NCBI GenBank assembly: GCA_973895155.1
Contig: OZ316891.1
Coordinates: 23,145,884-23,209,883 of the forward strand
Direction of reading: 5' to 3'
Length of the DNA stretch: 64,000 nt
From: Marsupella aquatica
Lineage: Eukaryota; Plantae; Marchantiophyta
In this document: one piece after another, positions 1 through 64,000 of the stretch
Position numbering within the stretch: the first letter of the stretch is position 1
How the letters are laid out: the number at the start of each line of letters is the position of its first letter
Program-made: the position numbers and the translations under genes
Notes under the pieces: model-generated
Seen by the model: the letters and a program-made list of their open reading frames with translations, nothing else
Databases searched by the model: none
Told to the model about the DNA's origin: nothing

Positions 1-3000
1 CCATGATGGATCTGCCCATTTCCCTTTGAAAAGAATCACCTCTTTCCTCAAGCTGCTATAATTCAGTACCAAGATATCTGTCAAGGCCCCTACATACTGT
101 ACAGATTCTTCTATGGTTGCACCAGACCTGTCCACTTGCTTCTCAGTGAATGTAGAAGCCATCCCAGAATCAAAAGTGCTGAAAGCACCAGAATCACAAT
201 CACTCAAACACCCCAAGGATGGAATAGTCCTCCAATGGTGCCCATAGGCTCTGCATGCCCTATACAGTCGTGCCTTCAAACTAGGTGGTGTGGAGTATGC
301 AGATAGTAATGACCGCTTAGACTCTTTCTCAAAATTATGGGTATTGACTAATGTTTGAAACCATTCCCTGAAAGGTGGCAATTCTTGGCAGTTAGCGGGA
401 AATTCCACTGGTTTTCTTTGATTGGCAGGCTTCCTCATCCATTCTTTCCGGAAATCCACTCTTTGTTTGGTAACAGTCTCATTGGTAGCATCATATATCC
501 TGCATGGCAACAACAATAGTGAAGACATTAGTACACGATCCACCATGAATATACACACACAATGGGGCAACATAATTATGATCCATATGCCGAAGGATAG
601 GAGGGTTTAGGGTTTATGTACCTGTACCATGGAGCCACTTTCTCTTCATTCTCCAATATATAATGATGCATGGCCATCATTTCAGACCAATCCAAAGTTA
701 TCGCCTTTGCAGCCCCTTCCAAAACAATGCCTGCAACGCCAGCATCCTCCTCCAACTCCCAGGTTTGTTTTCCCTCTCCCTTTGCATCAATCATGTATTC
801 AGAAAGGAATCCCAAAGACTCATCTGATACATAGCCTTCAGCCATAGAGGCCTCTGGACGTGCCTTGTTTTGTACATAACCCTTCAATACCTTCAGGTTC
901 CTCTCTATTGGGTACATCCATCTGCCTGTAACTGGGCCACACAAGTCTAATTCCTCCACTAGGTGAATCATTAAATGGGTCATGACATCAAAGAAGCTTG
1001 GTGGAAAATGGATTTCCAAAATGCAGAGAGTGAATGCAACATCCATCATCAAATTCTCATACATTGAAGGGTCCCACACCTTCGTACAGATCTGGTGATA
1101 GATATTGCTCACCCCAGCTATGACCAAGCGAACCCCTTCATCAAGTAATCCCATTGTTGCCAGAGGGAGAATCAGTTGCATGAGTTGGTGGAAATCATGT
1201 GATTTCAACCCAAAGAGTTTCTTGGATTTTGTAACACACTTCGCTAAAGAACTTGAAAAACTAGTGGGCCCTTTCAAGGTCAATAACACCTCCAAGAACC
1301 TTGTTCTTTCCTTCTTGCTCAGGCAATATGGGGTTGGGGGCATCAACAATTTGTCATCGTTACGCTTGGGAGCTGGATTGGGTACAAGCCATAGGTGTTG
1401 GCGCACCTGTAAGAGCTTCATGTCTTCTCTCACAGAAGGAGTGTCCTTGGTCCCAATGATAGTGTGCACAATGTTGTGTGCAAGATTCTTCTCACAGTGC
1501 ATGGGATCTAGACAATGGTTAATGAGTAGGTGTTGGCGCACCTGTAAGAGCTTCATGTCTTCTCTCACAGAAGGAGTGTCCTTGGTCCCAATGATAGTGT
1601 GCACAATGTTGTGTGCAAGATTCTTCTCACAGTGCATGGGATCTAGACAATGGTTAATGAGTAGTTTCTGCAGTGGACACACAATTCAGAAATCAGGGCA
1701 TTGAATACAACTTTTGGCATCACTGGGCAGTAGTTTGTGCAGTAGACACAATTCAGAAATTAGTGCATTGAATACAACAATTACAAAATCTGGGCTACAG
1801 GAAGTATATGAAGAGAATATATTTCAAAGTCATATGAAGAGATTGCAGAAATTCATTGTAGTAGTATGGAGTCTTACATTCCAATAGGGCAACTTGTACA
1901 GACCAGTAGCCCTCTTCACTCCATGCACCTTTATGGGGCAGCTCTCATCCTCAACCTTGGTTCCTCCCTTCTTCAAATATTCTGTTGTCTCGTCTCCCCA
2001 CTTCTTTCTATCAGAGCTTGTCATTCTACACGGTGCAGGTCGACTCTCAATTGCACCATCAAAGTATTGTGCATTGTCTGGTCTACGAAAAAGATGCCTT
2101 GTTGCTAACCATCGACGGTGGCCACCGTACTCTAATTTCTGCAAGTGCTTAGAACCACGTGCCACACATTTTGGCCCACAGATGACACATCCTTTGTATC
2201 CAGAGTGTTGTTGTCCAGATATTAAACCATATGCAGGGTAATCATTGATTGTCCACAATAGCACAGCCCTAAGGTTGAAGTGTTGAGACAATCCTAGGCG
2301 TGGCAATTTGTCAAAGCAGGGCACTCCTTTCTTCCACAATAGTTCCAGCTCCTCATAGAATGGGCCCAATATTATGTCCAGTTGTTCCTCTGTTACTGAA
2401 TCAGGTCCTGGAATCAGCATAGCTAGCATGACAAAGAACTTCTTGGTGGTAAGCCAAGGAGGTAAATTGTAATTCAACAACAGTATTGGCCAGGTAGACC
2501 AAGCTGTGGAATTATTCCCAAAGGGATTCACCCCATCAAGTGCCAACCCAAATCGCACATTCCTTGGTTCAGCTGCAAATTTCTTATCAATATTTGTATC
2601 CACATGCTTCCAAGCCTTGGAATCTGCTGCGTGCCGAACCATGTTGTCTGTGCTTCTATTCTCATGATGCCAAGTCATGAGTTTAGATGTACCAACAGTG
2701 GCATACAATCTCTTCAACCTGGGAATTATAGGGAAATACCGCACCACCTTCCTTGCCTGTAATGAATTCCCCACTCTCTTCATCTTGGGCTGCTGACACA
2801 CTGAACAATTTTCTAACTTGGCATTCTCACCCCTAAAGAGCATGCAACCTTTCTCACAGACAGGGATTCTCTCATAATCCATGCCAAGCTTTCTCAATAG
2901 CTGCTTTGCAGCATATAAGTTCTTGGGCAGATTATGCTCTACAGGCATACCATGCTCCCCCATCAAAGACAACAATGCATTCACTCCTTTGTTTGAGAAT

Positions 3001-3737
3001 CCATGGCCATGACAGATGTTCAGCAGAAGCAACATGAATGACACAACATCTATTTTGCTGCCTGGGAACAAAGGTTGCATTGCTGCATCTAAAGATAACT
3101 GTGCAGGATCAGTCTCCACAGGAGTTTCAGAGGTTTCAAGGGGGTTTACAGGATGGGCACCTCCTTCACTCTCAGCATCCCCAAGTACAAAATCCAAGTA
3201 AAAATGGTCCTCATCATCTAGTTCATGCTTAGGGGATTCTTCATTGGTTCTCAGCAATGTTTCTTCCAGTAGAGCCCTGATATGTTCTTCGACATCTATA
3301 GTTGGATGTTCTTGAACATCCACAGTTGGATACTCTGGAACATCTACAAATAAATGTTCTTCAACATCTACAGTTGGTTGTTGTGCACAGGATGCCTGCT
3401 GAAGGTTTGCTACCCTCAATGCCTCAGGGCCATGTTGTGACATGTAGTCAGCACCCCACTCTTCATCAGAAGAGTCCTGTCCCTCTCCCACCCACACTCG
3501 ACATGCAGGGTACTGACCATGTTTAATAAGGTGCAGTCTAGCAGTATTCCGATTAGTCCTATAATTCCCTTTGCAGTTCACACAAGGGTAGTACATCTTA
3601 TGGTCCCCACTCTTGTGGCAGGCCTTCTGTTCTTGAACCCACAAAGCATCATCACGATGTTGTACTCTAGTTGGATGGAAGAGTGGCAACTTTGGAGTTC
3701 TACCCACACCTAACGTATTCTGTGGCAATTGTGCCAT
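1..3737 (-). CDS. CACTA TnpD/Tnp2 transposase (transposase-associated Zn domain + Transposase_21 + DUF4218 + DUF4216), 3' end outside the window
   Basis: Exons 3737-1878, 1667-622 and 499-<1 with GT-AG introns. Motifs: YYPCVNCKG..HLIKHG, RNVRFGLALDG, WTINDYPAYG, CVIC, LDPMHCEKN, LKSHDFH, THLMIHL, WMYPIER, QYVGALTDILVLNY..LFKGKW. No stops seen in the visible part. Confidence 0.95.
1392..1664. repeat. Perfect 135-bp in-frame tandem duplication inside the transposase exon
   Basis: 1392-1529 is identical to 1527-1664 (3-bp TAG overlap). It duplicates the 45-aa segment LLINHCLDPMHCEKN...VRQH. Confidence 0.97.
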
Positions 3738-4337
3738 GCTAGCTTGATTGAAATTGTATTCAAATTATGATTTTCAAACTGGATCGGTGTGACATGCATA
3801 CAAAATTGGGCCTACCATCACAGTTGTACAACCGATGCCAACCACAGTCCAATTGCTCAAACCCACAGAGCCCAGTTTCTCAAATCCACTGTAGTGGGGC
3901 ACCTTCTCCTTCTTGCATACAAATAGAGCATCACATACAGTGTCATCAGAATGATACTATGAACGTAAATCTTTGTGCCTTCATCATTTCCAGAATTTGT
4001 TTGCCTACTAGGAATGTGAGCAGACAGGTCTAGAATAAGTAATGTTTGTGACACCAGTGACAAATTTACAAGTGAAGTTTAGACATCAACAATGACCCGA
4101 GTCACACTCAAAGCACATGCATGAAAATCGGAATCCTACCCTGGAAAAGATAGTAAAGTTGATTTCTCAAAATTAATTGCCTCAATCCGCAATGCACTGT
4201 CGTAGAGTGTGTATACATGAGGAGTTCATCAAACTGCATATAAATAGTCCACATGTTTTAGCACTCTGAAAATTGTTGAAGTCCACGTGAAACCATCAAA
4301 AAACTCTATCTCAAGTTTGTGTTCCATCCAGCCTCAA

Positions 4338-4998
4338 TCAAATCCAAGATATGTGGCTCCTAGCAGGAGTGCCTAGTGTAGGGTCAATGTCATGGTCAGG
4401 ACAGTAAAACATCCCCTTCTTTGGCTGCCCATGCGCTGAGTGATCCCAAATTGTTTGATCATGGGCAAATCCCCTCTGCTGGATAAATAGCAAGTAGTCC
4501 TTGTGCCATGCCTGAGGACACCTCATGCACTGAACCAAAAAGCCATTAGCCCCATCATTGGGCCCCTGTCCACAAGTAAGACAAATATGGAGTCCACATG
4601 ATGCTGTGCCAGGAACTAAACACTGCTGACAGTAAAACCGGGCATAGAGAGGGTCTGGACATTTTCTTACCTCTTCACCCATTTTTCCAGACACATGACA
4701 CTTAAAGCAAGAATGTTCCTCATTCTTGCAATCAACACAAAGCCATTCTTCCAACATGGCCATCAGCTAGGGATATAGTTGGGCATAGCCATTGCTGACC
4801 CAAAGGACAGGAAACATTCTTATGGAAATGTCGGTGGCAAGGCCCATCACAAACAATGAGATCCCCTCCCTCATCACAAATCGCACATACATGTGGACTA
4901 TTCTGGTTAATCTCAATGTCTGAGTATAAGGACAATTGAGGTGCTTGAGAGGATTCACCTCTGCAACGATTCATGGCCTTCTGCTTATTGCGAGCCAT
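4338..4998 (-). pseudogene. EDM2-like composite PHD-finger protein (PHD module only), one frameshift at about 4764
   Basis: VCAICDEGGDLIVCDGPCHRHFH, then after a frameshift WLCVDCKNEEHSCFKC..EVRKC..CGLHICLTC..VQCMRCPQAWH..MFYCPDHDIDPTLGTPARSHISW. This follows the EDM2 PHD region, including its characteristic C-terminal IYCxxHEIDxxLxTPxRDH signature. ATG at 4998 lies just after a cag acceptor. Confidence 0.85.
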
Positions 4999-7271
4999 GG
5001 TCCTGCACACTCAGACCCTACATCAGATTGTGAAACAAGAAGGAATAACAAGGTGCAGCATGTCACACAAGAATGAGGGTGCAACATAAAATATGACATG
5101 TAACCACAAGGGTGCAACATAAACCAATGTTTTATGGATGGCAAAGCATTTAGGACTGAGCAGCACAAATAACCTTGGCCTATGATTGGAAGCAATCACA
5201 AATATTGCAACCTGTATGCCTTCGCTTGCTGTACAGCAGTGCTCACTCACCCTGCCTTTTTAAAATCTGTAGGGGCAACACAGAACAAATAGCAATTGAG
5301 TTTCAGCAAAGCATTCATTTGGCTCTCAAGTTTTAAAATGGATAGAGCAAACACAACAATGTGCACAACAAAGCACAGAGAGCAACAAAATTCCAGCAAA
5401 CTGAGACTCAGGCAAGAGATACAAATTTTAGCAGCGAAATCAAATCAAGATTCGGACCTGTAAGTTCAACATGCAGTGCTCAGTCACCCTGCCCTTTTTT
5501 AAATCTGTAAAAATCAAGTTTTATTGCGTGCCTTCTACATCTTAAGCTGTTGCACACATCTGTTACAGAACCATAAGTTGCTTTACTCTCAACTAGCTGC
5601 TGGTCCACCCACTTTTTCAAAAGCTGCACCGTACTCTATCTTCGTGCAGTCGTGGCATTACCGGGCTGCTATCAGAGACCCTTATGAAGAATTTAAAATT
5701 GACCAAGCTGATTTTAGTTTAGTTTCATCCAGTTTGCAGACCAAAGGAAATCATGTGTGAACGTCAGACAATTAGTTGTAAATACCATAGTTGAAGAGCA
5801 AGGCTTGTACAAAAGCCATTGAGGAATTCTTTGAGGTGGCACTGCAGTTGGCAAACCACACACGAAACTCTGAAACTTTTTGGCAACAGAATTCTACAGA
5901 GTCGCTTCTAGAATCCAGTGAGGATTCACCATACATGCCTGCACTTCTCTTCAGTAAAAAAAAAGTTGCTGAAAGTGCCAACGGCAGGGAGACGAAAAGT
6001 GAAGAAATGAGAAGTCTTTGGCACATTGATAACCAGTATGGTCCTTGGACTTCAGATGCAAGAAAGGAAATGGAAGAGACAAAAAAATCTGTAAAAGAAA
6101 GTAGAGTGCAACAGAGATCCAACATACGCAGATTTGGACTGTGGGAACAGATTTTTGACGCAGATTTTCCAGCAAGGGTTAGCAAGTAGTCTAGTACTTA
6201 CTAGTACTTACATTGTTCGATCGCAGCTCACTCATTCAGAGGAAAACAAATCCTCAAATTAATGCTCTACATTGCCTTTTTCCTCATGCATGGATAGAGC
6301 CAATGTCTATTGACAATCTTTTACAATTGTTATGAAGCAAAGTACTTGCTAGACGGCCTGGTCACTCATACTGAGCAAAACAATGAATGAACTTACCCCA
6401 CAACAGAGCACATAGCTACTCACTATGACATCAATATCACCATTCTTATTTTGTCAAAGATAAGGAAATTATCTTAGGGCTTGAATTTTTAAGTAGAAGA
6501 GGAAGTGCACTTTAGGGTGTCCGAAAATTCTCCGATGTGTTTGTCAGTAAAGTCCACAGTACCACAAATTGCCACAACTTATGGTTGCCGTTGAGCAAAG
6601 ATTACTAGTTGGATGGATTGTGATAATGGTGATGGCCCCACCCTCATGGCTGCCAATTGCTACGTTCAGGCATGGATGAGACCGAGAGTAGCAATAGTAG
6701 TCATGTTTCACACAGACGAACAGCTGAATTGAGATATGAGGAAACGATCTTGGTGCTGAGGGGCAGAGAATAACAAACAAAAAATGCACTCGTAGGGATC
6801 CGCAACAAATGAATTGTGCAATCAAAACGGAATATCAATCAAACATATATGAAACCCTCAGTCTACGCTTAGCCAGCACTTTCATCCAGAGAGTGTGCTT
6901 TTCACCATTCAAATCAAATTCCGCAAACTATAACAGACAAGCACAGTAAGTTGGCAATTGACAGACCAAGCATAGTGCCCTGAAACAGACTACAAATCAA
7001 CAATAGAACTCACTCTGCATTCCTCCCAACAGCCCTAGATTATTGTGAGTAGACTGGAACGGGATTTTTATTGGTGTTCAACATAAGAAATCTGTCTCTA
7101 GATGTGGACGCTCTAGAGGCTCTAGAAGAGAAAATTCAGTGTCACAGAATGAAACGCGGTGGCATTAGCATGCAGCAGAACAAATCTCTTTGTGGGAAAT
7201 GAGAAGCTTGACTCCCAATTAAAGTCCCAAAAAGACAAGAAGCTCACTCTACGAATGGAGATGGAGGGGAA

Positions 7272-7541
7272 CTCGTCCTCCGCTTGCAGCTCAGCCTCCG
7301 CTCGTCCTCCGCTTGCAGCCCAAGCTCGTCCTCCGCTCACAGCTCAGCGTCCAATCGTCCTCCGCTCACAGCTCAGCCTCCGCTCGTCCTCCGCTCGCGG
7401 CCTGAGCTCGTCCTCCACTCTCCGCTCGTCCTCCGCTTGCAGCTCGTCCTCTACTTGCAGGTCAGCCCTCCGCTCGTCCTCCGCTCGCAGCCCAAGCTCG
7501 TCCTCCGCTCATCCTCCGCTCTCCGCTCGTCCTCCGCTCCT
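7272..7541. repeat. GC-rich degenerate minisatellite (core CTCGTCCTCCG)
   Basis: More than 10 interspersed copies of ctcgtcctccg with gcttgcag/ctcagc spacers. Confidence 0.85.
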
Positions 7542-8989
7542 CACCCACAACTTGGAGGAAATGTAAAGAAGCTATTGCAATGCCAATCGATCGAAGCTCC
7601 TGGAAACATGTAGCGCCTAAGTCCTACCGAGGTGCTCCGTCAAACGCGCGCAACACACTCAAAAACAATGGCAGCCTGAATGGCTTCGGGTTGGAGCTCC
7701 TCCTCTAAAGCTTGCAAATGGTCAATAGTTTAGGGTCCAGGTCCAAGGCTTCACTGAAACAATGCCTCGCCCAATGCTTGCCCGATGTTACGCAGCGCAG
7801 TGATAAAGTCCCAAGAGCACTTAAACTTTGTGCAACCCTAAAGGTGAGAGCACTCCGCGCGGAAACTGATATGTGCACACCAAGAAACCACGACATTCAA
7901 CGTAGCAGATCGATGGTTTTTGGGAAAAGGGGCCCTTGCGCGAATGGTGAACACTTGTGCTGGAAACATGTCGCCCGCTAAACCCGGTCATGTTTACCGT
8001 TGGATGGGCTTAAAAGACACACACAATAGGGTAATTCACTTACCCTAAAACTCCTAAAAATGTCCTGACCCCCATAAGGCCACAATACCCTAAAACCCTA
8101 AAACCCTAAATGACTCTACACCCCCATCTAAACTTTAACTCAAGGGAAGCCCACCTCCCACCCATAGGCAGCCCCGGGCCAAATAAGGTAATTTCTGGTG
8201 ATTTCTTATAGGAGTCCTCCCATATCATACCACAATGACATTATATAAGGTCCTGATAATTAAAAAGAGAACCCCCATATTCCAAAATGTTTATGCCCCA
8301 CTAGTGCATGGAGAATAGTATGTAGAGTGTCATGCAACCCTCCTTAAATATCGTACCCCTAAATGACCCGATGTATGACTTCGGTCTAAAACAACCACTA
8401 GTTGCAGTCATTAGATCTAAATTTTTGTCATTGCCAAAGACGCACCATTTTGTTCATGTCACGATCAACTATTACCCCTACTCTAAAATTGGCCTGGCAA
8501 TAATCACACATCGATCAAAACGTGTTAATAATTTGTGTGAACTCTCTTATTTAAGGAAAATAGTGAAGTTTATTATAGTATTGAATGATATGGTATACCA
8601 TGTATGTACTATTTTGATTAGCACTTTTGGGGCCCCAAAAAATTTGGGTCCAAGGAATTACACATTCAGATGTGATAATATGTGATATACTATGTCATTT
8701 TTTAATTCATGACAACCCCAATGACTGCACAAGGGACCACGTAAATGACCAAATGTCCAATAATTTGTCTTATATGACACTTAATATGACCATTTCAATG
8801 ACACTATTTGTAGTCAAAATTGGTTTTTATGACACAACATTTGAATTATATGACATGCAAAATGACGGCGCCAATGACCCTCACTTCAGTCATTGGCATT
8901 AATGAATACCCTTAATCCAAAATGACCCAATGAAATTATGCTCCTCTTGTAGTGCCCAAAGTTCCATAATGCCTTCCCTAGACGCAAAA

Positions 8990-11915
8990 ACATGTCTGAA
9001 CATTTATTATGCTACAACTAGTGGTGGAATAGAAAGTATTGTATCCCCCACCTCGTGGAACGGTGGTGAGCTCTATGTGGGACCGCGTGGCACCCATTCT
9101 TACATTCAGCCCCTAGCCCCAAACTTGTCATTTGTGCTTCTGTTTAATGATTGCACAAGGGACCACACAAATGACCACAAGTCTAGTCCTTAGACTTATA
9201 TGACATCTCATATGACAGTTTTAATGACCCTTCTTGTAGTCATTGGCATTTATGACGGTCCGTTGGTCACATATGACCCAATGAAGGCCCTAGTACCTCC
9301 AAAGAGAGCCCCCAATAGATTCCTTGCAAGGTTGGAATATTCCTCTTTCCTAAACCCGCACCCACACCATACAGGGAAGCACGACTCCTTGCCCATTCCA
9401 TTGGTGCAACACCACCTCTTGGAGAACCACAAAACAACTTTTATTTGCCTTTTGGATGTGATGGTGTGCATGCATGGTAACACTTTTGGCAAATCACTCC
9501 AAAGTCGTACAACTTGGGAGTGATTTCCCCAAAGGTGCATCATGCCTTAAGTAAATGCAAAAACATGTGTCCAAAGTGTTTATGTCGCAACTAGTGGTTG
9601 GACAATGATGAGTATGGTGTCCTGCACCTAGTGGAGGGGTTCTCACCTCTATGTGGGGCCACATGGCACTCTAGGGCCCACCTCCAGCCCCTAGCCCCAG
9701 ACTGGTCATTTGTGCTTTTCCTTAATGACTGCACAAGGGACCCCTCAAATGACCACAACTGCAGTCATTAGACTTATATGACTGCCCATATGACAGTTTT
9801 AATGACCCTACTTGTAGTCACTGGCATTTATGACGGTCCATTGGTCACATATGACCCAATGAAGGCCCTAGTACCTCCAAAGAGAGCCCCCAATAGATTC
9901 CTTGCAAGGTTGGAATATTCCTCTTCCCTAAACCCGGACCCACACCATAGAGAGAAGCATGACTCCCCTGCCCATTCCATTGGTGCAGCACTACCTCTTG
10001 GAGAACCCAAAAATAACTTTTATTTGTCTTTGGATGTGATGGTATGCATCCATGGTGACACTTTTGGCAAATCACTCCAAAGTTGTATGACTTGGAAGTG
10101 ATTTCCCCAAAGGTGCATCGTGCCTTAAGTAAACACAAAAACATGTGTCCAAAGTGTTTATGTTGCAACTAGTGGTTGGACAATGATGAGTATAGTGTCC
10201 CGCACCTAGTGGAGGGGTTCTCACCTCTATGTGGGGCCCCATGGCACTCTAGGGCCCACCTCCAGCCCCTAGCCCCAAAATGGTCATTGTGCTTTTCCTT
10301 AATGACTGCATGGGGGACCCCTCAAATGACAATAATTCATGTCATTCCGCTTATATGACATCCACTGTGACATTTTTAATGACCTTTCTTGTAGTCATTG
10401 GCATTTATGACGGGCCATTGCTCACATATGACCCAATAAAGGCCCTAGTACCTCCAACTAGAGTCAATTTTAGATTCCTTGCAAGGTTGGAATATTCCTA
10501 TACCCTAAACCCGCACCCACACCATAGAGAGAAGCATGACTCCCCTGCCCATTCCATTGGTGCAGCACTACCTCTTGGAGAACCCAAAAAACAGATTTTA
10601 TTTGCCTTTGGATGTGATGGTATACATCCATGGTTGCACTTTTGGCAAATCACTCCAAAGTTGTACGACTTGGGAGTGATTTCCCCAAAGGTGCATCATG
10701 CCTTAAGTAAATGCAAAAACATGTGTCCAAAGTGTTTATGTCGCAACTAGTGGTTGGACAATGATGAGTATAGTGTCTCGCACCCAGTGGAGGGGTTCGC
10801 ACCTCTATGTGGGGCCCCATGGCACTCTAGGGCCCACCTCAAGCCCCTAGCCCCAAACTGGTCATTTATGCTTTTCCTTTTAATGATTGCATAAGGGACC
10901 CCTCAAATGACCACAAATGCAATCATTAGACTGATATGACTCTCCATATGACAGTTTTAATGACCCTACTTTTAGTCATTGGCATTTATGACGGGCCATT
11001 GCTCACATATGACCCAATAAAGGCCCTAGTACCTCAGCTAGAGCCAGCTTTAGATTCCTTCCAAGATTGGAATATTCCTATACCCTAATCCCGCACCCAC
11101 ACCATACTGAGAAGCACGACTCCTCTGCCCATTCCATTGGTGCAGCACTACCTCTTGGAGAACCAAAAAACAACTTTTATTTGCCTTTGGATGTGATGGT
11201 ATGCATGCATGGTGACACTTTTGGCAAATCACTCCAAAGCGCAAAAACATGTGTCCAAAGTGTTATTGTCGCAACTAGTGGTTGGACAATGATGAGTATA
11301 GTGTCCCGCACCTAGTGGAGGGGTTTTCACCTCTATGTGGGGCCCCATGGCACTCTAGGGCACACCTCAAGCCCCCAACCCCAAACTGGTCATTTGTGCT
11401 TGTGTTTAATGACTGCATGAGGGACCACACAAATGACCACAAGTCCAGTCACTTGACTTATATGACAGTCCATATGACAAATTTAATGACCCTACTTGTA
11501 GTCATTGGTATTTGTGATGCAAATGTTTTTAGAAATGACCCAATAAAGATTACACTAGCTCCTTGAATGCCCCATCACTATTTATTTGCAAATTAAAATA
11601 TTCCCCGTCCAAACATCGGCACAAACATGACACAATTGCAACAAAGGATGACAACCTTCCATTGGTATTGCCCTACTTCTTGGAGAGACAAAAAGGTTTT
11701 ATTTGCCTTTGGATACGGTAGTATGCGCGCATGTATATATGGTGACACTTCTGGAAAATCTCTCCAAAGGTGTATGACTTGGGAGTGATTTCCCCAAAGC
11801 TAGGTGCATCATGCCTAAAGTAAATGCAAGACATGTGTTCAAATTGCTAATGCCCCAACCAGTGGGAGGACAATGATGAGTATTGTGTCCCGCACTTAGT
11901 GGAAGGGTTATCAAC
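8990..11915. repeat. Tandem array of about 578-bp units (about 5 copies), each with an internal ~45-bp palindrome
   Basis: The anchor (gac)ttatatgac recurs at about 9193, 9771, 10350, 10930 and 11455, and near-identical pseudo-ORFs start at 9200 and 9778. The fourth unit has a ~50-bp deletion at about 11240. Confidence 0.92.
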
Positions 11916-11996
11916 TATACCAATGACTCTACAATTATGACCGGTGTCTGGAATGACTATTGAGTATTTTAATCTTCATATCTCTTGGGTTCTTTA

Positions 11997-12432
11997 ATGA
12001 CTCTATAAGTAGTCATTTATGCAATAAGTCCATAATGACTGTATGTTATTGTAAACATTGATATATCATGATTTTTAGATTGACCCTATATTTAGTCATT
12101 TATGCAACAAGTCCATAATGACACTATGTTGTTGTAAACACCGATATATCCTAATTTCAAGTTTGACTCTAGAGTTAGTCATTTATGAGAGAAGTCCATA
12201 ATGATGATATGTTTTTGTAAACACTGATATGTCCTAATTTCAAGATTGACCCTAGAGTTAGTCATTTATGAGAGAAGTCCATAATGACGGTATATTCTTG
12301 TAAACACTGATATGTCCTAATTTCAAAATTGACCCTAGAGTTAGTCATTTATGGGAGAAGTCCATAATGACAATATGTTGTTGTAAACATTGATATATTC
12401 TCATTTTCAGATTGACCCTATATTTTGTCATT
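11997..12432. repeat. 83-bp tandem repeat, about 5 copies (CACTA subterminal region)
   Basis: agtcatttat recurs at 12011, 12094, 12177, 12260 and 12343 (degenerate at 12426). Confidence 0.92.
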
Positions 12433-12805
12433 TAACACCGTTGGTTAAAATGACGGTAATACATTTTTTGTCATTTATCACCATTGTCCAAAATGACCCA
12501 AATAGATTTTTGGTCATTTCAATCATTGTCCAGAGTGACTATAATGTTGTTAAACACTGATTTATCATTGTTGTTATTAATTGCGTCATTTAAGACATGT
12601 GTCTAAATTGACCATTTAGGGAAATTGGGTCATTTTGGTCACATCAGTCATTACATACATTATACAAAATGACGCAAAAGTTAACATTTTGTCATTTCAG
12701 TCCATTGGTCATTGTGGACAGTCATTCCCCTGTCATTCTTTTTGTGTCAATACAAATTTTGGTCATTTATTCATCTCCGTCATTGGGTGATTGGTCATAA
12801 ATGGC

Positions 12806-12822
12806 CCTGTTTTCTTCTAGTG
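12806..12822 (-). repeat. CACTA terminal inverted repeat (right end of element A)
   Basis: cctgttttcttctagtg; the same 17 bp occur at 50392-50408. Confidence 0.85.
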
Positions 12823-15329
12823 ATGGAAGTACATGTGAGTGAAACGGGTAGAACAATAATAGAAAGACTCTATAAGTGATGATGATAACTAAACATGAAA
12901 ATGGTGGTATGTGGTTTCAAACATACCTTCTGACATGCCAACTACAGAAGTATATTGGGATGTTAGGAAACACTGCTTGTAAGGCACTAACTTCAGCCTG
13001 AGCGCAGTAGATGATGAAACAACTTGGACTCCAATCCGGTTTGGTCAACAAGGCTCTGTCTCTCACAGCTTGTAAAAATGACCCAATATGTTCTGCTGAC
13101 TCTGACTATTGTATACACCACGCTATGGGTAGTCCCATTTGGTGTTCATCAAATGCAACAAGAGTAAAGAAAGGAAACTGCCATCATAACAAATATAATT
13201 AAGGTTACATGCTAGAACAATAATGTCAGTCAATACAAAAATAAACCAAAACAGTAATGTCATTCAACACAAAAATCAACCATAACGGTAATTCAAACAC
13301 ACGATAACATCACAAAAATGAATAAAACATAATGTAGGAAAGGGACCAAGAGAATTGACCCCATATTTGTTAATTGCAAATGTGGAGTCCGGGGCCAAGA
13401 CCGACCCATGAGACAACTTTGTCATTTGAGCAAGCTGCCAAGGTGATTGGAGTCCAAGCATGAACTCCTGCTTTGGAGGTCCCTCCAAGTACTCATGGGA
13501 AAGAAAAACTCTTTCAAGGTAAAGGCATTTCCATTTCTGCATTGAGGCTTGGTCATTGTCATCCCATAACCACAACTCTTTGTCAATTTTCCTCTTCAGG
13601 TTTTGCAGGTCCTGTTTTGACAAAAGGTCGTCTCTACCGTCAAAGTTTAGTGTGACTTCCATGTCAGTGACATTATGGCCACGATCATCACCATCCCTCT
13701 CAAATTGTGACTGGCAATGTAGGTCATATATGTCAAGGACAGACCACTTTGCCCTGAACAAGTCTTCTAGGTGTTTTTGCAACTCGTTGGTCAGCCATGG
13801 AGCAACACTACACTTTGGCCCCCATGTTGGCGGCCCCATTTCATGCTCCCAAGAACCATGCACTATGTCGCCTCTGAGGTTGCAATGGATTCTGCAACTA
13901 GAACAGTAATAACCACACACAGTTTCAGTGATGTTTGGTGACAGAACAATAACAACATCACATAGTTTCAGTGAAGTTTGATGCCAGAACACACACTATA
14001 TCGCAAATAACTTACTATGATGTGAAGAGTACATGGTGGCAGAACAATAAGGAAAACTCAAACTGGAACGCAAAAATAGAGTCATAGAAGTTCATTTTGA
14101 GTCAGAAGGTAGTCTGTACCTATTACTATAGGTGATTTGAACAACGTCAGGGATCATCTTGAATCTCTTTGCAATGAAGTGGCATTGACAATTCCTTTTT
14201 GCCTGATTGTTGAAGTTCTTTTTGCATAGATGTGGCCTGCTCCCAATTCCTGACTTTGGATGTGTTCCTTGGAGAGGAGGAACACATAGATTGACGTTGT
14301 CTTCTTGCGGGCCATAAGAACACCAGAATATCTTATACTCTACCCAATCTGTGTTCTCAGAATCTGATTTCTTTGAAGTCCTAGTGTAAAAAGATGTCTC
14401 AAATTTAGGATCTCTTTTGCCCTCCCCATCCCTAAAGTCTGTCAGGCGTTCCCAAGGAATGACAGCTTGATTAAGAGTCCAAACAAGTGACAATGCGGAG
14501 AACTTCCTAGGAGGTGGGTCCTAAATCACACCCCCTGTCATGTCCATTGCAACTAGGGTATGTCACATCCAATAACTGTGTGGGACTGGTAGAACGACTA
14601 CACAAACACCATTGTTCTAACACGGTTTACATGGAAAGAGATGACGGAGGCAATCTGTCCCACGATCAATGCTCCTCAATAGTGATAGGGTCCACACATG
14701 CAAAAAGTGCACTGCAACGTTGCCAGTAACCTGATCTTGATCTTCTCTTGCTTGGGGCAGAGGTGCCAAGTACAGAACGTTGAACACTACTGAGGTTCTT
14801 AGTGAAACAAATTAGAACCTAATACGAAAGACATTGTTAACATAATCCGTGGTGAAGAAAAAGTAAAAACATATATGCACCGTGGAAAAACACAATCTTA
14901 ACTGAAAAGGCCAAATCGCATTTGATAGCGCGCGTGGGAGACAAGAAACAAGAGCTCAAGACACACTGCAAACTTCGGGCAGAACGCTCGCGCGCGCTAG
15001 AAAATGATATGACGACAGAACGCACAACGCTGCACATCGAGTATTTCCAGCAACGGGACCACAATGATAACAACTGAGAATGAGAACATGTGACAAAAAC
15101 AGAGGGGGACTGGAGGCCGGGTAAGCGTGTCCCGCGCCCTAAAGGCCGTGAAATTTGAAATGGACGGAAATTTTCCGTCTGACGCCAATCGGGGCTAATA
15201 CGTTTCAAGTGCGCCAGAACGGTGATTGACGGACGCGCGGGCTTGCGGGCAGTAGCATTGGGATTAGTGACGGGCGGGAACGGGGCCCCAAGAAAGCTGG
15301 GGAGCTTTAATGCGGTGTTGATTTAACCC
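12823..15329 (-). mobile_element. Mutator-like element (MULE), interrupted by CACTA element A
   Basis: Transposase pseudogene at 12927-14493, followed by a GC-rich region ending ...gatttaaccc at 15329 (GGGTTAAATC on the minus strand), a plausible MULE terminus. The partner end is not in the window. Confidence 0.55.
12927..14493 (-). pseudogene. MULE transposase of the plant SWIM/zinc-binding (At4g13970/At1g60560-like) family
   Basis: Exons about 14493-14120, 13891-13360 and 13177-12927. Motifs: AVIPWERLTDF..EYKIFWCSYGP..KRNCQCHFIAKR, RDDLLSKQD, DSTFAINKYG|FPFFTLVAFDEHQMGLPIAW, FCSWHVRR. There is an in-frame TAG in exon 3, and the second catalytic Asp reads Tyr (FIIYCAQAE). Confidence 0.88.
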
Positions 15330-17027
15330 ACTGTATCTATATGATGAATCATGAAGTTACTATCTAGAGGCTTCACTTTAGAAGCCTATGCCCCAACTCT
15401 AGCTTGTAGTTGGGGCTTTATAAGTAATATTGTGCTCTTCCGGAATATGCGGAGTTCTGTATATGGAAAGCTCTGTAGCGAATTGTATTGCAAGATATGT
15501 ACTGTAGAGCTTCTCCGCCTGCTGGGCTGCTGTTCTCATCAATCTCGGCGCTCTCTTTGACTCGGCGAATCGTTTTGTCCGTTTCTAATCCTCTCGCTGG
15601 CTGTCTCTTCCTCTCTGGATTGTGGAACGGCGTGTTGTGTCTCAATTGGGCCAGTTCAGTCCCACAGGTCAAGGAGAGAAGTAACGTCACCCTGCCTTCG
15701 TAACATTTGGAAGGTCGTGTGCAGCTCCAAAATTACAATCATTGTGAGCTGATAAGTTGACAGGGAGTTGAGATTTCCGTTTTTTTACGCCATAATGCTT
15801 TCGGCAGCTTTCTCGGAATTAGCCAATCGACACAGTACAAGACAACCAATAGAGCACATTGCGTCGTAGGTTCATCCCTTCGCCTTCCCGACAGTAGCAG
15901 TTATGATTTGCAGGATGGGGTCATGGGGGCCAGTAATGTACGTGTCCAAGATGTGTAGTAGAATGGAGGGGAGATGTAAACCCCTATCAAGTCTTCTCAG
16001 ATAATTCTGAGAAGAGAAAGGGGAGGATGCGAGAGAGCATTGCAAATGCAGAGATCCACAGCCGCTACAAACTGAGAGCCACTCGACATAAAGGGCACAG
16101 TCAAAGTGTTCCTCGTTCAGTTGAGTCGGCTCTTCATTCAGATGACTACGTGAGGGCTCATTTCTAAGGGAAGGCGTCGCATGCGAGGAGGAGCAAGGCA
16201 ATGCTGCTAGAGTTCCTATAAAACAGCATCGTCTTCTTACGAGTTGTAGGATTTACTAGACCTATTTAAAACTCTAGGTTTATTCGGATGGACACTACGC
16301 TCGTTATTGATTCAGTCGATCATTGATTCTCGTCAATGATGCAGATTCTCTGTTGTGAAGACATTCTGACGCTCGAGGCAAAGGCAGTCAAATTTCTCTG
16401 GAAACGGACACTTGCTAGTACAGCAAAGTAATGTGGAGCTAACAGCTGCTTCGAAGATAGTGCCCTACGTATGCTGGCTCCTCGGGGTTCAAGGCAAGTT
16501 GACGCACTGGTCAGTACAGATTTGCTCGACTAGGTGATCCATGTTGGGTCTTCCGCTACTTTCTGGTGGATGAGCTGGAAGTAGCGTCTGTCAAATTTGA
16601 TAAGAGTAAAGCCAAATTTGCGATACTTTCACTCCCTTCCTGGCCATCGAGTTTTTTTGCGGCTACCCTTTCGCGATAGCGAGAATTTAAGGGGCACCTT
16701 GCAACAAGTATCTCTGCAGGAAGGTTAAATTTAGTGGCCACAGCCAATTTTTGCCAGAGGAATGTGTGGTGGCGAGAGTTTTCACAGGGATAATACAGAG
16801 TCCGTACGTGATGCAAAGAAACAATTCTTACGTGAGAAGAGTAAGGTAGCAGCCTGATTACGCGCGAAATAGTCAAACAACCTTTGGTTACATATTTAGG
16901 ACTTGTTATTCCACAATCGGGTACGAGGTCGGGGAAGGGGGAGGGGAAGAGAAGAAGGACATACAATAAGACACCACCCGTTTGCTCTGGCGGCCTTTGC
17001 TGTGCTGCCCAGAGGAATTAGGACGCC

Positions 17028-20000
17028 ATGGACCCATCCAGGGCATTCATGAAGGATGTGAGGCGTGTCGTGGTGAAGGTGAGCAAATGTGCAGTCCTTT
17101 CTTGTGTAGTTGGTTTGCTCTTGTTTCTATGGAATTATATGTTGAACCAGACACTGTCCATCCGAACATACTCTTTGTAGGCTGTCAAGTTTTTGAGCAA
17201 ATGGGCGTGTCTATGGCGAATGCGGGTTGGGTGGTAGTCTCGTGAGTTCTGGCTCCGCCCGTGATTTGCTTTCCAAACGATGATCACCGAATTGCAACTT
17301 TCGCCACTGTATGATTATTTTCTTAGTCCCATTTTCAATTTCAAACTCGAAATTCTGATTCTAACCCCTAACCTGAATGATGATCAGGTGGGCACTGCTG
17401 TTGTTACACGATCTGACGGCAAGCTTGCACTGGGGCGCCTTGGTGCTGTGTGTGAACAGGTCCGTCATAGTATATGGCTCTCCAGTACTCAACAGTTAGT
17501 TTGGTGCATTTTCATTGTGGTGGCAGGCTGTGATGAAAGTATTTATTCGAGTACAGTAGCGGAAAGCTCAAGCTCATGCATTGCCCGAAACTGTTTACCC
17601 AAGCGAATCTATAGGGGTCCAGCAACCAAACCATGAAAACATTATTATCTCGGTGTCCGCATCTTCTACGCCGTGCTCACTTTGGGAACTGAAGACGAGT
17701 TTCTCTGATGAATCTGCAGCTGAAGGAGCTTCTACAAGATGGAATAGAAGTCATATTTGTTACTTCGGGAGCAGTTGGTGTGGGAAGGCAAAAGCTTCGT
17801 CATCAGCTATTAATGAACAGCAGGTGTGGTTTCAGTAGGACGTGCACTTGCATCCATAGGTTTCCTGGCAGCAATAGTTCTCCCAGGGAGATACTCATCA
17901 TAGCAGGATAGGCAGGGCCCTTTTTCTTTTACGGAGTCGAGCTGCAAACACAATGTGACGATGTAGAGGAGACTTGAGGGATGCTGAAATGCTTGCTTGG
18001 CAATGCATCCTTGGATCAGGGTCAAACACGGAAATGTTTCACAGACCTCAGACAGAGGGTGGAAAGATTTGTAATTTTTGGAGGGGCAATTTGGCAATAG
18101 TCCTCTTTGGCCCTGTTTTGTTGTTTGCAACCTATTTTGACCATTTAACGAAGTGTAGAATGCCTTTCTCCAGATGTCCTGATTTAGCATCTCGATAGGG
18201 CAACAGCTATGGCGTTGGTTAATACAAGTGCTATCTTTTGTGGCAGTTTTGTTGACTTGCAGAAGCCACAAAGAGATTTGGATGGGAAGGCATGTGCTGC
18301 AGTGGGGCAGAGTGGGCTTATGGCTCTGTATGATCACCTTTTCAGCCTCGTAAGTCGTATATCTTGCTTTACATCAAAATGCTCGAGTGCTCCTCTTCTA
18401 ATGCTAAAATGTGTTAAACCATAATATTGCGGTATATTTTTCTCGTAGCTAGTTTTTTTGGGTGGTGGTCGTTCATTCTTCCAGCTGATATAGGTGTGGG
18501 GGAGAGGTTGTTTTTCACGCTTTTCACATCTTCTTTGACCGGCTCTGTAGATTCCCGAGTCTGCTTTCCTTAAGGCAGCTGTTTTGTGTGTGCAGTTGGA
18601 CGTGGCATCAGCACAGCTTCTGGTCACCGATATCGACTTTCAAAATCCTGATTTTAGAGCACAACTATCTGAAACAGTCTTCAATCTACTGAGTCTGCGA
18701 GTAGTACCAGTTTTTAATGAAAATGATGCTGTCAGTACGAGAAAGGCACCTTACAAGGTTTTTGTTAATCTTTTCCTTGGTTCGCTGATATTATCGGCAG
18801 TGGGCCTTCCAATTCACTTAGGCTGTGTAGAACCTGCTGAAAACAGGGCAAGAATACCGAAAAGCAGATTGGTGTTGAACGTATCCTGCATTGGAACTCA
18901 GCAGTGAGCTGGTGGAAGGTGATCAAAAGGGTGGAGTTAGAGCATTGCATATAGTCAGTAATACAGTCTATTGGCGAATTTTATCATCCAAGTTGTGCCT
19001 CTGAGTGTTAGGTGCACTAGAAGTTCTCATTTCTTGTCCTTCATGCATGTCTGTAACTCTGGAGATTTTTGTGTCACTGGCATGATAATTCTTGCTTGTT
19101 ACAGCTAAGTTAAAAATAACCTGTTTTATTGGTGTGTGTGCAGGATTCTGGTGGAATATTCTGGGATAATGACAGTCTAGCAGCCTTGTTAGCATTGGAA
19201 TTGAAAGCAGATCTTCTTATTCTTCTCAGTGATGTTGAAGGTCTCTACACAGGGCCTCCAAGCGACCCCAAGTCAAAACTCATTCACACCTACTTAAAAG
19301 AGAAGCACGATGAGATGGTTACTTTTGGAGAAAAGTCCAGAGTCGGACGAGGTGGAATGACAGCAAAGGTTTATGCGGCTTGGAACGCAGCATCTGTTGG
19401 TATTCCGGTGGTGATTACCAGGTGACTCGCGCCCCTGGTAGCTTATGACTGACGAGTCCGTCGTGGATGTCCAGAAAAGTCTATGATCTGTGAATTTGCT
19501 GCTCCCAGGTGCCTGGCAATGGCACTGCACCCCAGCATAGGGGTTGCGATTTTGTCGTGGCCAGGAAGATAAAGTGCAGATTGCATAAGGTCCTTGTTTC
19601 TGTCTTGTTACCTCGAGGATTACAAATGTGCTGATGGATTGTTGGTGCAGTGGATGTGCCACAGATGTCCTTCGTCGTGTGATGCAAGGCGAGAAAATTG
19701 GTACTTTGTTTCATCAGGATGCAAAGCAATGGGTTTCACTAAATTCAAGTGGGGCACGTGAGATGGCTGTTGCTGCTCGGGATGCAAGTCGTCGTCTTCA
19801 GGTACCTGTTGCCTTCTCCTTTCTGCCATATTTGGACCGAGTGAATGGTCCAAACTTACACAGCCACAACCTTTAACTTCCTCCTATTCACCACATTGAC
19901 TTTCCCTCTCAAAATTCACAGAGTCTTTCTTCAGGGGAACGTCGACAGGCTCTACTGGATGTTGCCAGTGCCTTACTCGAAAACGAGGAGCTAATCAAGG

Positions 20001-23000
20001 CTGAAAATGAGATTGATGTGCAAGCTGCTCTTCAATCTAAGATCTCAGCATCACTCATTGCACGGCTGACCATTAAACCCGGCAAGGTACCCATGAAAAG
20101 GAGTTTATGTGCCCTTGTATCTTTCAGGCTTACGTGCTGTGTTCATATCACGGCTGGGGTTACACCTATCGATGCCCTCTATATTGCAATTTTCCATTGA
20201 CAGGTGGTTCGATATATTACACTGAAGTGGACTTCGTTGTTGGTCCTTTTTGACAGATTTCCAGTTTGGCGAAGTCGATCAGAGTTCTTGCAGACATGGA
20301 GGAGCCTATTGGCAAGGTTTCGCAAAGGACAGAGGTTAGAATACAGTACCGCACTTTCACTTTGAATGGATAGAATTACGGAGCCAGCTTTTCTTGCAGC
20401 TTTAGGGTCAAGACTATTGGTCCTGTAAAGTGTTCTGTTGTCTCTCTTTCCGTGTTTAAACGAGAAACATTTTGCAGTCACTATTTTAACATGAGTTTCA
20501 TATCTGTCTCTGTCTTCTTCCAGGTTTCTGAAGGCTTGATACTGGAGAAGACGACTTCCCCTTTAGGCGTTGTACTGGTTATTTTCGAGTCACGACCTGA
20601 GTCTCTAGTGCAGGTACAGTTAACATTTTTAGTCTCTAAATACCGTTCTAGTAATCGTTTAGCTATCACATAAAGCGCGGTGAAAAAATAACTGTTTGAG
20701 AACTGCACCTTAACGCGTTGGTGGCGACCTAATGTCTTATCAAAAATAACATTCAAAGCTGTGAAGCATTTTCTTCTGAGAGCCAGTTCTCGAGATCCTG
20801 GTTACCGGACTTCTAATCCATGGGGACTGATAAACTTTACAGATTGCTTCACTAGCCATTCGGAGTGGTAATGGTTTACTCTTGAAAGGAGGAAAAGAGG
20901 CATCTAGATCAAACGCTATCCTGCATAAGGTATCCCGCTATGATACTGCACTTTTAACCCAACCATCTTTTCCTGTATAGTACATTGTTTGCACCTCTAG
21001 CTCGCGTTGAAGCAGTGTTCCGAAGAAATGGATATGATGTACCTTGAATGGAGTTTTTTACTGTTTAGTATGTCGCAGGTTATTACTCAAGCGCTGGCCA
21101 AATCCGCGGGCCCAAAGCTCATTGGTCTGGTAACTGGCAGGGATGAAATACCTGATCTTCTCAAGGTACAGCCAGGGTTGACGAATCTTGTTTACCACCT
21201 CCCTTTGAAATGCAAACCCTGAAAATAAAATAATAGGCAGCCGGTCCAGCAATGCATCTTGTCCGGTAAAGTCATATCTTAGTTCCGGAAAGTTCGTTTG
21301 GTAATGTCACGATGCTATGATCTTCTGATGGGCTTGCTTTGCACACTCAGTTGGATGATGTTATTGACCTGGTGATACCAAGGGGCAGCAATGCACTAGT
21401 TGCACAAATCAAAGCAACAACGAAGATCCCTGTACTTGGCCATGCTGGTTAGTTTACTAGCAAACACATGTACAATTTTCTGAACGCTTTACTATTTGAT
21501 ATCCTCGCGTGCTTGGAATTTGTAATCTGGCTCCATTTTTGTGTGGGAGGTACCAGCAAACTGTTAATGTACTCTCTCTGGCCACCATTTCTTTGGTTAC
21601 GGATGCTTCGTTAGGATGACTGAAAGAATGTTGGAAATTCTTCCTGACCTGTGGAAATCAGTAGAGCTAATAATATGAGATCTCGGTGAAACAGATGGAG
21701 TATGCCACGTGTACATAGATAAAGCTGCAGATATAGAGATGGAAAAAATAATAATTTTGGATTCTAAAGTTGATTACCCAGCTGCGTGCAACAGCATGGT
21801 ATATTTTCCATTCCAGGCCTTCAGAGCAGAGTCGGCGATATTCTGCCTTACTGAAATGTTTGCATGATCTGGCCCGACCTTAACAGCAAATGCGCATAGT
21901 TTGCCCACAAATTGATCTGTGATATGTCTGCAGGAGACACTGCTTGTACATGAATCGTTGGTGGGGAATGGAAGCTGGGAGAAGCTTGTATTTCGCTTAC
22001 AGGTAGCAGGTGCGATTATTAGTCTACTTCTATGAAATTTGATCGTTATCACCATGCTTGTGTTTATTTATTTATGTTCTCTTGGGCAATGTTTTTGTCA
22101 TCTACTGACATCGCTCATCATGACAAACGACAGGAGTAACAATGTACGGGGGACCACGAGCAGTAGAAGTCCTGAAACTTCAAAAGGCTGATAATCTTCA
22201 TAAAGAGTATAGCGGGCTTGCTTGCACTGTAGAGATTGTGAAGGACGTGGATGCAGCTATCAACCATATCCATGAGTTTGGCAGGTGAGTAAAGCTGTGC
22301 AGTAGAAATTGTGGTCTTATGTTGTTTGGATGAGCTACTATCGCACCCTCTTTGCCTCAATCAAGCATTTTCAAAGATGCATACTGGCAAAGTCATTGAT
22401 TTGGCTCGGCTTTGTTGTCCGGTAATCTTTATGGAAGCAAGTTTAGCACTATCTATAGGCAGTGAAGGATCTTGAAACTGCTCAAGACTAATTATATTCG
22501 TTTGGTGGTCGCAGTTCTCACACCGATTGTATTGTTACAGAGGACGATAAAACTGCCGAGATATTCTTGCAGAAAGTGGATAGGTGAATCATCTAAGTTT
22601 GTCGTTTGATGAAAGGCATTGAGTGTGGTTGACTCGGGTGATTCTTATTTGTTGACTTGGTGCTTGTCAAGCTTAGTGCTTTCCTGGTCAATATCGCTTC
22701 TGCTGCTGGTACTATCCTTCTATTTTTCTCGTCTCACACTATTCAGACTATATTGCAACCGAGATGTGTACCCTGAAGCTGGTATTGGATTCTTGCTTGC
22801 AGTGCTGCAATCTTCAGGAATGCAAGTACAAGGTTTTGTGATGGGGCTCGGTTTGGGCTTGGAGCTGAGGTTTGTGACACGGATGGACCTCTTTTTCCTT
22901 CAGTATACTTCTTGGTTTGTACGAGATGATTTTCTTACAAGATTGGACTCAGAACTCCACTTTACACTTTATTTCTCAGGAAGTTCGTACATCCTATTCC

Positions 23001-23654
23001 TATGTCGTCCGCTTCGGTTATTGGAAATTGTGGAAAAGATCGGTACAAATGTTTAAGTAAATGTTCTCAACGTTTAGAGCAAGCGATGATGCTGCCCCGT
23101 CTTTTGACAGGTTGGCATCAGCACAAGTAGAATTCATGCTCGTGGTCCCGTAGGGGTGGAGGGACTTCTAACCACCCGATGGTAAATTCAGAACCTCATA
23201 ACCCATCTTCTTCAAGAGCTTGCCACATGTTTTGTCATGTGGTTTAACAATAGTGATCATGATGTTGATACCCAAATGTGTTGCAATTTGTGAGTAATCA
23301 TAATGCTACTTTTTAACCTTTGTATCACTATGGGCACCCAATTTACATTTTACTTGTCTCTCTAGTATAGTCATTCGTTTATTCTGGTGGGGAATGATTT
23401 GTAAGCTATCTGGAGCTTAAATGGTTCTGTCGTATTCCAGGTTGCTGAGAGGAACCGGGCAGGTTGTGGATGGGGACAAAGGCGTAGCCTACACACACAA
23501 GAAGTTGCCTTTGGAGGATGCGGTAGAGGAGAACTGCGAGCCTAAATTAGTTGAAGGTGTACACAGGTCGAGCAATGGAAATGGTCATATTACTGAACAT
23601 TCATCTGGTGTCTCGAACTCTTCACACTTAAGTAACGGGGTGTCTGCTGCATAA
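17028..23654 (+). CDS. P5CS: Delta-1-pyrroline-5-carboxylate synthase (gamma-glutamyl kinase + gamma-glutamyl phosphate reductase), 20 exons, 758 aa
   Basis: Exons 17028-17078, 17388-17459, 17720-17823, 18247-18349, 18596-18757, 19144-19421, 19651-19801, 19922-20086, 20257-20334, 20524-20613, 20843-20929, 21079-21165, 21351-21447, 21695-21798, 21934-22009, 22134-22284, 22515-22583, 22803-22869, 23111-23181, 23441-23654. All introns are GT-AG and the CDS totals 2277 nt in frame. Motifs: [70 protein letters not shown]. Confidence 0.98.
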
Positions 23655-25225
23655 GGAGAACTTTGTGGCTCAAGAAAGTATTGATCTGACAAGTTGGTCA
23701 AGAGTTATATCTTCTTATTGTAGCAACTCTTGGGAAAATTAAGGTTCAATGTTGGCAGCCTAAAGATTTATTTCAAAAAGAGTTTCTTTGGCTGCCGCTG
23801 AGGAAGCTACTACCCTGAGCTTTCGGCCATTCTACTGGTCATGTTAAGTGATTTATTGAGGTCCGAGTACCGGTCGGATTGAGGACCTCCTGTCTCCCGT
23901 AGTGTATGAAGGAATAATGGCCCGAGCACAGATGTGCACCATAGGATACAGGTGAACTGCAAATTGCGCAAGAAGAAGTTGTGTGCAGCTTAAAACTGGG
24001 CATTGAAATGAACAGGTAGCCAGTTGAGTGACATTCTCTCTGGGAGGCCCGGAGGCCCGGAGGACAGAAGCTGACTGGTTGTTAGCTCGACTGAATATGG
24101 GAACCCGTGGTAAACAGGCTTCTAGCTTCTTAAAGTTCAGCAGTATGAACTGTACTAAACTTTCCTTGCTGAGAACTGGGGCTGATGTATTTAAAAAATT
24201 CTACGTTGTGGGACGGGGCCACTCTATTTACTCACGTTTTGTGTACAATTGCAACTTTGCAGCTTTGCAAAACGAGTCTGTTGTCTACACTGCGATAGGA
24301 TTGTTTTGTTTTAAACGTTCTTGTGGGATTGTTGGATAGGCTGACCCAGATGAACATGCTGGCAGGTTTTGCCCCAAGATCGAGCTGAATAGTAGAGATA
24401 GTTATTACTCCATGTTGCAATTTCTCCTAGATCGCCTTGGCTTCTCCAGGATGGCGTGCTAAGTATGAATCTGTAGATTGTACTTACAAAGGCTCTTAAT
24501 CAGGCTTTCTGTATTTTGCGATACACAAGTTCAAATTTCAATGACCAAGTGAAATGAGCTTCCCCTGCAAGTCTTGTTCATAGACTTAGCCTGTCTGTGG
24601 TTCCATCTCTTCTTGCTGTGGATGTTCGGTTCTTTACCGATGGATGAAGTTGTTGGATCGTGAATTTCTTTGTTTCATTTGCCGACTGTTTGCCGCAAGT
24701 ACATGGCCTCAAGTCTTAACTCACCAATTATTTACCGCGAAGTACATGCTCTCAACTACCTACACTCACATATTTTGTGTACCAAAAAATCTTTGATACT
24801 TGGGATGCGACTTCATTTCTTACATGTCGTTAACTCTGTACACTAATATTTGATCCCTTTGGTGGAAGTCATAAGACAGGCTAATATACCTAAGCTCCCC
24901 TAAATTAATAGAAATTGTTGTTTTCTAATTGCCAAATAATTGTATGAAGATTTCTCGGAGGTATAAGCTTGGAAACGTTTTCTGTGATCTCCAGACCTAA
25001 CTTTTCGCTCATAGATAAGTCCGAAGCTCACATGGGATCTCTGAAAATGATTCAAATGTAGTCCACTTTTGGTCATGAGGGCAGAAAAAGCTGTCAAGTA
25101 CCACACCTAGCTACCTTAATTCTCGATTGCCTTGCATGACCTACTTACATCAAATCAATTAATTCAACTCGGTTGACTTCACTGAATGGGCTTACTGAAT
25201 CCAATGAAGTGCTTTCAATGAATGG

Positions 25226-25357
25226 ACTGCATGGTATCAAGATGAAATTGTGGATGTGACATCAAATCACTACTGCATGGTATCAAGATGAAATTGTGAA
25301 TGTGACATCAAATCACAACTGCATTGTATCAAGATGAAATAGTGAATGTGATATCAA
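25226..25357. repeat. 46-bp tandem repeat, about 3 copies
   Basis: actgcatggtatcaagatgaaattgtg.atgtgacatcaaatcac starts at 25226, 25272 and 25318. Confidence 0.9.
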
Positions 25358-25856
25358 GACTTGTTGAGAGGAGAGGGGAGAAGAAATAGAGATAAAATCA
25401 AGAACCAGACAGAAACCATCTGCACGAAGTAGAGGACAAATATAAGTCGAGAGCAGTAGCGAGAATAAGGCTGGGATGAGGAATAAAATAGAAGTTTGTA
25501 GGAAGAGAAACTGGCACAGTAGGAGACTCGAATGTGGTGAAAAGAAACCGAGTTACCCATACAACAATGTATCAATCGATGCACTTCCAAGGAAACAGGC
25601 TCCGAAAGAACAGCACTGGTTGACGCATATAGAGAAGGACTGTGCGCGTTCTGGCATTTGAACGTACATCGACGTGTGAGGTACGCCTAGCGCTGGCAAC
25701 CAAACATTAAGCGTGATTCGCTACCTACAAAGAACACTGGCAAGAACCCATAGATTGCCTGAGGAGACGGTGCAGTTCGACCAAGGCGGTATCAAGCAGA
25801 GCTCGAGAGAAATAATTCGAGAGAAGCATTCATGAGCGCTTGAGCTCTGGCTGGCT

Positions 25857-27149
25857 ATGGTGGATCATCAGCACCAGAGCGAGGCGGCATCCTTGCCCCT
25901 TGCAGAGCCCGAGCCCCGGAAACCTAGCGCAAAGGCCTCGTTGTCGTGCCTTCCATGCATGGATGCACTGTGGTTCTGCTACTGTGAGCCTCCTCCATTC
26001 CAAAATTTATTTCCTTGCTTGTTTGCAACAGTCTTCGATGTGAAATTTGTTGCTGTCATGGATATAGCCGATATTATCGATTTGCGATCCATTTCTTTCT
26101 TCAAATTTAGGAAAGCTCGGTTTGGATTCTGTGTAGTAAGTAATCTTCCACAAAACTGTCCTCTCCTTCGTTTTGTGGGCTTCTCTTTGTTTTGAAATTC
26201 GTACCTCCGTAGAGCTGAACTCTCCCTCTGTCCTTCCGTACAGCAGTGGAATAGAATTTTTGATTCCGTGATCTTAAGAGCTCCTTTCCCGTTTTTACTG
26301 TTTGGACTTGCATCCTAGACCCTAAACTGTTACGTTTGTGTGGTCAAGTTTCAGCACTGTGTCGCTGCCTGTACTAAAACTCTTGCTCACTTTCGTAGAA
26401 TTACGTTAATGTACTAACTTGGAGTTGCACAGAATTTCGCCATATGTTTGATCTCCTTTTTTGCTTAACTCATGGAAATTACAGCTACGCACTTCTGCAT
26501 CTCTCTTGATTCCTTGCCAGTCTTAGGTCGAGGGGAATAGTTGTGGTGGTTACATCGAGGTCGTTTGAGATTCGAACTGTTGAATGTGTCCTCAAGGGGA
26601 ACTTTCTGTCTATTCTTTCTCAGCGTGTTGACATGGTGTGGGTTTGATTGAAGCTCCTGTTTACCAGATGAAGCAGTATTACAGGGATGGAACGTTTGAT
26701 AGCTGCGGTGGGAAGTGGGGCGATCTTTTCAACTGTATCTCCTTGAAGACTAAGTCTGCTGCAGACGTTGAGGTATTGCAATTTGCTTTTCAGATGATTT
26801 ATTGGATTGTTGTCAAGATCTTGCTCCCAACTCTGTCTAGCTTTGCCGTGGTTCACTGCTGTGTCTTACCCGAGCCAATCGTTCCCAAAGATTGGATCGA
26901 TAAGCACCCGCGCTGATTGTCTCCAAACAACTTCATACCCTTCTGAGTCTAGATCTATGTGCTTATTAGGCCCTCTTGAGATTTATATGATTTGCTCGCA
27001 TTCTTTATCAACGTGGCGTGGTAATGCTGGACCAGGCTATATTGAAGGAGCGGGGAGCAGCAAAGGAGAAAGAACATATTTGGAAATATAGGACAGAGGA
27101 GGAAGCAAGTGATCATTGGAAGCAGGAATTTGGACATTTACAGAAATGA
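25857..27149 (+). CDS. DUF3128 (Emi1/C22orf39-like) small twin-CX9C protein, 3 exons, 119 aa
   Basis: Exons 25857-25983, 26654-26772 and 27036-27149 (360 nt). Sequence: SCLPCMDALWFCYSPVYQMKQYYRDGTFDSCGGKWGDLFNCISLKTK..HIWKYRTEEEASDHWKQEF. Confidence 0.9.
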
Positions 27150-28424
27150 ATTGGCTGCGGATGTTCTGCAACCTGATTACCCAAACATAGGTAGGTCGTA
27201 GGCCCCCGACTGCTCATCAAGACAACTGCATACTTGAGGACGAGAAGTTTGCACATGAGGTTATTACAGGTGTATAGATCTCACCCTCATGATTTTCGAC
27301 CTTGAAATTTTGACACATGGACGAGGATAGATCCAGCCAGTGGCGAGGTGCATAGTTTTGCCGTGGCTGCAACATCGTTTCTATTCTTGCTAAACCACTG
27401 GTGTAAACATTCTGGACTCGGGTACGAGGCTCAGCATTTGTTGAAATAGATACCCCGTAAACAGTGGGTTAGTAAAAGAAGTGGATACAGAATGGGAATA
27501 TTGATGCTACAAGTTCATGTCCAATCTCTAGCCAACGAGAGCTCAGAGGTCCAAGCGTTTCAGTGATGTATTGCGCTGCCGAAAATCGCCAATTGTACTA
27601 GGGTCTTAATAAGTGTGGCTCTGTCTTATGATAAGCCAAGCAAGCAGAGGATTGTGGTGATAAGGGCGTTTACTTGAGCAGATCCATATAATTTGGATTA
27701 CTGGCTTTGTCAATGGCAAGTATAGTTGATGATGTGGTCAAAGTCTCTTGTGATTTCCCAGCCCTCGCGCCCATCATTCGAATCCCGTAAGTTGTCAATT
27801 TAGTTGTTGTCAATCCCGTAAGTTGTCAATCCCGTAAGTTGTCAACTTCGCGAGGATGAGCAATGTGAAGAATTCACGATGAGCGCATGCAGAGAACATA
27901 AGGAATAACAAGACCCATGGGCACAAATTTAGGCTTGCGAAATATCGGAGATGATAGACCTGTCTGCGATGGAAGAGATCACAGTCCTTACAGTCCTTAC
28001 TGCAGAAGCTTAGCTTTCCGAATGTTCTGTAGGATTTCCTCGAGAGCGAGAGCGCATGTACATTAATTTCCCCCCATAACGCCGGGCCAAATCCACCAGA
28101 CCGCATGGGCATTAAAACCAGCTTGTTTATAACAACCATGATCGAATACCAGCCATGCAAAAAAAACACCAGAGCAAATGGGCATCAAAACTAGCTTGTT
28201 TATGACAACCATGACCGAAATACCAATACAGACAGATCTTCGTGCAATAACTTACAGTTCATTTGACTGATCGGCAGAATGCTGGAGATGAATTCAGCTA
28301 TGTTCTCATCACAACAGTACATCACAACAGTACAGCAGAACGACAGTTGATCCAGATTGTTTGAGGCCATCCTGCTGAAAATTTGAAATGTCAATGCAAA
28401 GAGCATGTCAGGTTCATTTCACGA

Positions 28425-28580
28425 TGGCCATGAATTTCCAAGACCCAGAGAGAGATTCATGTAGATTTACGTACATCTTTGCATATACATAAATCACATC
28501 CTGGCCATGAATTTCCAAGACCCAGAGAGAGATTCATGTAGATTTACGTACATCTTTGCATATATATAAATCACATCCTG
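28425..28580. repeat. 77-bp tandem duplication
   Basis: tggccatgaatttccaagacccag...aatcacatcctg starts at 28425 and 28502, with one mismatch. Confidence 0.92.
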
Positions 28581-31500
28581 AGATGGTTCAGGTCTTATTG
28601 TTACTTATCGACTGTTTCATTGATTCTCTACCAACAGATACAGAGCATTGATCGATCATTCCCATACGCATATTGCAAGCAACGCATTCCATCCTCATAT
28701 GAAATCACATATAGATATGCAAAGATTTCTCACATGCCATGTACTCCTTGTAGATAACATTTATCTTCTAATACAAGCCTACAAACATATCGATAGACAA
28801 GCACCCTGTTGAATTTGGTTCAGGACCGGGTGTTGCTTGGTGACAGCATTACCCGAGTGTTGTGTTCACAGCACTGAGCATAGGCCGTATTCTTTTACCG
28901 GGAATGGACAGACTGTTTCCACTCACATATCCAGTGTCTTCATTCAGCCCCCGCCGAGATTATGCTATAGGAGACACAATTTCTAGTCCCATGTTTCTGG
29001 AGTGATGTCTAGATGGCTCTAGGGAGACATGGGCCAGAGATGAGTCATCCAGGCATACATTTTTTCTATTTCAGCAGTGTTCTAAATGTCATCCATTCAG
29101 TGAGAGACATCATTCATAGGTGAGTTATTAATCACAAAATGACATATGCTATGAACCTGATTTTGGTGCGTTCCCATAGAGTCACGATGTGCTGCCTGAT
29201 GGAGAGTCACTATTCCTCAATCCCTAGAGAGTCACTATTCCTCAATCCTTGGCTTGCTTTGCTCCAGTGTCCCACGATCTGCTTGGTCCCCCCAATCTGT
29301 CGTGTCAGTTGTTGTCTCTTCTTGGATTTAGAATGCTTTGCTCCAGTGTCCCTCGATTTGCTTGGTCCCTCCAGTCTGTCGTGTCAGTTGCTGTCTCATC
29401 TTGGATTTAGAATCGTTCCAGTGTTGGACGTGCTAGTGGTGGATTATGCTCATAAGGTGCTATGGCTGGATGGCTGCTGTTAGTAGCACTGATATCTTGG
29501 TGCTCACTTCAGGGTATCCCTCTATGATCTGTTTGGCATTGGACGTTCCAGATACCATTTGGGTAAATCAATGGCTCAGGTGGCCAGATATGTATAGTGG
29601 GAAGCTGCAATCACATTGCCCTTTCTTTTAAATACCTTAGTCAAGTTGTCCTTTCTTTTAATACGTTTTTGGAGTATGGGGCACAGTATACCTCTGTAGT
29701 GAAATATTGTGGCTCGTATTTGTCTTTTGTGTTACGAGAGGCCAGGCAGTATGAGTCGTATTTGTCTTTTGTGTTATGAGAGGCAATATGAGTCGTAAAT
29801 CCTGTCAGGAGAAGAGGTTACAGGTGTGTAACCATTTTTACAGGGGCCTGCTATAGTCATAATCTGGTGTCCTGAAAAGTTGAGTCGGTAACCTCTTTCC
29901 GGGCAAGAGTTAAGTACGCTAATGCAGGGCAGGGCTGGGGTTATAGGCTATAACCTGCTCCCAGAATATTCAAAGAAGCTTCCCGGCTGCCGCCGGTCAG
30001 TTTCTTTTCATATTCCGGACGCAGGGTTACAGCCTAGCAACCCTGCACCCAGACCTGCATTACCCTATACGTATTTGTCTTTTGTGTTCACTCGTACCCT
30101 CGATCTTTTGAGAGAGAGAGAGAGAGAGCAAAATATGGATTCCCCCGAGAAAAAGAGACGATAGTGATCTCGCTATAACGAAGGAGAGTAAAAGGCACTA
30201 CAAGTCACGTGCATGTCTCTTATACGAAGCAGTGAGTTCGAAAGAAGAGGGACGAAACGAATTTCGTGCGAGGTGGCGTGCTGGGTGCTTTGTGAATGTA
30301 AGACGGGCCGAATGACCTTCTAATAATGCCGCGTCGTGGTTCCAAAGCAGCATGCATCAGACAGCAAACCACAAAAAGTGATCTAGAGAATTGGAAGAGC
30401 TAGTGATCGAGAAACGGCTAACATGTGCTTCCTCGCCGAGATTTATAACAGACAAGTCTGCGTGGAACCCAGTTTGATCTTGGTTACCAAAGCAAGAATC
30501 GGATGGCTTGTGAAGAAGGCGTACCTCCCACCGTCGATGTACGTTCAAATGCCAGAATGCGCACTGGTTAGTCCTTCTGTATTTGCCGTAACAGAGTCAT
30601 CGGGGATTGTTCGCCAGGTAGCTCCAAAATTTAACCAGTGCTCTGTTCTTGCGGAGCTTGTTGTGTTGGAAGCGCCTCGATTGCTACATTGTTATCATTC
30701 GCTCGGTTTCTTCTCAACACAATTAGAGTCAATACTGTGTTGTTGTCGTTCTTACAAAATTCGATTTTGTTTCTCAGCCTTCATTTATTCTCGCTTCAAC
30801 TCTCGACTTATTTTTGTTCTCGACTTTATTCTCAAGCTTTCCATTATTGCTTTTTGTCTGGATCTTGATTTCATCTCAATTTCTTCTCCTCTTAACAGCA
30901 AGTCTTGATGGTACATTCTCGATTTCATCTTGATGCAATGCAGTCGATACATTGAAAGTAGATGATTTTTCATTCAGTAGATCCATTGTCAATCGATTTG
31001 ATTGAAGTAGGTCCATACAAGGCAATCGATAATCAAGTAGGTAGCTGTGTTAGGATTTGAAACCGTCTATATTTTCGTTCTGCTCCGGTAATTAAGCAAT
31101 GACACCAATTCCTTTGGATCCTGCACGCCACCGCTATCTGTAAACCAAGTTCAGGGTTTAGGGTTGTCCAATTTCTTCAAGCTTCAGGCATGTCTCGAGA
31201 AAATAAGCAACAATGATGAAATTCAACACCCCCAAAATTCAGAAATTTCAATGAGAACTTTCAATGTTGCACGTGGCCTTTGATCTCTATGGAGAATTGT
31301 GAAGCTGAAAGATGAACACAAGCACATTTCTCCTCCTTGGAACATACTTATATTGATCTCCACACAACGTCCCAGACCTTTATGGAATCCCCGAGCAGGT
31401 CAATGTGATTGATTCCTTGTGCTTGCACATGCTTGATCGATTGCTTGTTTTACTCATTCACGCACACAATGAATTTTGCAGTACTGCTTCAACATTCTGC

Positions 31501-31859
31501 GCAGGGCAGGCATTTCGCGCTAAGAAACTGCTTCTCCGATGTTTCATGCAGGCCCAGCTTCAGCGCAAGGAAGAAACAGGGTCTGTGCCTACAAAACGCA
31601 TTATCACTCCAGTAATATTTTTGCAAATGCGCAATTAAAATTAAATATGCGCGCTTGAACTGCTCCTTTCCCTACCCTTCCCTTCTCTTCAGGCAATCTA
31701 GTTTCCCGACAATGCAGCATTTGCCTGCGTACAGATAGGGAGTGTTTCCTGTCACGGCTAGACCGTCATATATTCAGGCTAGACCTTCATATATTCAGCC
31801 CGTGTCGGGACCGGTACCTGAAACAGAAGCAATGAAACAGAAGCAATGAAACAGAAGCA

Positions 31860-34800
31860 ATGACTGATAATCGGAAATCCGAGCACGCACAAAACGAATG
31901 CAGAGGAGGGATGAAAATGACAGAAAGAGTCCGATTCCACTCTTTTTTCGAGGAGGAAGAGGAAGAGAACAGATTTTCATGCAGTCGCAAATGGGCCTCA
32001 CAACGACGAGCCGTCCCTGGTGACAATGATGACGACAATGCCGCTGATGATGATTGGAAGGTCGGAGCGTGGAGGAGTGCAACTGGAGTCTGTAAGATTG
32101 CAAGAGAAAGAAGAGGAGAAGCAGCAGCAGCAAGGCGGAAGAGGGGGCTCTCGAGAGACCAAAGCTCTTTTGAAAGCCTGGATTTGAGGGCTGTGGAAGT
32201 CTTGGATAGAAGGTGAGCGAGATTACTCCCCCACCCTTCCTTCTTTGCCACAAGCATCGTGTGTGACTGAATTCCGGGGCTCGAGCACATGGCGTTTACA
32301 TTAACATTTTATCACAACATTTCTTTAGTTGGAAGCGTTCTTACGGAAGAATTGACATCGATGGACGTTATAGTATTAGAATGTAGGTCGATTCAGAAGT
32401 GTGCATGCAGTAGATGTAGGATGTCACTGAACAAGTTCCTGATGGAGGTGTTCAGTCGGTCTCTGAACTTTGTCCTCGCTTGTTTATATGGGTTCAAATT
32501 TGGTTCTGATGAGCTTTTCTTCTCCAAAGCTTGTGTTGGTTAGATGGGAATTATTGTACTCTGCAGAACTTTTCTCCATACGCTTTCTTGTACGAGTTTC
32601 GTGTACATAGATTGGACAAAATGCTTGTTGTGAGACTATTCCGTGCTAGGTGGAGTGATCAGGTCTAGATTCACAGCAAATGACTTTTTCTGAAGAAAGT
32701 TTTTGTCACAGTTGTCCAATTTTGTTTCTGGTTGTTACGGTTTTATTTGGTTGATTGGGTGTTTCTATGGATTCCCTGTGGTTCGGCAACAACGTCTTCA
32801 GTATGCAGGCTCTGGAAAGCTCGACTAGTTTGAAATCTTGTGTATCTGGGATGACCACGGATTACCCACATTGGGCACGAGTAAGAGGTGGCTGGGAGGT
32901 TAAGAAGGGCGAGCCGGAGGTGGTTGACAGGACACGCGAGTCGGATACATCACAAAGTCTTCACTCCTGCCGCAGAGGAGAATTAACAAGAGCAGCAACA
33001 ACAAAAGGCTGTAATCGTCTTGAAAATGACATAGCACGGGTTTTGAAGGACCTGATTAACAGCAATATGGATTACGGTGTAAAAGTGTCCACCACTGTGG
33101 CGAAGACCCCGGAGGACACAATGGATAAAATGTCGGTAGAGCACCTGAACGTCCTGAATGTCAAAGAAAATACATGTGAGGAAGACCAGTCGAGCGATTA
33201 TGCCAGAGGGAAGTTGTGGAATGGTCCCCCGAGAGAGAGAGCTGTGTACGGTGGTCAAGAACTCTCCAGTCCTGTGTCCCAAGATATGTTCATGAGGGAA
33301 GCAGACGGGGACTGTAGAAGAGCTTCCGCTGAGAAGACAATGGATGCCACAAGTGGCACTGCTGGCACGCTGGACAGGCCTAATCAGACCGAGTTGACCA
33401 GATCATCAGGCTGCAAGATGCTCCCACCGAAGGGGAAGAGATCAGGGGAATTGAGACTTCCGACAAGGTCTAAAGGAGAACAACTTCAGATTTACATGTG
33501 GGTAAAGTCATTCACGGAACCATTTTCTTCTCTTCATCATTTTAACGCTTTCTTCTGCTCTGGACTTTCGAGGTCCTCCGTCGAAGTACTCAACGAAAGA
33601 TTGGGTCAGTCATGCGCTGTTACATGTGTATGTCTTATGGCCCTTTCACCTCACCCAAACAGTGGCCATCATTAAATACATTGAACATTTCTGGCAATTG
33701 AGTGAGAAGAAGTCCTAAAAGAAGTTGCACATTTCGCTGATTATCATTCCTCTCGAAATAATGGAGTTTACACTTGTGCCTCAAACAACGACACGATGCT
33801 TTGGTTACAATCTTCTGAAGACAATCAAACTGTCAAATTCACATTCCCTACTTACGATGGGGCTCGTCCACCTTACAGGAAGATCAACTCAGCTGCCTCT
33901 CAAAGGAGAAGAAAGAGGCTCTTGAAGAACAATGATCCTGAGCAGAGGAAGCGGATTTTTCCTTCAAAGCCTCCTAAGTGGAAAGGTCTATCTACAGCCT
34001 TATCAGTAATGAGAAGCATGTGTCATGGGGCAGGTGAGGCAGGTGTAGTGGATGCCCAAGCCAGGCCATTGCTGATTATTGCTGGAAAATGTGTCTTCCG
34101 AACCACTCCTCCTCTAGACACCCCCAGACTATGCACTATCTCGCATCAAAGGAAATGCCTTGTACAAAAAACTAGCAGAGCAGATGAAGAAAGTCTCCCT
34201 CCCCCAAGGTCTGCGGATAACTCAAGTGAAGAAACCAGGAGAGCAAGTTCTCACAATCAACCTCCAAGAAAACCCCTGCTACCACTTCCGACGAGCTTTG
34301 ACGGCCATCTTCTGACAGTCCCTAGTCACAGCACTTGTCGATCTACATCGCCATCAATCAAGCCCTGGCCTGCTGTCATGACTGAGTTGGACAACTGGAT
34401 TTCACAAGTAAAACGTCTTCCATGATCTTTCAACGTGATGACGTGCAAATTCTGGTCCTTGCTGTTGGATTGTTCTTGTACCTTCCATTTCTCATTTTTG
34501 TTGAACACATCTCCTAATGAGTTCTTGGAAATACTTATAAAGTGCACTTATTGAGGCAAACTAAGAAATTTTGTAATCGGTACTACTCAACTTTTCATGC
34601 AGATTGTTACTGAGTGGCTGGATAAGGATGACCGTCTGGTAACTACTGCAAATAGCTCTCTCCGCCATAGTTCCGTGGCTATTGGCAGTCCCATTCTCTC
34701 AAGTTCGATTGGTGGTCCCTTTGACAAGAAATTGGGAGTATCTGTTGTGCCGCCAGTTTCAAACATCAGTGAGTTCCCCAGTCGACAGTCAAAATCCTTG

Positions 34801-36400
34801 CCCGGGGCGCTTGAGGAGGCGGGAAAGCCCAGGAGTGCTCCAAGTAAGAGACCAACTGAGCTGGATGCAAGGATCGGCCAAGCGCAGACTGTTCATGACC
34901 TCTCCCAGCTACTTGAGCCCATTTCTCAGGCTTCAATGCCCTCCGTTGTTGGCAGTAAGGTGATGGGGGGCATCCAGATAAGCCCGATGTCCATCATTCA
35001 GGAATTTGGACAGGATGATGCAGTGCAAGAATTCCAAAGGCAGATTCAGACTTTGGAGCGAGAGAATGAGTAAGCAATCTTTCCACTGAGTTGAGATTGT
35101 CTTTTACATGAAACATGCAGCTTAGAGGATGTACTCCATCCTTGATAAGCATAATCTTGTCCATCAGTTAAGGATTACAACTTTTTCAATGGTGAGAGGA
35201 TGCGAAACGAAAATCATGAGAGGTCAACAGGGTCTACCGGGTACCATCATTAGGAAAAGAAATCCAAAAAGAGGTCAGCCCGATTTGCTTTTGTTCTTCT
35301 GATGTACCTTCTGACGCTGTACCTACTCCTTGGGCTAGTCTCTGGCCCTTTTCTTGGATATTGAACAAGGTCTACCCCATGGGTCTTTAGCGGTTTGAAT
35401 GTCCCTTCGAATAGCCACCTCAGGTCTTGATACCTTTGATAATAGTTGTTTTTCTGAATCTTAAAAACATTCGAAGCCTTTCTTCGGCCACTGAGCATTG
35501 CGTGCTTTTGGATGCAGGCATATGAAGACTTCTTTGTGCAAGGAAGAACACTCGGACCTGTTTCGAAGACTGAAGGCATTAGACATATAGGAAACAAAAT
35601 TCACCTTTGTTACAAATGCTGCATAAATTTTTGTCGAAATTTGGATGCCGCGATTTATGAGAGCAGGTAATCTTTTTCCCAAGCTCATTGCTATGGGATA
35701 GCACTGGAATAGCAGAGTGGGGTACTCCCCTTGCAGACATCCCGACCCTTGAGGCTCTTGCCCTTGTTGACATAATTTTTATTAGTGCTTCACGTTGCCT
35801 ACTTATTACAAAGATAGCATTGACCCCGGATAACAAAGAAGTTCTCTACGCCATGCAAGATCTAAGAATCGCTCTTCTCACTTGCTTTGGAAACTGCCTT
35901 CCTCAAGATTCCATGGCAATCGAAAGAGAGCCCCTCTGCTGTCTCGATCACAAACTCTCGGAACTTCTAGAAATCTTGGAGGCAGTGACACTGGAAGTCC
36001 TCCTCTCCCTCAACTCCACTCATGAAAGAACCAAATGTGAATAACCTTGTCAAAGTTGATATCACTCGTCAGGCGATGCACTTTGAAACTGCCCAGTCAT
36101 GGGATGGCGAGTTGTGGAAGACCACTGGACAACAAAATCCAGAATTGGATTGTTTTACTTTCGGCAAGTCTTAAAACAGAGGGCCTGACTTTCCCCCATC
36201 TCCATCTTTCCCACATGACAACAAACCTACTGGGAATGAAGGAAGTTTACCGTAAACAGGCAGTACAGCACTGCAAAAGAGAAACAAACCCTAGTCACGA
36301 CCACATACATAATGATGGAGTTGTGAGAAAAAGATTTTCTCGTGGTCGTCATTCTCTCACCTGTCCAGCTTCATCTTACATGTTGATTTGATCCATGGTC
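31860..36400 (+). pseudogene. Decayed multi-exon plant gene; long low-complexity N-terminus, short coiled coil and a possible IRKI/GIL1-like C-terminal region
   Basis: Plus-strand ORF pieces at 31860-32212, 32755-33500, 33800-34425, 34602-35068 and 35518-36390, with splice-like ends. In-frame TAG/TAA codons and frame changes appear after 35518. KEVLYAMQDLRIALLTCFGNC resembles the IRKI-family KAVLYHLEAIINQSLYQDFENC segment (recognised by eye only). Confidence 0.35.
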
Positions 36401-36961
36401 TTTAAGTCAAGTTACCAGCCAACACTGATGAATTCACCATTCGTTCCAGTAGTTTTGTGTTTCAGACATACAGCAAGGCAACGACCTTTTAAACGACAAC
36501 GTGTCCAACTTCAGCTTTTGACTCATTTCCATCCTCTTGTTACATCAACAACTTGGATGCTGATTTTCTCCTGGAAAAATGCATAGCTCTGTCGACCGCG
36601 AGTTCAGGGATTAAGCTAACAATCATATGGCTCCCATGTACGTCACCGTGATGGCTTTTCGAGAAGCGGCTGAGCTTCACAACGTTAATTTCCCTAGGCG
36701 ACATTCATTTGAAGTTTATGGGACAGATTAGGGTTCAGGCCTCAACATAGAAACTGGCCATTGAAGACGACACAAAAGCCAATTACGACCAGTGCCATCG
36801 ATCCGCGATATATAGAAACTTGTAAACTGAAATATGATTGGATGAGAATATTGCACAATCCAAAGAAGTGCTCCTTGAACCCACTCTAACTTCTACACAC
36901 ATAGAATGTAGAACAACGTCTACTGTTAGATTAACAGTTATATAGAGTTGCATATATGTAC

Positions 36962-39900
36962 CTATGCAACTCCCTCCACTGAGACATCTCTGGGCGATTT
37001 CCCAACACATAATTGTGGATCTGTAGGCGAAGTATGTTGTCATGTAGTGAACGCTTTTTTGATGCACCCATCAAACGCAACCCACCATTGTCATCATCTT
37101 GTGCCTCTTCCCAAGCTGTGGGAGCTTCTGTGTCCAAACTCCCTATCATCCCTCCGGAATAAAAGAGGCACTCCGACATGATATACCCCGTTGCCATACT
37201 TCCCTCTGGTCGAGCTGGTTGACGCACCATGGACTTGAGCACTTTCATGAAGCGCTCTACCCAATACATCCAACGTGCATGGACAGGACCAGCAATCGCG
37301 ACCTCATCCACCAAGTGACATAGTAAATGCAATTGCATGTCAAATATGCATGGGGGAAACACCTTCTCCATATTGCACATCACGCGAGCTGACCTCTCTC
37401 TCATCAAAGGAATCTCAGACTCCTTTATCTCCTTAGCGCATACCCACCTATGTTCCTCCTCAAAACCATCAAAGATTTTGTATATCAGATCCACATAGGG
37501 CCATAGAAAAATGAGTTTGAAATACTTGTTGAATTACATGGCTCCTTCAGCGGTAACAAGAACTTGCAAGAGAGCAATGGAAGAGAGGGTACGTTATCAT
37601 ACCTAAAAATGGAGCACATCTCATATATAGTCAGACGGAGTAAACGACGCTCCCGGGAATCATCACAACAACGCAAGACTGCTGGTAGCACATGCTGTAT
37701 CAACTTGTGATAATCATGAGACTTCAACCCTATTGGGGGTATGTGATCATTCCTTGTAGTGCACCCACAAAAACCAGCTCCGTAATGGCTAGGGAACTTC
37801 ATCTCGCTTATCATCCCATTCATGTCCTTCAAAACCTCTCTTGGCAAAATCCAAGGACCAGGAGGTTTCTCCCCAGTACGTGTTATCCAACAACTCTTCA
37901 CTACTCCAACCCTCTCAGCATCCTCTCGGACTCCACGAGTGTCATTCGTCCCATAAATGTGCTTCACCAAGTTCTTAGCAACATTCACTTCAATGTGCAT
38001 GGGGTCCAACAACCATCGAACCTGGAGTCTCTGGAAATTGAAATAACATATTGAATCAATTGCAATCTCTAAATTAAGAATTTTATTGGTCTAATTTGCT
38101 GTAAAGGAACCATGCACTTCTATCACTTACCCTCCAATAAGGCAAGTCCCACATAGCTGAGCGTCGGTTTACTCCACAATCCTTGGGTTTTAGTAACTTT
38201 GCTTCCACCTTCTCTGCCATTTGAATTTGTCCTTCAGCTGAAGGGCCATTAGGACATGGCCGCACTTCAGTCTCTGCCCAATGTGTTGTGTTTTGTCGCA
38301 AGTGGTCATCCATTGCCAACCGGACCCTACTGCCCTCATATGTGGTTTTGTGCAGTAGTCTTGAGTACCTCCCACGCAACTCTGGGCCACATGAAGGGCA
38401 AGCTGAAAAACCTGCCACCTTCAGGCCAGATATTGTCCCCATACCTGCCATTTCATTGAACCATGTTCAGACCACAAATAACCCCAACACTTGCATTGTA
38501 CATGACATTGTGCAAACAATAGTCATTGGGTTGCCCAATGAATTACCTGGACCATCTGTGGTGCAATGAGTGATCATCACCCTCATATTGAAGGTCCTAC
38601 CATTGCCTGCTTCACGAGTGACATCTGTTGTCACTGCTCCAACCTCCCATAGATTATGTAGCTCTTCATAAGCTGGAGCCAAACAGATATCAGGATTCTT
38701 ACAGGCCTTGGGTCCAGGAATTATAGCTAATAGAAGCACATGACCCTTCTTCATTGCCAACCATGGAGGGATGTTTTTATTTATCAAAAGAACAGGCCAG
38801 ATGGACTTAGGCTTCCGTCGTTGTTTATATGGGTTCACTCCATCGATTGCCAACCCCAAACGAACATTTCTTGGCTCCTGGGCAAAATTTGGCCAAGTGG
38901 CATCAATGTGCTTCCACGCTGGACTATCTTGGTGGTATTGCATTATCCCTGGTGGGGATTTGTTCTCCACATGCCAAGTCTGTAGTGTGGATAAGTGCTT
39001 TCGTCGGTAGAGATGCTGAAGTCGGGGAGTGATTGGGAAATAACGAAAAACCTGCCAGATCCAATGTAACATCGTCAATTTGACGACAATCACAATAAAC
39101 GTCCTTCCACACTACGTATTATTAAAACTAACATCGTAAAGGACGACGTTTCATACCCTAATGTACCATGCGACGTTAGTTACTGCATCCCATACGACGT
39201 AAAAACAAAAAAATGTCAGGTGGAAAGACATAAAGTGAGATGGACGACGTAAAGTAATCAATTACATAGTCATGTACGACGTTGTTTGAAAGAATGCAAC
39301 GTTAAAAGTTGGACTTTCTTGTTCTCACATTGCGTTGAGGAAAACATTACCTTTTCTGCAATCTTGTCTCCAATGGTGTCTGGTCGATACCATGGAAGCC
39401 TACAGTGCTCCTCTAGGCAGTGAGTGTGATCCTTGTACACCCCTCTATACAAGATGCACCCACCTGGGCACATGTGGATAGTCTCTAAAGCCAATCCAAT
39501 TGAGGCTAACAACTTCTTAGCCTCCCTCACACATCCAGGGAGAGTGTTTGGTTGGGGCAAGAGTTTGCCGTGGAACAATTGGAAGAGTGCATCTGTATGG
39601 ACATCCGAACCATTGAAAACTCCTTGCAAATTCAACATCAACAAAGTTGCACCCAACCTGGATTTGCAAAACCACAAACACCAGACTTTTTGCAGTTAGT
39701 CCAAGTAGCTAGATGGCATGCCTGGCACTACAATTTAGACTGCCCAATATTCACTGGATGAAATTCCAGAGTTGTGATAATTTTAGGACAACCTTACCGT
39801 GAGGATGGAGATCCCTCAAATAGTGGTGTTCTGGCTTCAGTCTCCAAGTGATCCCAATCTTCTTGATCCACTTCCATGATAGGGTGCTCGGCGTCAGGTG

Positions 39901-42124
39901 CATGAGGTCCAAAGTGAACGTCAACAAGGTGGGCAAATGCATCTTCTTCAAGGACAGGGTCATCTCCCTCATCTCCCTCATCTCCCTCATCGTCAACATC
40001 ATCATCCAACTCTCCATCATCATCCAACTCTCCATCATATGCATCATGGTACTCCTCATCCTCATCGTCCATCTCATCATGGTCAAGGGGCTGACCCTCA
40101 GCATCCTCCTCGTCTGAGAAATGTAAGGTGGCACGTACGTGAAAGGCACGGGCTGATGTAGTCATCATTGATGGGTGAGGTGTGGGAGTAATATGTACAC
40201 CATCCTAGAGTTTTCAATATGCAATGACAAATAACAATTAGAGAAAGGGTTTATGTGATAAAGCTTACAGTGAAACATCAATAATGAAAAATGCAAGGGT
40301 CACCCCATAATGAATATGTCATGTACACATGTAAACATCAATGCCAATCATAATCTACGAGAATCTCTTCCCCTGCTCTAATGGTGCGGGTAGCATGTGT
40401 CAAGATGTAATGCGTGCATGCTACAGGCAAACGAGGGTGACTCTGGTCATGGACTCGGGGGGATCAGTATATGAAGGGTCATACATCACGTGCGACGGTT
40501 TGGGTCATTTATGACCCCCCTAAGTCACTTTCTAGAAAGTTGTACGACACCAATCATGTGATGACACGTATGCATTTTGCAATTAAACAACCCTATATTT
40601 CCATAGAAGACTTAATAAGTCTTCCGCCAAAACCATTTAAATGGCCCTATACTTCGTCGCACATGATATGCCACTTCCATGGAAGTGACCCCCTCGAGGT
40701 CATGGAACTCGTGCCACTCAGCATTTGGCCTAAACCCTGAACGCCGAGAACCAATAGTGCTATTGATGTAACCCGCCAAGTTCCCCGTGCAAGGTGGGTA
40801 ACCATCAATTGAGCATACCTAGGGTCCAACTTTAGTGACATGCCATATCGACTAAAGGTTGGGCACTGTCGGGACAAGATGCGCCATCTTGCCGCCGAAT
40901 ACTTGGGCCCATAGAATGGAAACAACTGAGGCAAATCATCGGGTGCACAACCGGTAGGGACCACGATATCCACAAGAGCAAATACTCCAAGTCCTACATG
41001 AGTCCCCAATGTGGAGGGGAGGATGACCCATGGGCGGTCCCAAACTATAATAGGCTCCCGAAGCGGGAGGTCCATAGGGAGTCCAAACTGGGCTGGGAAG
41101 GAGTCCTTTAAGATGTCCAAGGCTCTCCCTCGCAACTGTCTCGGTGCCCGGGACACGGATGCATCAAGCAAAGGGCATTGGGGCGGAACAATCCTAGGTG
41201 GACGGGACTCAATCGATCGGGGTCTAGTGGTCACCACTACTCCCCTCTCAATAGGGTGCATCCTAAACACTCTCCTCCTCCTCCGAAATACACGGTCTAT
41301 CTCCCTCAATGTGGCTGGCAAATCGGATGGATGGACGAGTGGTGCGAGTGCACGATATGCAATGTCTCTCAAGCGGTCCACAGGCGAAGATCGCACTACA
41401 ACAGGAATCTGTTCCACATGTTCACCAAAACAAGTTCAGAATATGACAATCAAAAAACAATTCAAGGAAGGAGATGTTATCATAATTGCAATACCCAACA
41501 AAATTGTATTACCTCTCGGGTCGGGGGGGTGTAACGACCATGGATCCCTAAATGGCTAAGGACAGTGGTCCTCTCGTGTAAGACAACACCCTTGCATCGT
41601 CTGCAAGGGCAAGGCATCTTGCAAATTGGCCCAATCCCCTGAAGAGCAGCCATGGCCTCTCCAAATCCATCAGCATGATGGGGGCTCCGGCCTCTCCTAC
41701 CGTCGGAACCATGTCTGCATCGACGACGCCTGGATCGGTGACGCCTAGATCGATCATACATGTCTGGTGAGTAATCTCTCTCCCGGTCCGATAGGTCGTC
41801 CCTCCCCCTATGATGATGGTCATCTCTGCGTCGGGTGTAAGTACCCCCACCATGGTCCTCATAGGATGAGTCATCCCTCCTCCTCCCTCCCTCGTCATCC
41901 CTCCTCCTCTGCCGCTCATCATTGCTCCTATAGCCCGATGAAGCTGAACTCCCCTTATGCCGATGATGGTGTCTATGTTGGTGAGAACTACCGCCATGCT
42001 CATTGTCATCGTCACACGAGTCATCCCTTTGCCTATCCGACTCATCATACGTCCCCCTATGATGATGATGGTATCTGTGCCGATGATGCCTGCCCCCATC
42101 ATGGTCCAATGCATAGGTTGCCAT
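36962..42124 (-). CDS. CACTA TnpD transposase no. 1 (transposase-associated domain + Transposase_21 + DUF4218); C-terminal DUF4216 exon not found
   Basis: Predicted exons 42124-41513, 40204-39798, 39657-39351, 39051-38547, 38444-38131, 38030-37603 and 37447-36962, all GT-AG and in frame. Motifs: CPCRRCKG..VLSHLGIHG, RNVRLGLAIDG, CTTDGPG, CPSC, LDPMHIE, LKSHDYH, LHLLCHL, WMYWVER. Confidence 0.85.
40338..41408 (-). pseudogene. SET-domain (protein lysine methyltransferase-like) exon nested in the first intron of TnpD no. 1; one frameshift plus a MITE insertion
   Basis: VILPSTLGTHVGLGVFALVDI..LFPFYGPKY..YGMSL, then a frameshift at about 40812, IDGYPPCTGNLAGYINS..PNAEWHEFHD, the MITE, and QSHPRLPVACTHYILTHATRTIRAGEEILVDYDWH* (stop 40338-40340). 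The GxG, YxG, YIN and EExxxDY SET motifs are all present. Confidence 0.88.
40454..40698. mobile_element. 245-bp non-autonomous TIR element (MITE) with an 8-bp TSD
   Basis: TSD gtcatgga at 40446-40453 and 40699-40706. TIRs ctcggggggatca and tgaccccctcgag. Removing it restores the SET reading frame. Confidence 0.9.
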
Positions 42125-42539
42125 GTCCCCTGTGATCAAATTTACAAAGGCCCCCACAACATATTAAACCCCAAGCATAAACGTATCCCGCTACGTTAAC
42201 CAAACTAACGTCCATCCACACGACGTTCCCCTAAACTTAACGTCGTTTTTTAGGTTGTGGGGAGGTTGCCGAATTTAGTTTACGTAATAATGTACGACGT
42301 ACTTAATAAGTTAACGTCGTTAGGTATGACGTAATTATATGTAACGTCGCCGCTAAACCCTACACTCCTGGTTAACGTTGTGATTAATGACGTTAAATTA
42401 GGGTAACGGCGGGTCTCCAAGGTTTGTGGGCTACGGCTGTTTTCCTTTAACAAAACATCGGGAAGTGACTTGAATGTGACTCACATTCAACATTCAACAC
42501 TTCCCCTCTCCCCCTCTCGACCTCCTATCTTAACAGTGA

Positions 42540-44883
<2,344 letters not shown>

Positions 44884-45499
44884 GGTATACCATGCATGAC
44901 TATGTGGACGTCCACCTGCATTTTGTACATTTTTGGCACAAACTTTTGACGCCACCCATTTATAGTGGCATTCCGGACTTCATATGTCTATTTTATGTGT
45001 ATTCCGTGTGTATATGAACCTAAACCTAAAGCCCACCCAACTAAGGTAGCCTGGAAGGATGTTCCATACAAGATTAATGTTTACCACAAACGGCACTCCA
45101 TTCACGTCTCTCCATTCTTGGTACTATTTTCAAACGTTCTCGTTAACACCATTTTTACCAAGCCTCACACGACTAACTACTCATACGTCTTGGACAGACT
45201 CATCATTAACAAAGTCACAAACTACGTAATCTGAAATTAACATCGTTTTAAACGATGTTATCAGCTGATTTCCCTGTTCAATCTGCGTCCAGAATAATGT
45301 CTTTATTTACGATGTTAATATGTAACGTAGTATGGACTGACGTATGTAACGTAGTTTTGGACGATGTAAACTGTAACCTTTGTTACTTCGTACAAAACGT
45401 GCCGTCATTCACGTCGAGTATGTCGCCTTTCTTTAGCAGCAAGGAGACGTCGGGCTTAACGTCTTCATGTAACACGTAAAAAGTCCTGATAATGTAGTT

Positions 45500-48400
45500 G
45501 TGTCAAGTGACAGTGGAAGCAACAACCCTGATCGCAATCTACCTAGAACATATGAACAGGTTATTGATGACCAAGATAGAGCCATGGATGATTTTATGGT
45601 TGATTGGTTTGGTGTTGATGTCCCTGGTGATGACGCTGAGGTGTCTGCTGATCAAGGAGGTCATGTGCCCCCCAATGATCCATGACCAAGACATACCCCC
45701 AAGGGACAGCGCCAATGGGAGGAAGCAGAGGAACATGCCCGAACTCCTATCTATGAGGGTGCTCGTTTGAGTCATCTTTCTGCTATCTTGGGGTTGATGA
45801 ATCTACAGGCCAAACACAAGGCAAGCAATGCCTTGTTATCTGATATGTTTGCACTTTGCCATGACCTTATGTTACCTTCTGGCAATGTGTTGCCAGGAAC
45901 TTGGAAGGAGGCCAAGCGTGTTCTCTCATCAATTGGCATGGAATATCATATCATTCATGCATGTGTGAATGATTGCATGTTATTTCATGGGGCCGATGAG
46001 AAGAAGACATAGTGTACTGAATGTCATGAGCCACGGTATGACCCCAACATGATTACAAAGAAGGTGCCAAGAAAAGCTGTTCGTTGGTTTCCCATCATTC
46101 CTCGGTTGTTGCACATGTACAGGTGTTCTGATTTGGCAGAGTTGATGGTATGGCATAAGACTCATCGATCAGAGCCTGGTGTTATGCGGTTGCCAATTGA
46201 CTCTCCTGCAGTCAAACATATTGAGGAAACATGGCCAGACTTTGCACATGATCCTCGTCATGTGAGGTTGGGATTGGCATCTGATGGGGTTAGTCCTCAT
46301 GCCCTTGGAGGCAAGGGAAGACCTACATCAGTTTGGCCTGTGGTTGTTATGAATTACAACCTTCCACCATGGCTATCCATGAAGAAGGGGTTCCTCTTGC
46401 TGTCTTTGATTATTCCAGGTCCAAAAAAGGTGAAGAACTTTGACACTTATTTGGCACTATTGATTGGAGAACTCCAAAAACTGTGGGGTGGAGTGTGGGC
46501 ATATGATGGCAGGAAAAATACATGAGGCATTCCACGTGTATTTAAATTGAGAGGGGTAGTTTGTTGGACAATGCATGACTATCCTGGTAAGATGACTTTT
46601 TGACCATATGCCACCCTTCTTTGATATGCTCTTTAATATACTTGTTTGTCATGTGACAACCCTAACATTTAGTCTGGTTTTATTTTTGGTGTAACCAGGG
46701 TTTGGCTTTGTCTCTGGATTGCAAACTCAGGGGTACAAAGCTTGCTCCACCTGTGGTCCACAATTGCAAGATATGGCAATTTGGTCCCCATGGCTTAGGA
46801 AGATTGTTTACATTGGGCATACAAAGTTTCTTCCGATGGGGCATGAGATGAGGTCTGACCCACTTTTATTTTCCTCCTTTGACATGCCCCTTGGTGATAT
46901 GCGGGAAATTCCGGAACCAACAACTTTTGGGCATTGGAAGTCACTAGCTGATAGGGTGGCAGACCCTGATGATCCCCTCACCTTTGATGGTACTGGGTTG
47001 ACGAGGTGGAGTATACTAGCCAGTTTGCCCTATTGGTCAGAGTTGAAGATCCGCCATCTTTTAGACCCCATGCACATAGAGGGAAATGTGGGGAAGGCGT
47101 TGATAGCTCATTTTTTATGGGGAGAAGGACACTAACTTCAGGGAGGCATGTGAAGAGTTGGAAATGCATCCAGATGTATGGGTACAAGTTGATCCTGCCA
47201 CAGGTTTGGAACATCGTCCTTCTACTCCTTGGGTGCTTAGTGTTGGCCAAAGACGTGAATTCCGGAATCGTATAGGGGAGATGCGGTTTCCTACAGGCTA
47301 TGGTGCCAATTTGAGGAAAGCTTTTGGGATGGAGGACAATCACAAATGGCCACGGTATCTCAAGACACATGACTATCACCGCTTATTGCAGCATATATTG
47401 CCAGTGGCAATTATAGGGTTGGGGACCAAAGAAGTGCAAGATGCCATTTGGTCATTGGGTCGTTTGTTGAGATGGATATGCTCAAAGGAGATATATGTGG
47501 AAGAGATTCCTAGAATGGAGGTATTGGCTGCTGAGGTGGTTTGCAAGTTGGAGAAGGCCCTCCCTCCTTCCTTCTTTGATTGTCAGGTTCATTTACTTGT
47601 GCATCTTGTGAGGGAGGTTGCCATTGCTGGTCCAGTTCATTGTCGATGGATGTACTGGCTTGAGCGTTACATGTCAGTCTTGAAGGCTTATGTACGTAAT
47701 CGTGCACGAGTGGAGGGAAGCATAGCTACAGGATACTTGGCTGCAGAGAGCATGTTTTATTGTAGTAACATCTTGGCCACCATTGATCGGACTTTACCAC
47801 GTACTTGGATGGAGGAGAGGCAAGAGGAGGAGGACCGTTTAACAGGAGCAACAAAAACATGCATGCTTACATCAACAGAGTGGACACAGTTGAATACATT
47901 CATGTTGAGTAATAGCAATGTCATGGATGAATGGAGGGAGTTTTATGACAATGCCAAAAGAATGAGTCAAAGGGCAAGGATTTTTCCTAAGTTGCATGAG
48001 TTTATGAAGGAAAAGTTGGTTGAGTTGGATTGCATTTTGGCACAAGGAGGAGATGTCTCACAGTTTCCTACTATGACAAATGACATTCGGACCATTGTTC
48101 ATGGCCCTTTGAGAGTGGTAACATCCAAGACGGCCATGTGGACCCAAGGGAGACACTTCAGGTTTCACTAGTTCCTAACCTTGTTTTCCATATTGATGTA
48201 CTACTACTTAAGATATAGTAATCATTTTACTTAAGATAAGTGTGTTTTTCTCTTTTGGTATGAAAGGTTCCTCATAACATGATTAGTGTTTTTTGTGTAG
48301 TAGTAACAATATATGGGTCTTGTTAATTTCAGGATTTCTTCCCTTGATGAGAAGAGGCTCGTACTTTTGATTGTGGAGTTCAAGGGCAGTTTTGTCAGGA

Positions 48401-49491
48401 CTCCCGGAGTAGCCGACATGATAGGAACATTGTTCGTGATGTTGTGCCACACTATGGGAAGATAGAGGAGATTTTGGTGGTCTCATATGACAACCAATCT
48501 AAGTTTGAGGAGTCCTTGGGCCCCCAGCCTTTGTAAACTAAAGAGGTATACGTGCGTACACCCCCCTCCCTAGTACCCCTTATTATTTTTGGAAGCCTAT
48601 AAAAAATTTTCTTGTTATTCTTAAAAACTTAATTTTGGAGAATAAATCTGCCCCTTTGAGATATTATAATTTCACATTTTACACCATTTATGAAAGCCTT
48701 GAAAAGTTATAAACTCATCATGTGCAAACGGTTCTAAAACTGACGGGAGTGTTTTGGAAGGGTTTTGGGTACATACATTTTTGTTTTCGTGACCCTTTAA
48801 CCCCAAACTTCAACTTTGGGGCATTTTTGAACCACAGGGCAGGGTAGTCAGGGTTCAAAAGCTCCAAAGTCCTAAACTACTCTGAATCATAGATGTTGCA
48901 AGCATAATTATATGTCATATACACATGTTCCAATAAAGGGTGACCACAAGGACCAATCCTATTGTGACGCGTGTCACATCCATATTACATCACCTCTTGA
49001 AGCATATTAACTTGGGTCACATTTATATAAGCCTATATTAGTTAGAAAGGGTTCTTTGAATAAAAACATCCCTTGATATTTTTAAGTCAATTATAAAAAT
49101 TAATCTCAAATCAGATTTTTTGCACCCTTCATCCGTTCGCACGTCCAGCCCATTATTAATAATGCTGGGGGCCCAGGGTGAGGAGTATGTCTTCAAGTGC
49201 AAGTGGTTCAAAGTGAACCTTGTTGGTAATAATCGCACTGTACTCCAAGATGAGAGTGGGTTTACACGGTTGAGGACAAGTGCCACTAGTTTTCAAGCAT
49301 CTCATTGGCAAACGTCAGAGCCATTTACTTTCCCATCTCACTTGGAGCAATGTTTCTACGTTCCATACCCCTTAGACCCAGAGTGGTCACTTGTCATCAC
49401 ATATGTGCCACGGTCTCATTCCATTGTTTCAGACAAGCCAGACACTATTTTTGTGTCAGATGTAGAGGACATTGAAGGTGACCAAGTGTGA
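45500..49491 (+). pseudogene. CACTA TnpD transposase no. 2 (Transposase_21 + DUF4218 + DUF4216), disrupted
   Basis: Motifs: RHVRLGLASDG, WTMHDYPG, CSTC, LDPMHIE, LKTHDYH, VHLLVHL, WMYWLER, HYGKIEEI, FKCKWF. Introns 46587-46698 and 48162-48332. Stops at 45683, 46010 and 46523, frameshifts at about 47115 and 48357, and a MITE at 48514. Confidence 0.93.
48514..49178. mobile_element. 665-bp non-autonomous TIR element with an 8-bp TSD
   Basis: TSD tgaggagt at 48506-48513 and 49179-49186. TIRs ccttgggcccccagc and gctgggggcccaggg (14/15 match). Excision restores ..NQSKFEEYVFKCKW... Confidence 0.93.
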
Positions 49492-49898
49492 GAGACACTT
49501 ATGGATATTTAAACCAAAAATCTATATCATGGATTGTTCATGTTGTTTCTTAATTAATATTTCATACACCATTAGTGTGGTAGGTATTTTCATTTTGGAC
49601 TCCTACTTTCAAAAGAGGTCATGCATATAAGTGACATGGGTACTCCCTCCCTTATCCCTCCTCCCTCTTTGAACCCAAACACTCCTTCCTCTTCCAAAAA
49701 CTCCATAGCTTTTTCTCCTCCCTCCCTCTTCGCTAAAGTCTCTCCTATTTTTAGTAAACCCTCTTTGGACTCCCTTCTTCCTCCGTCCCTCATCCACCTT
49801 CCAACTCCCTTCCTCCCTCTTTCACCTTTCACCTCCCTCCCTCCTCCTCCCCCATTCAAACTCTAACCTAGATGCACACACAAGTCTAACATAAACGT

Positions 49899-50408
49899 TT
49901 GCGAACTGTTTGCGAAACTAAACAAATCCCAACCAAATCGCAATTCTGCCATTTAAACCGTTTCTCAATTATTCCATACTATACGCTTCACTATTTTGCG
50001 ATATCCAGACCATCCCACCTTTACCATCCATATCGTTTCGCACATTTGCCATACAAACCCATCGCAAATTGTTTGAAGCTAACCTTTTCGCAAACATCCT
50101 CCAATACTAATTGTTTTGCATCATTAATGTTACCGTGGTTTCAGACTTTCGGAGCGGTCATGGAGCCTTCGTAATGTGTTTTGTAATCTCTGTAGTTTCG
50201 CAAACTATTGTGATACAATAAAGTTCGCAAAATGTTTGCGATGCAAATCACATGGAAGACCAAAGTTGCGATACCACAAGTATCGCAAATTGCGATGCGT
50301 ATTGAGTCATCAACGGTTTGAAGCATCTGGAATCGCAAACGTGTGTCCGGACTCAAATGAGCTTCGCAAAAGGGCAAAATATGTTGTAGTGCCTGTTTTC
50401 TTCTAGTG
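49899..50408. repeat. CACTA subterminal repeats (TCGCAAA/TTTGCGA, about 14 copies in both orientations) and terminal inverted repeat
   Basis: Motif copies between 49899 and 50370; terminus at 50392-50408. Confidence 0.85.
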
Positions 50409-52180
50409 CCACATGATAGTTTGAATCCACTCCGAATAGAGTTTTGTGAAAAAAATGGAGGCTTTACACCGTGCCAGGAAATAGGAGATTTTTTTACTGA
50501 TACGAGCAAAAACTTTCCTCATATCAGGAGAGTTTTCCTGTTATCAGCAATGTTTTTACTCACATCAGGAAAAACATTCAAGGAATTGTCATCCTCCGTA
50601 CTGTTGTGAGCAACACCAATTAAAAAACATTCAAAAAATTCCATGAAAAGTGGAGTGCCAAGTCTCTCGAACCACTTGAAAATGTTCAAAACCAATTAAA
50701 AACAAAATGGGGCACCTCCCTAACCTCAAAAGGAAGATTTTGAGGAAAATATGTAAATAATACTAGTGCCAGGCGCTATCAATGACTCAACCCTATTTTA
50801 CGAAACCAAACATTGTCTAATACATTCATTCTCAATAAGCTTCTGTATATGATAATGCTGTTGGAAAACGACAAAGTACTGACCATTGGAACGTTAACTA
50901 CATAATAGACACCTCTTTAAATACTACCCTAAACTTTGTCGTTCCAACAAGAGACGTATTTCTCCAACGGTGAGTATAGGCTGACTCGACAACGTTGATT
51001 CTCGAAGGTCCAGTTTGAAAACATTCTTATAAATCCAATACAGATGTTTGCAAGGCAGGAAGGGTTTGCAGTGGGCATGACGACGATAGAAATCTTTGCA
51101 AGAACAGCACGGGAAGCAGCAAATCTGAACCCAATAGGCAATGATAGAGTGGTGACCAATGTGTGTTTGGATGCAAAATTGTTTGCCCCATCCATTTCCT
51201 GTCGCAACATCCCTTGAACAGATTATTTTCATTTCTTCTTTATCAGCTGCCTCAATCTTCTTATAGTGCGATTTAGTTAGATGCACTCTCTGTAGGCACG
51301 TCCTCCCGTTTCGAGATAAACAGCGAATTGTCGACTGAAGCAGATTGATCCTTTCCGGGAAAACATTGACATCGATTTGAAGATCTAGTCCACTTGGTGC
51401 ATTTCTTACACGATCACCTTCACCTCCGATCGATATTCCGTTGCCCTTCAGAAACTCTACCTCCGCAGTAGAAAGATTTGTAGTCAATGCAATGGGCAAG
51501 TGATCACAAGGTGGTGGAACATTCACCACACCTTTTCGAGGACGACTTTTGTAAAAAACATTATTCGGACAGAACCAGATCAGTTCTGGATGTGGTTCCC
51601 CTCTGAAAATTTGCGCTGCTCGAACTGCGATACCAACGACTCCGTTTGACGTCCGGTAGCCTACTTTCTTCAATCGATTTCTACATTCGTCACGATCTCC
51701 ATGTCCGCCAAGGGATCCATTGCAGACTGGGCCAGCACCATGCTTCGAAGTTCTCCTAATATGCCATGCTCCAGAAGGAACATTGGACTCCAACACGGAT
51801 GGGGTTACTTCTTCAATAACATGGACTGGGGTCGTGACTGGAGTTGCAGATGACCTCGTCTCCATCGGAGGAGGAGGTGTCCGCTCTTCAAGACTAGCTG
51901 AGGCATCGCTCTCTGAACTATTGACGACTACACTCTCTTGGGGACCTGGTTCAGAAGGAATCGCAGAGAATTCCGTTCTATTGAGATTTCTTCTCTTCAA
52001 ACCTCGGGTGTTTGGGGTCGTAATGAGGATAGTGTCATGCCTGTGGGAGTCTTGCGCAGAGACATTTCCAGTAGCATGTCCCTTCCTCTTTATTGACCGG
52101 GTCTGTACATCCCCGCTCAGGGGTCTCACTATATGGGGACCTCCCCATCACCTGCGACGTTTTTAGGCCTCGGACCCCAT

Positions 52181-52411
52181 AAAATGCAAGAAAAAATTAT
52201 TATTTTTTAACCCCTATAAAGTTGGAATATTCTTGGAATATTCCAAAAATTGGATTAAAACGGCCCTAATGTTCTTATAAGTCTCAAAATTGAATTTAAA
52301 GACCCTATTGTTCTTCTACAAAAATTCTTAAGTCTTCCCTTACAACCAATAAAATGACCCTATCCTTCGTCGCACGTGATATGCCATTTTTGTGGAAGTG
52401 AAACCCCCGAG
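52181..52411. mobile_element. MITE fragment related to the 40454-40698 element
   Basis: About 120 bp of similarity: aatgaccctatccttcgtcgcacgtgatatgcca..ggaagtgaaacccccgag versus aatggccctatacttcgtcgcacatgatatgcca..ggaagtgaccccctcgag. The left TIR and TSD are not evident. Confidence 0.7.
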
Positions 52412-52778
52412 CATCCCCGTTCAAAGGGGAATTCCTTTCCAAATCGAATTCAGCCGCATTGGAAAGGAAAAGGTTTGAAGCTTCTTCAAACAACCTTGGG
52501 GAACCCGCTAGATCTGCAGAGCGAAAAGCCAGCTCAAACACAGTTGGGCCATTCCCTCTGTTCAATCCTCTCTTGTAAGCCGTATAGGCTGCAATTTGAG
52601 AGATCGCTCTATTCTGGTCGGTTTCACACCCTTCAAAGACTCCAACCTTCTTCTTCAATTGCCAGGCAATCATTGACGCGTGAGACGACTCAGATCCACC
52701 ACAATTTGGAATCATTGCCGCTTCCTCTGCACTCTTGCTCTGCAGAATTCACCGACAAGGTTAGATTTAGGACTTGAA

Positions 52779-52931
52779 TAGCGCCAGGCGCTAGCCAATG
52801 AACATATAGAAATAATAGCAGATATGATCAATTTGAACCTGTATGAGTAGCGCCAGGCGCTAGCCAATGAACACATAGAAACAATAGCATATGTAATCAC
52901 TTTGAACATGTATGAGTAGCGCCAGGCTCTG
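52779..52931. repeat. 69-bp intronic tandem repeat, each unit carrying the 15-bp palindrome
   Basis: tagcgccagg starts at 52779, 52848 and 52917, inside intron 52740-52956. Confidence 0.92.
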
Positions 52932-55109
52932 ACCAACGATTGTTTTGAATACTTACCAATCAAATAAAGTTTCCCCATTGGCGCCATCGGACAACCCACC
53001 ATGAAATCCAACCTTGCAACATTCGTAATTTACCAGGATAACAATTCCCTGCCCTCCACCATGAATCATTTCTCTAGAAATACGATATGCCTTGATAAAT
53101 GACTTTGCATTCCGCAACCTATCCCATAGGGCACGATGTTCACTCTGCTTTCCCTCAGGAATGCCTTCAATTGAGTGTCTCCGAAATGACTGAAAGAAGT
53201 GAAATGCATCTGATCGCTCACGTTCGGGATGAGGAAGTCCCCCAAAGAACACATTCCTCACAGCATTCCAACCAGCTTGAGCATTGTCCGCCATAAAACC
53301 ATGAATGTGGACATCGTGAAGACCGTTCTCATCAGCCACCTCCAACATTAAACGCCAAGACCTCTCAAGGGATTTTGTATCTTCTGCTTGCAACTCGCAA
53401 GTGAATATCGTGCAAAGTGCACGATAGTTATGGTCATAAACATGTACACTAAATGTAAGCCAATCCTTTGTCATTTGGTGCATCACATCAAAACTTACCC
53501 ACGAACCCTCAAGAGGCCCTCCGGGACTCATCTTTCAAAGAAGGTCCAGACCATAGCCTTCACCCTTAGTGGACATCTTGAAAATATGTGCACTCTCATC
53601 TCTAGACCCTTGTCCCGGCAACAAGAACCTTTGCAGAAATGGGAATGAAATGTTCTTCTGCATGCTTACCAGAAATTCCAATTCACCTCTGCCTTTCTGG
53701 TCTTGACGGATACTCCTCAGAAGGTTCACAAATTTCTGAGGCGTTGAGATGACTTGAAGAGATTCAAAAATCTTGGTCTCTTCTATTGGGATCATGTCTT
53801 GAACTGACGACTCACACATTGCCTTAAAAAGAGACGAGGTGACGGTGTTCTTCATACCCACCGCAGTTGCACGCGGATTCAAAGTCAAACCTTGTTCCAT
53901 GTGCATCTTTGCAACTTTTTCTGCCTCTCTTGAAAAAACTTGCTTGCTCGGATGGTTATGATGTCCGATGTGAATGGCAAGCCGCGACATATGCTTAGCA
54001 GACTCGGCATCAACTTTGGAAGATGCGTACATGTAGAACATCATCGCTGGACAGAGCTCAACACAAAATGGGCGCTCCCAACAATAATGACAGACAATCC
54101 CACCCTCAGGAATGAGTTGCCCGACTACGTGTGGTCCAGAAATCTTAGGAACTCTTTCCCAGAACTTTGCATTCCTCCTTTTATGTTCTGCACAGAACTG
54201 ACATGAATTGTTACGACATTCCAGAGAACCCGTGCAAAAGACTTTTCCAAAATCCCACACCTTTTTTGGGAGAACATTTGCGGAAGTCGTAACAATCCGA
54301 GTCCAATAGTAGCAGTCCTTGCCGCGATCCATGTCCCGGAGGCGTTCACCTTTTGAGCAAACTCCAACAACTGGAGGCAGTTTGAAAACAATATTCCCAT
54401 TGTACGTGCCAGGCAAGCTTGATACTTGCTCAAATCGGTAATCATTCCTTTGCATGAATCTTGAGATCTCACTCTGGGCTTTTGATTGAAGAATCGTATC
54501 AAGAGCACTCCTTCGGTACACAACTGAATTGGTCGTCCGCCCATGGACCGTCTCCACTTTGACGTTGTTTTGAGGAAGATGAAACTTTGCCAAATCTTCA
54601 TCATCGCTACTATCTGAAAGGTCAATCAAATTGACTTTCAGCTTCCCCTTTGAGGAGGATGGCACCTCAAATTTTCCCAAACTAACAATGTCATACTTCA
54701 CCCCACCGCACAACCTCCAATACCAAACTCCTCCAATGAAATAAACATCAACCACCACTTCCTCTCTCGAGATAACTATTCGTTGTATGCTTTCCCTGGG
54801 AATTCCAAACCTGGTGGCAAGATATTCCTCAGAAACTTCATCATTTTTCTTAGGAGCGGCGAGCAGGATTGCCACGAGGTCACCAGGCGGACAGCGAGAA
54901 ATTACAATTCGCGAGTCCATTGGAAATGGCGTACAGAAATGTAAGGCCACCTAAATTCATTTGTGCTGAATAAAACCGTTACGAATATGACAAAGTGACC
55001 TATTAGCAATGAATGCTTGTCGTATTCTAACGGAATTACACATGTCAGCACCTACCAAGAAAATCTTATTGATCAAAATTTGAACATAAATTTCAAGGCA
55101 CACAAATAA

Positions 55110-55637
55110 TAGCGCCTGGCGCTAAGTAAGGGAGATGAAAACTTGAGGCTCCATATGCACATATTGATGGATGGTTTGCCAAGAATCATCTCAGATGACA
55201 AGATTGTATCGAGTACACCTTTGATAGCGCCAGGCGCTAGCAAATATGTATCATGCATATCTGGTCCGTAACGATAACTCCCAAAGCTAGATTACGTGCG
55301 CTATCAAAGTTGTACTCTATAATCAAACGGTAACTTTAAAGGGTAATCAGGTTAATGTTTATTAGCGCCCGACGCTAGTAAAGTATTCGAAAAGAAATGT
55401 TATGTTCTTGAAGGAATATTATCTTCCGTGTTATATATGAGAGGATAAAGAGACAAGAACGACATCTCCCTATGATAGCGCCAGGCGCTAACAAAACTTA
55501 GAGTGAAGTTTTGAAGGGTCTAGACTGCCAATTTTTACTAGCGCCTGGCGCTAGTAAAAACTTATATGCTAAATATGATGTTCATGTTAGATTCAAGGAA
55601 CCTTCACAACGGACAACAATGATAGCGTCGGGCGCTA
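55110..55637. promoter_or_regulatory. Cluster of six TAGCGCCWGGCGCTA-type palindromes between the divergent transposase and ParB-MTase genes
   Basis: Copies at 55110, 55225, 55363, 55476, 55539 and 55623. A regulatory or binding role is inferred. Confidence 0.6.
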
Positions 55638-56047
55638 TCTAATAACGACTCGCTATTCAATGGTAACTTCAACGGACATTTTAGTCGATTCGAGTATAAT
55701 ATTTATGGAAGTAGCAGGTCCACGATAACTTAAACGGATACCTCTTTACGAACTATGAGGTCTACTGGTCAGTCCCAGATTTAATCAACGGTGCATTTCG
55801 CTCCAGGTGTCCAACGTCCCCCGACTCACATGCCGCCAGAAGTCCAGTCATCGTACATTTAGGGTACTTTGCTTCCTTTGGAATTGTTCCTGCTGAGGCA
55901 GATTCTTCTCATTTGCGTTGGTGTCATTGAGGGATGCGTGTAAGGAGAATCCGCACGATTAAGCGTACGAACTCCCAAACAAAATCCCGTATGAAACAAA
56001 ATTGAACGGCAAAAATCTCCGCATCGCAGTTGAGAGAGTATATCAAA

Positions 56048-59000
56048 ATGGGGTGTGGGTCGCCAAACCATTCCCAGTCCTCAGAGTCATCGTATTCCAG
56101 TTGTGTTTCAAGTCGAAGAGTAACTCGTTCCATAGCGCAGTATCCTCTCAGTCAAGTTGAGCTTCCCTGTCCAAAACCGAGGCTATTGAAAATGGAACAT
56201 GTTGGTGAGTTTGCCGTTCAGAATGTCGATGACATTGAGAAATTGGTGGTCGATGTCATTGAAAAGCACGTGATGTCATTTGGAGTTGATGCGAATGGGT
56301 TACCAAAGGAGCCTCCAAGAATTCCTTTATGTTGTCTCGTTCACATGGAGGTTGTGCGCACTCTTCAGAGGAACAGTCAATCGATTGAGAAGCTGAAGGA
56401 CTCGTTCCGGACATCTGGATACAATTCGTCCATTGGCATGCGCTTTTTTGTTCAACCATCCAACGCTGAAGGTAATCCTCAGATTTGTACAGATGAAATT
56501 CGCGGTACTTGGGATCCTCTTTGGATCATGGAGAACGACTTGTTCGAAGCGGAATGTGAATCAGACCCCGCTTTCCACGTCCTCAAGGACAAAATGTTCT
56601 ATGTTTTTGATGGAAATCATCGGTTGTTTTCGTGGACTCAAGTCACAAACGAGAGTCCAGAGAATCCTAAGTATCATCCTCGCGTGCAATGCACAATTTT
56701 CAAAGGAGAGAAGGCATCAATCATCGAGATTGAGGCAGCGATGCATATTGTTAACCAGTGAGTTTTCTTTCACCACCGACTAGTCTTCTCAAATTTTATT
56801 GTTTCCCTTCGACAATTTCTCTCTTTTTCAGATTGTATTGTTAGGTTAGCGCCAGGCGCTATTTCTAATGTCCTCAATTGCACAGGACGGGACAGGCAGT
56901 GGTAGAGTCTTCTTGGATTTTGGATGCGGACAGAATTAGGAGGATTTTGGCTCATGATCTGGAGTACTACAAACCCATAATTGATGAGGCAAATTATGCA
57001 AAATTCGAGAAGACCAGGAAAGAAACCCGAAAGGGTTCTTGGTTTACCAAGAAGATGCCGATGGAGGCGTTGGTATACATCTTGTGTGAAAACAAGATCA
57101 AATTGTACTCGCAGCAATTTCAGGTGATGAAGAACCAGGCGAGCAGTTCCGACGCTCCATGGTCGGTCGAAGAGACAAATCTTTGTCACAGTCAGATGAT
57201 GAAGGAAGCCACTAAGGAGTGGATTGTGAAAACTCCAAAGCTCACTTCCTTGCTGAGCCCAGAGTTTGAAGATTTCATGGACACTTGTGCTGAGATGTAT
57301 TGTCTTACAGATCGACTCAAACGTGAAAAGGTACCTGAAGCTGTATTCTGCACCATGGATAGAGCTCGCTTGTTCACTGCCAATTTGGCATTAGATCCAA
57401 AATTGCAAAGTACATTGCTTGTTGCACATTGTACTCCCGAGTTAAGGAAACAGTTTTTCCATCCGCTCGGAGTATCGGACGACCCCGTGAAGTAGTGGTG
57501 CCACACCTGGCATGTTTGGAACACAATTGAGGGGATGGCAACTGCTCTCCTCGAGGCATGTTTGAAGGAGGCTATGGGTTCATGCACCGAACAACGTCTT
57601 ACAACACTCGGTGGAGAACTGATTCCCTTTGAGAAGTTGAAGGCTTTGATTGTAGATGATTTTAGAAAGTATGGGGATTCCGTAAGGGCCAAGTTTTTCA
57701 ACACTATTTGGGAGTCCAAGTACGCTGACAAGGAGGATTTGAGTGAAGTTAACCGCAAGAGAGCCAAGAGATATTTGTATCGATACTATGTGAAAATGGA
57801 GAGGAGTGACCCGGGCTATTTCTGGGCTTATCCTGGTGCCTTCCAGAAATGGGCCGTTGTGAATATGAGGTCCGAAGTGTCTGGAGACTTTCTTGGGTAC
57901 ACCATGTACCCACCGGAGGGAAAATTTCCCCCAAGGAAAATGGCAAAGTGGGAGGTTGTGCATTGTCTGTGGTATCTTGACACAGACAAGTGGAATTCAC
58001 CGTTTGATGAGATAGAGAAAGATGCTTTTCACAAGTTATCAAAGAATTTGGAGCCCAGAAACATTTTGTCAAAGATGAAGCAGGGAATTGATGCCAAGAT
58101 TGATCTCTCGGCGATAGAGCTCCAACGGATTTGTGAGACGCAAGTCGTCCAAGTTGCAAGGAGTCGAAAACCAAGAGCAAAACCCAAGCAAGAAACAACC
58201 CCAAGTGGATCTAAAAAAGAGACCAAAAAAGTGAGTTCCTAATTTGGTAGCTTCAAATCTTCGTAATTTTCAGTCTTCTATATTGCTAGCGCCAGGAGCT
58301 GTTATTAATATAACAATTTCTCTAGCAGGATCTCGGAAATCAGATGCGGGGTTGGTGTCGGGTAATGCTTTGACTGCAACTCCGGAGCCTTCTCGTGACA
58401 ACAGTCTTGGGAAGGATGAGGATCGACCAGAGGGGTCGGAGACCCCGAAAGATGTGAGTGCTCCGCCAGTGGATGCCACCAGCACTAGGAAGAAGAAGAA
58501 ACGTCACGTTTCTACTTCCGGTGGGTCTCATAGGGAAACGCTTGCGGCGACTGGTTTACAGAGGAATGTGGGGGACTTCAAGGGAAATAAAACCAGGCAC
58601 ACATTCGTGGAGTCTACCTTGGCAGAGTTCTACGATAGTGTGTTTCAAAAGGAAGAGAAGCCATCTTGGGTTTCTCAGGTAGAAACCTGGGGAAAGAATC
58701 TTGTGAAGTCGGGTTCTCGATCAAAGGGGGTTATTAGAGGTGGAAAAGTTAGGACATTTGGTGTGGATGCAGGATTTCTGTATTTGCCTACCGGATTGAG
58801 CCATCACTTTTGGACAAGAAAGTCCCGAAATGGAATGTGCAAGACCACTCTCTCCCTGGGGCTTTCTTTAGCGCAATGGACCCTTTCCTATCGGACGACG
58901 GAGTTCTGGCTATTCTTCACACTGGAGAATATGACCAGATTTTGGAAGTGATATCTGCATGCTAGCAGTCGCAAAAGTTTGACTGTATTGCATCGTATAC

Positions 59001-59765
59001 AGTTGTCATGGGGTTTCCTATGTACAAACCTAAGTCTGACACTCAAGTAATTAATGTCATTCATTTTGGCCAGCGCCAGGCGCTAATCTTGTATCTCTTT
59101 AATTTTGGCCAGCGCCAGGCGCTAATCTGTGTCTTTTTGTTTCATGGTCTTACTATTCTATTGTTTTGTAGATCTTCACGCTGCGGTTGGATATATTCTG
59201 TCGGGGTTTGCGAAAATCAACAATACCGAAAGATCCCAAGTTCCATCCATTGTTGCCTTCCGAAGATCCTTCAATTACAAATCTGATCGGATTTCCGTCT
59301 TTAAAGTTGGATCCAATACCAGAACTTGTGGCTTGTGGAAACGGGAGGCTCACAGTTGGTTTTATGCAGTCTGTTATAGAGATCATCTCTTGTCTAGGGG
59401 ATATTGTGATCGACTGGACCTGTTGCTCAAGAAGTTCATTCGTGGCGGGAGACTATTGTGGTAGATTTGTTGTTGGGGTGGAAGGGCGAACAGAGTTTGT
59501 CACGGCTTCAACGTTTACCTTAGCTGACCTTTTGGAGCCAAAGTCAGCTTTGACTCCAGAGAAGAGATTGTCAAGGAAAGGGAAAGAGAAGTTGGACAGA
59601 GTACGATCAATTTTGAACTTTGATTCCGAAGAGAGCGAGCCGGATGTTGCTGGGGAATCTGATGAAGAAGAGATTCCAGTTGTCAATCTAGGAGACGATG
59701 AGGCAGAGAAAAGAAATCCCTCGAGATCAAAAAGTGATTCCGAGGATGAGGAGTCTTCTGAGTAA
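56048..59765 (+). pseudogene. ParB/Srx-like N-terminal domain fused to a degenerate beta-class N4/N6 DNA-methyltransferase-like domain; 4 exons
   Basis: Exons 56048-56758, 56886-58230, about 58329-59046, and 59172-59765. ParB-like: IPLCCL..VVRTL..SIEKLKDSF..GY..MFYVFDGNHRLFSW. MTase-like: VDAGFLYLPTG (motif IV position), FLSDDGVLAIL, and FMQSVIEIISCLGDIVIDWTCCSRSSFVAGDYCGRFVVGVE (motifs X-I-II). Stops at 57493 and 58963; frameshift at about 58800. Confidence 0.72.
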
Positions 59766-59839
59766 TGCTCGTAAGCTCACTCCAAATGTACGACTGTTTT
59801 TAGCAACATATTTTTGGTAAACTTAGTGTTTGTTTTAAT

Positions 59840-60151
59840 ATGGATGAAACTTTCAGGTCAGAGTGGAATACGCGGAGAAGGTTTGAACTCCGGAAAACGA
59901 TCGCTGAAGCTATGGAGGTTACACCAGAAAAACCATTTATTCTCCCATCCTATGCTGAGAAAGCCGCCCAAAAAGTAGAGAGGGCTCAGACATTATCTTG
60001 GGAAACAAAAGGTCTGAGACTTAGAAGAGGTTCTGATAGGAAGTTTTTGGTGAACAAATTCGTGGATGACATGTGCCGGAGTGAGTTTGTGAACGACGAG
60101 GCGGAGTCGACCAATAGATCCGATAGTAGTGAGACAGAGTCATCTGAGTAG
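59840..60151 (+). CDS. Small hypothetical ORF (103 aa) or additional exon of the MULE cargo
   Basis: Open ATG-to-TAG frame with protein-like composition, 75 bp after the ParB-MTase stop. Its acidic ending (ESSE*) mirrors that gene's ending. Confidence 0.35.
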   Translation: MDETFRSEWNTRRRFELRKTIAEAMEVTPEKPFILPSYAEKAAQKVERAQTLSWETKGLRLRRGSDRKFLVNKFVDDMCRSEFVNDEAESTNRSDSSETESSE

Positions 60152-61769
60152 ATCAGTTATGAGAACCCCATTTGTATCAATTCCATCGTATATAAATGTT
60201 CAGACGTGAACAAATATTTGTAGTCAAGTTGGTATATTATGTTCTCAAGTGAGCTTGGAGAAATATGAAAGTTCAATATTTCACTTTAGCGCCTAGCTTC
60301 ATGCCAGAGACTATTGCAAAAATTGAATTCAGAATATTTTTGGGACATGCTCTGGGTGACTCGTATTTGTATAGCGCCTGGAGTTAACCAAATAACCCTA
60401 AACTTTCAGAATTTTCAAGGAACGAAAAAGATTTGGAAATGACTTTGTTTTTGATAGCGCCAGGCGTTAGCCAATAATATGCCTTCCGGAAGTAGTATTA
60501 CCGTTGAAGTTTTGTCGGTTAAGTTCATAAATTAATGAACGTTAGCACCCGTTGGGGAAATATTCCCCGTCGGTCCATTCTCATGAGTTGGTTTGGTCGT
60601 ATGTCCGTTGAATCAAAAAAACGGAGATACTTTGAGGGGGCATACATTCGAGTAATCCCTCCATACGAAGCTGTTCACATTGTGCTCTTGCGGTTTGGAA
60701 AGTATACTCTGCGCTTGAAGGTTGTTTCTTGCGCTACATGCGTTGAGTAACCCGATCAAAGTAACCATCGATGGACGATATGGAGCGTCCTGGTTTCAAT
60801 GTCGATAACGTTGTGCGGCCCCAAAGGAAAGTGCCAGCATCGGAGGAGTAGACCGATCAGACGGTCAACTTTGGGTCATCGACATTGATTGCAGACACCG
60901 AAAGTCGCCTGACCGAGACTTCCGACATAAGGAATCGTCTCCAACTGCCTGCGGACGAGGGTATGAGCCCGGGTGAACGGAACATTCCTTGGCTTCCTGA
61001 TTCTCCTCCGAGGCCATTTCAGTAGAGATTCTCAATTCATTATCCAACTCCCGAACATCCTCCATCGAATGTCTTCTGGGATGTGGAAATTCAGTCTGCT
61101 GAATTTCTTGGTCGTATCAATTTCTATGATACAAACCTTCCTGAGTCTTCATCGCACCCTTTGCGAAGGCTTCCAAGTGCACGGTACGTTGCAACTCGAA
61201 CATTTGGCTTTTGACAGAAGCCAAAACACAAGAAGGCAGGGCTCATCGACGAATGTGAGTCTTCGTTTGATCCGGGATCATCCTAGGATCATCGTGGTCA
61301 TGATCTTGGGTAGCGCCAGGCGCTACTCATTTCATGGAGGAGAACCACATCCGGTTCGTAGTTTGGAATTGGAGGAGGTGAACTTGCTGCTTCATTTTGG
61401 GGTTAGGTTAGGCTTGTGAATGGGTTTTTTCACCGTGGATTGCTCCGTTAGAGTGAGGTTGATTATAGTTTGCAGGGCTCAACGACGGATTTGGGTCTTT
61501 CTATGATCCGGCATTTTGAATAGACTTGTGGTTAGGCTCTTGGGCCTCCCGGAGATACTTGTTTCGCTGATGCGATCTATGATCCGGTGAATAATTTTGA
61601 ATTGCTGGAGGTGGACTTTAGGCTCCTCATTTTGGAATTTTGTATTGTGCTTCATTAGTAGAAGCGACGTGTATACACAATGTTTTCAATTTAGTAAAAA
61701 TCATTTTGGCTTGAGTTTTGTTAACTGGTATGATTACGTTTTTTCATTTTGAGTAGCGCCTTGCCGAGG

Positions 61770-64000
61770 GCAGAGATCGGCAAGGCTCAGGTCTACCTGG
61801 CAGAAAGGCCAGACCCAAGCAGGGATTACAACGGGTACCTCCTCAACCAACTGAAGAAGATCTTGAAGGAGGAACAGTAGGTGATCTGCGTGGGAAGCGT
61901 GTCCCGGCTTGGCTATCACATGCCGCTGTTGTGCCGGTATGCCAAAAGTCAAATCTTTGCCCCAGTACTTCCCCTATTGGCAAGGGCACCGGAGGAGGTT
62001 CCAGAGCAGGGGCCGGCACCAGAGAAGCCCAACCAGCCCGACAGTCCGATGATTGAGTAGGTGTTTCGGACAAGGAAAGAAGACTTGCCGATGCAGCAAC
62101 CAGGCATGCAAAATCTGCTGAAATTGCTGAAGGAAAAGAGAACGGTTCCAGCAACGGCAACAGTTCCGGCAATGGCAACGGCAACGGCACCGATACAAGA
62201 CGCTCCCCCAAAGGTCGGCCTAAGCTGACTCAGAAGGGAAGACCCCTTTATCGGAGCCAAGGAGAGAAGGAGGCCAGAACACAAGCCGGGAGTGTGAATG
62301 TATGTGGGAGCCTCAAGCCCCGAATCAGAGGCAGAGCAGCCTAAGGCTCCTTCCCGCGCAGAGCAGAGGGAGACGACAGCCTGGAAACCAGAGGAACCAG
62401 AGGCCATTTTCACGACTGGACCAGGGGAACAAAGGGAGAAGCCGGGAGTCCAAGTAGTGGAGGAGGCGGTGGAGGACTACAACAATGATAACTCTAGCTA
62501 TGGGTCGGATCATCATGTTCCAGGAGTAAGGACCTGTGGCCGATTTATCCCCACGCTTCCAAGAGTAGTTTGAGGGGACCCCACCCAATAGAGTAGCCCC
62601 GAGTCTCCCCCACCAGAGATTGCTCCCCCGAGCTTTGACGGCATAAAGCAGACGGCACAAGAATTTCAGGAGCGACTTAGGGAGGAAGAGAAAGCAGCCC
62701 TGGCTAGGGAGAAGGATTTACCAGGAGGAGATTGGCCGGAGGACATCAAGCGGCTTGCCAAAAAAAGAAGCAACCCTCTTGCCACCATAGAAGAAATCCG
62801 CAAGGCGGCTTGGGAGCAAAGGCCGCGGTGGTTGATGCCGATGACTTCTAGTTACTCCACCTATGCTAAGGGTAGAGCCATGGAGTACGGGGAGATGTGT
62901 GGGGACCTGGCGCTCAGCATCTTTGGGGAGGAGTTGGAGCAGGGACCCTTTTTCCAGAGGGAGATGTTGGAAAAGCACCGATTAGAAGAAGCGGTGGCTT
63001 TGGAGAGAAGCAAGAAGGACAAGGTCATCCGGCGGCTTAGGGAGAAGGAAGCCAAGGTGGAAGTCCTGTAGGTGGCCAAGAAAGCCCAAGATGAGCTACG
63101 GATTAAGCGGCATGAGCTAAACATCATGCAGGGGCAGTTGGATACCGCTCAGTCTGACAATCAGATTATCAAAGATAAACTGACTCGGACCCAAGGAGAG
63201 TTGGCCGGCGCAGTCAAAGAAAGAGAGAAATGGAAGCGGGAGCGAAGGGATGCAGAGGAGGCCCACTTAGCAACCAACAATTGGGCAATGGTAGAGAACC
63301 AGAGAAGGGAGAGGGCGTTGAAAGGAGAGCTCAAAGATATCCGTGGAGCCCTTGAGCAGAAGGAAGCAGAGTTAGGGAAATCCTATCAAGGGATTATTGC
63401 GCTGTAGCAGGAGCTTGCATCCCTAACGGCCAGCTTCAAGGCTCACCTGCATGAAAAGGACAACCAGCTCGACCAAACTTATGCCAAGATGAATAAGATG
63501 GAGTCTGTGGTCGTAGCAGAGCTCGACAAGGAGCTAAGAGCAACCCAGGAGGAGAGGGCTACCTTAAAGAAAGAATTGGAGGAAGCCAACAAGGAGCTGG
63601 AGGAGGCGTGCAAGGACCTGGACGAGACCCAGGAGGAGTTGGAGGAAATCACAAGGAAGATGGAGAACCTATAGCGGCGGGCCGACAACCAAACAGAGCG
63701 GCTGAAGACACAAGCCGCAGTATTTAAATGCTTGGCTTCATCAGGTCCAACTCCAATTGGGGGAACCCAGTTACCAAGGGTAGTATTGGCCGCAGGACAA
63801 GCCGAAACACTCACCCCGGTGCCGAAGGTAAGTGGCAAAGGGAAGGAACCGGCTGTCGAAATAGGGAAGAAGAAGAAGCAGAAACCTTCTAGGTCTGGGA
63901 GTTATACGGCTTCTCAAGCCGTTGTGACCGAGAAGATAAACCCGACACCAATCTTTGGCATCGGCACGGCGATGGATCCACCAGTCCTAGGAAGTGGAGA
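61770..64000 (+). pseudogene. Decayed long coiled-coil ORF, probably a retrotransposon-associated accessory ORF fragment
   Basis: Abrupt shift to purine-rich, E/K/R-rich coding-like sequence. Heptad-like segments (ELDKELRATQEERATLKKELEEANKELEE) are broken by TAG stops at about 63069, 63405 and 63672. No RT or integrase motif is visible. Confidence 0.45.

What the first reader, a model, noticed from the sequence alone, without database searches (positions are those of the whole stretch)
4338..4998. CACTA-borne stand-alone EDM2-type PHD reader
Seen: only the composite PHD module (about 220 aa, intronless), on the same strand and 600 bp upstream of the transposase, inside the CACTA terminus. This copy has a frameshift and two apparent Cys-to-Tyr changes (PLYARFY, WHKDYL). 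Established: Arabidopsis EDM2 uses this module to read H3K9me2-containing marks and, with ASI1/AIPP1, permits full-length transcription through heterochromatin. Inference: a captured reader lacking EDM2's other domains might shield or decoy H3K9me2 or recruit anti-silencing machinery for the element.
Basis: partly seen in the sequence, partly recalled or inferred. Interest (0 to 1): 0.8.

Follow-up and report, generated by a model that had tools for sequence, protein, structure and literature searches.

The report
Transposon protein mimics histone H3 tail
A plant cut-and-paste transposon family carries an extra, selectively conserved gene for a small protein made of three PHD zinc fingers preceded by a look-alike of the histone H3 tail, which likely acts as a chromatin-tethered decoy that helps the element escape host silencing; the copy in this window is broken.

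Summary
Window 4998-4338 (-) is an intronless triple-PHD gene 601 bp upstream of a CACTA TnpD. It has a 1-bp frameshift and two Cys-to-Tyr zinc-ligand losses. The frameshift is absent from the dominant form in 4 of 4 laid runs. Gene and transposase share high relative depth. Between lineages there are 10 silent against 5 replacement changes (pN/pS 0.13).

It is not a trimmed EDM2. It belongs to a separate clade of stand-alone proteins (100/99), about 34% identical to EDM2s, with its own signatures.

[AS]RxK occurs in 16 of 20 tails, and [AS]RxKxx[AS] in 14 of 20 against 0.14 expected and 0 of 90 host proteins. Positions 5-10 match H3 in register (p=5e-5).

Best reading: a CACTA accessory protein that tethers to chromatin and offers an H3 decoy to host silencing factors (inferred, untested). 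H3K9me2 reading is not supported as stated. The CACTA link is shown only for this family.

The parts
4338..4998 (-). Stand-alone, intronless triple-PHD accessory gene (219 codons across the break); pseudogenised in this copy
   Evidence: Pfam, tblastn against P0001/P0002, runs
4969..4995 (-). Histone-H3-tail-like N-terminus, codons 2-10 (A-R-N-K-Q-K-A-M-N); meets the published iM-Z-R-X-K definition; keeps the A1, R2, K4, Q5 and A7 equivalents but not K9
   Evidence: definition in PMC8166343
4749..4749 (-). One extra base causing the frameshift, absent from the dominant form in 4 of 4 runs
4645..4645 (-). Cys-to-Tyr at a PHD2 zinc ligand (C-to-T in CHG context), private to this copy
4495..4495 (-). 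Cys-to-Tyr at a PHD3 zinc ligand (C-to-T in CHG context), private to this copy
1830..3737 (-). TnpD transposase, first coding exon (Transpos_assoc, Transposase_21)
576..1685 (-). TnpD second open frame (DUF4218), holding an exact 135-bp duplication at 1392-1664
1..519 (-). Probable third TnpD exon: a frame without stops that runs off the window
   Evidence: not scanned against Pfam
5850..8954 (-). Low-depth segment (nested insertion or copy-specific 5' region) with a GC-rich repeat at 7272-7539 and its own CACTACAAG end-like motif at 8954
9003..11919 (.). Tandem array with a period of about 578 bp, high depth
12010..12434 (.). 83-bp subterminal tandem array, 5.1 copies
12806..12822 (-). CACTA 5' terminus (CACTAGAAGAAAACAGG), the same 17 nt as another CACTA end at 50408
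   Evidence: depth falls beyond it

Best explanation
This is a broken copy of a conserved accessory gene of a CACTA transposon family, encoding a disordered histone-H3-like tail followed by three PHD fingers, and the protein likely works as a chromatin-tethered H3 decoy that blunts host silencing of the element. Shown: the gene, its place beside TnpD, intact dominant copies, purifying selection, a distinct protein clade and the in-register H3 match. Inferred: (1) the start Met is removed, leaving a free Ala1 as in H3; (2) the PHD cassette, which keeps the Asp equivalent to AIRE's H3R2-binding D312 in 19 of 20 members, binds nucleosome tails; (3) the mimic tail then occupies host H3-tail readers or writers (for example MSI1/RbAp48-type pockets of PRC2 or HDAC complexes, or H3K4/K9 methylation enzymes; named from recalled knowledge), so the element stays expressed; (4) the cassette arose by old capture of an intronless copy of an EDM2-like gene, possibly the liverwort paralogue. 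This copy was methylated and is decaying.
For: Depth over the PHD bins is 0.62-0.95 of the TnpD bins and 7-139 times the flank bin in 4 runs (relative depth, not copy number). One 1204-bp contig of depth 701 spans the whole gene with the frame open. Of 31 listed variants, 19 are silent and 12 replacement; the 15 between-lineage ones are 10:5 (pN/pS 0.13; p=1.4e-4, or 0.008 on a transitions-only null). 19 of 19 stand-alone rows form one clade, 100/99. The model has pLDDT 83 and pTM 0.78, with residues 1-29 under 50. H3 match: [AS]RxK in 16 of 20 tails (0.97 expected), [AS]RxKxx[AS] in 14 of 20 (0.14 expected, 0 of 90 hosts); true H3 order beats shuffled templates, p=0.001. With only RxK fixed, p=2e-4 over the 9 of 12 lineage representatives that have it. 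Shuffling only positions 5-10 gives p=5e-5, with A7 in 7 of 9 and K/R9 in 8 of 9. Only 48 of about 21,000 human proteins begin iM-Z-R-X-K (PMC8166343). Spm TnpA and VANC show that such elements encode anti-silencing factors.
Against: No binding, expression or silencing data. The direction of the effect (activation or repression) is not shown. The motif was spotted by eye before it was tested, and the tails are related, so the p-values overstate independence. 4 of 20 tails lack it (P0002, P0007, P0119, P0125; some starts may be miscalled), and 3 more members had tails too short to score. Only 6 of 20 have it at the exact N-terminus; 10 carry it further in. This subfamily lacks the K9 equivalent. 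The position matching AIRE's K4-binding D297 is His in 17 of 20. A related NSD1 PHD tandem binds a protein partner, not histones (PMC4838375 abstract). No single contig joins PHD to TnpD, and the three distant loci (1.1-1.9 kb) show no transposase.
Confidence: 0.45

Rival explanations
1. Self-gated reader or targeting factor: the H3-like tail folds back into the protein's own PHD1, and host modification of the tail or competition by nucleosomal H3 opens it. The protein then guides the TnpD transpososome to chosen chromatin, as the RAG2 PHD does for RAG1.
For: Tail and PHD1 lie about 30-40 residues apart with a flexible linker. The R2-pocket Asp is kept in 19 of 20. The gene sits in the same orientation just upstream of TnpD, and both ATGs follow AG acceptor-like sites. 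Rehavkus transposases carry a PHD finger (PMC6446971).
Against: The model leaves residues 1-29 unplaced (pLDDT about 41) rather than docked. Ten of 16 motif-bearing members lack a free Ala1, which PHD pockets usually need.
Confidence: 0.22
2. One reading: an EDM2-like H3K9me2 reader that shields the mark or recruits the ASI1/AIPP1 machinery for full-length transcripts; the basic tail is only a nuclear localisation signal.
For: It has the EDM2-type cassette including the plant-type C-terminal TPxRxH extension (His221 in 20 of 20 stand-alone and 55 of 55 EDM2). EDM2 binds H3K9me2 and promotes full-length transcripts (PMC7529245), including of the COPIA4 element (PMC3632883). The TnpD gene has introns.
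Against: Separate clade, about 34% identity, acidic pre-PHD1 stretch lost and PHD2 remodelled. A localisation signal would not predict H3's residue order at positions 5-10.
Confidence: 0.15
3. Self-restraint: the unmethylated mimic tail recruits a host repressor complex to the element, as human H3 mimics recruit NuRD, limiting transposition and host damage.
For: Unmodified H3 N-terminal mimics bind NuRD (PMC8166343). EDM2 itself represses some elements such as Mu1.
Against: Nothing direct. The high depth of the family in some runs does not suggest strong restraint, but depth is not copy number.
Confidence: 0.12
4. Neutral Pack-CACTA passenger: a captured host fragment amplified with the element, with no function for it.
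For: CACTA elements capture host DNA (PMC13317346). This copy is broken, and 9 of 23 family proteins carry a ligand lesion. Stand-alone EDM2-like PHD genes also exist as annotated Triticeae host genes.
Against: Excess of silent changes; open frames across 32-68% identity with clade-wide derived residues; no close host donor among 107 hits.
Confidence: 0.06

Closest known systems
Arabidopsis EDM2 and EDM2-like proteins (e.g. Marchantia Mp2g00350, Selaginella EDM2)
   Same: Same atypical triple-PHD cassette with C-terminal His-ended fingers and the plant-type tail motif; 30-39% identity.
   Different: No RFD, methyltransferase-like (ELP) or proline-rich regions. Acidic pre-PHD1 stretch gone, PHD2 His-to-Cys in 22 of 23, about 20 residues shorter. 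Has an H3-like tail with K4; several non-seed-plant EDM2-like proteins start MAR but none has K4.
Liverwort EDM2-like paralogues (Mp1g03210, Mp4g03050; Riccia, Calypogeia)
   Same: Highest host identity (35-41%); share V161, W170 and H192 with the family; most end soon after the cassette.
   Different: Long N-terminal regions in most, acidic DDPP before PHD1, His ligand and long PHD2 kept. A sister relation is neither shown nor rejected (AU p=0.39).
NSD2/NSD3 PHD cassette
   Same: Best solved relatives by sequence (profile E 1.7e-24); a short PHD2; weak fold match to NSD2 PHDvC5HCH (Z 5.3, rmsd 2.6, 75 aligned).
   Different: No SET, PWWP or AWS domain; the family groups with the plant and algal EDM2-like side (98/89) and has the plant tail motif.
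Transposon anti-silencing factors VANC (VANDAL) and TnpA (Spm/CACTA)
   Same: Accessory genes beside a transposase; VANC likely came from a captured host chromatin protein (PMC13547354).
   Different: Those are sequence-specific DNA-binding regulators; TnpA uses tandem HTH motifs and is reported as restricted to flowering plants. This protein has no recognised DNA-binding domain and would act through histone-type contacts.
Histone H3 mimics (human H3TMs such as VRK1, BCL11, SALL; influenza NS1; G9a)
   Same: iM-Z-R-X-K start and a disordered tail.
   Different: The match extends to A7 and basic 8/9, is fused to its own PHD reader, and is carried by a transposon; none of this was found in my searches.

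Membership tests
EDM2 family | Atypical PHD repeats with His-ended fingers | tested here: met
   Ligand columns conserved; Pfam; definition in PMC3776765 and PMC7529245 passages
EDM2 family | Methyltransferase-like ELP domain, acidic domains, proline-rich C-terminus | tested here: not met
   Proteins are 112-245 aa and stop at the end of the cassette
EDM2 family | Nested in the EDM2 clade | tested here: inconclusive
   Own clade 100/99, outside the 25-row EDM2 group (91/87); a union with EDM2 is not rejected, AU p=0.145
EDM2 family | Binds H3K9me2-bearing peptides and ASI1/AIPP1 | not testable with these tools
   Needs binding assays
NSD methyltransferases | SET, AWS and PWWP domains | tested here: not met
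   Only PHD families hit in P0001 and P0002
CACTA/En-Spm element | TnpD (Transposase_21, DUF4218) | tested here: met
CACTA/En-Spm element | CACTA terminus with subterminal repeats | tested here: met
   5' end at 12822
CACTA/En-Spm element | Matching second terminus and 3-bp target-site duplication | not testable with these tools
   The 3' end lies beyond base 1 and no genome is held
H3 N-terminal mimicry proteins | Starts iM-Z-R-X-K | tested here: met
   Window protein, 4 of 20 listed family proteins and L003
H3 N-terminal mimicry proteins | Tail binds H3 effectors or is methylated at K4 | not testable with these tools
   Needs biochemistry
Transposon anti-silencing factors (VANC/TnpA type) | Trans-activates or hypomethylates cognate elements | not testable with these tools
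   Needs transgenic expression and methylome data
Transposon anti-silencing factors (VANC/TnpA type) | Sequence-specific DNA-binding domain (tandem HTH or VANC domain) | tested here: not met
   Only PHD domains by Pfam, PDB sequence search and model

The most novel reading that the evidence does not exclude
An old, widespread lineage of plant CACTA transposons encodes a histone-mimicry effector: a fake H3 tail fused to its own triple-PHD reader. It docks on chromatin and diverts host H3-tail readers and writers. This would be a virus-like anti-silencing strategy not described for transposons, filling the TnpA role in plants that lack TnpA.
Probability: 0.4. Interest if true: 0.92.

Novelty: new variant of a known kind. 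Interest (0 to 1): 0.8.

Why it matters
The transposon anti-silencing factors in the papers I read (VANC, TnpA) recognise DNA sequence. A transposon-encoded histone mimic with a built-in reader would be a different route, aimed at the host's histone machinery. It would bear on how CACTA elements persist outside flowering plants, where TnpA-like proteins are reported absent. The protein is about 220 aa and folds confidently, so it is directly testable. It also offers a minimal version of the EDM2-type PHD cassette, for which my PDB sequence searches listed no plant entry.

Tried and rejected
No whole genome is held, so copies could not be counted and the second terminus could not be read. No RNA holder was listed among 10 runs; this says nothing on expression. 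A search for longer fused forms of P0001 scored 0 of 65 candidates (weak evidence). A first metagenome scan confirmed 0 of 435 stretches; the second gave 3 of 55. Those three loci are too short to show neighbours: tblastx against the window hits only the PHD gene, and 0 of 6 flanking frames hit Pfam. The viral collection was not scanned (one search failed and was not repeated). The single-sequence fold was unusable (pLDDT 37). The complex predictor was not available, so tail-to-PHD and PHD-to-TnpD binding remain unmodelled. Foldseek gave only partial PHD and PZP matches (TM 0.2-0.3) and VIA-align a best Z of 5.3; neither shows a ligand. The 30-aa tail alone found nothing in the PDB at E up to 10, as expected for a 10-residue motif. 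The Atlas gave NSD-like PHD clusters under 0.9, a lead only. Donor tests rejected none of three groupings (AU p 0.39, 0.145, 0.056). Private against between-lineage N:S ratios do not differ (6:6 against 5:10, Fisher p=0.45), so relaxed selection in this copy rests on the frameshift and ligand losses. A SET-like reading of ORF 40650-41435 got no support from Pfam, PDB or Atlas. Earlier scan findings: none. The EDM2 peptide-array paper was not held; only its title was seen in a reference list.

Full report
Observation. Window 4998-4338 (-) translates in two pieces that hit the three NSD-type PHD models. Two intact homologues of 225 and 216 aa were found among 4 candidates and align over the whole gene. 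Laid on 4300-5030, 4 of 4 runs from 4 studies show the dominant form lacking one base at 4749 and carrying Cys at both Tyr sites. Of 12 changes I classed as private to this copy (one, 4627, is not fixed in two runs), 9 are C-to-T and 7 of these lie in CG or CHG context (22% expected, p=6e-4). This copy was therefore methylated and is decaying. The TnpD ATG lies 601 bp downstream on the same strand.

Link to the element. A CACTA end lies at 12822 with subterminal motifs and an 83-bp array. In 4 runs from 2 studies, depth is high over 1-5400 and 9000-12822 and low over 5850-9000 and in the last bin, 13051-13500. PHD bins reach 0.62, 0.74, 0.95 and 0.74 of the TnpD bins and 7, 15, 139 and 37 times the flank bin. 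Caveats: contig depth is not copy number; the runs were found with 3000-6000, although 1-3000 is equally deep; and the longest contig (3897-5101) stops 160 bp short of TnpD. The gene is thus a regular part of this family in three coded organisms, shown by depth rather than by a spanning contig. The host was not identified. It is a plant with CG/CHG methylation, and the closest named host relatives of the protein are from liverworts.

Selection. Of all 31 variants listed at 20% share or more, 19 are silent and 12 replacement, where 21% silent is expected. The 15 that separate lineages are 10:5 (pN/pS 0.13; p=1.4e-4, or 0.008 on a transitions-only null).

A separate family. The representative search gave 107 hits. 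Apart from one repeat protein, the best were short stand-alone proteins, ahead of all EDM2s. A profile search gave 17 proteins among 168 candidates, 12 of them new. In a 60-row tree (29 further EDM2-like cassettes, and rows without the start motif, left out), the 19 stand-alone rows form one clade, 100/99, stem 1.03, on the plant and algal side of NSD. The donor is unresolved, though residue sharing and identity favour the liverwort paralogues. Signatures: PHD2 His-to-Cys in 22 of 23 (the other is Tyr); ligand spacing of 11-12 residues against mostly 30-34; and no D/E in the 8 residues before Cys1 in 19 of 19. A conserved Glu lies just outside that window, at -9 (17 of 18). Zinc-ligand lesions are 14 of 543 positions against 1 of 1516 in host proteins, 9 against 0 to Tyr. 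The three metagenome loci are intronless and each carries a stop or frameshift. Both fit decaying repeat copies, but unfiltered gene calls against curated host annotation bias the comparison. The CACTA link of these distant members is not shown.

Structure. With a 30-row alignment the model has pLDDT 83 and pTM 0.78, with residues 1-29 disordered. The nearest solved sequences are NSD2/NSD3 and AIRE PHD1. In AIRE, D312 binds H3R2 and D297 binds H3K4 (PMC2261226 passages). By the alignment and my numbering, the first is kept (Asp in 19 of 20) and the second is His in 17 of 20. H3-tail binding is plausible; EDM2-like specificity is not assured.

The H3-like tail. P0001 begins with 7 of 10 identities to the H3 N-terminus, and the window protein with 5. 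The H3 template was recalled; residues 1-4 and 7-10 appear in PMC8166343. Of 23 tails, 20 were long enough to score: 16 have [AS]RxK, 14 have [AS]RxKxx[AS] (0.14 expected from shuffles; 0 of 90 host proteins), and 9 are individually p<0.05. True H3 order beats shuffled templates (p=0.001). Non-circular tests on lineage representatives agree. Against: the motif was noticed before testing; members are related; 4 tails lack it; 10 carry it away from the exact N-terminus; and this subfamily has lost K9. Two short EDM2-clade proteins (P0032, P0094) also begin ARxK, and 15 of 90 host rows begin MAR, so the first residues may be inherited or convergent.

Mechanism. I commit to a chromatin-tethered H3 decoy that protects the element from silencing (0.45). 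That the gene is a functional accessory of this family is far better supported than any one mechanism.

Literature. Seen as passages: PMC3776765, PMC7529245, PMC3632883, PMC5364540 (EDM2); PMC13547354, 10.64898/2026.08.24.746577, PMC6446971, PMC13317346, 10.1101/2024.09.22.614159 (transposon accessory proteins, capture, silencing); PMC2261226, PMC8166343. Seen as abstract and outline: PMC4838375. Seven searches for a PHD-bearing CACTA, a transposon histone mimic or bryophyte EDM2-like genes (listings only) showed no such report. The Spm preprint surveyed 962 Repbase structures and has no 'PHD' in its main text. Its supplements, Repbase itself and subscription journals were not seen and could hold a prior description.

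Verdict. The feature is real, functional at family level and apparently undescribed: a new variant of transposon accessory proteins, notable for histone mimicry. Interest 0.8.

Noticed in passing
window 40650-41435 (-): A 262-aa frame inside a second CACTA element has, by eye, a motif like the start of a SET domain; Pfam, PDB and Atlas gave no support.
   Followed up: partly
window 36931-42163 (-) and 46013-50408 (+): Two more CACTA transposase genes in the window; the second ends in the same 17-nt terminus as the PHD element. Neither carries the PHD gene by tblastn.
   Followed up: partly
window 9003-11919: A 578-bp tandem array inside the element's 5' end, built from subterminal-like sequence, with very high depth in all 4 runs; possibly a satellite born in a CACTA.
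   Followed up: no
window 1392-1664: Exact 135-bp in-frame duplication in TnpD; a recent event or an assembly artefact.
   Followed up: no
window 5850-8954: Low-depth segment with a CpG-rich repeat (7272-7539) and its own CACTACAAG end-like motif; present at flank-like depth in the runs, so the insertion may be shared among them.
   Followed up: partly
proteins P0012, P0013, P0015, P0042, P0051, P0060, P0061, P0074: EDM2-like proteins from liverworts, Selaginella and unnamed lineages begin MAR(T/V/A), the first residues of H3, without K4.
   Followed up: no
proteins P0032, P0094, P0105 cluster: Other short EDM2-derived PHD proteins exist outside this clade: two begin ARxK, and a Triticeae group is annotated as host genes.
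   Followed up: no
window 50924-54950 (-) and 56006-59765 (+): Long frames with no confident Pfam hit; the first set has Cys/His motifs suggestive, by eye, of another DNA transposon.
   Followed up: no

Follow-up and report, generated by a model that had tools for sequence, protein, structure and literature searches.

The CACTA elements maize En/Spm and Arabidopsis EnSpm3 produce two proteins, TnpA and TnpD, by alternative splicing, according to the accessible text of three reports (PMC13547354, 10.64898/2026.08.24.746577 and PMC4158355). TnpA acts as an anti-silencing regulator in both, as given in the accessible accounts of these elements. SET-domain genes are known from other DNA transposons, i.e., HarbingerS and MuDR of Phytophthora (accessible part of PMC12730594) and the Helentrons and a proto-Helentron, the SET of the latter being similar to Clr4 (accessible part of PMC4067079). 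Within the EnSpm superfamily, Plavaka PAG2 of red algae is a separate gene in which an N6-adenine methylase is fused to a SET domain (accessible part of 10.1101/2025.02.11.637652). In bryophytes, transposon silencing relies on H3K27me3 or on methylation of H3K9, in the accessible text of 10.1101/2022.10.24.513474.

Here we analyzed 64,000 nucleotides of the liverwort Marsupella aquatica (assembly GCA_973895155.1, contig OZ316891.1, positions 23,145,884 to 23,209,883; hereafter, the window, to which all coordinates refer). On the minus strand it holds a CACTA TnpD gene with a SET-domain exon (41408-40338) between exon 1 and exon 2 (40204). As in En/Spm and EnSpm3, the transposase gene of this CACTA is predicted, as likely, to yield another product from the same pre-mRNA. 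Unlike in En/Spm, that product would have a SET fold instead of being the DNA-binding TnpA, and the gene in the TnpA position is separate and divergent, so the comparison with maize Spm made in the first-pass annotation of this sequence is a loose one. As in HarbingerS, MuDR and Helentrons, a DNA transposon carries a SET methyltransferase-like gene; the SETs of those elements, as far as the accessible text describes them, are accessory ORFs in other superfamilies and hosts, whereas here the SET is an exon within the transposase gene and, unlike the Clr4-like SET of proto-Helentron, prefers no host class. The locus shares with Plavaka PAG2 a SET domain in a CACTA-superfamily element and is set apart from it, by description, in that the SET lies in a TnpD intron; no methylase domain was found with Pfam in the SET family members scanned. 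Transposon-borne SETs and Spm-type alternative splicing are both known, and a SET exon inside a plant CACTA transposase intron appears to be new. A literature search whose coverage stopped short of Repbase reports and subscription journals found no plant CACTA with a SET exon or intron gene, and there is no mention of a CACTA SET exon in the accessible text of liverwort genome papers or of PMC11982613.

We propose, at a probability of about two in three, that a pre-mRNA with a shared finger exon is spliced either to a near acceptor, giving a predicted lysine methyltransferase of finger-linker-SET layout, or to a far acceptor, giving the transposase. The CACTA lineage with a SET exon in transposase intron 1 is likely one of bryophytes.

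Organization of the element

Exon 1 (41513..42124, minus strand) comprises 612 nt, i.e., 204 codons in phase 0, and GTAATA, with a phase-0 GT donor, follows directly, in agreement with the first-pass annotation. It encodes an Arg/His/Asp/Ser-rich low-complexity region and then a CxCxxC-x13-H-x3-H finger resembling a truncated PF13963. The end of exon 1 had been assigned to a transposase-associated domain; the finger is there, but the match to PF13963 is weak and below the cut-off (E = 0.0016; 19 bits against 27.7). TnpD exons 2-7 (40204-39798, 39657-39351, 39051-38547, 38444-38131, 38030-37603 and 37447-36962, minus strand) are all bounded by GT-AG; joined to exon 1, they can be read through for 1,019 codons with no stop. 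PF02992 (E = 6e-39) and PF13960 (E = 2e-30) are found in the downstream exons, i.e., CACTA/EnSpm TnpD domains are present, and the transposase body proposed to begin at 40204 is borne out. CPSC and HLLCH were spotted by eye in the spliced TnpD translation, and the catalytic residues were likewise assigned by eye. In another TnpD of the window, which has no SET, a finger and the transposase share one frame (3764-1833), which indicates that the finger is normally the transposase's and that exon 1 should also reach the far acceptor.

A divergent second gene occupies the TnpA position on the plus strand (42546..44883; exons 42546-43735, 44037-44153 and 44245-44883). It had no Pfam match, and its best atlas score (0.85) is not credible. 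A cluster of ACGT-rich repeats between the two genes (42170..42420; 47.8 ACGT per kb versus 2.4 window-wide) is likely the promoter region. Further ACGT-rich repeats are subterminal (45140..45499) and adjoin the sole preserved end of the element, which sits within a different CACTA, in its TnpD. CACTA elements are characterized by CACTA...TAGTG termini and a 3-bp target duplication (accessible text of PMC4158355). The end preserved at 45499 is AACTAC, which differs from CACTAC by a single base; the opposite end is missing, the element being truncated near 36843, hence there is no target duplication to compare. Because of the degenerate end and the truncation, this copy of the element is dead.

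The SET exon is disrupted in this copy and intact in sister copies

The 5' part of the SET exon (40699..41408, minus strand) encodes a helix and a linker and then the SET core, with GxG at 40994 and Asn at 40764, and the 3' part (40338..40445, minus strand) carries the terminal Tyr codon (40352-40350) and the stop (40340-40338). Between them lies a 245-bp MITE (40454..40698) with inverted ends, flanked by an 8-bp target duplication (40706-40699 and 40453-40446), and the reading frame is regained once it is taken out. This interruption was correctly recognized in the first-pass annotation, as was a frameshift, which is the loss of one base at 40810/40809 and not at about 40812. When the intact relative P0001 was aligned to the window, it fell into three blocks (59, 62 and 82% identity, the last over the final SET block) with boundaries exactly at the frameshift and the MITE.

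Four public runs consisting of contigs (X2, X3, X5 and X6) were compared with the window at an 80% identity cut-off, and the uninterrupted copies that had been suggested as a check were found. An additional base at 40809 is present in other copies at a depth of 1623/1669 in X3, 30.7/30.7 in X5 and 397/607 in X2, this site being without coverage in X6. Contigs of X2, X3 and X5 also skip 253 nt, i.e., the MITE and one duplication. Both SET lesions are specific to this copy and the sister copies are intact; the SET protein cannot be made by this copy, in which the SET exon is dead. A frameshift in the second gene, near 43238, is likewise not in other copies. As to the MITE itself, its bin is much deeper than neighboring bins in all four runs, and a partial relative (76%) lies at 52293-52411.

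In contigs of a diverged sister family, the SET core has 45 differences in 318 nt with zero gaps, a TnpD exon has 46 in 323, and the introns, the spacer (40207-40336) and the linker fall under the 80% cut-off. That the SET core is kept like the TnpD exons while introns diverged points to coding constraint, read as a pattern and not as a dN/dS figure.

The SET family and its predicted activity

A profile search returned a SET family of 97 clusters at 50% identity (58 with E < 1e-10), the named members coming from two liverworts, Riccia sorocarpa and Calypogeia fissa. All three intact relatives searched matched PF00856, two of them above the cut-off; among three pieces of the window only the last matched (E = 0.0012, under the cut-off). 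Conserved positions in a 62-row alignment include the GxG glycines (52/56 and 56/57), Asn (54/62), a second Asn (60/60) and the terminal Tyr (49/53), and GxG, Asn and the C-terminal Tyr are all present in the SET exon of the window. The His that canonically follows the Asn is Ser in 58/65 members, and the family motif, GYINS-x(n)-PN, differs in this from the full RFINHxCxPN (PMC3980110). The first-pass annotation had described a complete minimal SET: the domain is real, but within the exon its folded part comes after a helix and linker of about 90 codons. A Cys-rich pre-SET or post-SET, which that annotation gave as missing, is found in none of the 46 complete members, and the family is in this respect outside the host classes SUV39/SUVH, ASH1 and TRX. 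The likeness to minimal viral or bacterial SETs, also suggested, extends to the missing Cys clusters alone.

The predicted structure of the intact relative P0005 (mean pLDDT 82.5) resembles Set1 and SET8 (Z 12.5, rmsd 2.3-2.6, ~123 aligned). H3K4, H4K20, H3K27, H3K36 and non-histone enzymes were tied among its matches (Z 11.3-12.5, 14-23% identity), so no substrate can be read from the model. As in LegAS4/RomA, SETD8, SET7/9 and giant-virus SETs, the SET fold lacks Cys-rich flanks; unlike in LegAS4/RomA there are no ankyrin repeats, and an identity of 15-23% shows neither origin nor substrate. LegAS4 is the best solved sequence match (E = 2e-7) and is also without the His, yet it is active and methylates H3K14 (accessible part of PMC10653858), and the change of His to Ser in the family does not imply inactivity. 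In the atlas, the top cluster was a streptophyte SET cluster (0.97) and the third a giant-virus cluster (0.96). Two queries of viral contigs gave nothing, phage records gave no match, and the single locus from a metagenome scan (L001) was rejected as a chance match to a short motif. We conclude that the evidence supports a genuine SET domain that is conserved, belongs to the element and is nested in TnpD intron 1, and the motifs suggest that the protein is likely an active methyltransferase. Two divergent members from Calypogeia fissa, P0044 and P0104, have a different Cys/His-rich N-terminus, which suggests that this SET is found elsewhere too, in a different element or in domesticated form.

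If made, the enzyme may methylate histones at copies of the element itself or in their vicinity, with an effect more likely to counter silencing than to impose it, and the common finger may guide it to the transposase or the element. We hold the histone marking and the finger tethering with far less certainty than the splicing. That the SET protein would mark histones against silencing is guessed from the analogy to TnpA and to VANC of VANDAL Mutator, an element-encoded anti-silencing accessory protein (in its accessible description) that is proposed here as a functional parallel and is no SET enzyme. There is a sizeable chance, a little short of even, that the protein is made and is no histone anti-silencer, i.e., that it acts on a non-histone target such as the transposase, sets a repressive mark or is an inactive binder. 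The tie between histone and non-histone enzymes in the structural matches, the lack of a reader domain flanking the SET and the replacement of His by Ser are consistent with these roles, whereas, given the H3K14 activity of LegAS4 without the same His, the replacement need not mean inactivity. All of them are compatible with the splicing model and compete with its final step only.

Evidence on the proposed splicing of the SET exon to exon 1

Two phase-0 acceptors downstream of exon 1 were confirmed, i.e., CAG directly before 41408 (acceptor 1) and TAG directly before 40204 (acceptor 2). They rank first and second among the 31 YAG sites of the intron by U/A-richness, an ad hoc measure, and 41408 opens the longest frame of all these sites. 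A 104-nt intron-like segment (41409..41512, minus strand; T 0.43) ends at acceptor 1 and a 133-nt U-rich spacer (40205..40337, minus strand) ends at acceptor 2; the GC content is 0.32 in both, as in introns, versus 0.54 in the SET exon, which is exon-like and resembles exon 1. The spacer has two TGTA, CATAAA at 40255 and CTAAT at 40241, and an exact AATAAA is absent from it; it is a possible 3' end of the SET message.

An island of 24-27 nt centered on acceptor 1 (~41395-41421) is kept in diverged copies from three runs while both sides diverge; as a set of short matches at the 80% cut-off it has moderate weight. Residues 13-46, upstream of the first ATG of the exon, show conservation, with E = 4e-4 where the best value from 200 shuffles was 0.009. 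Four relatives open with an intron-like stretch ending in Gln (early Gln 6/48 versus 1/179 later), as expected from read-through of a phase-0 CAG. Among the 15 joints listed, of 73 in the four contig runs, none was a clean splice. From these features of the sequence, the SET exon is predicted to be most plausibly joined to exon 1.

Proteins with a finger and then a SET comprise three Riccia models and a single ORF (P0018) on a 2,141-bp Logan contig, which may be a transcript or intron-less DNA. The Riccia gene models combine cDNA and ab initio evidence (accessible text of PMC11735767), so these fusions are no proof. Ten of the 115 family proteins, chosen by eye, have a whole or partial finger ahead of the SET, and the exon 1 end matches 3/115 at E of about 2e-4 or better. 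With a profile built from six finger relatives, the window left out, exon 1 was the sole pick (E = 6.9e-6) out of 1,679 six-frame pieces, the runner-up scoring 0.24, and the finger of the SET-less TnpD scored E = 1.2. In the predicted model of P0018 the finger region (about 71-110) is a helix-hairpin-helix with pLDDT 84-96, followed by a long low-confidence linker, the SET part being poor with 12 sequences only. A fold search with this finger reached Z 2.9 at best and returned zinc fingers in 9/18 rows, a lead only. TnpD sequence continues after the SET in 5/115 family proteins (P0061, P0090, P0043, P0079 and P0080), and the order finger, SET, TnpD in distant relatives indicates that the layout is old.

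The SET frame could instead be a gene apart, nested in the intron, that starts at codon 13 or at the ATG at 41261 and is driven by a promoter within exon 1 or within the short intron, leaving exon 1 to the transposase. Some Arabidopsis EnSpm families use separate genes for their two proteins (accessible text of PMC13547354). Counting against the splicing model, 105/115 family proteins have no finger, and P0044 has its different N-terminus. A midpoint-rooted tree was built from the 48 rows, out of 116, that have both end motifs. It places the window in a clade of 18 rows, the others of which have no finger, and the finger-bearing rows in a sister clade of 22 rows, both clades being well supported. 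Most of the finger-less proteins look to us like single-exon calls or fragments. P0005, P0106 and P0107 have their initial Met in the alignment column of codon 13; this codon, however, is TTG in this copy, and gene callers often print Met for non-ATG starts such as TTG. The conservation of acceptor 1 and of residues before the first ATG, and the single ORF of P0018, which spans both finger and SET, also speak against a separate gene, which we regard as unlikely.

A cassette exon is improbable to a greater degree. Here a donor at a Val codon (GT at 40358), in phase 0 like acceptor 2, would join the SET to exon 2 and yield a finger-SET-transposase without the terminal Tyr, which would bind and not methylate. 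P0025, P0043 and P0079 do join a Tyr-less SET to a start resembling TnpD exon 2, although such joins are probably typical of gene predictors. The terminal Tyr is kept in the large majority of members and most complete ones stop a few residues later, which would be needless if this end were skipped. Finally, CACTA elements are reported to capture and splice host fragments, and the frameshift and MITE of this copy would suit such a fragment in neutral decay within the intron, but this explanation is largely refuted and barely credible given the intact SET of sister copies, the 97 clusters with conserved active-site residues, a core 101/147 identical to P0005 versus 15/37 in the N-terminal helix, and the same position in Riccia models.

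Other features of the window

Cys/His-rich frames at 4338-5010 (minus strand) match an NSD-like PHD finger (PF23004, E = 1.7e-5) and lie ~570 nt upstream of the SET-less, intron-poor CACTA TnpD (3764-579), and the two may represent a second CACTA lineage with a chromatin-reader gene. This TnpD contains a perfect, in-frame tandem duplication of 135 nt (1392-1661). A third CACTA TnpD (45500-49488, plus strand), which the end of the SET element directly adjoins, is decayed, misses its 5' part and is seemingly split by a further insertion at about 48520-49130. Many copies of a 14-nt near-palindromic motif occur in both orientations in 50924-61330, together with long ORFs (53535-54950, 52953-53534 and 56006-59765) without a clear Pfam match, and this region looks like another DNA transposon. 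Tandem arrays occupy 8720-11920 (period about 578 nt) and 11978-12517 (period about 83 nt), and long imperfect inverted repeats ~5.5 kb apart lie at 25115-31037.

Discussion

In the splicing model that we prefer, one transcript would start in the repeat-rich region 42170-42420, and the choice between acceptor 1 (41408) and acceptor 2 (40204) would determine whether a finger-linker-SET protein or the TnpD transposase is made, with the SET message ending in, or reading through, the 133-nt spacer. A bolder version, which we hold as doubtful, is that an old bryophyte CACTA makes its own histone lysine methyltransferase, tethered by the finger, that each active copy would write an anti-silencing mark, and that the choice of acceptor would decide whether the element opens its own chromatin or jumps.

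Catalogues of transposon SET genes exist for oomycetes and red algae, and the accessible text of those reports describes no tested activity. Transposon-written histone marks become directly testable with this land-plant family, which has numerous intact copies, sequenced liverwort relatives and a small, well-folding domain. Such SET genes are hidden in repeat-masked introns and misannotated fusion models. The predicted layout would couple the output of enzyme and transposase via one splice choice and, if true, an enzyme that counteracts silencing would open a further front in the conflict of host and transposon.

Follow-up and report, generated by a model that had tools for sequence, protein, structure and literature searches.

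The element and its genes

The window (the whole 64-kb stretch of DNA analysed) contains a likely Mutator-type DNA transposon, so classed from its sequence motifs and likely that of a seed-free land plant, in which a transposase gene and a cargo gene are divergently arranged. The features are as follows, most with the basis for their assignment.

50392..50408, + strand: right end of the neighbouring CACTA element, and left limit of the transposon
50764..61325, no strand: 17 copies of TAGCGCC(A/T)GGCGCTA (mismatch scan)
50924..52739, - strand: transposase exon 2 (frame open once the nested insertion is skipped)
52116..52411, no strand: nested very high-copy MITE-like element, 296 bp (joint 52107-52412, depth jump)
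52740..52956, - strand: transposase intron, GT..AG, three sites lying within its 69-bp tandem (splice positions deduced from sequence and homology)
52957..54920, - strand: transposase exon 1 (ORFs, homology, motifs)
54921..56047, no strand: divergent gap between the transposase and cargo genes, with six sites (gene model)
56048..56757, + strand: cargo exon 1, predicted ParB/Srx-fold domain (structure prediction, profile relatives)
56758..56885, + strand: cargo intron 1, with site 56847 (gene model)
56886..58230, + strand: cargo exon 2, helical region of ~450 aa (homology)
58231..58328, + strand: cargo intron 2, with site 58287 (gene model)
58329..59046, + strand: cargo exon 3 (ORFs, alignment to relatives)
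59047..59171, + strand: cargo intron 3, whose 39-bp duplication contains sites 59071 and 59110 (gene model)
59172..59765, + strand: cargo exon 4 (alignment to relatives)
59840..60151, + strand: 103-aa ORF (LPxYAE segment, best E 1.7e-5 among the proteins compared)
61760..64000, + strand: piece of another, unrelated element of very high copy number (61760 is marked by loose ends and a jump in depth)

The whole element is multi-copy, being repeated in 4/4 runs, which bears out the view of the initial annotation that the palindromes belong to a repeated element; the copy in the window is dead. The unrelated high-copy fragment truncates it at half-site 61754. Mutator elements are expected to have terminal inverted repeats and a 9-11-bp target duplication; no TIR partner was found for the left 350 bp of the element, whose right end is replaced by this other element, and no ORF for a ParA-type ATPase was seen among those scanned in the element, itself cut off at 61760. 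The 15-bp inverted ends of the nested 296-bp element are imperfect, and 8 bp of target are duplicated on either side of it (52108-52115, 52412-52419); a second copy lies at 40581-40698. The CpG o/e of the transposon was 0.76, compared to 0.18-0.38 in most bins of its CACTA neighbours, but bins at 14-34 kb equal the value for the element, so that CpG o/e is not discriminating.

At the N-terminus, transposase exon 1 encodes a Cys/His zinc-finger region that by eye resembles WRKY/GCM, followed by the candidate catalytic residues D (FDVMH), D (ADNAQAG) and DxxH (SDAFH). In exon 2, SESSH likely provides the catalytic E, and a CxC..CxH motif at the C-terminus is SWIM-like, a likeness again judged by eye. 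The D, D and DxxH are common to 4/4 of the transposase homologues that extend that far. Three lesions break exon 1: stops at 53535-53537 and near 52960, and a frameshift near 53067, a position that differs in other copies of the element. A Pfam search of the transposase gave no match, MULE or SWIM included, and a PDB sequence search gave nothing, so that the earlier Mutator assignment stands on its visible zinc finger, D/D/DxxH/E and SWIM-like motifs but gained no profile match. MULE transposases are described as carrying WRKY-GCM1 domains, and the architecture of zinc finger, core and SWIM resembles theirs (PMC1702500).

Occurrence and placement of the palindromes

We scanned the entire window for TAGCGCCWGGCGCTA, allowing ≤3 mismatches, and compared the result with shuffled sequence (n=100). 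Seventeen matches were found, all within 50764-61325 (8 perfect, 4 with one mismatch and 5 with two); the shuffled sequences gave a mean of 0.38 and a maximum of 3, with 17 reached in 0/100, and the window outside 50764-61325, full of other transposons, gave 0 matches at the same threshold. The sites start at 50764, 52779, 52848, 52917, 55110, 55225, 55363, 55476, 55539, 55623, 56847, 58287, 59071, 59110, 60372, 60455 and 61311, and half-sites are present at 60287 and 61754. The scan reproduced every site coordinate of the initial annotation, both half-sites and the four one-mismatch copies; five copies to which it had assigned two to three mismatches all have two, and its remark that the palindrome was not seen in the first 50 kb holds for full sites (0 found), although two isolated TAGCGCC half-sites do occur there, at 7611 and 44054.

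Each palindrome comprises two CpG and one CCWGG, and as a single strand could form a hairpin with a 6-bp stem and a 3-nt loop. No steady helical phase was seen in the spacing between the 17 sites. In viral contigs the 15-mer was found at 52 loci; with ≤2 mismatches allowed, 51/52 of these were single copy and one had two, so there are no clusters there.

None of the 17 palindromes falls in a modelled exon. One lies past the transposase stop, three are in the transposase intron, six in the divergent gap, one, one and two in the successive cargo introns, and three downstream, and every one of the four modelled introns has at least one; this is the placement that had been claimed from the first inspection of the sequence. 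Because the non-coding share is 0.38, the probability of finding 17/17 in non-coding DNA is P=7e-8, or 3e-6 if 13 sites are independent. The 69-bp tandem accounts for three palindromes and the 39-bp duplication for two, and gap sites 55363 and 55539 have 57 nt in common at 72%; the flanks of the remaining palindromes are unrelated, in line with the earlier remark that this is so for most.

Other copies of the element have an extra palindrome near 55287-55302 that is missing from the copy in the window; its loss here means that sites do turn over. Of 39 listed positions that vary among other copies, 0 lay within six palindromes, compared to 5.5 expected, while the 10-nt margins had 6 compared to 7.3 expected; the comparison covered 40/67 rows with a 20% cut, and higher depth at the sites may dilute variants below that cut. 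Selection on the palindromes is weakly supported.

Domains and relatives of the cargo protein

Cargo exon 1 has the conserved features VR, DGNHR (at 56609-56623, confirming the first reading) and a terminal Asn. The AF2 model of this N-terminal domain had a pLDDT of 93. When it was used in a VIA structure search, the top 12 of 16 matches were of the ParB/Srx superfamily; KorB was the best match (Z 7.0, rmsd 3.0, 95 aligned; all Z <8), with a lead over the next matches of <1 Z unit, i.e., a tie. Foldseek ranked ParB/KorB/Noc first with E 0.02-0.2, and gave probability 1.0 at E 0.02. The ParB/Srx fold that had been proposed for this domain is supported by the predicted structure. In an alignment of 96 rows, the G was present in 86, N in 92, H in 87 and R in 80, with a second Arg in 80/96, and the terminal Asn was invariant in 15/15 close relatives. 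A HMMER search of all representatives returned 226 relatives of the domain; a word-based search for longer relatives returned none, as did an (insensitive) pattern search of viral contigs and prokaryote genomes. Pfam with exon 1 gave DUF1015 alone (E 0.18), a PDB sequence search with the domain gave nothing, and the deeper nodes of a FastTree of 35 ParB domains were weakly supported.

The position of cargo intron 1 is kept at 4/4 related loci. The helical region in exon 2 is 22-28% identical to liverwort relatives, and is broken in the window's copy by a stop (57493) and by the loss of 1 nt near 58224. With a liverwort stand-in model, Foldseek alignments spanned entire ParB/Noc chains, yet with E 0.15 or worse, and VIA matches were confined to the N-domain and to generic helical bundles; neither search recognised a ParB-type HTH past the ParB domain of this model.

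Exon 3 encodes a low-complexity linker and then the first half of a methyltransferase-like domain (motif IV = FLYLPTG), with a frameshift near 58799 and a stop at 58963; exon 4 encodes the second half (motif I = DWTCCSR) and an acidic tail. These pieces align in order, motif IV preceding motif I. Cargo relatives matched PF01555 with E 9e-6 to 5e-5, slightly below the gathering score, and PRK13699 matched 19/26 rows, including the window's exon 4. Judged by these alignments, the end of the cargo protein is homologous to the beta-class N4/N6 methyltransferase domain. Intact (D/N/S)PP(Y/F) and FxGxG motifs are absent from the window's copy, and the liverwort relatives have YLD[L/M][P/S][S/T]G and DFAGGWG, i.e., a motif IV of D-x-[P/S]-x-G and not DPPY/SPPY. 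The description of the cargo as a ParB-methyltransferase is upheld for the ParB fold and for beta-class homology, with the qualification that both methyltransferase motifs are altered in the window's copy; the domain may be a non-catalytic binder. In gene models from liverworts, too, the LPxYAE segment of the 103-aa ORF comes after the methyltransferase domain, and the ORF is either a third gene or an additional exon.

Those relatives that are named come from one liverwort and two ferns. P0159, a full-length relative from a liverwort, is colinear with cargo exons 1, 2 and 4 and matches PF01555. We examined if related families have different palindromes, as had been suggested. The corresponding intron of relative L002 (40% identical) contains two copies of ATCTCGGC-N7-GCCGAGAT, a palindrome that is unrelated to the window's and has a spacer of 7 nt; L003 has a decayed copy in this intron. 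For L004 (30% identical), three introns and 478 bp of upstream sequence showed no GC-rich palindrome, and neither did the 424 + 60 bp covered for L001 (48% identical). As a sign of divergent pairing between protein and site, the different palindrome is weakly supported by these sequences.

Precedents and interpretation

The initial annotation knew of no description of such a system. The same architecture and hypothesis were published in 2025 for brown and red algae (PMC12477816; 10.1101/2025.02.11.637652), and the window's element is a land-plant variant of the system already proposed there. A literature search for land-plant or biochemical reports gave just these two algal direct precedents; further relevant material may lie in Iyer et al. 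2011, cited for green algae, and in the Bostrychia supplements. In Sola1-1_Ec32 of Ectocarpus, the strand that does not encode the transposase has a gene for a ~1100-aa ParB-like plus N4/N6 methyltransferase protein, and its authors proposed that the accessory protein binds and modifies its own transposon (PMC12477816). It is like the window's element in this described architecture, and differs in being from a brown alga, with a Sola1 transposase, a length of 21.5 kb and a 282-bp TIR; palindromic sites are not mentioned in the available text of that report, compared to 17 here (PMC12477816). For the red-algal Plavaka (EnSpm) genes PAG3/PAG2, an analogy to parS and self-modification were proposed, and the ParB cassette is described also in Mutator and Zisupton elements (10.1101/2025.02.11.637652). 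PAG3 is, by its description, a ParB-like accessory gene adjoining inverted repeats, as is the cargo; unlike in the cargo, its ParB is paired with a 2OG oxygenase while another gene encodes the methylase, and the red-algal repeats are tandem arrays beside the gene, whereas those in the window are single sites across all introns and the gap (10.1101/2025.02.11.637652). The window's element matches the published description of a ParB-like and a DNA-modifying domain within a DNA transposon near inverted repeats.

VANDAL21/VANC21 of Arabidopsis is Mutator-type, as the window's element likely is, and likewise has an accessory gene and its own motif in introns and upstream DNA, the motif being partly spread through tandem repeats and differing between families; the VANC motifs are, however, co-oriented 9-bp sequences that are not palindromic, the text available does not present VANC as a ParB or methyltransferase, and its binding and demethylation are proven whereas the role of the cargo is predicted from sequence (PMC5735166). 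Bacterial ParB/parS, Noc and KorB (7bm8, 6sdk, 7bnr, 8qa8) appear to share with the cargo an N-terminal ParB/Srx fold with a GxxR-type motif, and parS is likewise a palindrome of ~15-16 bp in many copies; the cargo differs by a 110-residue-longer unrecognised helical region in place of a clear HTH, by the fused methyltransferase and by having no ParA partner among the ORFs scanned. The beta-class amino-methyltransferases (CcrM, DpnA-like, Marchantia DN4MT1) resemble the cargo by weak profile matches and by motif IV preceding motif I; DN4MT1 is active and has TSPPY, whereas the cargo family has D-x-P-x-G and the window's copy YLPTG, and the word ParB is absent from the main text of the DN4MT1 paper (10.1101/2021.02.12.428880). 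Chlorophyte ParB-HTH methyltransferases (Iyer et al. 2016, PMC4738411), considered as a precedent, are a different fusion as described.

Our preferred reading, held tentatively and at somewhat under an even chance, is that in this dead copy of a multi-copy, likely Mutator-type element the divergent gene encoded a predicted ParB-fold plus methyltransferase-like protein that likely bound the palindromes, and so likely marked the element as self and kept it expressed. Its steps differ in strength. The palindromes are very probably protein-binding sites under selection, and the accessory protein, as a dimer, would rather probably be what binds them. Occupancy of the sites, or an amino-methyl mark, might then keep host cytosine methylation off, which is possible but doubtful. 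Bacterial ParB loads and spreads using CTP; that the nucleotide-binding ParB domain here would load, and perhaps spread, in like manner is an analogy we consider more doubtful still. Wider yet, and on the unlikely side, would be that a CTP-loaded sliding clamp of bacterial type serves the transposons of liverworts, ferns and related plants, with a family-specific parS-like palindrome in every intron, from which the ParB-methyltransferase spreads over the whole element and blocks silencing. If true, land plants would have an anti-silencing code based on a clamp, in which protein and site diverge together; the ParB-clamp reading could account for an element-wide effect from a short motif, and such a clamp, if it worked and its sites could be exchanged, might be used to target the epigenome of plants. 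With a 15-bp site defined for a ParB-fold protein, the 2025 algal hypothesis becomes directly testable in land plants, in hosts that include a liverwort genus with annotated relatives.

Plasmid KorB represses promoters at a distance, and KorB is the top structural match of the ParB domain, if only by what amounts to a tie. The accessory protein may, although this is unlikely, bind the palindromes as an autoregulator or transposition helper that represses or tunes the divergent promoters or compacts the element for synapsis: 6/17 sites are packed into the 1.1-kb gap, the methyltransferase motifs are altered, and maize MuDR MURB is described as binding MURA (PMC12973397), whereas eleven sites lie far from the promoters, in introns and downstream, and the methyltransferase fold, unneeded for simple repression, is kept in liverworts and ferns. 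Binding by the zinc-finger domain of the transposase, with the ParB-methyltransferase gene a passenger or active elsewhere, is distinctly unlikely. The N-terminal Cys/His region does resemble the WRKY-GCM1 of MULE transposases (PMC1702500), and the Arabidopsis AtMu1 transposase alone is reported to bind and hypomethylate its own family; AtMu1 binds terminal repeats, however (10.64898/2026.08.24.746577), and the palindromes here are internal, densest around and inside the accessory gene, while ParB accessory genes as published switch transposase superfamilies and adjoin inverted-repeat arrays (10.1101/2025.02.11.637652). That the element acquired the sites as signals of its host, read by transcription factors or at the RNA level, is very unlikely: short intronic hairpins would fit a palindrome in every modelled intron and the possible stem and loop, but six sites lie between the genes, a relative has an unrelated palindrome in the same intron, and the transposon-rich remainder of the window has no match. 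Most improbably, local duplication and gene conversion left them behind without any function, as the five sites in two tandem duplications, the gain and loss of sites among copies and the dead state of this copy might suggest, since most flanks are unrelated, exons are avoided (P 3e-6 or lower), among-copy variants avoid the palindromes, and 8 are perfect despite two CpG and a CCWGG apiece.

The palindromic sites and the element that carries them

The window was scanned for TAGCGCCWGGCGCTA with up to 3 mismatches, and 17 copies with 0–2 mismatches were recovered, all within 50764–61325; the rest of the 64-kb window held none, even at 3 mismatches. Shuffled sequence gave a mean of 0.38 matches, and no other palindromic word was strongly repeated in the element. 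The site coordinates of the initial annotation were all correct, as was its statement that the sites are confined to non-coding DNA: 0 of 17 fell within modelled exons, and each of the four introns contained at least one (P 3e-6 or lower). The organisation is real, non-random and well ordered. The element comprises:

50408, left boundary, a CACTA end
54920–50924, minus strand, transposase-like gene with six homologues at 38–58% identity
52116–52411, MITE-like element inside the transposase gene, with an 8-bp target duplication
56048–59765, plus strand, accessory (cargo) gene of four exons
59840–60151, intact 103-aa ORF starting 3' of the cargo gene, with an LPxYAE segment
61760, right boundary, where a very high-copy element cuts the element off

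The two genes diverge from a 1.1-kb gap. The transposase has an N-terminal Cys/His region, D, D and DxxH motifs common to the four homologues that reach them, a likely catalytic E directly after its intron, and a SWIM-like C-terminal end, in agreement with the MULE layout of PMC1702500. No Pfam model run on the transposase confirmed MULE identity, so the earlier designation as a Mutator transposon is reduced to Mutator-like, which we infer from the motif layout; neither a TIR nor a target duplication was found for the element. At 61754–61760 the high-copy element junction lies immediately 3' of a TAGCGCC half-site, like a palindrome cut near its centre, which may be chance. Minus-strand reading frames at 60540–61280 were broken, with contigs at about 80% identity and one to five gaps over 60963–61279; this suggests a further decayed gene, for which Pfam gave no match.

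The element is a repeated family, because contigs from 4 runs (two studies) covered all 30 of its bins with many variants at 80–99% identity. The window's copy is dead, since its transposase carries three breaks and the nested 296-bp insertion, and its cargo gene four breaks; in other copies the insertion is absent and the sequence at four of these breaks is different. Depth at the MITE-like element exceeded that of the flanking DNA by tens of times or more, and a piece 76% identical to it lies at 40581–40698. Over 55060–55700, none of the 39 listed variant positions in other copies fell inside six sites versus 5.5 expected (P about 0.003), a comparison covering 40 of 67 rows and biased toward apparent conservation by extra depth at the sites; the 10-nt margins varied at the normal level. 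A seventh site near 55287, present in other copies, was lost from this one.

The predicted ParB-fold and methyltransferase-like protein

An HMMER search with cargo exon 1 gave 226 relatives with an E of at most 0.001; species names among 20 proteins looked up (two being transposases) were Riccia sorocarpa and two Adiantum ferns. A structure model of the exon 1 domain, built from 96 sequences, reached pLDDT 93. ParB/Srx members formed the top 12 of 16 VIA structural matches (best KorB, Z 7.0, rmsd 3.0, 95 aligned), and Foldseek placed ParB, KorB and Noc in the first ranks (E 0.02–0.2). The scores are modest, yet with unanimous ranking and the conserved GNHR motif they argue for a ParB/Srx fold, as first proposed. 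When the ParB and helical regions of a stand-in protein from Riccia were modelled, no clear HTH was seen.

The 1207-aa Riccia relative P0159 is colinear with cargo exons 1, 2 and 4 and matches N6_N4_Mtase (E 5e-5). Pieces of exons 3 and 4 of the window's cargo align colinearly with 22 domains from Riccia, the profile of which had beta-class methylases as best PDB matches (E 0.04–0.3). The catalytic motif reads Y-L-P-T-G in this copy versus D-x-P-x-G in relatives; together with the alteration of motif I, this makes methyltransferase activity doubtful. In gene models of liverworts, the LPxYAE segment of the downstream ORF is likewise conserved, directly behind the methyltransferase domain.

A proposed protein-site pair, its rivals and its precedents

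The findings would be most simply explained by a protein-site pair that the element itself encodes. The palindrome would be recognised by a dimeric ParB-fold cargo protein. Loading and spreading with a nucleotide, as known for bacterial ParB, might follow, and the protein would serve to shield the element or to mark it. Each palindrome core contains two CpG and a central CCWGG, targets of CG and CHG methylation, respectively, so each site is a target for both, and protein binding might depend on methylation state. VANC motifs lie in the introns and tandem repeats of Arabidopsis VANDAL elements (PMC5735166), a distribution that the sites mirror.

KorB-like autoregulation of the divergent promoters by the cargo protein is possible, if unlikely. 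Binding by the transposase instead, with AtMu1 as a precedent, is less probable; that the sites are host or RNA signals is quite improbable, and neutral duplication very improbable. CpG depletion does not separate these readings from the protein-site pair.

The initial annotation knew of no description of such a system. ParB-like accessory genes and the same idea are, in fact, already published: for Ectocarpus (PMC12477816), a 1104-aa ParB-like and N4/N6 methyltransferase gene opposite the Sola1-1_Ec32 transposase, for which self-binding and self-modification were proposed; and for Bostrychia (10.1101/2025.02.11.637652), PAG3, a ParB-like gene next to arrays of inverted repeats, for which an analogy to parS was drawn. 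No land-plant report or biochemical test was found in the literature searched. The element represents a further, land-plant form of this recently described kind of system, whose proposed function is still hypothetical; it is useful as a test case, having a defined site and offering evidence that sites differ between families.

That evidence comes from four short metagenome loci carrying a related ParB exon, in all of which intron 1 lies at the same position. In L002 (40% identical), this intron holds another palindrome, ATCTCGGC-N7-GCCGAGAT, in two copies (0 of 200 shuffles reached two); in L003, which shares 53% identity with L002, a decayed version is present there, mismatched at 5 of 16 positions. 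L004 (30% identical) showed no GC-rich palindrome in the DNA covered, and too little of L001 was covered to judge. Among these loci there is one clear case, L002, of another site going with another ParB protein. Upstream of related ParB exons, at L001:123–136 and L003:35–42, the window's palindrome is represented by single half-sites, at about chance level.

Other features of the window

579–3764, 36934–39111 and 46013–48168, three CACTA transposase genes (Transposase_21, DUF4218)
12010–12434, 83-bp tandem array of 5.1 copies
30387–35070 and 42540–43789, several ORFs of 170–306 aa with no Pfam match
44451–44654, (GA)102 microsatellite

DNA surrounding the CACTA genes at 579–3764 and 46013–48168 is strongly CpG-depleted; the two ORF regions show little CpG depletion. 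The CACTA right ends at 12822 and 50408 are identical.

What the first reader, a model, noticed from the sequence alone, without database searches (positions are those of the whole stretch)
58763..59500. Bacterial-type beta-class amino-methyltransferase fold in transposon cargo, with altered catalytic motifs
Seen: the motif order is catalytic-position motif first (VDAGFLYLPTG, where DPPY/SPPY is expected), then FLSDDGVLAIL, then the SAM-binding block IEIISCLGDIVIDWTCCSRSSFVAGDYCGRFVVGVE (expected LIxxxSxxGDxVLDPFxGSGTTxxAAxxxGRxxIGxE). Established: that order defines beta-class N4C/N6A MTases; ParB-MTase fusions occur in phages and bacteria; Marchantia has horizontally derived 4mC methyltransferases (MpDN4MT1). 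The palindrome core is CCWGG, a site type used by the N4C enzyme M.MvaI. Inference: this is either a decayed active 4mC/6mA writer or a catalytically dead DNA-binding or base-flipping derivative. TE carriage could be a route by which such enzymes entered bryophytes.
Basis: partly seen in the sequence, partly recalled or inferred. Interest (0 to 1): 0.82.

Follow-up and report, generated by a model that had tools for sequence, protein, structure and literature searches.

The report
Plant transposon's disarmed bacterial DNA methylase
A plant jumping gene carries a helper gene ending in a bacterial-type DNA-methylating domain whose catalytic residues are replaced in every close relative where they could be read, so the protein likely binds, rather than marks, a short palindrome scattered through the element's own non-coding DNA and may shield it from host silencing.

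Summary
The flagged stretch is the last large domain of a five-exon gene (about 1,170 aa) facing away from a Mutator-like transposase in a multi-copy element of about 11 kb. The fold is real: relatives hit PF01555, align with bacterial beta-class methylases in beta order (HHalign 98.5%, 198 columns) and match them in predicted structure (TM 0.56-0.60). This copy is a pseudogene (two stops, two frameshifts). The catalytic loss is not decay: motif IV reads [F/A/Y/C]-L-P-[T/N/S] in 7 of 7 readable family sequences (this one, four from Calypogeia fissa, two unnamed). The SAM-side Asp, glycines and motif II acid are mostly kept. One intron-bearing sister sequence keeps the Asp (DIPE). A 15-bp palindrome occurs 17 times in the element, all non-coding, and nowhere else in the window. 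ParB-plus-methylase accessory genes are already described in algal transposons, so the design is known. New here: a land-plant family with a conserved pseudo-methylase. Best reading: a self-binding, VANC-like anti-silencing factor (binding and anti-silencing are inferred). A link to MpDN4MT1 is not supported.

The parts
58570..59520 (+). Beta-class amino-methyltransferase-fold domain (about aa 721-996 of the model), split by intron 3; motif IV replaced
58763..58795 (+). Motif IV position, VDAGFLYLPTG; aligns in register with IDFILTDPPYL of a plasmid methylase; Y-L-P-T stands where D-P-P-Y is expected
59412..59483 (+). SAM-side motifs I and II (DWTCCSRS ... VGVE); family majority D-W-x-x-G-x-G and E/D
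   Evidence: other copies have G at 59430
56192..56757 (+). Exon 1: ParB/Srx-like domain with a DGNHR motif (weak support)
   Evidence: PHROG 1033 E 0.015, DGQHR domain E 0.039, 1 of 40 shuffles reaches the HHalign score
56886..58230 (+). Exon 2: middle region of unknown fold; stop at 57493 and one base missing in the A-run near 58225
   Evidence: last part homologous to P0036
58329..59046 (+). Exon 3 (acceptor at 58325 or 58328): linker and catalytic half of the methylase fold; frameshift near 58800, stop at 58963
59172..59761 (+). Exon 4: motif VIII, TRD-like stretch, SAM-binding half, acidic tail
59857..60151 (+). Exon 5: small C-terminal module also present in the Calypogeia homolog P0036
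   Evidence: blastp of the model to P0036, aa 541-1161, 31.8%, E 2e-87
50924..54920 (-). Broken Mutator-like transposase gene (GCM-like Cys/His region, DDE-like core, SWIM-like end; family call from motif reading only)
   Evidence: PHROG RNase H E 0.18; no Pfam or PDB hit
50764..61325 (.). 17 copies (up to 2 mismatches) of the palindrome TAGCGCCWGGCGCTA: 6 between the two genes, 4 in cargo introns 1-3, 3 in a transposase intron, 4 downstream of the genes
50410..61760 (.). Approximate extent of the element in this window; both ends are cut by other repeats, no TIR or TSD found
   Evidence: depth profile

Best explanation
The stretch encodes a real beta-class DNA amino-methyltransferase fold that is the last large domain of a transposon accessory protein and lacks the catalytic motif in all 7 readable family members, so it is likely a conserved pseudo-methylase in a protein predicted to bind the element's own 15-bp palindromes and so likely to counter host silencing. 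Shown: the fold, the gene structure, the divergent layout beside a transposase-like gene, the family-wide motif IV substitution, the non-coding placement of 17 palindromes, and that this copy is dead. Inferred mechanism for intact copies: (1) the ParB-like front part, or the helical region behind it, loads as a dimer on the palindromes as ParB does on parS; (2) the methylase fold has kept its shape and part of its SAM pocket but not its chemistry, and grips or covers the DNA at these sites, which are dense in CG and CHG cytosines; (3) this keeps host C5 methylation off the shared promoter region and the introns, or recruits factors that remove it, so both genes stay expressed, as VANC does for VANDAL elements. 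Odds by step: real fold 0.97; no amino-methylation of DNA 0.7; palindromes are this protein's sites 0.65; anti-silencing is the output 0.45.
For: Fold: profile hits only beta-class structures at E below 0.5: 5hek, 5hfj, 6pbd, 2zie, 1g60; 10 of 10 structural neighbours of P0006 are PF01555, TM 0.56-0.60 over residues about 1-260; CcrM top, E 1.3e-4. Motif IV: YLPT, FLPN (3 times), ALPT (twice), CLPS in 7 of 7. A diverged copy in run X1 differs at three synonymous positions and keeps YLPTG (loose end at 58801). In the bdelloid enzyme SPPY to APPA abolishes activity (PMC8885841). The HPTxKP motif before the SAM helix is replaced by R-x-[ST]-V-G-F. The motif I Phe is present in 0 of 32. Palindromes: 17 inside, 0 in the other 52 kb; 0 of 17 in exons where coding DNA is 58% of the element; 6 sit between the two start codons. 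Precedent: VANC binds motifs in introns, intergenic and terminal non-coding regions of its own Mutator-type element (PMC5735166). ParB-domain accessory genes lie beside inverted-repeat arrays in red algal transposons.
Against: No binding, methylation or expression data. The ParB call is weak (E 0.015-0.04; 1 of 40 shuffles reaches the score; no PDB hit). The 7 readable sequences are only about three lineages. The SAM-side Asp (31 of 32), glycines (29 and 26 of 32) and motif II acid (29 of 32) are kept, which an active enzyme would also need. A sister sequence, L010, keeps the Asp. Both of my AlphaFold models are poor in the SAM half (mean pLDDT 56.5 and 61.7), so the pocket could not be inspected. 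The transposase itself could be what binds the palindromes. Exclusion from exons is also expected from selection on protein sequence alone. CpG depletion is only a little milder in the element (o/e 0.78) than in its neighbours (0.51-0.55), and age alone could explain that.
Confidence: 0.5

Rival explanations
1. Intact copies are active DNA amino-methyltransferases with a rebuilt active site. They write 4mC or 6mA at or near the palindromes, marking the element as self or blocking host 5mC.
For: SAM-side residues are conserved. L-P of motif IV and the W of a following P-x-W-N are invariant in 7 of 7. The sister L010 has D-I-P-E. The algal ParB-methylase accessory proteins are predicted writers (PMC12477816). 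CCWGG core in 15 of 17 palindromes.
Against: Neither the polar first residue nor the aromatic fourth residue of motif IV is present in any of 7. Loss of those two kills N4CMT. The motif I Phe and HPTxKP are also gone.
Confidence: 0.2
2. The protein is a transposition helper, like TnpA or MURB. It binds the palindromes to fold the element or to set transposase transcription, and the dead methylase is a dimerisation or DNA-gripping scaffold with no role in silencing.
For: Same structural evidence as the best reading. 6 of 17 sites lie between the two start codons. Extra ORFs needed for integration are known in MULEs (PMC6446971).
Against: The sites are spread through internal introns rather than massed at the ends, the pattern reported for VANC targets. 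The true ends are missing here, so end arrays cannot be excluded.
Confidence: 0.17
3. The domain still uses SAM but has changed substrate, to a protein or RNA.
For: SAM-side residues are kept while DNA-base contacts are lost. Shifts of amino-methylases to RNA after transfer to eukaryotes are common (PMC4738411). The fold searches also return RNA and protein methyltransferases.
Against: RNA amino-methylases of this fold keep DPPW-type motifs. The fold hits cover only the generic Rossmann half at Z 6-9.
Confidence: 0.09
4. The gene is a captured bacterial methylase decaying neutrally, with no role for the element.
For: This copy has two stops and two frameshifts in the gene. Of 30 listed coding differences from other copies, 19 are non-synonymous (the list is the best-supported 40 of 385 rows).
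Against: Open, alignable relatives at 30-45% identity. The same motif IV substitution across lineages. Diverged copies align in exons and drop out across introns 2 and 3 (joints).
Confidence: 0.04

Closest known systems
ParB + N4C/N6A methyltransferase accessory protein of Ectocarpus Sola1-1_Ec32 (PMC12477816; passages and supplement rows seen)
   Same: About 1,100 aa accessory gene on the strand opposite the transposase, ParB-like domain plus amino-methyltransferase domain, proposed to bind and modify its own element.
   Different: Here the host is a land plant, the transposase looks Mutator-like rather than Sola, and the catalytic motif is replaced family-wide. The paper predicts an active writer; its motif was not shown in what I read. 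Sequence homology was not tested.
Plavaka accessory genes PAG2/PAG3 of Bostrychia and Chondrus Mutator elements (bioRxiv 10.1101/2025.02.11.637652; passages seen)
   Same: PF01555 and ParB-like domains as transposon cargo, also in Mutator elements; inverted-repeat arrays beside the ParB gene proposed as binding sites.
   Different: There ParB is fused to a 2OG oxygenase and PF01555 to a SET domain, in separate genes; the repeats are tandem arrays, not dispersed single palindromes.
VANC of Arabidopsis VANDAL elements (PMC5735166; passages seen)
   Same: Mutator-type element with an accessory protein and short motifs in introns, intergenic and terminal non-coding DNA.
   Different: A functional analogy only. 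VANC motifs are 9-bp, non-palindromic and in tandem repeats; no ParB or methylase fold is mentioned in the passages seen; its activity is demonstrated, this one's is not.
Prokaryotic beta-class amino-methyltransferases (M1.HpyAVI, CcrM, M.MboIIA, phage ParB-methylase fusions)
   Same: Fold, permuted motif order, SAM-side Asp, glycines and acid; ParB-before-methylase order as in L008, L015, L016.
   Different: No (D/S/N)PP(Y/F/W), no motif I Phe, no HPTxKP; about 500 aa between ParB and methylase; introns.
MpDN4MT1a/b of Marchantia (bioRxiv 10.1101/2021.02.12.428880; abstract and passages seen)
   Same: Beta-class amino-methylase fold of bacterial origin in a liverwort.
   Different: Keeps TSPPY, is active, is a host gene with no extra domains. 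No evidence here of shared origin.
Inactive methylase domains: METTL14 and the DIRS1 retrotransposon methylase (PMC4738411; passages and section 8 seen)
   Same: Conserved adenine-methylase fold with disrupted catalytic residues; the DIRS1 case is transposon-borne.
   Different: Other methylase clades; DIRS1 is a retroelement polyprotein domain related to PCIF1, proposed to bind RNA or RNA polymerase II.

Membership tests
Beta-class N4C/N6A DNA methyltransferases (PF01555) | Permuted order: motifs IV-VIII, TRD, then X, I, II | tested here: met
   HHalign 98.5%, 198 columns in register; the N-half of the model matches the C-terminal strands of unpermuted methyltransferases
Beta-class N4C/N6A DNA methyltransferases (PF01555) | Rossmann methyltransferase fold | tested here: met
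   Atlas model of P0006, TM 0.56-0.60 to PF01555 clusters; Foldseek CcrM E 1.3e-4; my own models are poor in the SAM half
Beta-class N4C/N6A DNA methyltransferases (PF01555) | Catalytic motif IV (D/S/N)PP(Y/F/W) | tested here: not met
   0 of 7 readable family sequences; sister L010 has DIPE
Beta-class N4C/N6A DNA methyltransferases (PF01555) | SAM-binding motif I (D-x-F-x-G-x-G) and motif II acid | tested here: inconclusive
   D 31, G 29, G 26, acid 29, F 0, each of the 32 proteins matched out of 39; both glycines absent in this copy
Beta-class N4C/N6A DNA methyltransferases (PF01555) | Methyl transfer to the exocyclic amine of A or C | not testable with these tools
   needs an assay or kinetic sequencing
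ParB-methylase transposon accessory proteins (Sola1-1_Ec32 type) | N-terminal ParB-like domain | tested here: inconclusive
   E 0.015, E 0.039, 1 of 40 shuffles as high, no PDB hit
ParB-methylase transposon accessory proteins (Sola1-1_Ec32 type) | Amino-methyltransferase domain in an about 1,100-aa gene on the strand opposite the transposase | tested here: met
   1,169-aa model on +, transposase-like gene on -
ParB-methylase transposon accessory proteins (Sola1-1_Ec32 type) | Sequence homology to the algal proteins | not tested
Mutator-like elements (MULE) | MULE DDE transposase with WRKY-GCM1-type DNA-binding domain and SWIM finger | tested here: inconclusive
   motif patterns read by eye against recalled consensus; no Pfam or PDB hit; RNase H E 0.18
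Mutator-like elements (MULE) | Terminal inverted repeats and 8-11 bp target-site duplication | tested here: inconclusive
   none found; both ends abut other repeats
MpDN4MT1-type plant 4mC methyltransferases | TSPPY motif and no extra domains | tested here: not met
MpDN4MT1-type plant 4mC methyltransferases | Common clade in a tree | not testable with these tools
   MpDN4MT1 sequence not held; the tree lacks it
VANC-like anti-silencing factors (works-like claim) | Short motif accumulated in the element's non-coding regions | tested here: met
   17 of 17 non-coding, 0 outside the element
VANC-like anti-silencing factors (works-like claim) | Protein binds the motif and lowers 5mC on cognate copies | not testable with these tools
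   needs EMSA/ChIP and methylomes

The most novel reading that the evidence does not exclude
Bryophyte transposons took a phage-type ParB-methylase fusion and turned it into a self-targeting chromatin shield: a ParB clamp that loads on parS-like palindromes in the element's own introns and promoter and carries a disarmed, SAM-sensing base-flipping domain that holds CG/CHG cytosines away from host methylases. This would be a second anti-silencing system in land plants, independent of VANC, and L010 would record the step at which the writer lost its chemistry.
Probability: 0.25. Interest if true: 0.85.

Novelty: new variant of a known kind. Interest (0 to 1): 0.55.

Why it matters
VANC is described as the only proven case of a transposon binding and remodelling its own chromatin. 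The ParB-methylase accessory class is so far a prediction from algae. This family gives a land-plant version with an obvious 15-bp candidate site, in liverworts, a group with transformable models, so the class becomes directly testable. If the protein works without catalysis, the common reading of these cargo genes as 4mC/6mA writers needs revising, and a sequence-specific methylation shield could be a tool. It does not, on present evidence, explain where Marchantia 4mC came from.

Tried and rejected
No whole genome is held for the window, so genomic copies could be seen only through laid contigs. Word-index searches with exon 4 and exon 1 among longer proteins found nothing; the tool calls this weak evidence, so a full-length ParB-plus-methylase relative was not found and the fusion rests on this copy's splice model. 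Single-sequence scans of exon 4 gave no Pfam or PDB hit. Locus scans: metagenomes with the single exon, none; viral contigs, none; prokaryote genomes, 4 ordinary methylases. No RNA holder listed. My two AlphaFold models failed in the SAM half; VIA-align gave only generic Rossmann and Alba-like matches, best Z 9.6 and 8.4. No TIR or TSD found. Transposase family not confirmed by Pfam, PDB or plasmid tblastn. The synonymous/non-synonymous count on 40 of 385 listed differences was uninformative. Earlier-finding look-ups by sequence and place were blank. Literature searches found no land-plant description; Iyer 2011, cited for green algae, was not read, and bioRxiv supplements were closed. PMC10288648 and bioRxiv 10.64898/2026.08.24.746577 had no occurrence of ParB or methyltransferase. 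No complex prediction was run.
Full report
What is there. The flagged stretch belongs to a five-exon gene on the + strand: 56192-56757, 56886-58230, about 58329-59046, 59172-59761 and 59857-60151, with GT-AG introns. Read through with X at its breaks it gives 1,169 aa. Residues 541-1161 match the Calypogeia fissa protein P0036 (31.8%, E 2e-87), which supports the last two splice joins and the fifth exon. This copy is dead: stops at 57493 and 58963 and single-base losses near 58225 and 58800. Contigs from four public runs (two studies) show other copies with the missing bases and with C at 58963. On the 1.7-kb stretch 238, 205, 572 and 427 contigs were laid, many under 95% alike, so this is a diverged multi-copy family. 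On the - strand, 54920 to 50924, lies a broken transposase-like gene. By eye it has a GCM-like Cys/His region, a DDE-like core and a SWIM-like end (patterns recalled; PMC1702500 seen as a listing only). No library confirmed the family, so 'Mutator-like' is provisional. Summed contig depth is of one order from 50670 to 61349 apart from one small insertion, and jumps on both sides, so the two genes behave as one repeat unit. Its ends are cut by a CACTA end at 50408 and a far more abundant element from 61760.

Is it a beta-class methylase fold? Yes. Exon 4 alone is borderline. It finds 33 relatives among 1.84 billion representatives; the named ones are from Calypogeia fissa. Of 28 scanned, 21 hit PF01555 at E up to 0.1 and 2 pass the cut-off. 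The family profile hits M1.HpyAVI, CcrM, TTHA0409 and MboIIA entries in the PDB. Seven family sequences that span the catalytic half align to 11 prokaryotic methylases over 198 columns at 98.5%. That comparison set was itself picked by likeness to the SAM half, so I tested the catalytic half separately: score 26.8, reached by 0 of 30 column shuffles. Independently, the ESM Atlas model of P0006 (pTM 0.55) has PF01555 clusters as all 10 listed neighbours, TM 0.56-0.60 over about 200-220 residues. My own two models were confident only in the catalytic half; Foldseek put CcrM first for both (E 3.5e-3 and 1.3e-4).

Is the odd motif decay? No. Motif IV reads YLPT here, FLPN in three and CLPS in one Calypogeia protein, and ALPT in two unnamed proteins: 7 of 7 lack both the polar first and the aromatic fourth residue. 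These are about three lineages. A diverged copy in run X1 keeps YLPTG with three synonymous changes. On the SAM side, among 32 of 39 proteins matched by the pattern, the motif I Asp is in 31, the two glycines in 29 and 26, the motif II acid in 29, and the Phe in 0. HPTxKP is replaced by R-x-[ST]-V-G-F. This copy's DWTCCSRS is extra decay; other copies have Gly at 59430. One metagenome contig, L010, holds an intron-bearing sister gene with its intron at the same place as intron 3, motif IV as DIPE and WRGPNEK at motif X (family HMM 48.5 bits; one in-frame stop). It confirms the register. In a tree of 21 rows (P0038 left out as truncated) the 7 eukaryotic rows form one side of a branch (99/94), with L010 outside the motif-less six (94/91, unstarred); long branches meet, the root is a midpoint, and no donor can be named.

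The palindromes. TAGCGCCWGGCGCTA occurs 17 times with up to 2 mismatches between 50764 and 61325 and 0 times in the remaining 52 kb, even at 3 mismatches. None lies in an exon although exons are 58% of the element; six lie between the two start codons, four in cargo introns 1-3, three in a transposase intron. Flanks differ, so the 15-mer is the conserved unit. Each holds two CG and two CHG-context cytosines. The front of the protein has a DGNHR motif and a ParB-like pattern, with weak support.

How it most likely works. Shown: fold, layout, family-wide loss of motif IV, placement of the sites. Inferred: an intact protein loads on the palindromes through its ParB-like part, and its disarmed methylase domain grips or covers the DNA there, keeping host cytosine methylation off the shared promoter and introns. 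The model is VANC, which binds motifs in the introns and intergenic DNA of VANDAL elements and causes loss of methylation (PMC5735166, passages). Loss of the Ser and Tyr of SPPY abolishes 4mC writing in the bdelloid enzyme (PMC8885841, passages), which is why I rate an active DNA writer at 0.2 and not higher; the kept SAM-side residues and L010 are why it is not lower. A pure transposition helper (0.17) and a protein or RNA methylase (0.09) remain open.

Comparison with what is known. The design is in print. Ectocarpus Sola1-1_Ec32 carries a 1,104-aa ParB plus N4C/N6A methylase gene opposite its transposase, and the authors propose a class of self-modifying accessory proteins (PMC12477816, passages; supplement rows). 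Red algal Plavaka and Mutator elements carry PF01555-SET and ParB-oxygenase genes beside inverted repeats (bioRxiv 10.1101/2025.02.11.637652, passages; supplements not seen). Inactive methylase domains are known in METTL14 and DIRS1 (PMC4738411, passages and section 8). I was led to the Ectocarpus paper by earlier notes of this scan and read the passage myself. My searches found no land-plant case and no report of a family-wide dead version; Iyer 2011 was not read and may cover some of this. The domain works like neither MpDN4MT1 (TSPPY; no extra domains) nor a canonical beta methylase, and fails membership of both on the catalytic motif.

Verdict. Observation confirmed; interpretation partly supported. 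A new variant of a recently described kind: a land-plant, probably bryophyte, transposon accessory protein with a conserved pseudo-methylase and a dispersed 15-bp candidate site. Interest 0.55; 0.85 if the anti-silencing clamp reading is true (probability 0.25).

Noticed in passing
L010:464-1202: Intron-bearing sister gene from a metagenome contig that keeps the catalytic-position Asp (DIPE) and a WRGPNEK motif; may represent a related eukaryotic methylase subfamily closer to activity. One in-frame stop; transposon context unknown.
   Followed up: partly
window 61754-61760: The junction to a very high-depth element falls at the centre of a palindrome (left half TAGCGCC only), and other copies of that element continue leftwards with different sequence. 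One case only; could hint that the palindromes are break-prone.
   Followed up: no
window 52108-52411: A 304-bp high-depth insertion interrupts the transposase gene; contigs of all four runs skip it, with 8 letters fitting either side, as for an 8-bp target-site duplication.
   Followed up: no
window 49890-50408 and 12783-12822: CACTA-type ends (…TTTTCTTCTAGTG) at 50408 and 12822; the first has a subterminal array of TTTGCGA/TCGCAAA motifs (11 matches in 49898-50364).
   Followed up: partly
window 8700-12500: Tandem array of about 578-bp units followed by 83-bp units next to the CACTA end at 12822.
   Followed up: no
window 59857-60151: A small C-terminal module conserved with Calypogeia P0036 and with no library hit in PADLOC; function unknown.
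   Followed up: partly
window 61236-61635: A 165-bp direct repeat pair (68% identity) near the right end of the element.
   Followed up: no
window 25200-30970: Inverted repeats about 5.5 kb apart (arms 25203-25674 and 30532-30967), probably another DNA transposon.
   Followed up: no
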